Of a stretch of 64,000 nt of DNA, positions 1-64,000 are shown piece after piece (position 1 is the first letter of the stretch; each line of letters starts with the position of its first letter). The translations under genes were made by a program, and so were the position numbers. The notes beneath the pieces were generated by a model. It had not been told where the DNA came from. It searched no databases and was given only the letters and a program-made list of their open reading frames with translations. Source of the stretch: Calditrichales bacterium (lineage in GTDB: Bacteria > Calditrichota > Calditrichia > Calditrichales > J004); NCBI GenBank assembly GCA_965267575.1, contig OZ254086.1:2112001-2176000 (forward strand), in the 5' to 3' direction.

Positions 1-29213: not shown

Positions 29214-31556
29214 ATGTTACAAAATAATTCTTCCAATAATTCGGCAAACGCTCCCGTAGGAATAGATTTCAAACGCTATTACCGCCTCTTCAAGCGTAAG
29301 AAGTGGCTCATCCTTGGGATTTTTAGCGTTGTTTTTGTTTTCGTTTTTCTGGCGGCATTAAGGCTGGGGCCTGAGAAGATTTACACAACAAGTGCTCTTC
29401 TTCAGTTTGACGACAGGCGCGCTTTGTCCGGTATAGAAGACCGCGGACGGGCCGAAAACGACAGCAAGCTTGGCATGTTAATGTCGCGCAGTTTTTTGAA
29501 AAATGTCGTGGATAAGCTGAACTATACGTTTCAGATAAGTGGTTCCATTCGCCGCGCCAATGCTGTAGATTCGATTTACCTGGCTGGAGACCACAAGCTC
29601 GGCAAATACCGCATTGAAAAAGACAATGGCCAGTTTAAGCTGCTTTATACCAGTCCGGATAAAACGGTTGAAGAAAAAGTTATTTTTGAGGGTGACCTTG
29701 CACCCGATTACCGTCTTGCGATAAACGGATTTGAGCTTTACACACGAAAGAACTTTTGGGACACTCACCAGAAGCTGCAATTTTATCTGCTTAACGAATT
29801 GCAGGCCGTTGAAAAATTGCGTTCATCCCTTAATCCCAATTTTAAGAACCGCAGCCGTACACTGCTCGGCATTGAAATTTCCGGCACGGACCCGGATTTT
29901 ATAACGCTTACCCTTAACACGTTAATTGATGAGTTTGTTAAGCAAAATATCGATTTTAAAAAATATCACACACGTGAAGTATTGAATATACTTTCAGAGC
30001 AGCTGAAGACAGCAAAAGCAGACCTTGATTCGGCCGTTGAAGATCTGAAAGTCTTTCGTGAAAAGAACCCCTGGGTTGGACTTGACCCCGGGGCAACCGG
30101 CGCCATTACCGGCATTTCTTCGCTGGAAAGCGATAAGCTGAACGTGCAGGACAATACCGCCGAACTGGAAATGCTGCTGAACAGGGTTTCAAATGTTTCC
30201 GGTGAAGCCAAGTACCCGATTCTCAGTGAAATTCTGTCATTCCTTGGTGCTTCCGGTGTCGCGACTGTTCCTGCATTGAGCTCCGAACTTGCCAGTTTAA
30301 GAGCAGAGCGAGATCGACTTCAGGCCTCTTATTCTGCTGACCACCCCGTTATTCAGGAGAATGAACGCAAGCTTGGTTCGCTGGAAGAAAAGATCCTCTT
30401 AACGACCAGGAATCTGATAAACAGCTACAATGACAGAATCGCAAAGATCAACTCGCAAATACGGGAAGAATCTTACAAGATACGAAGCCTCCCGACGAAG
30501 GAGCTGCAATTTGCGGAATTACAGCGCAGGCGAAATGTTGCCGACCAGATCTATTCGTCATTGCTGGTGCGCCACAATCAGGCAAAGGTAGCAGACGCGG
30601 TCGAAGTGGGCGATGTCATTGTTCTTGATGAGGCAGTTAAGCCGCTTGGCGGCGGAAGCTTTGCGCAGCTTCTTAAATATCTGATCCTTGCTTTTGGTCT
30701 TGGCATTGCGCTCAGTTTCGGCTCGGTTATCGCGTTTGATTTTCTGGATAAAACCGTCCGGACATCAGATGAGTTAGAAAAGGCTGTCCCGATTCGTGTT
30801 GTTGCTAAAATACCAGTTGTAGGTTCAGCAAGGGATATCCCGGAAGAGGTGTTTGACAGCACAAAGCGTATTGACCCCAAGCTGGTGACTGCGGACTATT
30901 CGCCTACCCCTATGGGTGAAGCGTATCGCAGCCTGCGGACGCAGCTTTTATTTAGCAACGAACACAAGCGCAACCGCTCGTTGTTTATAACATCGCTGAA
31001 CCCGGGCGAGGGAAAGTCGCTCAATGCCGGCAACCTGGCAATCACCTTTGCGCAGCAGAAAATTCCAACATTGCTTGTTGATGCTGATCTGAGAAGGGGC
31101 GTGCTGCACAGCTCTTTTGCCTGCGACAAAAAGCCCGGTCTTTCGGATTTCCTTTACTCCAATGCGGACATCAATGAGGAGAATATCCGAAAGGTAATTC
31201 AGCAAACACACATCCCGAATCTGCACCTGCTGAGCAGCGGTATGCCGGTGCCAAACCCTTCGGAAATTCTTGGTTCGCAGCGTGGAAAAGATGTAATACG
31301 CTTTTTGAACGAGCGTTTTGGTTTTGTGATTGTTGATACACCGCCGATCATGGTTACGGCAGATTCTGTTGTGATCTCACAATATGTGGATCAGGGTCTG
31401 TTTGTTATACGTGCCGGAAAAACCAACGTGGACGAGGTAAAGCAGAAAATTGCAGAATACCAGGACTTCCACAAAAAACTGTTTGGCCTGGTGCTGAATT
31501 GTGCCGAGCTGGATGTTAAGGAAGAAAACTATAAGTATTCCTACTACAACTATTAA
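29214..31556 (+). CDS. wzc: Polysaccharide co-polymerase / BY-kinase (Wzc)
   Basis: Two TMs flanking a coiled periplasmic domain, EAYRSLRT, GEGKS, VDADLRR, VDTPP, C-terminal Tyr cluster YKYSYYNY. Confidence 0.93.
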   Translation: MLQNNSSNNSANAPVGIDFKRYYRLFKRKKWLILGIFSVVFVFVFLAALRLGPEKIYTTSALLQFDDRRALSGIEDRGRAENDSKLGMLMSRSFLKNVVDKLNYTFQISGSIRRANAVDSIYLAGDHKLGKYRIEKDNGQFKLLYTSPDKTVEEKVIFEGDLAPDYRLAINGFELYTRKNFWDTHQKLQFYLLNELQAVEKLRSSLNPNFKNRSRTLLGIEISGTDPDFITLTLNTLIDEFVKQNIDFKKYHTREVLNILSEQLKTAKADLDSAVEDLKVFREKNPWVGLDPGATGAITGISSLESDKLNVQDNTAELEMLLNRVSNVSGEAKYPILSEILSFLGASGVATVPALSSELASLRAERDRLQASYSADHPVIQENERKLGSLEEKILLTTRNLINSYNDRIAKINSQIREESYKIRSLPTKELQFAELQRRRNVADQIYSSLLVRHNQAKVADAVEVGDVIVLDEAVKPLGGGSFAQLLKYLILAFGLGIALSFGSVIAFDFLDKTVRTSDELEKAVPIRVVAKIPVVGSARDIPEEVFDSTKRIDPKLVTADYSPTPMGEAYRSLRTQLLFSNEHKRNRSLFITSLNPGEGKSLNAGNLAITFAQQKIPTLLVDADLRRGVLHSSFACDKKPGLSDFLYSNADINEENIRKVIQQTHIPNLHLLSSGMPVPNPSEILGSQRGKDVIRFLNERFGFVIVDTPPIMVTADSVVISQYVDQGLFVIRAGKTNVDEVKQKIAEYQDFHKKLFGLVLNCAELDVKEENYKYSYYNY

Positions 31557-31581
31557 TAAAGTTCTGAAAGTCTAAATGGAG

Positions 31582-31616
31582 AGGGATTTTTATCATCGAT
31601 AGAAATCCCTTTTTTT
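31582..31616 (+). terminator. Terminator-like hairpin inside the glycan locus
   Basis: AGGGATTTTTATC / GATAGAAATCCCT 13-bp stem (one G:U) followed by TTTTTT. Confidence 0.65.
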
Positions 31617-31633
31617 AACCCTCTTAAAACGTT

Positions 31634-33178
31634 ATGAGTCTTCTGCTTCATCATTTTCTGGAAAACAGTGCCGACAAAAATCCGGATAAGCCCGCTTTGT
31701 GGCATAAGGAAAACTGGTACGATTACCGTTCTCTGGAAGAGGGCGCAAACAAAATAGCCGGTTTTTTGATCAGTAAGAATTTGCGCAAAGGTGACCGGGT
31801 GGCGATGATCTGGGAAAACAGTTTTCACTATGTCGCAATTTACTACGGCATCCTGAAGGCCGGCGGGGTTGTGGTCGCCCTCAATACAGAGACCACCCCA
31901 GACAGCATCGCCTATTTGCTGGATAATTCCGGCGCGCGCTTTTTCTTTGTCCAGAAAACATTCGCCCGTTTTGTGAAGCCGATTAAAGACAAAATAAATG
32001 CCCTGGACGGTGTTATCTGGGATGAGTTGCCCAAAGGCTGGCCATCAGAAAAGAGCTACTTCTTATGGACTGATATCCAGCAAAAATATGCCGCTGAAAG
32101 ACCCCAGATCAGGATCATCAACATTGATCTGGCAGCAATCGTTTATACATCGGGCAGTACCGGGAAGCCAAAGGGTGTTACACTTTCGCACCTGAATATC
32201 TGCACCAATACCCAGTCTATTGTCTCTTATCTGAAGCTTTCCGCCAAAGACCGTATCATGGTGATTTTGCCGTTTTATTACATTTACGGATTGTCTCTGC
32301 TTAATACACATATTGCCGTTGGCGGAAGTCTGGTAATAGACAATCGCTTTGCTTTTCCAAATGTCGTACTGGACACGATGGAAAAGCAGCAGGTTACGGG
32401 CTTTGCAGGCGTGCCCAGCACTTTTGCTATTTTGCTTAATAAATCCAACGTCAGAAATCGTTCTTTTCAAAAATTGCGCTATTTAACGCAAGCCGGCGGA
32501 GCCATGGCGCCTGTGTTGCAAACCGACGTCGCTGAAGTGTTCAGCCCGGCAAAGCTAATCGTTATGTACGGCGCGACAGAAGCATCGGCAAGGCTGACCT
32601 ACCTTGATCCGGAATTTCATTCTCAAAAACTGGGCTCTATCGGCAAGGCGATCCCTAATGTGGAAGTATTTGTTGCGGATCATAACGGACAACCACTGCC
32701 GGCGGGTGAGCAGGGTGAGATTGTTGCCCGGGGAGCCAACATGATGCAAGGCTACTGGCGCGATCCGCAGGAAACGGCCAAAGTTGTGCGCCACGGCCTC
32801 TATTTTACCGGCGATTTGGGCAAAACCGATGAAGAGGGTTTTCTCTATGTTGTCGGGCGCAGCAAGGATATGATTAAGGTTGGCGCAAACCGCATCAGCG
32901 CTAAGGAGATAGAAGAAGCCATTCTTGAAAACGAAAATGTTGTCGAAGTCGCCGTTATTGGCGTGCCGGATGATATCCTCGGTGAAGCGATGGACGCTTG
33001 CGTGGTATTGAAGGAACGGCATAACGGCTGGGAAAAAGATCTTCTGGAATTTACCCGCAAAAAACTGCCGCCCTTCAAAGTGCCTTCCTATTTTTCGCCG
33101 CTTGACGCCCTGCCCAAAAATACTTCCGGCAAAGTCATGAAGAATAAAATAAGGAAGCTCAAGGGACTGGAAGTCTGA
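31634..33178 (+). CDS. AMP-dependent acyl-CoA/acyl-ACP ligase (adenylate-forming), similar to exosortase-A-cluster ligases
   Basis: YTSGSTGKPKG, MYGATEA, TGDLG, GRSKDMIK, PKNTSGK. Confidence 0.9.
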   Translation: MSLLLHHFLENSADKNPDKPALWHKENWYDYRSLEEGANKIAGFLISKNLRKGDRVAMIWENSFHYVAIYYGILKAGGVVVALNTETTPDSIAYLLDNSGARFFFVQKTFARFVKPIKDKINALDGVIWDELPKGWPSEKSYFLWTDIQQKYAAERPQIRIINIDLAAIVYTSGSTGKPKGVTLSHLNICTNTQSIVSYLKLSAKDRIMVILPFYYIYGLSLLNTHIAVGGSLVIDNRFAFPNVVLDTMEKQQVTGFAGVPSTFAILLNKSNVRNRSFQKLRYLTQAGGAMAPVLQTDVAEVFSPAKLIVMYGATEASARLTYLDPEFHSQKLGSIGKAIPNVEVFVADHNGQPLPAGEQGEIVARGANMMQGYWRDPQETAKVVRHGLYFTGDLGKTDEEGFLYVVGRSKDMIKVGANRISAKEIEEAILENENVVEVAVIGVPDDILGEAMDACVVLKERHNGWEKDLLEFTRKKLPPFKVPSYFSPLDALPKNTSGKVMKNKIRKLKGLEV

Positions 33179-33180
33179 TC

Positions 33181-34209
33181 ATGAAGATTGAAACGATTCA
33201 AACGGATTTGACAAACTGGGACGCCTACGTTGAGAACCATCCGCAGGGTACGATTTATCACAAAAGCGGGTGGAAAAATATCATTGAGTCTCATTTTGGT
33301 AAAAAGACGCACTATCTGCTGGCGCGCGATGATCATGCCGTTCGTGGCGTTTTGCCGCTGGTAGAATTCAGCTCGCCTTTGTTCGGAAGATTTATCATTT
33401 CCGTGCCTTATGTCAACTACGGAGGTCTCCTTTTTTCGGATGATCAGGCGCGCGCGGCGCTGTTGAAAGAAGCCGATCGCATACGTGACGATCGCAAAGC
33501 GGAATCAGTTGAATTGCGCCACGTGGGAGACGATTTGAACGGTCTTCCGGTAAAAACGCAAAAGGTGACTTTTTTTCTTGATTTACCCGGGGATAGCGAG
33601 GAGTTATTGGCTGCTTTCAAAGCGAAATTGCGCAGCCAGATTCGCCGCCCCATGAAAGAAGGGATGTATGCAAAAAGCGGCGGTCAGGAGTTGCTTGATG
33701 ATTATTATGCCGTTTTTTCAATCAATATGCGCGACTTGGGTACGCCGGTTTATGACCGGCGTTTTTTTAAGGCCATTTTTGCGCAAACGCCTGAAAATTG
33801 TCACATTGTAACCGTTTATACGCCCGATCATAAATGTGTCGGCGGGGCTTTCCTGATCGGGTACCGGGGGCGCATGGAAATACCGTGGGCTTCCACGCTG
33901 AAGGAATACAATCGCTACAGCCCCAACATGTTGCTTTACTGGGAAGTGCTGAAGCTGGCCATAGAAAAAGGGTATAAGCAATTTGACTTTGGGCGTTGCA
34001 GCAAGGAGGGCGGAACGTACCGGTTTAAAAGGCAGTGGGGCGCCACCGAGATTCCGCTTCACTGGTATTATCTCTTGCCGGATGGGGCTGATATGCCGCA
34101 AATAAATCCGGACAATCCAAAATACAGGCTTGCCATCTCTGCCTGGCAAAAGCTGCCGGTGGCTGTGGCCAACGCCATCGGACCGCATATCGTAAAACAC
34201 CTGCCCTAG
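33181..34209 (+). CDS. FemAB-like GNAT protein (XrtA/PEP-CTERM-cluster type)
   Basis: SVPYVNYGG, KLRSQIRR, NMRDLGTP, NMLLYW, FDFGR, FKRQWGA, NPDNPKY. Confidence 0.88.
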   Translation: MKIETIQTDLTNWDAYVENHPQGTIYHKSGWKNIIESHFGKKTHYLLARDDHAVRGVLPLVEFSSPLFGRFIISVPYVNYGGLLFSDDQARAALLKEADRIRDDRKAESVELRHVGDDLNGLPVKTQKVTFFLDLPGDSEELLAAFKAKLRSQIRRPMKEGMYAKSGGQELLDDYYAVFSINMRDLGTPVYDRRFFKAIFAQTPENCHIVTVYTPDHKCVGGAFLIGYRGRMEIPWASTLKEYNRYSPNMLLYWEVLKLAIEKGYKQFDFGRCSKEGGTYRFKRQWGATEIPLHWYYLLPDGADMPQINPDNPKYRLAISAWQKLPVAVANAIGPHIVKHLP

Positions 34210-34217
34210 GACCCCAA

Positions 34218-35366
34218 TTGCTGACACTTTTCATCCTGCTCGCTGCATTTATCATTTACATCTATATCGGTTATCCGATTGTTATGATGGTTCTCGGAAC
34301 CTTGTTCAAGCGACCGGCGAAAGATACGCCACCCGATGACCTGCCACGCGTTGCTTTTATTATTTCCGCCTTTAACGAAGAATCCGTTATAGGAGAGAAA
34401 CTCGATAATACAAAGCGGCTTAAGTACCCTTCTGACAAGCTTGATATTTTTGTCATATCCGATGCTTCCGATGACAATACGGACGAAATTGTTAACAAAT
34501 ATGACCATGTTTTTCTGAAGCGCATGACCGAGCGGCGCGGAAAGACCTACGGTATTAACGAAGTCGTCCCTCAGCTCGATCATGATGTTGTCGTGTTTTC
34601 CGACGCAAACGCCATTTACGAAGAAAACGCACTGATGGAGCTGGTGAAGTTTTTTGGCGATCCCAAAGTGGGATATGTGGTAGGATATGCCCGCTATTAT
34701 GATGAAGAGCGCAGCCAGGCCGGCGAACAGGAAAATGCCTACTGGAATTTTGAAGTGAAACTTAAAGAGTATGAGAGCCGCCTGGGATCGGTGGTTGGCG
34801 GAGATGGTGCCATCTATGCCATCCGGCGCAGGCTTTTCCGGCATCTTGAAGAGGATGATATAAACGATTTTGTCAATCCCCTGCATATTATTTTACAGGG
34901 CTATCGCGGTGTTTTTAATCCCGATGCCGTGTGTTACGAACACACCGCGGAAAATTTTGAAAAAGAGCTTAAACGCAAGCGTCGCATCGTTAACCGCAGC
35001 TGGCGCGGGCTTATGAAGAATGCGGCCGTGCTGAATCCTTTTAAAACCGGGCTTCATGCCTGGCAAGTTTTTTCGCATAAATTTTTGCGCTGGCTGGGCG
35101 GGTTTTTTCTTATCGCCTTCCTGGCGGTGAATTTTTTGGTTTTGGAACACGGCGATCTTCCGCGCTGGGTTTTAGCGGCGCAACTGGCCTTTTATAGTTG
35201 CGGTATAATAGGCGCTATTGGCATTAAAGCAGGAAAAAATATGCCGCCGCCGTTTTCTATCTGCTATTATTTCGTTGCCGTAAATGTCGTATCGCTGTTG
35301 GGTATTTGGGATAACTACAACGGGAAAAAATATACTACCTGGCAAACAATCAGGGAAGAAAGCTAA
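34218..35366 (+). CDS. Glycosyltransferase family 2 (membrane-bound)
   Basis: SAFNEE, DASDDNT, FSDANA, GDGAIYAIRR, SHKFLRW. Confidence 0.9.
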   Translation: MLTLFILLAAFIIYIYIGYPIVMMVLGTLFKRPAKDTPPDDLPRVAFIISAFNEESVIGEKLDNTKRLKYPSDKLDIFVISDASDDNTDEIVNKYDHVFLKRMTERRGKTYGINEVVPQLDHDVVVFSDANAIYEENALMELVKFFGDPKVGYVVGYARYYDEERSQAGEQENAYWNFEVKLKEYESRLGSVVGGDGAIYAIRRRLFRHLEEDDINDFVNPLHIILQGYRGVFNPDAVCYEHTAENFEKELKRKRRIVNRSWRGLMKNAAVLNPFKTGLHAWQVFSHKFLRWLGGFFLIAFLAVNFLVLEHGDLPRWVLAAQLAFYSCGIIGAIGIKAGKNMPPPFSICYYFVAVNVVSLLGIWDNYNGKKYTTWQTIREES

Positions 35367-35374
35367 AGGAGATC

Positions 35375-36451
35375 GTGCCGCAAATGGGCTATGTGGTTAA
35401 ACAAGCAGACTTAAAAAAAGAGCGACATATCATGGTGGGTATTCTGCAGAATAACCGCCAGGTTGATGATTTTGATTACAATAAGCGGTTTGAGTGGATC
35501 TATGAAAACAATCCCTATGGTAAGGCACGCGCCTGGATCATCTGGGATGACAAGAACGACCTGCCGGTGGGCTTTACAGGCGTTTTCCCAAGGCCTGTTT
35601 ATGTCAACGGCCAGCGTGTGATGTGCTGGAATTGTGGTGATTTTTCGATCGAGAAAAAATACCGTACGCTGGGTATAGCCATAAAGCTGCGCAAAGCCGC
35701 CAAAGAAGCGGTGGACAGCGGCGAAATACCTTTTTTGTATGCCCACCCCAATGAAAGAATGGAAGTGATTCACCTGAAGGTGGGGCATAAGAAGATCGCT
35801 CAAATGCAGCGCTTTGCCCTGCCAATCCGGGCTACGCGGCTTATTCATTCTTATGTTAAGAATAATGCCCTCACCTGGTTGCTGTCCAAGCCTGCCAATT
35901 TTTTGTTATCGCTTAAATATCGTTTCAGTACTTTTTTGGGCATAAGCGGTGTCATACATGATGAGGTTAAGGTCGGCCAGGATCACGATCAGCTTGCAGA
36001 AAGAATGTATGAGAGCTTTAAGGTTGTGGGCGAGCGAAGCACGACATATCTGAACTGGAAATTTGGTTCTAATCCAAACCGCCGTTACAGCCAGTTCGAC
36101 CTGTATTATAAGGGAATGCTGGTAGGCTGTGTGTTCTACGTTCAAAGGGACGATGCTGTTTACGTACTCGATGTGTTAGTTGATGATTTTGATCGTTTTG
36201 CCGGTGAGCTTTTCCGCAATTTTATTAACAGTATCCGCAAGGCATATAACCGTTCCATCGTATCAGTTTCCTTTATTTTACAGGAATTCAATCCGTTTAT
36301 ACCGGTACTAAAAAAACTCGGTTTTCGTTACCGTGATGATGCCACTTCCGGCGTGATCAGCTATGCGAACGAAGAAATCAATCCGCAAACCGCAACCGCT
36401 GTTTTAGATGGTAAATCATGGTTTATGACGGTTGGCGACAGAGATGCTTAA
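35375..36451 (+). CDS. GNAT-family acyltransferase
   Basis: F.W.Y..NP.G, GDFSI...YRTLG, PNE, RS..YLNWKF..NP, C-terminal GDRD. Confidence 0.75.
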   Translation: MPQMGYVVKQADLKKERHIMVGILQNNRQVDDFDYNKRFEWIYENNPYGKARAWIIWDDKNDLPVGFTGVFPRPVYVNGQRVMCWNCGDFSIEKKYRTLGIAIKLRKAAKEAVDSGEIPFLYAHPNERMEVIHLKVGHKKIAQMQRFALPIRATRLIHSYVKNNALTWLLSKPANFLLSLKYRFSTFLGISGVIHDEVKVGQDHDQLAERMYESFKVVGERSTTYLNWKFGSNPNRRYSQFDLYYKGMLVGCVFYVQRDDAVYVLDVLVDDFDRFAGELFRNFINSIRKAYNRSIVSVSFILQEFNPFIPVLKKLGFRYRDDATSGVISYANEEINPQTATAVLDGKSWFMTVGDRDA

Positions 36452-36462
36452 CAGGAGAGAAC

Positions 36463-36696
36463 ATGAAAGACAAAATAGTTGAGTTTTTATACGACGAAAA
36501 TCTGAAAGATGAATTTGAAAACCTGGATCATGATGATTCACTGTTGGAATTAGGTATCATTGATTCAGTTAAAATGATGGATTTGATCGAATTTCTCGAG
36601 AAGACCTATGGCATCAACGTGGATGATGACGATCTCTATCCGGAAAATTTCGATTCCATTAACGCCATAGCAGAATTTGTGGAGTCCAAAAAGTAA
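36463..36696 (+). CDS. Stand-alone acyl carrier protein
   Basis: 77 aa acidic protein with LLELGIIDSV phosphopantetheine Ser motif and PENFDSI; AGGAG RBS before ATG 36463. Confidence 0.9.
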   Translation: MKDKIVEFLYDENLKDEFENLDHDDSLLELGIIDSVKMMDLIEFLEKTYGINVDDDDLYPENFDSINAIAEFVESKK

Positions 36697-36698
36697 TA

Positions 36699-37919
36699 AT
36701 GCCCCGAATAGAAATGCCCTGGGCCGCCTGGTATGGTGACAGGAAATTGTTGCTGGATTTGCCGGATGACTGGCAGATCGATGAATACGCTCTGGATTCT
36801 GATAAGCAGGTAAATGACGCCACACTGGACAAAGCGGTTAGCGGCCTGGCAGATGTGCAGGCAAAAAAGAGAGCATCGAACGCTGTCATTGTTGTTGATG
36901 ATTTGACGCGTCCGGTAAAATTGGAAAGGCTGATGCCGCGCATTCTCTCACTGTTGAACCAATCGGGCATAGCCGACAAGGATATACGTATTCTGGTTGG
37001 TTTGGGCTCACACCAGGGCCTGAGCCGCGAAAATATGCAGAAAAAGCTGGGCAAAGAAGCAGTAGATAGAGTCACCTGCCTGAATCACGATCCTTCTGAT
37101 ACTGTTGAAGTGGGCGTTGAATGGGGCAAGACATCGGTAAAGTTGAACCAGGTTTACGTGGAGTCTGAGCTTAAGATTGTTATTAGCGGGCTGACGCCGC
37201 ACAGTTTCGCCGGCTTTAGCGGCGGTGCCAAAATGCTCTATCCCGGTCTGGCGGACATGGAGACAATTGCTAAGACCCACAAGTCCGTATTGATGGGATT
37301 TATGGGTAAACTGGGAGATGTTGCGCAAAACAAATTTCGAAATATCATTGAAGAGTTTGTAGAAAAAGTGGGTCTTGATTTTTTCTTTGGTGTCGTAATC
37401 AACGGGGACCGATCGATGCGTTCGGTGCATGCGGGCCATTATGTTGACGCCCATCGGGCTGCTGCCGAAGAAGCGGCTGAATATTGCCGCATACAGCTTA
37501 AGAATCCGCAGTATGATATTGTTATATCTTCTGCCTGGCCAAAGGACAGCGAGCTGCTGCAAGCGGAAAACGGGTTTATCCCGATTAAGTCCGCCGGTGC
37601 GGACTTGCTAAAACCGGGTGGCATATTTGTTTTATTGTCAGCTTGTTCCGAGGGCATGGGGCATCACGGTCTGTTCGGGCCGGGTGGGCTACTTTTTCGC
37701 AAAGCTCTGCCCTTGCGCTTTTTAAAAGACCGGCGATTGTTTTCCTTTTGTGAGAATGTCTCCAAAGAAGATTTCCACCACCTTTATCATGAGTCTTATG
37801 ACTTTTTTACAGATGTACAGGATTTGATTGACAGAGCTAAGTCATTGGCAGGCAAAAAGCCAAAAGTCGCCGTATTCCCATACGGCAGTATGCAGATAGC
37901 AGGTGCTTATGTCGGCTAG
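36699..37919 (+). CDS. LarA-family (lactate racemase domain) nickel-pincer 2-hydroxy-acid racemase/epimerase homologue
   Basis: DDLTRP, GLGSH, PHSFAGFSGGAKMLYPG, TH, CSEGMG motifs align by eye with LarA. Confidence 0.82.
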   Translation: MPRIEMPWAAWYGDRKLLLDLPDDWQIDEYALDSDKQVNDATLDKAVSGLADVQAKKRASNAVIVVDDLTRPVKLERLMPRILSLLNQSGIADKDIRILVGLGSHQGLSRENMQKKLGKEAVDRVTCLNHDPSDTVEVGVEWGKTSVKLNQVYVESELKIVISGLTPHSFAGFSGGAKMLYPGLADMETIAKTHKSVLMGFMGKLGDVAQNKFRNIIEEFVEKVGLDFFFGVVINGDRSMRSVHAGHYVDAHRAAAEEAAEYCRIQLKNPQYDIVISSAWPKDSELLQAENGFIPIKSAGADLLKPGGIFVLLSACSEGMGHHGLFGPGGLLFRKALPLRFLKDRRLFSFCENVSKEDFHHLYHESYDFFTDVQDLIDRAKSLAGKKPKVAVFPYGSMQIAGAYVG

Positions 37920-39207
37920 TGCCATTCTGTTTCTTGTGATTTTTGTTGTTGGAGTTTATTTAACGTTCAAACATCCGTTTTATGGTATAGCCCTGTATAT
38001 ATTCGAATGGCATAATCATCCGCCTTACATGTGGTGGGGAGACCCACTGCCCGATCTACGCTGGTCTTTACTCGTGGCTGTACTAACCCTGGCTTCAATG
38101 ATCATTAATTTCAAGAAGCTGAAGCCGCTTAAGGGAGCTAGTTACGCGCTTATCTGGTGGCTTGTGGCTTTTACGGTCTGGATGTATGTCGTTTCCATGT
38201 TTTTTGCAATCGATCCTTATCACAGTTTCAGAAGGGCGGAAAACTTTCTCAAGTTGACGATTCAAATAATGCTGATGAGTTACCTCGTTCGGGAAAAAGA
38301 GCACATCCGCTTTGTCTTCTGGACAATGATCCTAAGTGTGGCAAATTTTGGAAGGGTGGCCTTCGAGCGAGGGTCGAACCGCTACCTTGGCGTTATTGCC
38401 CCCAATGCCACGGAAGAAAATGCCATTTCAGCTCATGTGGCGGCCGTGCTACCCTGGTTTGGTCTCTACTTTATGAACGGTAAGCGCTGGGAAAAAATTG
38501 TCACGTTTTTATCGATTCCGTTTCTGGTAAACCTTATCATCCTTGCCAATTCACGCGCCTCTTTTATGGCGGTGGTCTCCACAGCTCTCCTCATGCTTAT
38601 TTGGGTAAAGGGGCGGTTGAGACTTCAGGTTTTGGCCGGAATTGTGGGCGGGATTATTCTCGTATTTGCCCTGGCTAATGAACAATTTTGGGAGCGCCAG
38701 CAAACGATCCGCGAATATGAAGATGAAGGCTCTGCAATGAGTCGTTTCTATTTATGGTCCGGTGCTTACGAAATGTGGAAGGATAATCCGTTTGGTCTGG
38801 GCGGAGAAGGTTTTGAAGCACTTGTAATAGAGTATGTACCGGAGTTGGCCCCGCAAATGAGAGAAGAGGGTGCAAAAACAGTTCACTCTACGTTTTTCCT
38901 TGTATTGGTAGAATGGGGCGCGCCGGGTGTGATAATCTTTATCGGCTTTACGATACATATGATAATGATGCTTGGTACGGTAAAGCGACGGTCGCGGATG
39001 ACAACATCCTACCGTTATTACGTTGATGCGATCGCTATCCAGATGGGGATAGTAGCCCTGATTGTTGCCGGACTTACCCATAACAGGCTTTACGCAGAGG
39101 TCTATTACTGGTTTGGAGCCTTTGCCGTCATACTCAAGAATATCCAGCATGACGAGATTATTACCGAATTTGAAAAACAGCCTGCGCAGGAATCCAACCT
39201 ATCATGA
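37909..39207 (+). CDS. O-antigen ligase / Wzy polymerase family membrane protein
   Basis: About 11 hydrophobic segments, SRAS, SAMSRFYLW, NPFGLG, VHSTFFLVLVEWG. Confidence 0.85.
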   Translation: MSASAILFLVIFVVGVYLTFKHPFYGIALYIFEWHNHPPYMWWGDPLPDLRWSLLVAVLTLASMIINFKKLKPLKGASYALIWWLVAFTVWMYVVSMFFAIDPYHSFRRAENFLKLTIQIMLMSYLVREKEHIRFVFWTMILSVANFGRVAFERGSNRYLGVIAPNATEENAISAHVAAVLPWFGLYFMNGKRWEKIVTFLSIPFLVNLIILANSRASFMAVVSTALLMLIWVKGRLRLQVLAGIVGGIILVFALANEQFWERQQTIREYEDEGSAMSRFYLWSGAYEMWKDNPFGLGGEGFEALVIEYVPELAPQMREEGAKTVHSTFFLVLVEWGAPGVIIFIGFTIHMIMMLGTVKRRSRMTTSYRYYVDAIAIQMGIVALIVAGLTHNRLYAEVYYWFGAFAVILKNIQHDEIITEFEKQPAQESNLS

Positions 39208-40574
39208 CGCAAAAAAATATTCTTTTTTTAACAAGTAACTTTCCTCCGAACCTCTCAGTAGGAACGCAGCGGGTAACAAAAATTCTCAAGTATATCAACA
39301 AAAAAGAATTCCGCTTTTTTGTATTGACATTAAAGGAAGATTATTTTCCGACGGATTTAGATTCTTATCTCAAGAACGGCAGAGTATTTCCGGAAAACGT
39401 TACTGTTTCAAGAACAGACAAACTGGAGTTAACCCGCGGTTTCACTAAGTTGAAAGCTTTGCTGAAAAAGGCCGCAAATGGCAAGTCGCAGACTAAGCCA
39501 AAAGCCATATCTTCCTCAAGTAATGCAACCACCAATACCCAAAAGAGCACACTCAAAAAAGTGGAAAGCCATGTAAGAAACTGGCTTTTTTCAATATTTG
39601 AATTTCCAGATAAATTCATCGGGTGGTTGCCATATGCCGTAAAGCAGGGTGTTCGCCTTATACGTGAAAATAATATAGATACGATCCTTACCACCGCTCC
39701 GCCGCATTCGCTTTTCATAATGGCCTGGCTGATCAAAAAACGCACCGGGGCGAAGCTGGTCCTGGACTTTAGGGACCCATGGGCCCTTTCAATCTGGGAT
39801 TACAGCAAATCGTTAAAAAGCAGGCTGGAGCAGTATTACGAACGCAAAGTTATAAATGCAGCGGATCAGGTCTTGTTTGTTACAGAAAAAATGCGTGATC
39901 GCTATGCCGAATTTTACGGCGACGGATTGGCGGAAAAGTTTGCTTTCTTTTCAAATGGTTTTGATCCTGAAGATTTTACCGATTTAGAAAACGGTGTTGC
40001 GCAAAAGGAACCCGACGATGTGTTGAGATTTGTGCATCTGGGCAGTTTATACAAAAAAAGAAATCCCGAACCTCTTTTTCTCGCTCTTGCCCAGCTCATT
40101 AAGGAGGGCAAGGTAGATCCTGCCGCCTTAAAAATGGAGTTTATTGGTTTTGTCGCTACGGAACTGGAATATCTTAACAAGAAGGTAGAAGAGCTAAATC
40201 TCGCGCAGGTCGTGTTTTTTAAAGATTCTGTCGGTTTTAAGGAAAGCCTTACGATAATGCAGCAATCCAACGTGCTGCTTATAATTCAACCCGGAACAGA
40301 TATGCAAATACCGGCCAAGCTGTTCGAATACATGTACGCCGGTAAGCCGATTTTCGCTATGGCGGAACCGGACAGTGCCACAGAAGCAACCATTCTTAAA
40401 GGTAACTTGGGCTATGTCGCACCCAGTTCGGATGTGGACATAATCTCCCAGAAATTGTTACAAATGATAAAAGCTCTCAATTCTAAAGATCAAAAAGCCG
40501 TGGACGGTTACGTGGATAAATTCAATATGGCCAAAGCGATAACGCGTTTTGAAAATATCATAAGGAGCGTATGA
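39204..40574 (+). CDS. Glycosyltransferase family 4
   Basis: FPP, DFRDPW, NGFD, IPAKLFEYM. Confidence 0.88.
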   Translation: MTQKNILFLTSNFPPNLSVGTQRVTKILKYINKKEFRFFVLTLKEDYFPTDLDSYLKNGRVFPENVTVSRTDKLELTRGFTKLKALLKKAANGKSQTKPKAISSSSNATTNTQKSTLKKVESHVRNWLFSIFEFPDKFIGWLPYAVKQGVRLIRENNIDTILTTAPPHSLFIMAWLIKKRTGAKLVLDFRDPWALSIWDYSKSLKSRLEQYYERKVINAADQVLFVTEKMRDRYAEFYGDGLAEKFAFFSNGFDPEDFTDLENGVAQKEPDDVLRFVHLGSLYKKRNPEPLFLALAQLIKEGKVDPAALKMEFIGFVATELEYLNKKVEELNLAQVVFFKDSVGFKESLTIMQQSNVLLIIQPGTDMQIPAKLFEYMYAGKPIFAMAEPDSATEATILKGNLGYVAPSSDVDIISQKLLQMIKALNSKDQKAVDGYVDKFNMAKAITRFENIIRSV

Positions 40575-41707
40575 AGAAAATACGTATTGCCCATATTATC
40601 AACTTTCTCTCTCCGGCCGGCAAAGAAGTTGGTATAGTGAAACTGTTAAACGGCATGGATGAAGAGCGCTTCGAAGGCTATCTGATTGTAATTGATAAAG
40701 TTATTGATCCGCTGTTTCTTGATCAGAAAAAAACAAAGCTTTTAAGTTTGAACAAAAAGCCGGGCAATGATGTCGGTCTTCCATTCAGGCTTGCATCTAT
40801 TTTGCGTAAGGAAAAAATAGATATTGTACATACACATGCCTGGGGAACCCTTGTGGAAGGTATTCTGGGAGCTAAAATGGCCCGGGTGCCTGTCATTATT
40901 CATGGCGAACATGGCACATTTCACACAGATGCCAAAAGAAAGCTCATTCAGCGTTTGTTTTTCAATTTGGCTGATTATCTCCTCTCTGTGTCGCAGGTAC
41001 TTGCAGATAGGCTGCACGAAGTGATCGGACCACGTAACAAGAGATTTACTTCTATTCTGAACGGTGTGGATACCGAGCGTTTTTATCCTAACGAACAGAA
41101 AAGAGTACATCAAAGAAAAGAACTGGGGGTTTCGCCGGATACCGTGTTGATCGGTACCGTTGGCCGGACCGTACCCGTAAAAAATCATCAGCTTCTTATT
41201 AAAGCGGCGGCCTTGCTGCACGAAACGCATACAAATTTTAAGATCTGCATTGTAGGCGGTATTGACGCTGAGAAAAAAGAGCGGTTGGAGTGTGAGCGCC
41301 TGGCGGATGAACTGGATGTGGCTTCTTTTGTAGATTTTGTCGGTGTTCAGGATGATATACCCGCTTTTCTCAATGCCTTCGATATCTTTGTGCTGCCCTC
41401 ATTGAGTGAGGGCTGCTCCAACGTAATACAGGAGGCTATGGCGTGCGGTAAACCAGTTGTCGCTTCTAATGTCGGGGGAAACTCAGAATTAGTTATGCAC
41501 CAGAAATCCGGATTGCTTTTCCCCAGCAATGATGAAAAAGCCTTGTATAAAGCGTTAACCGTTCTCGTGGATGATGATCGTTTGCGCGAGAGTTTTGGCC
41601 GGAATGCGCTGGAACAGATCCGCAGCAGTTTTTCCCTCACACAAATGATAAAATCTTATCAGAATTTTTATTTAACCAGTCTGGAAGTTAAGCCCAATGA
41701 GCAGTAA
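40571..41707 (+). CDS. Glycosyltransferase family 4
   Basis: IHGEHG, NGVDTERF, PSLSEGCSNVIQEAMACG (EX7E). Confidence 0.92.
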   Translation: MKKIRIAHIINFLSPAGKEVGIVKLLNGMDEERFEGYLIVIDKVIDPLFLDQKKTKLLSLNKKPGNDVGLPFRLASILRKEKIDIVHTHAWGTLVEGILGAKMARVPVIIHGEHGTFHTDAKRKLIQRLFFNLADYLLSVSQVLADRLHEVIGPRNKRFTSILNGVDTERFYPNEQKRVHQRKELGVSPDTVLIGTVGRTVPVKNHQLLIKAAALLHETHTNFKICIVGGIDAEKKERLECERLADELDVASFVDFVGVQDDIPAFLNAFDIFVLPSLSEGCSNVIQEAMACGKPVVASNVGGNSELVMHQKSGLLFPSNDEKALYKALTVLVDDDRLRESFGRNALEQIRSSFSLTQMIKSYQNFYLTSLEVKPNEQ

Positions 41708-43217
41708 TGATTCCCGCGAAGTTTCGTTAACCCAGCAGGTACGCTCGGGGGTTATCTGGACTATTCTTAGAACCCTTAGCAGCCAGGGTGCGCGTTTTAT
41801 TGGCTCCATAGTTCTTGCCCGTATTCTGTTTCCTGAAGACTTTGGTATTATGGGCATTGTTTTGCTTGTGACGCGTTTTGCTGAAAAGCTTGGCAATTTT
41901 GGGTTCACACAGATTCTTATTCAGCGCAAACTGATTGATGACGCGCATATCAGAACAACGTTTACGCTAAACCTGATAATCTCCGGCTTAACAACGGCGG
42001 CCATTTTTACTTTTGCGCCAGCCATTGGCGGTTTTGTTACCAGTGCTCAGGATAGTGGTTTTTTAACCAAAGTTATTGATATTCTGCGCGTCATCTCCGT
42101 TATCTTTTTAATTCACAGTTTCTACGCCGTCCCGAACTCTCTTCTTAAACGGGAGATGAAATTTAAGCAGGAATCTTTAGTCGGGATGGCCGGCGGAATA
42201 GTCAAGTTTCTCTCTCCTATTGGCTTTGCATTGGCGGGGTGGGGTGTTTGGAGCTTAGTCGTTGGGCATCTGCTGGGTGAATTGATTCAGGTAGTAATGT
42301 TTTACATAGTCACCCGGTGGACACCAAATCTGGGGATACGCAAGGAAGCTTTAAAGAATGTATTTTCTTTTGGGGTCTGGCTGAATATGTATTCCTACGT
42401 GCAGTACTTCTATAAGAATATCGATTACTTTTTTATAAGTAAATTTCTTGGATACACCGCGTTAGGCTTCTATGAACGCAGCTATAACCTGATGAACGCG
42501 CCAAGAAAACGGGTAAAGGATATGATCGGTGCCGTCTTGTTCTCCGCTTATTCCCGCATACAGGATGAAGATGAACGATTGAACTACGCCATGCGCAGGG
42601 TAATGTCCGCTGTTACTTTGGTTACTTTTCCGGTTATGATCTGGCTCATTTATGTATCGCCAAGCATTGTCCCGTTTTTATATGGCGATAAATGGTTTGA
42701 GAGTGTAACACCTTTACAGATTATGTCGGTTGCCGGTTTGCTGGAATCTGTTACAATGGTTTTTTATCCCGCATTTCTTGCAAAAGGACTCGCCAAAAAC
42801 CGGACCAAGGTGCATGCAATTGTTCTTGTCTTTCTTATTGCTGGTGTTTACTGGGCTGCCCGCTACAGCATAAATCATGTAGCATGGGCGGTAACGGCTT
42901 CTTCAGCCATAGGGCTTTTTATTAACGCCAATGAATACAGGCGTTTTTCCAGCTGGACGTGGAAAGACTTGTGGTTAGGTGTTAAACCGGCTTTGATTAC
43001 GGGTACAATAATGGCGGGTATGATGGGCATTGCCAACTACGGATTGCTTTTCTATCTCAAGGAAGACTCACCCATTATCTTATTCGTCCTCAGTGTTTTT
43101 GCTGCCCTATTGTTTTTCGCAACAATGGCAATTTTTAAATTTCCAGAATACAATGACGCCAAGGATATGGTGTTTCGGAGAAAAAAGAAGTTAAAGAAAA
43201 AAGTAAAGGCAGAATAA
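41697..43217 (+). CDS. Wzx flippase (WzxC-like)
   Basis: LARILFPEDFG, GWGVWSLV, LGFYERSY, YGDKW; many TMs. Confidence 0.9.
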   Translation: MSSNDSREVSLTQQVRSGVIWTILRTLSSQGARFIGSIVLARILFPEDFGIMGIVLLVTRFAEKLGNFGFTQILIQRKLIDDAHIRTTFTLNLIISGLTTAAIFTFAPAIGGFVTSAQDSGFLTKVIDILRVISVIFLIHSFYAVPNSLLKREMKFKQESLVGMAGGIVKFLSPIGFALAGWGVWSLVVGHLLGELIQVVMFYIVTRWTPNLGIRKEALKNVFSFGVWLNMYSYVQYFYKNIDYFFISKFLGYTALGFYERSYNLMNAPRKRVKDMIGAVLFSAYSRIQDEDERLNYAMRRVMSAVTLVTFPVMIWLIYVSPSIVPFLYGDKWFESVTPLQIMSVAGLLESVTMVFYPAFLAKGLAKNRTKVHAIVLVFLIAGVYWAARYSINHVAWAVTASSAIGLFINANEYRRFSSWTWKDLWLGVKPALITGTIMAGMMGIANYGLLFYLKEDSPIILFVLSVFAALLFFATMAIFKFPEYNDAKDMVFRRKKKLKKKVKAE

Positions 43218-44239
43218 TGCGCTCCGTTTTCAAAAAAGGACTTTACAAGGGAATAGACGCTGTAGGCCTTAACCGAAGTTATTTGCAGCGGCAACATCAC
43301 ATCGTTTTGATTCTGACTTATCATTCGGTCATACCTTATTCTGAAAAGTATAAACGTTTTGATTATCGAAATTGCGTGACCGATGAAAACTTTGATAAAC
43401 AGATACGCTTTTTGAAGCAGAATTACAACGTCGTCACAATGGATGAAGCCGTAGAAGCCATCCGAGAAAAAAACATCAATGAACGTCTTGCGGTTATAAC
43501 TTTTGACGATGGTTTCAGGAATAACTATTTGTATGCGCTTCCCGTTCTCAAAAAAAATAATGTGAGCGCCGTTTTTTATCTTGCGACCTCGTTTATTGGC
43601 AAAAAAGAAACACTTTGGACAGAGACGGTTAATCACCTTCTAACGGCTACCGGGGAACGCAGCATTGAACTTGAGATGAATGGCGCTGCCAGACGCTTCA
43701 ATCTGACCGGCCCGGCGCAAAAAGAAAAAGCATCAATCGAAATAAGAAACTATCTCAAGTTTAGCAGTGCTGAAGTGGAGGAAGACATACTTAATCAGTT
43801 GCAGGAGAAAATAAAAGATGTTTCCGATCCTGTCAGCTTCGATCCTGATCGTTATGCTTTTATGAGTTGGAGTGATGTGAATGAAATGGAAAAGTCCGGT
43901 ATGGAAATCGGTTCGCATACACATTCACACTTTACACTTAATATGCTGGATAAAAAGTCATCCTTTAAAGATATTGGCGACTCCAAAAAACAAATTGAAG
44001 AACACACGGATCATACCTGCAAACACTTTAGCTATCCAAACGGAGAAAAGGGAAATTTCCTGCCGCACCATTTTGAGCAGCTTAAAGAAACAGGCTTCGA
44101 TAGTGCCGTAACACAAATCAAAGGTCTTAACAGTTACAGCGATAACCTGTTTGCTCTAAAGAGAATCAATATCTCGGCAAAAATGGGCATGGAGGTTTTT
44201 AAATCTTATTGCAGCGGCACGTATGCTCTTATCCACTAG
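43217..44239 (+). CDS. Polysaccharide deacetylase (NodB/CE4)
   Basis: LTYHSV, ITFDDG, GSHTHSH, FSYPNG. Confidence 0.9.
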   Translation: MRSVFKKGLYKGIDAVGLNRSYLQRQHHIVLILTYHSVIPYSEKYKRFDYRNCVTDENFDKQIRFLKQNYNVVTMDEAVEAIREKNINERLAVITFDDGFRNNYLYALPVLKKNNVSAVFYLATSFIGKKETLWTETVNHLLTATGERSIELEMNGAARRFNLTGPAQKEKASIEIRNYLKFSSAEVEEDILNQLQEKIKDVSDPVSFDPDRYAFMSWSDVNEMEKSGMEIGSHTHSHFTLNMLDKKSSFKDIGDSKKQIEEHTDHTCKHFSYPNGEKGNFLPHHFEQLKETGFDSAVTQIKGLNSYSDNLFALKRINISAKMGMEVFKSYCSGTYALIH

Positions 44240-45014
44240 CAGATTACTTCCGGACAAAACAGGTTTTCGGCAAGGGCTGCTAAAAAGTGCCGGAATAAGT
44301 AGAATACATATCGTCGGATGTGCCCGCTCCGGCACGACCATGTTGCACTATGCCATGGCGGCATTTGAAGATACAATCCTGTATGATAAAGAAATCTCTC
44401 CATGGACTTACCCGCAAACAATAGAGTGCCTGGGTTTGGCTGGAAAATATTTTTTAAAAAAGGGAAACCATAAACTTGTCAGCAAACGCAATGTGAGCTG
44501 GTGGAAAAAGGAACACCTGGAAAAGCTGATTGAATTTAAACAAAGATATGATCTCATATTAATCCATATCGTCCGTGATCCCCGCGACGTTCTAACCAGC
44601 CGTCATAAGTTAAGCAAAAACAAATTCTATTTAACTCCCGAAAAATGGCATGATAGTATTTCCGGCGGCTTAATGCTGGACGAAACGTTTGAAACGGATC
44701 CGCATTACCTGACGCTGAAGTATGAAGACGTTGTCTGTACGCCGCAAAAAGTGTTGCAAACTTTTAATCAAAAATTTGGCTTAACGCTCAACCCCATGGT
44801 TGAAGACTGGTCGCATTTGGCTAGCAATCTTTCGCGTCTAAAAGTAAAAGGGAAGATGGAAGCATATATGCACAAACTGCGTGATTTTGACCCTTCTACG
44901 ATAAGAAAATGGAAAAACGACATTAGTAAGAAAGAATACCTCGCCCGGCTTATGCAATCAGAGTACGGAAACTATATTGAAAATTTCCTAAATCGGTATA
45001 ATTACCCGGCATAA
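44223..45014 (+). CDS. PAPS-dependent sulfotransferase family protein
   Basis: IVGCARSGTTML (5'-PSB loop), IVRDPRDVLTS (3'-PB), LKYEDV. Confidence 0.82.
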   Translation: MLLSTSRLLPDKTGFRQGLLKSAGISRIHIVGCARSGTTMLHYAMAAFEDTILYDKEISPWTYPQTIECLGLAGKYFLKKGNHKLVSKRNVSWWKKEHLEKLIEFKQRYDLILIHIVRDPRDVLTSRHKLSKNKFYLTPEKWHDSISGGLMLDETFETDPHYLTLKYEDVVCTPQKVLQTFNQKFGLTLNPMVEDWSHLASNLSRLKVKGKMEAYMHKLRDFDPSTIRKWKNDISKKEYLARLMQSEYGNYIENFLNRYNYPA

Positions 45015-45018
45015 TATC

Positions 45019-46035
45019 ATGGAATCCTCTCTTAACGGTTTTGATATAGACAAAGTACTTGAAGCGATGGCGGCCGAGAGAAGCATCAGAATCATTGAAT
45101 ATGCAATTCTTAATAGGGAAGAAAGGCCGTTTTCGGATGTTTTTAGGGTCCGTTTGAATATAGATAAGGACAGTAACGCTTTCGTTTTTATTAAGTATCT
45201 AAAAAGCCTGGCGCGGAATTCTAATAAAGAGGCTTTGAAAAAAAACTTTGAAACAACACAGTTCTGGTATAATAAGTTCAGGGACTCAAAACAGTTCAGG
45301 ACCATAGAGCCGCTGTATATCAATTATGAAAATTACGCGATTGTAACGCGGGAGAGTCCGGGATACGATCTTAACCGCTATATTGAACATTACGGCCAGT
45401 TTTTCCCACCCCTGCAAACCCAAAAAAAGATATATAAAAACCTTTATAATGTCGGCCAGTGGTTGTCCTATTTCCAATCCATACCGATTAACGGACGGGA
45501 ACAACCGCTTTCTTTGGAAGACATTCTCGATTATATCAATCTGCGCTTGGAGCGCATCGTCGAAAACTCAAAAATTGCTTTTAATGATAACCTCGCTGAA
45601 CGTATCAACGATTATATCAGAGCGCTTTGGACAGAGGTAAATGAGTCGGACAAAAAGCAATCTTATCTCCATTCCGATTTATCCCTTTCAAACATTCTTA
45701 TTCACCGCGATACAGTAACTGTTTTGGATTTTGGAAAAATTGAAACGGGATCTGTTTACAAGGATCTCACCCGGCTCTACCATCAGTTGATGTTGCTGGG
45801 ACACAAGCCAACCTTTTTGAAAGGCTTTCTGTCGAACCTCAAGGAAAACCTGCTGGCCGGATACGGCAATGTAAATGTCAGCCATAATCCACTTTTCAGG
45901 ATCTATTTGCTTACGCATATCATAAATCATTTTGGCAAAACGGCGCGCTTCTGGGAGCATAGTTTTACGGAGAATATTTATAATCGCTGGATCGTAAAAC
46001 GGACCCTCAAAGAGATTAAGGAATTCATCAGCTAA
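45019..46035 (+). CDS. APH/choline-kinase-like phosphotransferase
   Basis: VFIK, HSDLSLSNIL (Brenner motif), VLDFG. Confidence 0.75.
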   Translation: MESSLNGFDIDKVLEAMAAERSIRIIEYAILNREERPFSDVFRVRLNIDKDSNAFVFIKYLKSLARNSNKEALKKNFETTQFWYNKFRDSKQFRTIEPLYINYENYAIVTRESPGYDLNRYIEHYGQFFPPLQTQKKIYKNLYNVGQWLSYFQSIPINGREQPLSLEDILDYINLRLERIVENSKIAFNDNLAERINDYIRALWTEVNESDKKQSYLHSDLSLSNILIHRDTVTVLDFGKIETGSVYKDLTRLYHQLMLLGHKPTFLKGFLSNLKENLLAGYGNVNVSHNPLFRIYLLTHIINHFGKTARFWEHSFTENIYNRWIVKRTLKEIKEFIS

Positions 46036-48296
46036 TGGCTCTGAAAACGAAGCTCAAAAAGATAATGCGAATGCCGCCCGGAGAGATTGCCTACCGGGTG
46101 AATGAGCAGTTGCGCATTCGCCGTGAAAAGAAAAATGCGGAAGAAGAACTCAGACTAGTGACATCCGCGGATTTCAATTTTTTTGAAAATAACGAACACT
46201 TTCGTTTGTTCCGATCCGGCCAAATCGATCAATTGCTTAAACAGTCTGATTTTTTCAGGCCTATTGCGCCGCTTCTTTCGTCGGAAGATGCCCGGACTTT
46301 TGAAAAGCAATTTCCCCGGTCGCTTAGAAAAAGCCTTGAACGCGCCGATCAGCTTTTGGAAAACAGATTCATCTTTCTCGGGGTTTCGTTTACCCTGCCC
46401 AAGCCCATTCCGTGGCAGAGCGATCCGCTTAGTTTGACCCCCTTCCCGGAAGGCTTTTACCGCAATATTGATATTTTTACCAATAAGAATCCCGGCGATA
46501 TAAAGCATGTCTGGGAAGTAAATCGACTTCAATTTCTTATTGAACTGGCTAAAGCTTATTTCATCAGCGGAGAAGAAAAATATAAAAAGCATTTTGATGA
46601 TCTGCTTCTCGACTGGGCGCGACAGAACCCATATAAACGCGGTGTAGCCTGGGCCAGCGCTCTTGAAGTAGGTGTACGTGCTGTCGCGCTGATCTGGTCG
46701 CTTCACTTTTACCGTTCCTGCCAAAACCCGGATAAGGAAGTACTAAAGACGCTTGTTTTTCAAATATACCTGGCACTGCGTTATCTCGATGAGAATTTAT
46801 CGATCTATTTCAGTCCCTATAATCATTTAATTGGTGAAGCTGCCGGGCTCTTTCTCGGCGGGTACGTTTTCCCCGGGTTTAAAAAAAGCGACATTTATGC
46901 TCAAAAGGCCTGGTCTATTTTGGAGGATCAGGCGGAAAAACAGTTTCATCCAGATGGAGGTTGCGTAGAGCAGGCCACGTTCTATCATCATTTTACGCTG
47001 GGCTTTTATCTGCAATCTGTTATTACCCGCCGCCTTAGCGGAGACGCTACATCGGAAAATGTGTTAAGGCGTATCAGTCAGGCCTTGCGTTTTGCAGGAT
47101 ATATGACAAAGCCCGACGGGCTACTCCCCTATATGGGTGACATTGATAATGCCCGTTCCATTTACTTTAGTGATCCTACCACCTGGGATTTTAAGGCTTT
47201 TCAGGCTTTGGGCGCATGGCTGTTTAAAGACACGCACATGAAGCAGATTGCCGGGTCCGGCGAAATGGAAGAACTGTTCTGGATGCTTGGCGCAAAAGGA
47301 ATTTCTGAATACGAGAAAATCGATACAAAGGTACCTGAAAAGACATCGATAAATTTAGAGGAATCGGGTTACGCTATTTTCAGAACTGGTTATGGGCCCG
47401 ATGACCATTACCTTCACATTGACTGCGGGCCGATTGCCCATGGCGTATTTCACGACGAAACCCCTTCCGCAGCACACGGTCATGCTGACGAACTTGCTGT
47501 AGAATTGGCGGTATTTGGTGAATCATTTTTAATAGATCCCGGTTTTGCCAATTACCGTGGTGACTTTGAAAGGCACTGCTATTTCCGCAGCACGGCCGCG
47601 CATAACACGGTTGAAATAAATGGCAAATCACAAGCTCAGCAGGGCGGCATTCTTGTGTGGAGCAAAGCGCCACGTTTAAAACGCCTGGAGTTTTTTGACG
47701 GGAAAAATATTAATGGTTTCGTTGGTGAGCATTATGGCTATATGACGGAGCCGGGCAGTCCGGTGCACCGGCGTTTTACGGCTGCAATAGATCAAAAGCT
47801 GTTTATTGTCTGGGACCATATTAGGGGTACGGATGCTACCGCGGATGTGAATGTGCATTGGCACTTTAATGACACAATCGCTTTAGAAAAGCAGGACGAA
47901 TTCTGGCAGGCCACAGGCAACAAGGCACGTCTTAAAATGTTCACGCTGACGAACCGGCAAATCACCGCTAAATTATCTAAAGGTGGCGACGCTATAGACG
48001 AAGGCTGGATTTCGCCGCTTTACCGCGATGTAAAGCCTGCGCCTCTGTTGAAACAGGCCTGTATGGCGAAACTGCCAATGGATATATGCACTATACTGCT
48101 GCCGGAAAAAATTGGCGAGGATTTAAAAACAAGCCTGGAAGATAATACCTTTAATGCCAAAATAGACAAAACGGATTACACCATTACGCGCAAGGAAGCG
48201 ACTCTTGAAATCTGGATAAATGGTGTAAAGACAGGGCAGCTAAACAACACATCAGAAAAAGACGATCACAAAAAGTGGTTTATGGAAACGGAGTAA
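46035..48296 (+). CDS. Heparinase II/III-like protein
   Basis: VWEVNRLQF, NHLIGEA, DGGCVEQATFYH, HGHADEL, IDPG, FRSTAAHNTV. Confidence 0.88.
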   Translation: MALKTKLKKIMRMPPGEIAYRVNEQLRIRREKKNAEEELRLVTSADFNFFENNEHFRLFRSGQIDQLLKQSDFFRPIAPLLSSEDARTFEKQFPRSLRKSLERADQLLENRFIFLGVSFTLPKPIPWQSDPLSLTPFPEGFYRNIDIFTNKNPGDIKHVWEVNRLQFLIELAKAYFISGEEKYKKHFDDLLLDWARQNPYKRGVAWASALEVGVRAVALIWSLHFYRSCQNPDKEVLKTLVFQIYLALRYLDENLSIYFSPYNHLIGEAAGLFLGGYVFPGFKKSDIYAQKAWSILEDQAEKQFHPDGGCVEQATFYHHFTLGFYLQSVITRRLSGDATSENVLRRISQALRFAGYMTKPDGLLPYMGDIDNARSIYFSDPTTWDFKAFQALGAWLFKDTHMKQIAGSGEMEELFWMLGAKGISEYEKIDTKVPEKTSINLEESGYAIFRTGYGPDDHYLHIDCGPIAHGVFHDETPSAAHGHADELAVELAVFGESFLIDPGFANYRGDFERHCYFRSTAAHNTVEINGKSQAQQGGILVWSKAPRLKRLEFFDGKNINGFVGEHYGYMTEPGSPVHRRFTAAIDQKLFIVWDHIRGTDATADVNVHWHFNDTIALEKQDEFWQATGNKARLKMFTLTNRQITAKLSKGGDAIDEGWISPLYRDVKPAPLLKQACMAKLPMDICTILLPEKIGEDLKTSLEDNTFNAKIDKTDYTITRKEATLEIWINGVKTGQLNNTSEKDDHKKWFMETE

Positions 48297-48305
48297 GGAG
48301 AACAA

Positions 48306-49376
48306 TTGGCTGAAGCAAAAACGAAGGTTCTGCAGATTTCATCTTATCCCCCGCCGCGCGCTGGGTGGGGTATGCGCATTTATTTTCTTAAACAGGTTAT
48401 GGAGTCTAAGGGCGACGTTTGTACTGTATTGAATATCGGTAAGGGACGTTTTATAACGGATGGTGATTTTCTGCCCACCCTGGGCGGAGTTGATTATGTG
48501 AAGAAGGTGTTGAAGCATCGTTTGAAAGGCTATGTGGTGCACATGCATTTAAATGGTGATTCGCCCAAAGGTTTTGTGCTCACAAGCCTGGCCCTGCTTA
48601 TCTCCTTGCTGACGTTCAGCAGGCCTATAATCACCTTTCACGCCGGGCCGGTTCAGAAGTACTTTCCGCAAAGCCAGGCGCCACAGCTAAACCTTCTATA
48701 CAAATTTATTTTCACGGTGCCCAGGCACATTATCTGCAATAATGAAGCGGTCAAAAAGAACATTGTGGGATACGGCGTTAATCCTGACAAGATAATCCCG
48801 ATACAGGCTTTCAGCCGCCAGTATCTCAATTTTGAAAAAGTGCAGCTTCCTGGGGAGACGGAGAAGTTTTTTAAAGACCACGATCCTGTTATTTGCAGCT
48901 ATGTTTTTTTCCGGCCGGAATTCTTTATCGAGGATATGATTCATTCAATTGCCAAAATGGTAAAAAAGTATCCGCGATTTGGTTTGATAATAATGGGATC
49001 CGATCGGGATTCTGAAGAGATAAAAGAGTTGGTAAAGGAACTGGGTATTCAGGACAATGTGCTGTTTGCCGGAGACCAGGACCATGATGCTTTTTTAACC
49101 ATCATGACCCGCTCGAAGCTTTATTTGAGAACGCCGGTAAAGGATGGAGTTTGCTCATCCGTTTTGGAAGCTTTGGCATTAAAAGTGCCGGTCGTCGGTT
49201 CGGAAAACGGCAGCCGCCCGCCGGGTGTGGTAAACTACAAAAATCAGGACCATGACGATCTGTGCGCCAAACTGGAATATGTTCTTGAGCATCATGAGGA
49301 AGTTGTGAAAAGTATTGTGCCGCCTGACATTAAAGATACTATCAAGGACGAAATCGCAGTGATCAGAAACGCATGA
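48306..49376 (+). CDS. Glycosyltransferase family 4
   Basis: SYPPP..GW, TFHAG, DGVCSSVLEALAL. Confidence 0.82.
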   Translation: MAEAKTKVLQISSYPPPRAGWGMRIYFLKQVMESKGDVCTVLNIGKGRFITDGDFLPTLGGVDYVKKVLKHRLKGYVVHMHLNGDSPKGFVLTSLALLISLLTFSRPIITFHAGPVQKYFPQSQAPQLNLLYKFIFTVPRHIICNNEAVKKNIVGYGVNPDKIIPIQAFSRQYLNFEKVQLPGETEKFFKDHDPVICSYVFFRPEFFIEDMIHSIAKMVKKYPRFGLIIMGSDRDSEEIKELVKELGIQDNVLFAGDQDHDAFLTIMTRSKLYLRTPVKDGVCSSVLEALALKVPVVGSENGSRPPGVVNYKNQDHDDLCAKLEYVLEHHEEVVKSIVPPDIKDTIKDEIAVIRNA

Positions 49377-50542
49377 AGATTCTCTATCATCACCGGACTT
49401 TGGGTGACGGCGCTGAGGGCATTCACATTCAGTCGATTGTAAACTGCCTGCGTGAGCAGGGGCATGATGTTCGCGTTGCTTCACTGGTTGGGCAAAACAC
49501 GCAATTCCGCAGTTCACAGGAAGCCAAAGAATCAAAATGGGATAAAATAAAAAATATTATCCCAAAGCCGGTTTATGAGCTGGCAGAGATCGCTTACAAT
49601 CTCAAGGGCCTGCGGATGCTGATGAAGGAGATTGAAACCTTCGAGCCTGATATTATTTATGATCGCTACGCGCATTTTAGTTTTGCGGCATTATGGGCGG
49701 CATCAAAAGCAAAGTTACCGGTAATTCTCGAAGTAAACTCTCCCTATTCAATCCAGAAGCGGAAATACGAAAAACTCTATTTCCCCTGGCTTTCGCGCTA
49801 CGGTGAGTATAAGATTTTCCAAAAGGCACCGCGCATCATTGTTGTTTCTTCCCCTTTAAAACAGATTGTAGCAGATTATAATGTCGATGCAGGCAAGGTG
49901 ACGGTCCTGCCAAACGGCACCGACCCTGAGAGGTTTAACCCCGCACTGGATGCATCGGAGCTGCGCAAAGAGCTGGATATTGACGGAAAGACGGTTTTGG
50001 GTTTTGTTGGTATCCTGCGCAGCTGGCATAATATTGATAAGCTGATCAATGTACTAGAAGAGATTGATCTTGCGAAACAGAACGCGGTAATGCTTTTTTT
50101 GGGCGACGGGCCAAGCTATGATGAGTTGGTAGAATACAATCGCCGAAAGGGGCATGAAAAAACCGTGCGCTTTCTCGGACGCATCCCGCATGATCAGATC
50201 CAGAAATATATCGCCCTGTTTGATGTCGCCATCAGTCCGCATGCTACACCCTATTCTTCGCCGATGAAGATCCTTGAATACATGGCGATGGAAAAAGCGA
50301 TACTGGCGCCCGATATGCCCAATATTCGTGACATAATTACGCAGGGAGAAACGGGTATATTGTTTAAACCGGACAATGTAGAATCGCTGAAAGCTAACCT
50401 GCTTGAATTGATGAGCGATGCTGAAAACAGAAAGCGTCTTGGCAAAGATGCCCGCCAGGCAGTAACAGAGAAGTTTACCTGGTACAACAATGCGCGCACT
50501 ACCGCGGATATTGCGGAAGAGATGATCAAAACTGGCCGCTAG
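49373..50542 (+). CDS. Glycosyltransferase family 4
   Basis: LEVNSP, PNGTD, FVGILRSWH, SPMKILEYMAM. Confidence 0.9.
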   Translation: MKILYHHRTLGDGAEGIHIQSIVNCLREQGHDVRVASLVGQNTQFRSSQEAKESKWDKIKNIIPKPVYELAEIAYNLKGLRMLMKEIETFEPDIIYDRYAHFSFAALWAASKAKLPVILEVNSPYSIQKRKYEKLYFPWLSRYGEYKIFQKAPRIIVVSSPLKQIVADYNVDAGKVTVLPNGTDPERFNPALDASELRKELDIDGKTVLGFVGILRSWHNIDKLINVLEEIDLAKQNAVMLFLGDGPSYDELVEYNRRKGHEKTVRFLGRIPHDQIQKYIALFDVAISPHATPYSSPMKILEYMAMEKAILAPDMPNIRDIITQGETGILFKPDNVESLKANLLELMSDAENRKRLGKDARQAVTEKFTWYNNARTTADIAEEMIKTGR

Positions 50543-50611
50543 CTTGTGCAAGAGTTGCTCATAGCTTTTTACAAGGGAAAGTTTAGCCTTAAGATAATCT
50601 GCGTTTTATAT

Positions 50612-50628
50612 GTGGCACGTTATTTGTT
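50612..50628 (+). promoter_or_regulatory. Possible sigma54 (-24/-12) promoter
   Basis: TGGCACG-ttat-TTGT versus consensus TGGCACG-N4-TTGC. Confidence 0.45.
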
Positions 50629-50696
50629 TTAAATGACGGACCTGTAGCACATGTTTCGATTGTTGCAGCCTGTTTAAATTAAAAAATGAGGTTTAA

Positions 50697-53207
50697 ATGA
50701 TTAGGCACGTTTTTAGAGCATTATTAGTTAGCTTAATACTAAGCAGTTTGCTTCTGGCTGTTGATCCGGTAGTAAACAGCCCGCTTGACAAAGGTACGCA
50801 CCCGCGATTGCATATAACCCAGGATAATATCCCGGAGTTTAAGAATGCAATCGCAACTCACTATGGTTTTGAGTTTCAGCAATATGTCAACTGGGCAGCC
50901 AGTGCGCCAGATAATGATGATTATAATATTTTGTCCGAAGCCGGTCATGACCCCTTGCGTGCATTGATGGTGCACCAGGCCTTTATTGCCGCTTTGGGTC
51001 CGGTTCAGGGAATCTCTTATCCCCTTTCCATGGAGCAGTATGCCGCCCGCGCAATCAACCGTTTAATGAGCCGCCTGGATGCCGGTGATGAGCTTTCTTA
51101 CGTAGCGGCTCTGACTTATGACTGGACATATAGTTACCAGACTGCGGAACAGCGTAGCGAAATAGCAAGCAAGATGCGTACGCGCAAGATGGCGCACAAG
51201 GTGTTTGATATCTCTATGGCGAACCCGGGCTTCACGTCCGAACAGATGTTCAGCTCCAAGTATTTTGAAGTTTTCCAGCCCTGGTATGTGGCATTGGCTT
51301 TTTGGGGCGACGGCCAGATAGACGCAGATGCGGAAACGGCGGCCAACACTTTTTACTCTACAATGCTAAACTATGGATACCTGGACGCTCACAATTTCGT
51401 TGCGGGCGATAATGGCGGTTGGGCCGAATGGGTCGGCTATTCCAGCTGGCACCCCCGTACGCATATTTTGAATGTAGATGCCTGGCGCACAGCAACCGGT
51501 GAGGATTTTATAAAGCAACATGGCGAAATACCGGGTCAGGCACTTGTCACTTATCCGAAATTTATGGCTCTGGCCATGGATCCACACAAGTACTTCAACG
51601 ACTTTTATACCTATGTAAAGCACGGTGGTGCCGAAACAACCGATCCCTCTTTAACGCACCGTTCCATGCGCGAGCAAATACTGATGCTGCCGCGGATATT
51701 AAACCAGTCCGGTTATTCCAATGAAGCCGGTCTATTGCACTGGTTCGCCAATCATTATGAAGTTGAATGGCCCAGTTATGACCATTTCTATTTGTGGGGT
51801 TTTCTTGGGTTGCTTAAAAATTATCCGGCCAAAACTCCAGATGAACTTAATCTGTCCAAGTCCGGATGGAGCAGAAACCTTGGTCTTTTTATGGCGCGCA
51901 CAGGGTTTGATAATCCGGCCGATGGTGTTTTTCATGCGTCGCATGGCCATTTTCGCTTTGACGGTCATAAAGGAGCAGACGATTTCCCGGGCTTTATGCT
52001 GGCAAAATTCGGGACACTCGTAAATAACCGAAATGTTGCACACCGTGGTTACGGAAACCTCGACGCATACGCAGGCGCCCGTCAGATGAATATGGTCTAT
52101 TTTAGCGGTGGCCATGAAGATGGCCATGGTACGATGGACCAGCCGCATGAACTGGAGGATGCTTTTAATGGAACCGGTGACTACGACTGGGGCGGAATTG
52201 AGCAGGTTATTACGAAAGAGGATGCCTTTTATCATGTCCGTGTAAATAACAACCGCGCCTTTAGCGGCGCCAGCCACACGCGCGAGTATGTCTGGTTCCC
52301 CGGCGCCAATCCTGCCAACGATTCGGATTTTCTGGTTGTTTACGATCGCAGCTCAGCTCCAAGCGATCACGAATGGGTGTATCACGTACCGTGGAAGCCG
52401 GAAGCTTCGGGTTTCGGTTCACAGAGCAGCATGAACAGCGGCAGCGGTACAAGCGGCCGTATCGGCGATGCCTACACGGGAGAGAATGTTATTATTAAGG
52501 AACTGAATGGCCTGGGCGGTGAACGTGATAATGACGGGGGCACACAGGATTATACAGGCGGCGCTGGTGCTCATGGTGTGGCATTCGTAAAAACGTTGTT
52601 ACCGCAGCAGGCAGTTGTGGAAGTTACCCGTGTAGCTGCTTTTGACAGTGATGTCATCAAGCGCCAGCACCATCTGGCTATCAAAGCGCATCGCTGGCAG
52701 GTTTCGGTAAAGCCGCAAACGCAAACACAGGATCAGCACTTTCTGCATGTGTTCCAGACAGCCGATGCCAATAAGGTGAATAATATGACAAACAACAGCC
52801 TGGTTCAGGTCGGTTCTGCCATGCACGGTACTTTTATCCAACGCGAAAATAGCGGCCGGCCCAATTATCTGGTTTTGTTCAATCAAAACGAAGGCGTAAA
52901 CAGCAATGTTGTGAGTTATACGCTCAACGGACAAGGCGCTACCCGCCACGTAATCACCGGTCTTGAGCCCTATACCAATTATGATATCGAAACGATAACC
53001 AGTTCAGGAAGCTCAACCGTATCCAAAGTGACCGAACCGGATATGGAGTTATGGGACTACAAAGGCGTGGATACCAATACTGCCACAGGAACACTTTATT
53101 TTGAAACGACACTCGATGGTGAGCATACCTATAAAGTCAGTAAATCGGGTTTTCAGGATACTACACCTCCTTCAAAACCCGGTGGCTTTAAGATAGATCC
53201 AAACTAA
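50697..53207 (+). CDS. Secreted 836-aa protein, probable polysaccharide-lyase-like (heparinase II/III-type architecture)
   Basis: Signal peptide; HPRL near the N-terminus, ALTYDW, GGWAE..GY, ARTGF, GH...D, VYDR; helical N-half and beta-rich C-half. Confidence 0.55.
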   Translation: MIRHVFRALLVSLILSSLLLAVDPVVNSPLDKGTHPRLHITQDNIPEFKNAIATHYGFEFQQYVNWAASAPDNDDYNILSEAGHDPLRALMVHQAFIAALGPVQGISYPLSMEQYAARAINRLMSRLDAGDELSYVAALTYDWTYSYQTAEQRSEIASKMRTRKMAHKVFDISMANPGFTSEQMFSSKYFEVFQPWYVALAFWGDGQIDADAETAANTFYSTMLNYGYLDAHNFVAGDNGGWAEWVGYSSWHPRTHILNVDAWRTATGEDFIKQHGEIPGQALVTYPKFMALAMDPHKYFNDFYTYVKHGGAETTDPSLTHRSMREQILMLPRILNQSGYSNEAGLLHWFANHYEVEWPSYDHFYLWGFLGLLKNYPAKTPDELNLSKSGWSRNLGLFMARTGFDNPADGVFHASHGHFRFDGHKGADDFPGFMLAKFGTLVNNRNVAHRGYGNLDAYAGARQMNMVYFSGGHEDGHGTMDQPHELEDAFNGTGDYDWGGIEQVITKEDAFYHVRVNNNRAFSGASHTREYVWFPGANPANDSDFLVVYDRSSAPSDHEWVYHVPWKPEASGFGSQSSMNSGSGTSGRIGDAYTGENVIIKELNGLGGERDNDGGTQDYTGGAGAHGVAFVKTLLPQQAVVEVTRVAAFDSDVIKRQHHLAIKAHRWQVSVKPQTQTQDQHFLHVFQTADANKVNNMTNNSLVQVGSAMHGTFIQRENSGRPNYLVLFNQNEGVNSNVVSYTLNGQGATRHVITGLEPYTNYDIETITSSGSSTVSKVTEPDMELWDYKGVDTNTATGTLYFETTLDGEHTYKVSKSGFQDTTPPSKPGGFKIDPN

Positions 53208-53222
53208 CTTATACAGACACGG

Positions 53223-54188
53223 ATGATTCATTTTCTTGTAACAATCGACACGGAAGAAGAACGCGAGTGGGGCGGTAGCTACAAGGACCACACGCACTAC
53301 ACCGTAGAAAATATAAAATGGCTTGATCCGCTTCAGGCCATTTTTGACAAACATGGTGTAAAAGCGACTTACCTGATCGATTATCCTGTTGCCATAAACA
53401 AAGAGGCTATTGATATCCTTAAGCGTTATCGCACCGGGCATAACGTGGAGATCGGGACGCATTTACACCCGTGGGTTAACCCGCCTTATGAAGAGGAGCT
53501 CGGCGAGCACAATTCCTACACGTCCAATTTACCTGTTGAGTTACAGCTCAAAAAAATGACGCTGCTTACCGATACGATAGCAGACGGTGTGGGCGAAAGG
53601 CCTGTAACTTACCGCGCCGGCCGCTATGGCTTTAACGAATCGACCGTAGGTGTTTTGCAAGAACTTAAATATACAGTGGATACTTCGATTGTCCCTTACC
53701 GCCAGGCAAAACGTCCCCATGAGCCGCATTTCGGCTATATGCCATCCATTGAACCATACGATCTGGATGCAAACAATATCATGCGTGCCGGCAAAAGCGG
53801 TCTGCTGGAAGTGCCGTTGACCGTAGGCTTCAACAAAAAAGTGCCGCGTTGGCTGGCATCGCGCTATGTCGACCTGCCCAACATTGGCATACGGCGTGCC
53901 TTGAAGAAAGCTTTGAACCTCGACCTTTACTGGTTGCGTCCATCCTACGCCAATCTCAGGCAGATGAAAGAGCTTAGCGAGGCCGTACAAACCGGCGGTG
54001 GTACGTTTCTCAATATGATGTTTCATTCCAATGAGCTGATGCCCAACGGCTCCAAGTACTGTAAAACCCAGGAAGATGTGGATAATTATTTAAAACGCCT
54101 TGATGATTATTTTTCATGGCTGAACCGGCGCTTTGATGTTCGTTATGTTACCCTGAAAGAAATGCCCGCGATTTACAAATCTAAATGA
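53223..54188 (+). CDS. Polysaccharide deacetylase (WalW-like)
   Basis: VTIDTEEE, EIGTHLHPWVNPP, YRAGRYG, FHSNELMP. Confidence 0.85.
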   Translation: MIHFLVTIDTEEEREWGGSYKDHTHYTVENIKWLDPLQAIFDKHGVKATYLIDYPVAINKEAIDILKRYRTGHNVEIGTHLHPWVNPPYEEELGEHNSYTSNLPVELQLKKMTLLTDTIADGVGERPVTYRAGRYGFNESTVGVLQELKYTVDTSIVPYRQAKRPHEPHFGYMPSIEPYDLDANNIMRAGKSGLLEVPLTVGFNKKVPRWLASRYVDLPNIGIRRALKKALNLDLYWLRPSYANLRQMKELSEAVQTGGGTFLNMMFHSNELMPNGSKYCKTQEDVDNYLKRLDDYFSWLNRRFDVRYVTLKEMPAIYKSK

Positions 54189-55135
54189 CCATTCTCCTAA
54201 CCGGCGCCAGCGGCTTTATGGGGCGGCACGTCCTTAAGCAACTGCTTAACGCCGGGCATACTGTTATCGCCCCTGTTCGTGAAAGTTCGGCTAATAAGGT
54301 TGCTGAAAAACCGGGCGCTCACTTTACCCTGATTAAAGGCGATTTTTTTGATGATGCGGTTCTGCAAGAGGCTGCTGCTCTAAAGCCTGAAACGATCATC
54401 CACATGGCTTCCGTGCGCGGGGCTGGGCAGGGTGACAACGCGCTTTATGAGCAGGTAAACGTACATGGAACCAAGACGCTTCTGGCGTTTGCGCAAAGCA
54501 GGGGGCTTAAGAAATTTGTTTACATCAGCTCTGTGGGTGTGCTGGGTACGATTCCCGAGAATGTTCCGGCGCGCCCTTCGGATAAACCCCAACCGGATGG
54601 CATCTATCATCAGACAAAGTACCGTGCCGAGCAGCTTGTTCAACAAGCCGCTGGCGCAGGGCTTAAAACGCTTATCCTGCGGCCAACCATTACCTACGGC
54701 GAAGGCGATGACGGCTTCATCGCAAAGATGATCAGCATGATACAAAAAGGCATTTTTATTTATCCCGCGAATGATGTCCGCATTCACCTCCTTCATGTAA
54801 CGACTTTTGCAAAATGGCTGGCGGAAGCTGTGAAAAAGCTCAATACTCACGACGGGGTATTCCACTGCTGCGACCGCGAGCCCGTGTTGCTGAATGACGT
54901 TGTTCAGGTATTGGCAAAGCGTTTTGTAAACAAAAATTATCCCTCATTAAAACGTTTGCCATCGTTTCTGTTTGGCGGCGCGGCCGGCTTGTGCGCCCTT
55001 TTGAAAAAAGACAATCTGAAAACGAGTTTTGATTTGATCCATAAGGATTGGTTTTACGATATTAGCGATGCTGAAAAGCAGTTAGCCTATATGCCGGCCG
55101 AAACACTTTATCAATTGGAAAATAGCCCGTTATGA
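54185..55135 (+). CDS. NAD-dependent epimerase/dehydratase
   Basis: TGASGFMG, VNVHGT, ISSVGV, YHQTK. Confidence 0.88.
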   Translation: MTILLTGASGFMGRHVLKQLLNAGHTVIAPVRESSANKVAEKPGAHFTLIKGDFFDDAVLQEAAALKPETIIHMASVRGAGQGDNALYEQVNVHGTKTLLAFAQSRGLKKFVYISSVGVLGTIPENVPARPSDKPQPDGIYHQTKYRAEQLVQQAAGAGLKTLILRPTITYGEGDDGFIAKMISMIQKGIFIYPANDVRIHLLHVTTFAKWLAEAVKKLNTHDGVFHCCDREPVLLNDVVQVLAKRFVNKNYPSLKRLPSFLFGGAAGLCALLKKDNLKTSFDLIHKDWFYDISDAEKQLAYMPAETLYQLENSPL

Positions 55136-55989
55136 GCGAGAACAGTTCAACTTTTTTAAGCATTCTGGATACCTGGCCGGACTATTTCGAAAACCCCGAT
55201 GAAGGACTTGGTACGACGTACGAGCGGTTTATCCTGCATCGTTATTTTGAAAGGCTGGTTAAGAGTTATCCTGTTCAATCTGTTTTGGAAGTGCCCAGCT
55301 TCGGGATGACCGGTGTCAGTGGAATCAACAGTTTGTGGTGGGGTTACAAAGGTGTCCCGACCACTGTGGTTGATACCGATACGGAGCGCGTAAAAAAATC
55401 AGAAGGCGTATGGAAAAAACTGCAATATTCTGCCGATTTTAAAGTTGTGGAAGACATTCACCAGTTACCTTTTGATGACAAAAGCTTTGATCTGAGCTGG
55501 AATTTTGCTGCATTGTGGTTCGTGCAGGAAATGGAACGTTTTGTCGCCGAATTGTCTCGTGTTACGCGTAATGTAATTTTTATTTGCGTCCCCAATACGG
55601 CGGGGCTTGGTTTTAGGCTGCGATCGTTTTTTAATAAAGAGGACGTATCCGGTTTTTATCCGCAACAGATACGGCCCAAAAGCTTCGTCCCTGCGTTTGA
55701 GCAGTCCGGCTGGAAGCTGATCGACCGCGGCTATCTGGATATTCCGCCATGGCCGGATATTGCCATGAAGAAAGAAGATATGCTGCGCAAGGCCGGGCTG
55801 GGGTTTCTGGTTAAAGAAGAGGAATCTGGGGAGCCTGCTTTTGAAAAGAAATATATTGTTGAATGGTTCAGCGGCGAAAAACCGCAGCTGGAAGAAGAAA
55901 TCCTAAAATACGATTTCCTGGAAAAGATACCGAGCCCTTTCAAACAGCTATGGGGCCACCACCGCTGGTTTATTTTTGAGCCGGCATAA
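55132..55989 (+). CDS. Class I SAM-methyltransferase-like protein
   Basis: LPFDDKSFDL, ELSRV, ICVPN; glycine-rich motif atypical (VLEVPSFGMTG). Confidence 0.6.
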   Translation: MSENSSTFLSILDTWPDYFENPDEGLGTTYERFILHRYFERLVKSYPVQSVLEVPSFGMTGVSGINSLWWGYKGVPTTVVDTDTERVKKSEGVWKKLQYSADFKVVEDIHQLPFDDKSFDLSWNFAALWFVQEMERFVAELSRVTRNVIFICVPNTAGLGFRLRSFFNKEDVSGFYPQQIRPKSFVPAFEQSGWKLIDRGYLDIPPWPDIAMKKEDMLRKAGLGFLVKEEESGEPAFEKKYIVEWFSGEKPQLEEEILKYDFLEKIPSPFKQLWGHHRWFIFEPA

Positions 55990-56003
55990 CGAATGATAAT
56001 TTG

Positions 56004-56903
56004 ATGGTTTCTGTCATACTGCCTTCCTACAATTCTGAAACAACAATCGTTAAAGTTATAAAAGCGCTGCAAACTCAAACATTCAGCGAGCCCTATGAGA
56101 TTATTCTCGTGGACAGCTCCGTGGACAAAACGCCGGAGCTGGTGCGCGCGCACTTTCCCGATATCACCTATATTCATCTCGATAAGAAAACCGATCCCGG
56201 TACGGCCCGTAATCTGGGCCTGAAAAAAAGCAGCGGTGAGATCATCCTTTTTATTGATTCCGACTGTATCGCCCAGCAAGACTGGATAGAACGCATGGTT
56301 AAGCGCCACCGCGAAAGCGATTACGCAGCGGTAGGTGGCGGCGTACTAAACGGCAACGACCCGAAATCGGATGTGGCCTGGGCCGGCTACATGGCGGAAT
56401 TCCGCGAATTTATACCACAGCGTCCGGCCGCGGAAGTGGACCACATCCCAACCTGCAATATTTCCTATAAACGCCGTTACCTGGAGGAACTGGGAGGATT
56501 CAATCCGCTCTACTATCCGCAGGAGGACCTGGAGTTTAACTTTCGCCTGCGCCGGGCGGGGGGTAAAATTTTGTTTACGCCCGATGCCTGTGTGCGTCAT
56601 CATCACCGTACTACATTGCCCGATTTTTTTCGCCACCAGAAAAACGTGGGTCGCATAACGGCAATGATGCTGCGTATTCTGCCCCTGGAAGGCGCGTCCA
56701 TTGCGCGCAGCAAAATACTGGTGTTGCTGGCGATTGTGCCGATGCCCCTGTTAAAATGGTGGCGTACCGTCAAGGTTTTCCGGCGTTACCGGCGCGACCT
56801 GTTGAAGGAGCATCCTTTTGCCCTGTTTGTTTTTGCTGGCGGGCTGGTGCCCTGGGCAGCGGGCTTTATGAAAGGCGTTTTTGCCAAAGGCTTTGAGAAA
56901 TGA
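56004..56903 (+). CDS. Glycosyltransferase family 2
   Basis: VILPSYN, ARNLG, FIDSDC, QEDLEF. Confidence 0.9.
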   Translation: MVSVILPSYNSETTIVKVIKALQTQTFSEPYEIILVDSSVDKTPELVRAHFPDITYIHLDKKTDPGTARNLGLKKSSGEIILFIDSDCIAQQDWIERMVKRHRESDYAAVGGGVLNGNDPKSDVAWAGYMAEFREFIPQRPAAEVDHIPTCNISYKRRYLEELGGFNPLYYPQEDLEFNFRLRRAGGKILFTPDACVRHHHRTTLPDFFRHQKNVGRITAMMLRILPLEGASIARSKILVLLAIVPMPLLKWWRTVKVFRRYRRDLLKEHPFALFVFAGGLVPWAAGFMKGVFAKGFEK

Positions 56904-58606
56904 ATCCAACGAAACCTCTTATCATAATTCCCACGCTGGATGAAGAGCGCAACCTTGAGACAATAATTCAATCCATCTTCAAACTGGAAAATGTACAGTG
57001 CGACGTCCTGATCGTGGATGCAATGTCCACTGACGATACGCGTAAGATCGTTACACGCCTGCAGCAGGATCATGAAAATCTGTACATGATAGATCAGGCG
57101 GAGCGCAGCGGATACGGCAATGCGCTGCGGCTGGGTTTTGAGTGGGCACTGAAAAAAGAGTATGATCCCGTTCTTACAATGGATGGTGACGGCTCGCATG
57201 ACCCGCGCTACATCAGTCGTTTTTTGAACACTATACGCGAGCACGATCTGGTGATCGGCAGCCGCTACATCAATGGCGTTCGTGTTGAGGGCTGGCGTTT
57301 CAGGAAGCTGTTGGCCAGTAAACTGGCCAGCATGTATGTCTCTTACGTTCTTGTGAAGCCCATTTGGGATTTCACTTCGGGCTTTCGTTGTTACAGGCGC
57401 CATATTCTGGAAAAGATTGACCTGGATCGCCTCCATAAAGAAGCCTATATAATTCAGATTCAGCTCCTGTACCTGGCATACAAAAACCGCGTCAGTGTAA
57501 AAGAAATCCCATTTGTCTACCGTGATACTCTGGATAGCGTTTCCAAGGTTGCCGGCAAAAACAAGCTGAAGACTTTCTTCTATGTGTTGAAATACCGCGC
57601 GCCGGTCCTTGAAATTCTGCGACATCTCGTCTATTTGAAAAAAGAGTACGAGCGCTTTGTTGATGAATACGAAGAGTTGATCAATCCGCCCAGGCTTAAG
57701 AACAACGGCCTGGTGGAGATAAAGGATCAATACAGCGTCAGCATTGGCGTTATGGCATACAATGAAGAGAAGATCATCGGCCGTTGCCTTGATGCCCTGC
57801 TCGGGCAAAAATTGAAAAGCGGCCACATCAAAGAGATCATTGTTGTTTCCTCCGGTTCCACGGACCGCACCGATGCCATTGTTGAGGAGTACAGCAAGCG
57901 TGATTCACGTATAAAGCTTCTCGTTCAAAAAAAACGCATGGGTAAAGCCGCCGCCATAAATGATTTTCTTGCGGATGCCAGCGGCGATATCGCGGTGCTG
58001 GAAAGCGCGGACACCGTTACCGACCAGCACACCGTTGAAGAGTTACTTAAGCCCTTCGCCGATTCAAGTATTGGCATGGCCGGGGTTCATCCTGTGCCCG
58101 TCAACGATCGTTCTACTTTTGTGGGCTATTGTGTGCACCGCCTGTGGGAACTTCATCATGAAATGGCGCTCGATCATCCGAAATGCGGCGAAATGGTGGC
58201 CTTTCGCAACCTGGTACCGCGCATATCAAAATACACGGCTGTGGATGAGGCGGCTATCGAGGGTATTATTACTAAACATGGGTTGAAACTGGCTTACGCG
58301 CCCGACGCCATGCTGCAAAATAAAGGCCCTGAAAACCTCGGCGATTTCATTAAGCAAAGGCGGCGCATCGCCTCCGGGCACCGCCACCTTGCCGCCTCCA
58401 TGGGGCACGAGGTGTTCACGAACAGTGCTTCAAATATTTTTAAATATGTAAGAAAAACGCAGGAGTGGAATCCGAAAGCGCTTATGTATATGGGCATGCT
58501 GATGGGCGTAGAGGCTTTTGCCCGGACGATGGGTATTGTGGATTTTTACCTGCGTGACAAAAACCCGTTCATCTGGGATATTTCTGTAACAACAAAGCGC
58601 ATGTAG
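56900..58606 (+). CDS. Two-domain GT2: polyprenol-phosphate mannose synthase (DPM1)-like domain plus second GT2 domain
   Basis: N-domain IPTLDE, MDGDGSHDP, GSRY, DFTSGFRCY; C-domain VMAYNEE, STDRT, GKAAAIN, QRRRI. Confidence 0.85.
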   Translation: MNPTKPLIIIPTLDEERNLETIIQSIFKLENVQCDVLIVDAMSTDDTRKIVTRLQQDHENLYMIDQAERSGYGNALRLGFEWALKKEYDPVLTMDGDGSHDPRYISRFLNTIREHDLVIGSRYINGVRVEGWRFRKLLASKLASMYVSYVLVKPIWDFTSGFRCYRRHILEKIDLDRLHKEAYIIQIQLLYLAYKNRVSVKEIPFVYRDTLDSVSKVAGKNKLKTFFYVLKYRAPVLEILRHLVYLKKEYERFVDEYEELINPPRLKNNGLVEIKDQYSVSIGVMAYNEEKIIGRCLDALLGQKLKSGHIKEIIVVSSGSTDRTDAIVEEYSKRDSRIKLLVQKKRMGKAAAINDFLADASGDIAVLESADTVTDQHTVEELLKPFADSSIGMAGVHPVPVNDRSTFVGYCVHRLWELHHEMALDHPKCGEMVAFRNLVPRISKYTAVDEAAIEGIITKHGLKLAYAPDAMLQNKGPENLGDFIKQRRRIASGHRHLAASMGHEVFTNSASNIFKYVRKTQEWNPKALMYMGMLMGVEAFARTMGIVDFYLRDKNPFIWDISVTTKRM

Positions 58607-58607
58607 C

Positions 58608-60212
58608 ATGGCAATAAAGTGGGCGATGATCAGCGGCGCAATCCTGCGCCTTTTTTTTATTCTGCGCTACGATTACATCTCTCCCGACGGTACGCATTAT
58701 GCCTCGCTTGCCGCGCGTTTTGCCAGGGAGTTTGTTTATAAAAGCTACGGCAGCCAGTTCCCGGATATCATCCAGCCGCCTCTCTATCCTCTCCTGATTG
58801 CGCCATTTACATACATATTTTCTCCCGAAGTTTCCGGCAAACTTGTCTCCCTGATGTGTGGCGTTGTACTCATTTATCTGGGCTATAAGTATGTGCTATC
58901 CGTTTGCAAAAGTGAACGGATGGCGGGGATCGCAGCCTGGCTTCTGGCTATCCACCCGTCCATGATATCCATGGGCAGCGAAGTTGTAAGCGAAGGCGTC
59001 TATATCTTGTTGTTAAGCGCCATTATTTACAGCGGCTGGCAGGTTTTAAAAAGCGGCAATCTGAAGCATCTGGCGCTGGCCACGCTCTATTTTGGGCTGG
59101 GCGTGCTCACTCGGCCGGAAGCGATCGTCTATTTTTTTGCATTCCAGTTGATTCTGGTAGTGGCTGTATGGCGCAGACTACTAAAATTGCGCTTTGTATG
59201 GGTGCACGTTGCGGCTGTGTTGAGCGTTCTGGCGCTTTACGGGTTATGGGCGCAGCAGGAACTGGGCTATTTTACCATCTCACCCAAGCTGAATTTTGTG
59301 CGCGTTCACGGACGTCTTGCCGCTTACGATATGCGTTTGCAAAAGCTGGCCGGAAAAGAAAAACCGGAGCCGGAGCGCGACCGCTTTCAATATAAACTCT
59401 CTGCCGATTCAACCCAGCTTGCTTCACACGCCTTGCTTTATCGTGATCCCGTAATGCGCGATGCACTGCAGCGTGTAGCACAGCAGGTTCCTTTAACCGG
59501 TGGAAATATGCTGAAAGCACTTGTGGCAAGGGCCGGCCATAATGCCTATATGATTGCCTGGCGTTTTGTGCGGGGCAGTGTTTTGCCGCTCATTTTTATG
59601 GTGTTCCTGGCGATCGGTCTTTACAGTTTTATCAGGTCGACCCCTCGCGATCGCAAATGGCTTCTGTACACGCTTTATATGATGCTGCCGCTTGGCGCCT
59701 ACCTGCTTGCGCATATTGAGGAGCGCTTCCTTTTCATTTTGATCCCGATGTTTCTGCCGCTGTTCAACAAGGGTTTCGATGTTATTGCGGCATGGCTGGA
59801 GAAAAAATTTGCGCGCATCAAAAGCTTCTCCGCGACCCTGATGATTATTACTTTTTTTACGTTATTGCCTGACTACAAGGCCCTGGCGGATGATATGCAG
59901 GAGAAAACCTACTATGCCCGTATCGGGGAGCTGATGGAAGAAAACAATATTAAGGGTAAGATTGCCGCCAGCCGGCCGCAGGCTGTTTTCTTTTCCGGCA
60001 ACCCATACAGCCCTTTGCCCTTTGCTTCGATTCCGGCACTTTTGGTATATTTCCGCCATAATGATGTCCAGTATGTTCTGATTGAGGATGAAGATATTAC
60101 TTCACGCGCTGCCATCGCCGCTTTGGTAGAAAACGATTATCCCGGTTTTGAAGTTGTGATGCAAAGGCGGCAGGCAAGCGATCCTTTTATTTTGCTGAAA
60201 ATTAAACCTTAA
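58608..60212 (+). CDS. GT-C superfamily (ArnT/PMT-like) membrane glycosyltransferase
   Basis: N-terminal TM then SPDGTHY, PPLYPLL, SEG, LTRPE, ERFL; many TMs. Confidence 0.8.
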   Translation: MAIKWAMISGAILRLFFILRYDYISPDGTHYASLAARFAREFVYKSYGSQFPDIIQPPLYPLLIAPFTYIFSPEVSGKLVSLMCGVVLIYLGYKYVLSVCKSERMAGIAAWLLAIHPSMISMGSEVVSEGVYILLLSAIIYSGWQVLKSGNLKHLALATLYFGLGVLTRPEAIVYFFAFQLILVVAVWRRLLKLRFVWVHVAAVLSVLALYGLWAQQELGYFTISPKLNFVRVHGRLAAYDMRLQKLAGKEKPEPERDRFQYKLSADSTQLASHALLYRDPVMRDALQRVAQQVPLTGGNMLKALVARAGHNAYMIAWRFVRGSVLPLIFMVFLAIGLYSFIRSTPRDRKWLLYTLYMMLPLGAYLLAHIEERFLFILIPMFLPLFNKGFDVIAAWLEKKFARIKSFSATLMIITFFTLLPDYKALADDMQEKTYYARIGELMEENNIKGKIAASRPQAVFFSGNPYSPLPFASIPALLVYFRHNDVQYVLIEDEDITSRAAIAALVENDYPGFEVVMQRRQASDPFILLKIKP

Positions 60213-60227
60213 ACGGAGAGAAGACCC

Positions 60228-61100
60228 ATGCAGGAAAAAATTAACACCTTTTTACAGGAAATTAAAAACTCCGTTGACAGAGAAATTGACGATGCTCTGA
60301 ATAATCAAAATAACTTAATCGACGGATTATATAAATCCGCAACCTACAGTGCCGGCGGCGGCAAACGCGTTCGTGCTGTATACACGCACCTGGTTGGAAA
60401 ACTGTTTGAAGTCGAAGAAGAAAAAGTGCATCGTACGGCCTGTGCCGTAGAGATGATTCATGCCGCTTCGTTGATCATGGACGACCTTCCTTACATGGAT
60501 GATTCGCAGTTGCGCCGCGGCAAGCCTGCCAACCACGTGGTGTTTGGCCAGGACGTGGCTTTGTGCGCCAGCATCGCTTTGCTTGGCAAAGCCAACGAGT
60601 TGATCCTTGCTGACGAGAGCCTGGGTGAGAAAGAGCGCATTGAAGTAACGCGCATTTTAAATCAGTCCTACGGCTTTGACGGCCTTGCTGCCGGCCAGTT
60701 CGTCGATCTTAAGCTGAAACGCAAAAATGTGGATTTTTCGATCATAGAGTTTATCAACTCCAAAAAGACGGCGGCTCTGTTCACGGCGGCAGGTAAAGCG
60801 GCGGCTGTTCTGGGCAAGGCCAATCAAAAGCAGATGGAAGCGATCACCACTTTTTCGGACAACATCGGATTCGCTTTTCAGATTATAGACGACTTGCTGG
60901 ATGTTTCCGGCGATAAAAATGTTATCGGAAAAGACGTGGCCCAGGACAAAATGAATTTTGTAAAGCTTGTTGGCGAACAGCAGGCTCAGGAATATGCCGG
61001 GAAATACACTAAGAAGGCCCTCGACGCGCTGGATGTCTTTGGGAAAAAAGCCGACGAGCTACGCGGTTTCAGCAACTATCTGATGAACCGCGTTAGCTGA
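60228..61100 (+). CDS. Polyprenyl diphosphate synthase, CrtE-like (probable GGPP synthase)
   Basis: GGKRVR, ACAVEMIHAASLIMDDLPYMDD..LRRG (Ala at -5 of FARM), GQFVD, KTAALF, FQIIDDLLD. Confidence 0.88.
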   Translation: MQEKINTFLQEIKNSVDREIDDALNNQNNLIDGLYKSATYSAGGGKRVRAVYTHLVGKLFEVEEEKVHRTACAVEMIHAASLIMDDLPYMDDSQLRRGKPANHVVFGQDVALCASIALLGKANELILADESLGEKERIEVTRILNQSYGFDGLAAGQFVDLKLKRKNVDFSIIEFINSKKTAALFTAAGKAAAVLGKANQKQMEAITTFSDNIGFAFQIIDDLLDVSGDKNVIGKDVAQDKMNFVKLVGEQQAQEYAGKYTKKALDALDVFGKKADELRGFSNYLMNRVS

Positions 61101-61119
61101 TGAGAGCGTATTAATTTAT

Positions 61120-62493
61120 ATGAAATTTTTTCGGGCGATCCCCGCGCTCCTCATCTGTTTTGTTGCCTCTCTTTCCGCCCAAACACCGTTTCTGCTAAAA
61201 ACCGATGATTTTGAAAAAGAACGGGCCTGGTGGGATTATCACCGGGACGGCACCGTGGCCGATGACCCGGGCGCTTTCACCAGCGGTAACGGCTATTTAA
61301 AAATGGTGCTGAACGATCCGGTGGGCGATCGCGAATGTAACGTCGGTATTTCCGAGCGCCAGCCGGTTTACGGCAAAGAGTATCGACGTCTCGTCTCCGA
61401 GACGAGAGCACGCGTGTTGAACCCGATGAAAGGGGGCAGCCGCGGTTGGGGTTTCTGGAAAACGGCCAAGCAGGGCAAGGCCGATAACATAGTCTGGTTT
61501 ATGCAGCAGCTACTGCAGGGTAACGAGCGCGCCAGTTGGAGCCGCTTTGGTGCCATCTATCATCAAAAAGCGGATTTTATCGACTGGCAGCCCGATGAAC
61601 AATGGCACATTTATAAAATAGTGCGCGATCGTGATCGTGGCGTTTGCGAGTTTTGGGTAGACAGGCAGCTTGTCTACGAAGCGCGCCTGGCACCTGCCGG
61701 AGATATGGCTTATCACGCCTGGGTGGATAACCAGATTTACGATCGCAGTGTCGGGATAAGACGTGCGGCCTGGCCCGGCAGCAGTACACTGATCCTGGAT
61801 TATGTACAGATTTATGAGGGCAATAGTCCTAAAATAGTTCGTCCGGTAGCAGGCAGCATTCGCTATTTTGGCCAGCTTAACCGCTTTTTAAATGAACAAA
61901 ACTCCTTTGAATTAAATCTGACGGATTTGTCCGGGGAAACGGTTGTGCTTGCCTCGGCACGTGCGGAAGACCTGGATGCCTATGACCAGGCCGATGCGTT
62001 ATCCTTTAAAGGATTTGATTTGACATGGCATGGTCAAAAAGAAAAGGGCACGCCGGCAAATAAAATGGTTTCCTTTGAACAAAAAAGCATTCGGCTGCAG
62101 ACACAAATAACCGGAGCGCCTTACCTTTCTAATCTTTGCGTGCTTACCGGCGGTCGGACTATTTTGAATATGACGGACGTCGTTTTGGATAAGAGCAATC
62201 AAAAGGAAATTGAATTTGACGCTGATGGGCCCGTGGTGCTTTACGTTTCGGCGACGCTGGATGAAAGTTCCGGCTGGAACCACGTGCAGACTTTTACGGC
62301 AGGGCAGGACAAGCTGGCTCTGCGCCTTGACGGCAAAGAGCTTGGCGCGGAATTGGACGGCAATGTCCTTTTTGGGGATAATGGTGTTTTGCTGCAAAGG
62401 TTAAATCTCAACAAGGGCAGGCACAGGCTGGCGTTAAAGGCGGAAGGTTCCCCATCCGTTAAACGCGTGCTTATTTACGGCGAAAGCGATTGA
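61120..62493 (+). CDS. Secreted protein with GH16/concanavalin-like N-domain, no ExDxxE catalytic motif
   Basis: Signal peptide; DDF, NGYLKM, GSRGWGFW, WHIYKI...FWVD, LILDYVQIY. Confidence 0.6.
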   Translation: MKFFRAIPALLICFVASLSAQTPFLLKTDDFEKERAWWDYHRDGTVADDPGAFTSGNGYLKMVLNDPVGDRECNVGISERQPVYGKEYRRLVSETRARVLNPMKGGSRGWGFWKTAKQGKADNIVWFMQQLLQGNERASWSRFGAIYHQKADFIDWQPDEQWHIYKIVRDRDRGVCEFWVDRQLVYEARLAPAGDMAYHAWVDNQIYDRSVGIRRAAWPGSSTLILDYVQIYEGNSPKIVRPVAGSIRYFGQLNRFLNEQNSFELNLTDLSGETVVLASARAEDLDAYDQADALSFKGFDLTWHGQKEKGTPANKMVSFEQKSIRLQTQITGAPYLSNLCVLTGGRTILNMTDVVLDKSNQKEIEFDADGPVVLYVSATLDESSGWNHVQTFTAGQDKLALRLDGKELGAELDGNVLFGDNGVLLQRLNLNKGRHRLALKAEGSPSVKRVLIYGESD

Positions 62494-62500
62494 GTTATAA

Positions 62501-63543
62501 ATGATTACTTTTGTTAACAGATATCTGGGCTGGCGTAACTGGGCCGTTGTCCGCTACAACAGTATTTTCGAGAATCTGTTTGTTATCTTCTATATTGCTT
62601 TGCACCTGCAGGATTTCAGCAACGCTTTTCTGACGGATATCTTTTTGTTTCTTCTGTTCAGTGTGTTTTCCACCACCTATGGCTACCTGATAAACGACTA
62701 CGCCGATATGGAGCTGGATAAAGCGCATGGCAAGCCCAATACATTCAGTGCAGACTCTTCTTCCAAAGCGCTGATTATATGCTTGCTTTTCCTGGTGCTT
62801 TCGGTTTTCTTCGGATTGCCTTTTAGCGATAACGCGGCGTTTGCCTTGCTATGGCTGGCCTGGATTGTTATAAGCACCTTTTACAGCCTGCCCCCGATGC
62901 GCCTGAAGGAGCGGGGGCTGACCGGGATCGTTTTTGTTATCGCAGCGCAGCGTGTTATCCCCATTTTTCTGGTTTTGCTGCTTTCAATTTTCCCGTCGGT
63001 GGGGAACTGCTGCTACTGGCTATTTATGTGCTGATGCGCGGGGCCTCGTCGGATATCAATCATCAGTTGGAAGATCTGAATAATGATATAAAAACGGGTA
63101 CGCGCACGTTTGCCGTGTCCGCCGGCGCAAACAGGACAGCTCATGCGCTGAAGTTTACGCTATCAGCGGAGCGTTGGCTTCTTGCCATATTGTTGGGTTT
63201 GTTTTTGGTCAGGCTTACTTTTCTTGATATAATACCTGCAGCGCTGTTGTATCTTACGGCCGCGCTCTATTTTTGGATGCTTGTAAGGGCTTTAATTTTA
63301 CGCTTCGGAGAGCAAAATGTTGACACAAACCCCTTTCGGCCGGGTGCTTCAAATATATTTCAGTTTCTGCATCATAGCTTTCCAAGTGTGATTTTAGCCG
63401 CAAGTTTCAACATAATACTGGTATATTATAATTGGCGCTATGTATTACTGTTTGCTGTAATCGCTATGCTCAGAGGTTTGTTTAACCCATCAACTATTAA
63501 GAACAGTTTTGTTTATAAAGAGATAAAAGGATTTTTTACTTGA
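62501..63543 (+). pseudogene. UbiA-family prenyltransferase split by a 1-nt frameshift near 62964-62976 (sequencing error or true lesion)
   Basis: First frame: INDYADMELD..GKPN, YSLPPMRLKERG; second frame: EDLNNDIKTGTRTFAV; adding one T to GGTTTTG gives a continuous ...PIFLVFAAFNFP... Confidence 0.75.
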
Positions 63544-64000
63544 TACGATTTATACGTCTTTTCCACTTTGCAATTTTGCTTTTCATTTTTACGCAGGTTG
63601 GTGCGCAAACCTATCTTATCCCCGATTTGCAGCGTGATGATTTTAAGGACAGCAAAAGCTGGTGGGCCTATCGTGAAGACGGCCAGCAAGCCGCACCAAC
63701 TACGCACAATGGTTATATGCTGCTTCAACTGGTTGATCCACTTGTACCGCCCGGTAGCCCTGCGCCGGGACGTACACAGGGTTCGCGTCCTGCCAATATG
63801 GAAAATACGGGAATTGCCACCGCCGAGACACGGGATATTTATGATAAAAACAATGTTTTGCATGCCATTATGCGTGTTAAAACTCTGAATCCTTCCTATG
63901 AAGGCTCCCGTGGATGGGGTTTCTGGGCAGCCGAGTGGATTCCGGTTACCACGAATCAGGCCGCATGGTTTATGGAGCAAAAAGCGCTTCCGGATTGCAC
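63540..64000 (+). CDS. Secreted GH16-fold-like protein, paralogue of 61120..62493 (runs off the window end)
   Basis: Not in the ORF track. TTG at 63540 overlaps the upstream TGA: MIRFIRLFHFAILLFIFTQVGAQTY...DDFKDSKSWWAYREDG...NGYMLL...LNPSYEGSRGWGFW...WFMEQ, open to the end. Confidence 0.8.
   Translation, partial: MIRFIRLFHFAILLFIFTQVGAQTYLIPDLQRDDFKDSKSWWAYREDGQQAAPTTHNGYMLLQLVDPLVPPGSPAPGRTQGSRPANMENTGIATAETRDIYDKNNVLHAIMRVKTLNPSYEGSRGWGFWAAEWIPVTTNQAAWFMEQKALPDC

What the first reader, a model, noticed from the sequence alone, without database searches (positions are those of the whole stretch)
31634..37919. AMP-ligase + FemAB + GNAT + ACP + LarA-type racemase: candidate carrier-protein pathway adding a stereo-inverted hydroxy acid to a polysaccharide
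Seen: adenylating ligase, FemAB-like protein, GT2, GNAT, free-standing ACP and a LarA homologue in one coupled run; LarA starts 2 nt after the ACP stop and overlaps the Wzy/ligase gene. By eye LarA keeps equivalents of D72/R75 (DDLTRP), H108 (GSH), H174 and K184 (PHSFAGFSGGAK) and H200 (TH); the K298 position appears to be Asn (QAENG), suggesting a substrate other than free lactate. Known: LarA enzymes use the nickel-pincer cofactor to racemise or epimerise 2-hydroxy acids, and ligase/carrier/transferase logic is that of DltA/DltC. Inference: racemase makes the D- or epimeric acid, the ligase loads the ACP, and the GNATs acylate amino sugars unmasked by the deacetylases. I know of no described nickel-pincer enzyme in glycan tailoring.
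Basis: partly seen in the sequence, partly recalled or inferred. Interest (0 to 1): 0.8.

Follow-up and report, generated by a model that had tools for sequence, protein, structure and literature searches.

The report
LarA-like enzyme in sugar-coat acylation cassette
A surface-polysaccharide gene cluster holds a conserved carrier-protein acylation cassette with a lactate-racemase-like enzyme, although this bacterium has no genes for making the nickel cofactor that such enzymes are known to need.

Summary
Ligase, FemAB-type protein, GT2, tandem-GNAT protein, 77-aa carrier protein (ACP) and a LarA homologue form one tightly packed run inside a Wzx/Wzy polysaccharide locus.

The LarA homologue belongs to a distinct clade found in Calditrichota and KSB1-type genomes. 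A homologous ACP lies upstream in 37 of 37 assessable relatives' loci. The same GNAT is present in 30 of 41 loci. None of 39 loci with other LarA homologues has either gene.

The clade keeps the catalytic and cofactor-binding residues D72, R75, H108, H174, K184, H200 and Q295. It replaces the carboxylate-binding K298 with Asn and the preceding residue with Glu.

This closed genome has no larB, larC or larE. Across 78 genomes of the phylum, LarB occurs in 9 of 26 genomes with the clade and in 14 of 52 without it. Eleven of 11 clade-bearing genomes of one family (91-100% complete, one closed) lack LarB.

My reading is that this is a carrier-protein acyl-tailoring cassette whose LarA-fold enzyme acts on the ACP-bound acyl group without LarBCE-made cofactor. 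The substrate and the chemistry are inferred, not shown.

The parts
31634..33178 (+). Adenylate-forming ligase of the acyl-CoA-synthetase type (514 aa)
   Evidence: PF00501 284 bits and PF13193 68 bits. TIGR03098 'exosortase A-associated ligase' 398.6 bits, below its cut-off of 592; PRK06187 437.9 bits, below 476. Best solved relatives are LgrA A-domain 2 (260 bits), FadD5 (221) and malonyl-CoA synthetase (219). Gly stands at the Asp235 position of the NRPS A4 motif. An orthologue sits in the locus in 23 of 41 relatives' loci. It sits elsewhere in the genome in 5 of 5 checked genomes whose locus lacks it.
33181..34209 (+). FemAB-family protein of the XrtA/PEP-CTERM-associated type (342 aa)
   Evidence: TIGR03019 396.8 bits, above its cut-off of 260.35. 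PF13480 68 bits and PF02388 40 bits. It starts 2 nt after the ligase stop.
34218..35366 (+). GT2 glycosyltransferase (382 aa)
   Evidence: PF00535 75.9 bits and PF13641 69 bits. Present between FemAB and the GNAT in the Calditrichota loci.
35384..36451 (+). Tandem-GNAT acyltransferase-like protein of an uncharacterised family (355 aa from ATG 35384; the ORF opens at GTG 35375)
   Evidence: Only weak Pfam GNAT hits (22.4 bits) and no NCBIfam family. AF2 model pLDDT 92.5. Foldseek matches Eis-like double-GNAT acetyltransferases (2hv2, 2i00, 3n7z, 2ozg) and N-myristoyltransferases, TMq 0.53-0.65. Homologue upstream of the ACP in 30 of 41 clade loci. The database record of the same protein is 355 aa.
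36463..36696 (+). Free-standing carrier protein (ACP/PCP-like, 77 aa) with the phosphopantetheine serine in GIIDSV
   Evidence: PF00550 34.3 bits. AGGAGA lies before ATG 36463. G31, D34 and S35 are invariant in 31 homologues. Best NCBIfam names are all below cut-off: AmcB, OlsHI ACP, AsbD, DltC.
36699..37919 (+). LarA-superfamily protein (406 aa) of a distinct 'E-N' clade
   Evidence: Lar_N 142.1 bits. LarA_C only 15.3 bits, below 25. NCBIfam racemase models 169-222 bits against cut-offs of 460-540. AF2 model pLDDT 88.3. Whole-length LarA fold, TMq 0.81 to 9eia and 6c1w. D72, R75, H108, H174, K184, H200 and Q295 kept; V297 to Glu and K298 to Asn. It is the only Lar_N gene in the genome.
37903..39207 (+). 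Wzy/O-antigen-ligase-like membrane protein (434 aa); overlaps the LarA gene by 17 nt
   Evidence: PF04932 73.1 bits. TIGR03097 149 bits, below 188.1.
41697..43217 (+). Wzx-type (MOP) flippase
   Evidence: PF13440 267.5 bits. NF007773 214 bits.
43217..44239 (+). Polysaccharide deacetylase; candidate maker of the free amine that would be acylated
   Evidence: PF01522 79 bits. A homologue is in the locus in 20 of 41 relatives' loci.
26516..31556 (+). Head of the locus: priming sugar-phosphate transferase, STAS-domain protein, Poly_export protein, Wzc-like tyrosine autokinase
   Evidence: TIGR03025 331.2 bits, above 295.55. PF01740, PF02563 and TIGR01007 163.6 bits.

Best explanation
The run is the acyl-tailoring cassette of a Wzx/Wzy-dependent exopolysaccharide locus.

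Shown:
- A trio is conserved, in this order, in Calditrichota and KSB1-type genomes: tandem-GNAT protein, dedicated 77-aa carrier protein, LarA-fold protein.
- An acyl-CoA-synthetase-type ligase travels with the trio or sits elsewhere in the genome.
- The surroundings are glycan-assembly genes.
- The LarA-fold protein belongs to a separate clade. It keeps the two catalytic histidines and the cofactor-pocket residues, but has Glu-Asn where other LarA enzymes have x-Lys at the carboxylate-binding site.
- Neither this closed genome nor a whole neighbouring family has larB, larC or larE.

Inferred mechanism:
1. The ligase adenylates a carboxylic acid that has no alpha-amino group and loads it on the carrier protein.
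2. The LarA-fold enzyme works on the carrier-bound thioester rather than on a free acid, and most likely inverts its alpha-carbon.
3. The tandem-GNAT protein passes the acyl group to an amine on the repeat unit. That amine is exposed by the PF01522 deacetylase or supplied as an aminoacyl group by the FemAB-type protein.

In this organism the LarA-fold step must run without LarBCE-made nickel-pincer cofactor. A thioester alpha-proton is acidic enough for a two-histidine acid/base epimerisation. That is established chemistry for cofactor-free thioester epimerases such as methylmalonyl-CoA epimerase and alpha-methylacyl-CoA racemase (recalled, not tested here).

My odds for the sub-claims:
- Cassette membership of the LarA-fold gene: 0.85.
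- Substrate is carrier-bound rather than a free acid: 0.5.
- Independence from LarBCE in this genome: certain as to the genes.
- Cofactor-free chemistry: 0.3-0.4.
For: Linkage:
- An ACP homologue lies upstream of the clade's LarA gene in 37 of 41 loci. The other 4 have at most 1.6 kb of upstream DNA, so this is 37 of 37 assessable.
- The ACP lies within 600 nt in 29 of the 37. A Wzx-like gene sits between in the other 8.
- The tandem-GNAT protein is present in 30 of 41 loci and the ligase in 23 of 41.
- In 39 loci holding other LarA homologues (32% identity or less), 0 have the ACP or the GNAT. One has a 28%-identical ligase.
- KSB1-type loci read Wzx, Wzy, deacetylase, FemAB-like, GT4, GNAT, ACP, LarA, ligase, UDP-GlcNAc 2-epimerase.

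Active site:
- D72, R75, H108, H174, K184 and H200 are kept in every assessable clade row.
- K298 is Asn in 39 of 41 assessable rows, against Lys in 35 of 37 assessable outgroup rows.
- V297 is Glu in 39 of 41 clade rows and in 0 of the outgroup rows.
- In the LarA structure with D-lactate, Lys298 binds the substrate carboxylate (PMC11623692, passages).

Cofactor genes in the own genome (1 contig, 98.2% complete):
- LarC gives 0 hits with two models.
- LarE gives only PP-loop hits of 34 bits or less.
- LarB gives only a 38-bit hit in a 170-aa ORF.
- LarC, LarE and LarB of two close relatives give no tblastn hit at E<1e-3, while their flanking genes match at 43-69% identity.

Cofactor genes in relatives:
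- In the phylum (78 genomes at least 80% complete), LarB occurs in 9 of 26 genomes with the clade and in 14 of 52 without.
- In family f3, 11 of 11 genomes with the clade (91-100% complete, one closed) lack LarB.
- LarC is absent from 5 of 5 and LarE from 6 of 6 of the f3 genomes checked.
- Control: LarB is present in 30 of 39 genomes that hold other LarA homologues, against 11 of 41 clade genomes.

No decay: the window's protein deviates at 0 columns that are invariant in the other 36 rows, and at 4 of 87 columns that are at least 90% conserved. That is within the range of the other rows.

Ligase: Gly replaces Asp235 of amino-acid-activating domains.
Against: - K184 (the cofactor tether) and H200 (the nickel ligand) are invariant, as is the motif PHxFAGFSGGxK. 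That is hard to explain if no pincer-like cofactor is bound.
- Six of the 7 closest relatives in the tree have LarB, LarC and LarE. In 4 of them (G002, G004, G005, G009) the clade member is the only Lar_N gene. The clade may therefore use the cofactor where it is available.
- No result shows that the enzyme touches the ACP.
- No ACP-LarA fusion was seen among the 120 listed homologues or among proteins longer than 712 aa.
- The acyl substrate is unknown.
- The assembly is one contig. A plasmid carrying larBCE that was not assembled cannot be excluded.
- Related genomes are not independent samples.
Confidence: 0.4

Rival explanations
1. A nickel-pincer (NPN) LarA racemase inverts a free 2-hydroxy acid. 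The ligase then loads it on the ACP, and GNATs acylate deacetylated amino sugars.
For: The LarA fold and all NPN-pocket and catalytic residues are kept. LarBCE is present in 10 of 41 clade genomes. In 4 of those the clade member is the only Lar_N gene. LarA homologues racemise many 2-hydroxy acids (PMC11770544, abstract and sections 4 and 6).
Against: larB, larC and larE are absent from this closed genome and from 11 of 11 clade-bearing genomes of family f3. The clade and LarB are uncoupled in the phylum, 9 of 26 against 14 of 52. The carboxylate-binding Lys298 is replaced by Asn and the neighbouring residue is Glu, which disfavours a free carboxylate.
Confidence: 0.15
2. The enzyme still uses a pincer-type cofactor. 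In larBCE-less genomes the cofactor comes from elsewhere, either by uptake from neighbours or from a biosynthetic route that is not homologous to LarB, LarE and LarC.
For: K184, H200, R75 and the GFSGGxK loop are invariant in lineages without larBCE. Nine KSB1-type clade genomes have LarC but no LarB or LarE, checked at the default E-value in 5 of the 9. That hints that the three-gene pathway is not always complete.
Against: Around LarC in 4 LarC-only genomes no substitute carboxylase or sulfur transferase is seen, only FabH-like and PAP2 genes. The mBio paper describes the cofactor-loaded proteins as labile (PMC11796402, passages). I know of no uptake system (recalled).
Confidence: 0.2
3. In this genome the LarA gene is a leftover. 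larBCE was lost recently, the gene is silent or inactive, and it is kept only by its place in the operon.
For: LarB is present in 7 of 8 other genomes of the same family, so the loss here is recent. The end branch of the window's protein is the longest in its 7-row clade, 0.68.
Against: The frame is intact and coupled to its neighbours. It shows 0 deviations at columns invariant in the other 36 rows. The same gene is conserved with all key residues through a whole family that lacks larBCE.
Confidence: 0.07
4. The LarA-fold enzyme epimerises a sugar acid or nucleotide-sugar precursor of the polysaccharide. Its place next to the ACP is only operon packing.
For: Some LarA homologues are sugar-acid 2-epimerases, such as GntE (PMC7583248, passages). 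The locus has sulfotransferase and heparinase II/III-like genes, so uronic-acid chemistry is plausible.
Against: The ACP lies upstream in 37 of 37 assessable loci across two phylum-level groups, while the glycosyltransferases around it differ. Similarity to the sugar-acid epimerase models is weak: 32 bits to the hexonate epimerase model and 36 bits to 4nar.
Confidence: 0.1

Closest known systems
LarA superfamily: nickel-pincer-dependent 2-hydroxyacid racemases and epimerases (LarA of L. plantarum; Mar2, the best solved match at 127 bits)
   Same: Lar_N domain and whole-length fold (TMq 0.81). Catalytic His pair, D72, R75, K184, H200, Q295 and the GFSGGxK loop.
   Different: K298 is Asn and V297 is Glu. 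The LarA_C model is not matched, and every NCBIfam racemase model scores far below its cut-off. The gene is wired to an ACP and an acyltransferase in glycan loci, which I did not find reported. It is uncoupled from larBCE. Desguin et al. 2020 note that some uncharacterised groups lack H174 or K298 and may do other hydride chemistry (PMC7583248, passages).
DltA/DltC D-alanylation of teichoic acids (mechanism recalled)
   Same: An adenylating ligase plus a small free-standing carrier protein that decorate a cell-surface polymer.
   Different: The ligase has Gly at the Asp235 position, so it does not look like an amino-acid activator. The DltC model scores 25 bits against a cut-off of 68. No MBOAT (DltB) family appeared in the Pfam scans of the window's ORFs. 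Transfer here is presumably by a soluble tandem-GNAT protein.
Tetronate (2,4-dihydroxybutyrate) N-acylation of perosamine in the Vibrio cholerae O1 antigen (wbeK-O genes)
   Same: An amino sugar of a surface polysaccharide is N-acylated with a 2-hydroxy acid by genes inside the glycan locus. These include an ATP-binding WbeL needed for tetronate synthesis (PMC3441752, passages). That this set includes an ACP and a ligase-like enzyme is recalled, not checked here.
   Different: No LarA homologue is known there (recalled). No sequence comparison was made. The acyl group in the present locus is unknown.
XrtA/PEP-CTERM (exosortase A) associated polysaccharide accessory genes (NCBIfam TIGR03019, TIGR03098, TIGR03097)
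   Same: The FemAB-type protein passes TIGR03019. The ligase and the Wzy-like protein have their best or near-best named hits in this set.
   Different: No exosortase is in the genome (PF09721: 0 hits). The ligase and the O-ligase models are below cut-off. The set as defined by NCBIfam names has no LarA member.
Eis-like double-GNAT acetyltransferases and N-myristoyltransferase (fold relatives of the 355-aa GNAT)
   Same: Two GNAT-like halves in one chain; Foldseek probability 1.00, TMq 0.53-0.65.
   Different: 10-15% identity. No family model matches. The donor is probably acyl-ACP rather than acyl-CoA, which is inferred from adjacency only.

Membership tests
LarA superfamily (DUF2088 / Lar_N) | Lar_N domain above Pfam's gathering score | tested here: met
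   142.1 bits against 23.3
LarA superfamily (DUF2088 / Lar_N) | Two-domain LarA fold over the whole length | tested here: met
   AF2 model pLDDT 88.3; Foldseek TMq 0.81 to 9eia and 6c1w
NPN-dependent 2-hydroxyacid racemase/epimerase (functional LarA) | Catalytic histidines H108 and H174, and NPN-binding R75, K184, H200 | tested here: met
   All present in the window's protein and in every assessable clade row
NPN-dependent 2-hydroxyacid racemase/epimerase (functional LarA) | Lys298, which binds the substrate carboxylate and is listed as catalytic by Desguin 2020 | tested here: not met
   Asn291 in the window. Asn in 39 of 41 assessable clade rows; Lys in 35 of 37 assessable outgroup rows
NPN-dependent 2-hydroxyacid racemase/epimerase (functional LarA) | Genome encodes the cofactor pathway LarB, LarE, LarC | tested here: not met
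   No LarC. Only weak housekeeping-type hits for LarB and LarE. No tblastn hit with relatives' proteins
NPN-dependent 2-hydroxyacid racemase/epimerase (functional LarA) | Scores above an NCBIfam equivalog cut-off (LarA, malate racemases, LarAH10) | tested here: not met
   222, 206, 192 and 169 bits against cut-offs of 500, 462, 460 and 540
NPN-dependent 2-hydroxyacid racemase/epimerase (functional LarA) | Bound nickel-pincer cofactor and racemase activity | not testable with these tools
   Needs protein chemistry
Dlt-type carrier-protein ligation | Free-standing carrier protein with a conserved phosphopantetheine serine, next to an adenylating ligase | tested here: met
   PF00550 34 bits; S35 invariant in 31 sequences; ligase in the same run
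Dlt-type carrier-protein ligation | DltC and DltA equivalogs, with an amino-acid-binding Asp in the ligase | tested here: not met
   DltC model 25.4 bits against 68. Gly at the Asp235 position
XrtA/PEP-CTERM-associated polysaccharide system | FemAB-type protein TIGR03019 | tested here: met
   396.8 bits against 260.35
XrtA/PEP-CTERM-associated polysaccharide system | Exosortase in the genome; TIGR03098 ligase and TIGR03097 O-ligase above cut-off | tested here: not met
   PF09721: 0 hits. 398.6 bits against 592.35 and 149 against 188.1
Vibrio cholerae O1 tetronate-type N-acylation module | Homology of the ligase, ACP and transferase to WbeK-O | not tested
   No sequence of that module was fetched. 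The resemblance is by logic only (plus recall)

The most novel reading that the evidence does not exclude
A branch of the lactate-racemase (LarA) superfamily has been freed from the LarB/LarE/LarC-made nickel-pincer cofactor. It has been recruited into carrier-protein chemistry. There it epimerises, or otherwise isomerises, an acyl group while that group hangs as a thioester on a dedicated ACP, using its two histidines as acid and base. The old cofactor pocket (K184, H200, GFSGGxK) would then hold something else, such as the phosphopantetheine arm, a plain metal ion or a simpler nucleotide. The product is an unusual acyl decoration on the exopolysaccharide of Calditrichota and KSB1 bacteria.
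Probability: 0.3. Interest if true: 0.85.

Novelty: new variant of a known kind. Interest (0 to 1): 0.65.

Why it matters
Every LarA-family enzyme characterised in the papers I read acts on a free 2-hydroxy acid and needs the nickel-pincer cofactor made by LarB, LarE and LarC.

This LarA clade has a fully conserved 'cofactor' pocket. It persists in closed genomes without those genes, and it always sits beside a dedicated carrier protein in glycan loci.

That leads to one of two conclusions. Either the cofactor has an unknown source, or the LarA scaffold can do carrier-protein chemistry without it. Either would widen what is known about this enzyme family.

It would also point to an undescribed acyl decoration on the polysaccharides of poorly studied sediment phyla.

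The question is directly testable. A source names a member of the clade from Caldithrix abyssi, a named species.

Tried and rejected
- Complex prediction of the LarA-fold protein with the ACP, both as alignments: 'no answer', score 0.27 against a mark of 0.32. No conclusion either way.
- RNA evidence: no RNA holder was listed for 31634-39207.
- Fusions: no relative longer than 712 aa was found (weak evidence). None of the 120 listed homologues has the length of an ACP fusion.
- Idea that the ligase and larBCE were lost together in one Calditrichota lineage: rejected. 5 of 5 such genomes have a 54-58% identical ligase elsewhere. In the 2 of them examined (G014, G012) it lies next to a metallo-beta-lactamase-fold gene.
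- Idea that LarC-only genomes would show a substitute for LarB and LarE next to LarC: nothing found in 4 genomes.
- Relic hypothesis for the window's gene: no excess of changes at conserved columns.
- Malate-racemase signature (H/Q-K at W358/T359): the HMMER alignment has a gap there, so this is inconclusive.
- Literature: no paper holds at least 4 of the 5 terms exosortase, FemAB, acyl carrier protein, acyl-CoA ligase and exopolysaccharide. One paper holds PEP-CTERM, FemAB and exopolysaccharide together; I saw only its listing.
- The two supplementary files held for PMC7583248 contain none of COG0236, COG0318, 'acyl carrier', Caldithrix, COG2244 or COG3307. I did not read its Tables S1 and S3 as a whole, so the clade may be among its 25 groups under another label.
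- Earlier findings of this scan by place and by words: nothing.
- The sequence search of the GNAT against solved structures gave no hit below E = 0.16.

Full report
**1. What is there**

The + strand from 26.5 to about 50.5 kb is one polysaccharide locus. In order it holds:
- a priming sugar-phosphate transferase, a STAS protein, a Poly_export protein and a Wzc-like kinase;
- the six genes of the finding;
- a Wzy-like protein, two GT4 glycosyltransferases and a Wzx flippase;
- a PF01522 deacetylase, a sulfotransferase, an APH-like kinase and a heparinase II/III-like protein;
- two more GT4 glycosyltransferases.

- Ligase, 31634-33178.
- FemAB-type protein, 33181-34209. It passes TIGR03019 with 396.8 bits against a cut-off of 260.35.
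- GT2, 34218-35366.
- GNAT-like protein, 35375/35384-36451.
- Carrier protein.
- LarA homologue, 36699-37919.

The carrier protein most likely starts at ATG 36463, behind an AGGAGA site. That gives 77 aa with the phosphopantetheine serine in GIIDSV. Its TAA stop ends at 36696, and the LarA ATG is at 36699. The Wzy-like ORF begins at 37903, inside the LarA gene.

D72, R75, H108, H174, K184, H200 and Q295 are kept, and K298 is Asn.

**2. The parts**

The LarA homologue:
- It has the whole LarA fold: AF2 model pLDDT 88.3, Foldseek TMq 0.81 to I. pallida and L. plantarum LarA.
- It is a distant member. The NCBIfam racemase models give 169-222 bits against cut-offs of 460-540, and the LarA_C Pfam model is not matched.

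The 'GNAT':
- It is a 355-358 aa protein of an uncharacterised family. Sources call its relatives 'hypothetical' or 'GNAT family'.
- Its model (pLDDT 92.5) is a double-GNAT fold, like Eis-type acetyltransferases and N-myristoyltransferase.

The ligase:
- It is of the acyl-CoA-synthetase type. Its best solved relatives are an NRPS adenylation domain, FadD5 and malonyl-CoA synthetase.
- At the position of Asp235, which binds the alpha-amino group in amino-acid-activating domains, it has Gly. It therefore activates an acid without an alpha-amino group. Which acid is unknown.

**3. The cassette is conserved**

A scan of one genome per species gave 80 loci.
- 41 loci hold proteins 34-62% identical to the window's LarA homologue. 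They come from Calditrichota, KSB1-type MAGs under various labels, one Acidobacteriota MAG and one 'Deltaproteobacteria' MAG.
- 39 loci hold ordinary LarA homologues of 32% identity or less.

I ran tblastn of the window's locus proteins against all 80 loci.
- The ACP lies upstream of the clade's gene in 37 of 41 loci. The 4 exceptions have 4 to 1635 nt of upstream DNA, so this is 37 of 37 assessable.
- The ACP is within 600 nt in 29 of the 37. A Wzx-like gene sits between in the other 8.
- The double-GNAT protein is present in 30 of 41 loci and the ligase in 23 of 41.
- At least one of Wzx, Wzy, deacetylase or FemAB is present in 32 of 41 loci.
- None of the 39 outgroup loci has the ACP or the GNAT.

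In KSB1-type loci the order is Wzx, Wzy, deacetylase, FemAB-like, GT4, GNAT, ACP, LarA, ligase, UDP-GlcNAc 2-epimerase.

Seven Calditrichota loci with long flanks lack the ligase. Five of 5 such genomes checked have a 54-58% identical ligase elsewhere. In the 2 of them examined (G014, G012) it lies in a non-glycan context. The ligase is therefore relocated, not lost.

Two of the 41 genomes (G027 with L033, G038 with L044) are unpublished. Without them the ACP count is 35 of 35.

**4. The clade's active site**

Every assessable clade row keeps D72, R75, H108, H174, K184 and H200. All but one truncated row keep Q295.

The clade differs from the outgroup at two adjacent positions.

| Position | Clade | Outgroup |
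|---|---|---|
| K298 | Asn in 39 of 41 assessable rows, window included (37 of 39 without the two unpublished genomes); Ser and Thr once each | Lys in 35 of 37 assessable rows |
| V297 | Glu in 39 of 41 rows | Glu in none |

In the I. pallida LarA structure with D-lactate, the substrate carboxylate is held by Arg, Gln295, Lys298 and the two histidines (PMC11623692, passages). Desguin et al. list K298 among the catalytic residues. They also note that some uncharacterised groups lack it (PMC7583248, passages).

The site has thus lost a positive charge and gained a negative one. That argues against a free carboxylate as substrate.

**5. The cofactor genes**

The window's genome is one contig of 4.73 Mb, 98.2% complete.
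- LarC gives no hit with TIGR00299 or PF01969.
- LarE gives only PP-loop hits of 34 bits or less, against a cut-off of 150.
- LarB gives only 38 bits in a 170-aa ORF, against a cut-off of 175.
- Five relatives with true LarB and LarE show the same weak housekeeping-type hits as well.
- LarC, LarE and LarB of the two nearest relatives give no tblastn hit at E<1e-3. Their flanking genes match at 43-69% identity.
- The LarA homologue is the only Lar_N gene in the genome.

Among the 41 clade genomes:

| Gene | Present | Without the two unpublished genomes |
|---|---|---|
| LarC | 19 of 41 | 17 of 39 |
| LarB | 11 of 41 | 11 of 39 |
| LarE | 11 of 41 (the same 11 genomes as LarB) | 11 of 39 |

- All three genes are present in 10 genomes.
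- LarC alone is present in 9. Five of these were rechecked at the default E-value.
- LarB and LarE without LarC occur in 1 genome.
- None of the three is present in 21.
- Control: LarB is present in 30 of 39 genomes with ordinary LarA homologues.

Across 78 genomes of the phylum that are at least 80% complete, I cross-tabulated.

| | LarB present | LarB absent |
|---|---|---|
| Clade present (26) | 9 | 17 |
| Clade absent (52) | 14 | 38 |

- I counted the clade as present at 35% identity or more, plus two partial hits.
- The rates are 35% and 27%, so there is no coupling.
- In the window's own family, 7 of 8 other genomes have LarB. The loss here is therefore recent.
- In family f3, 11 of 11 clade-bearing genomes (91-100% complete, one a single contig) lack LarB. 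The two LarB-positive genomes of that family lack the clade.
- LarC is absent from 5 of 5 and LarE from 6 of 6 of the f3 genomes checked.
- Related genomes are not independent. I give the counts without a test.

The tree of 38 rows places the window's protein as sister to six rows. L038, L044, L045 and L048 were dropped as fragments. Five of those six rows come from genomes with LarB and LarC. The sixth, an 85%-complete MAG, has a near-identical sequence to a positive one.

The window's protein shows no sign of decay. It has 0 deviations at columns invariant in the other 36 rows and 4 of 87 at columns that are at least 90% conserved.

**6. Reading**

Shown:
- the cassette and its conservation;
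- the altered carboxylate site;
- the absence of larBCE here and in a whole family that keeps the gene under constraint.

Inferred:
1. The ligase loads an acid on the ACP.
2. The LarA-fold enzyme acts on the ACP-bound acyl group.
3. The double-GNAT protein transfers the acyl group to an amine of the repeat unit. That amine is made by the deacetylase or added by the FemAB-type protein.

A carrier-bound thioester would explain three facts at once: the fixed ACP neighbour, the loss of the carboxylate-binding lysine, and the lack of need for a hydride-accepting cofactor. The alpha-proton of a thioester can be moved by two bases, as in known cofactor-free thioester epimerases (recalled).

It does not explain why the cofactor tether K184, the nickel ligand H200 and the GFSGGxK loop stay invariant.

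About 15% of surveyed genomes have larBCE without any larA (PMC11796402, passages). The larBCE genes of the nearest relatives therefore need not serve this enzyme. They may do so, however: in four relatives the clade member is the only Lar_N gene.

**7. Comparison and novelty**

The logic resembles Dlt-type carrier ligation and the tetronate N-acylation of perosamine in the V. cholerae O1 antigen (PMC3441752, passages; the gene roles are partly recalled). Membership in either is not shown.

The FemAB-type gene belongs to a family named for the exosortase A system, but the genome has no exosortase.

I found no paper that links a LarA homologue to a carrier protein or to glycan tailoring. I read PMC11770544 only in its abstract and sections 4 and 6, and the other LarA papers only in passages. 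The supplementary tables were searched for terms only.

I rate the finding a new variant of a known kind, with interest 0.65.

Noticed in passing
window 8054-18207 (+): Two complete rRNA operons in tandem, 16S-23S-5S twice, with identical bit scores. Two tRNA genes lie in the first spacer at 9667-9832; none was reported in the second spacer.
   Followed up: no
window 18300-22461 (-): A second sugar-modification block on the other strand: an NAD epimerase/dehydratase, a SIS (GmhA-like) protein, a PcrB-family protein, a WbqC-like protein and a second FemAB-like/Acetyltransf_6 protein at 21355-22461.
   Followed up: no
window 44223-48296 (+): A sulfotransferase, an APH-like kinase and a heparinase II/III-like protein sit inside the locus, which suggests a sulfated, glycosaminoglycan-like polymer. 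Homologues of the kinase and the heparinase-like protein are syntenic in most Calditrichota loci.
   Followed up: partly
window 50697-53207 (+); L029:6093-8381, and hits in L031, L032, L034, L044, L045: An 836-aa protein with no Pfam family closes the locus. Weak homologues (21-25% identity) sit upstream of the ACP in just those KSB1/Acidobacteriota loci that lack the double-GNAT gene, as if one stood in for the other. L044 is from an unpublished genome.
   Followed up: no
G025, G027, G028, G030, G033, G034, G038, G040, G041 (loci L102-L105 for four of them): Nine KSB1-type genomes have a full-length LarC (PF01969, about 460-480 bits) but no LarB or LarE. In three of the four examined, LarC lies next to FabH-like and PAP2_3 genes. 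G027 and G038 are unpublished.
   Followed up: partly
phylum set: Fourteen genomes of the phylum have LarB but no match to this LarA-type query at E<=1e-20, so the pincer pathway there may serve some other protein. I did not search the Lar_N family model in these genomes.
   Followed up: no
window 27706-28527 (+): A 273-aa STAS-domain (anti-sigma-antagonist-like) protein sits between the priming transferase and the export protein. It is conserved at that place in Calditrichota loci.
   Followed up: no
window 62501-63543 (+): Two overlapping ORFs of 177 and 230 aa match the first and second halves of UbiA-type prenyltransferase models. This looks like a split or frameshifted gene.
   Followed up: no
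whole genome G000: No exosortase (PF09721) is present, although the FemAB-type gene passes the XrtA/PEP-CTERM-associated model TIGR03019.
   Followed up: yes
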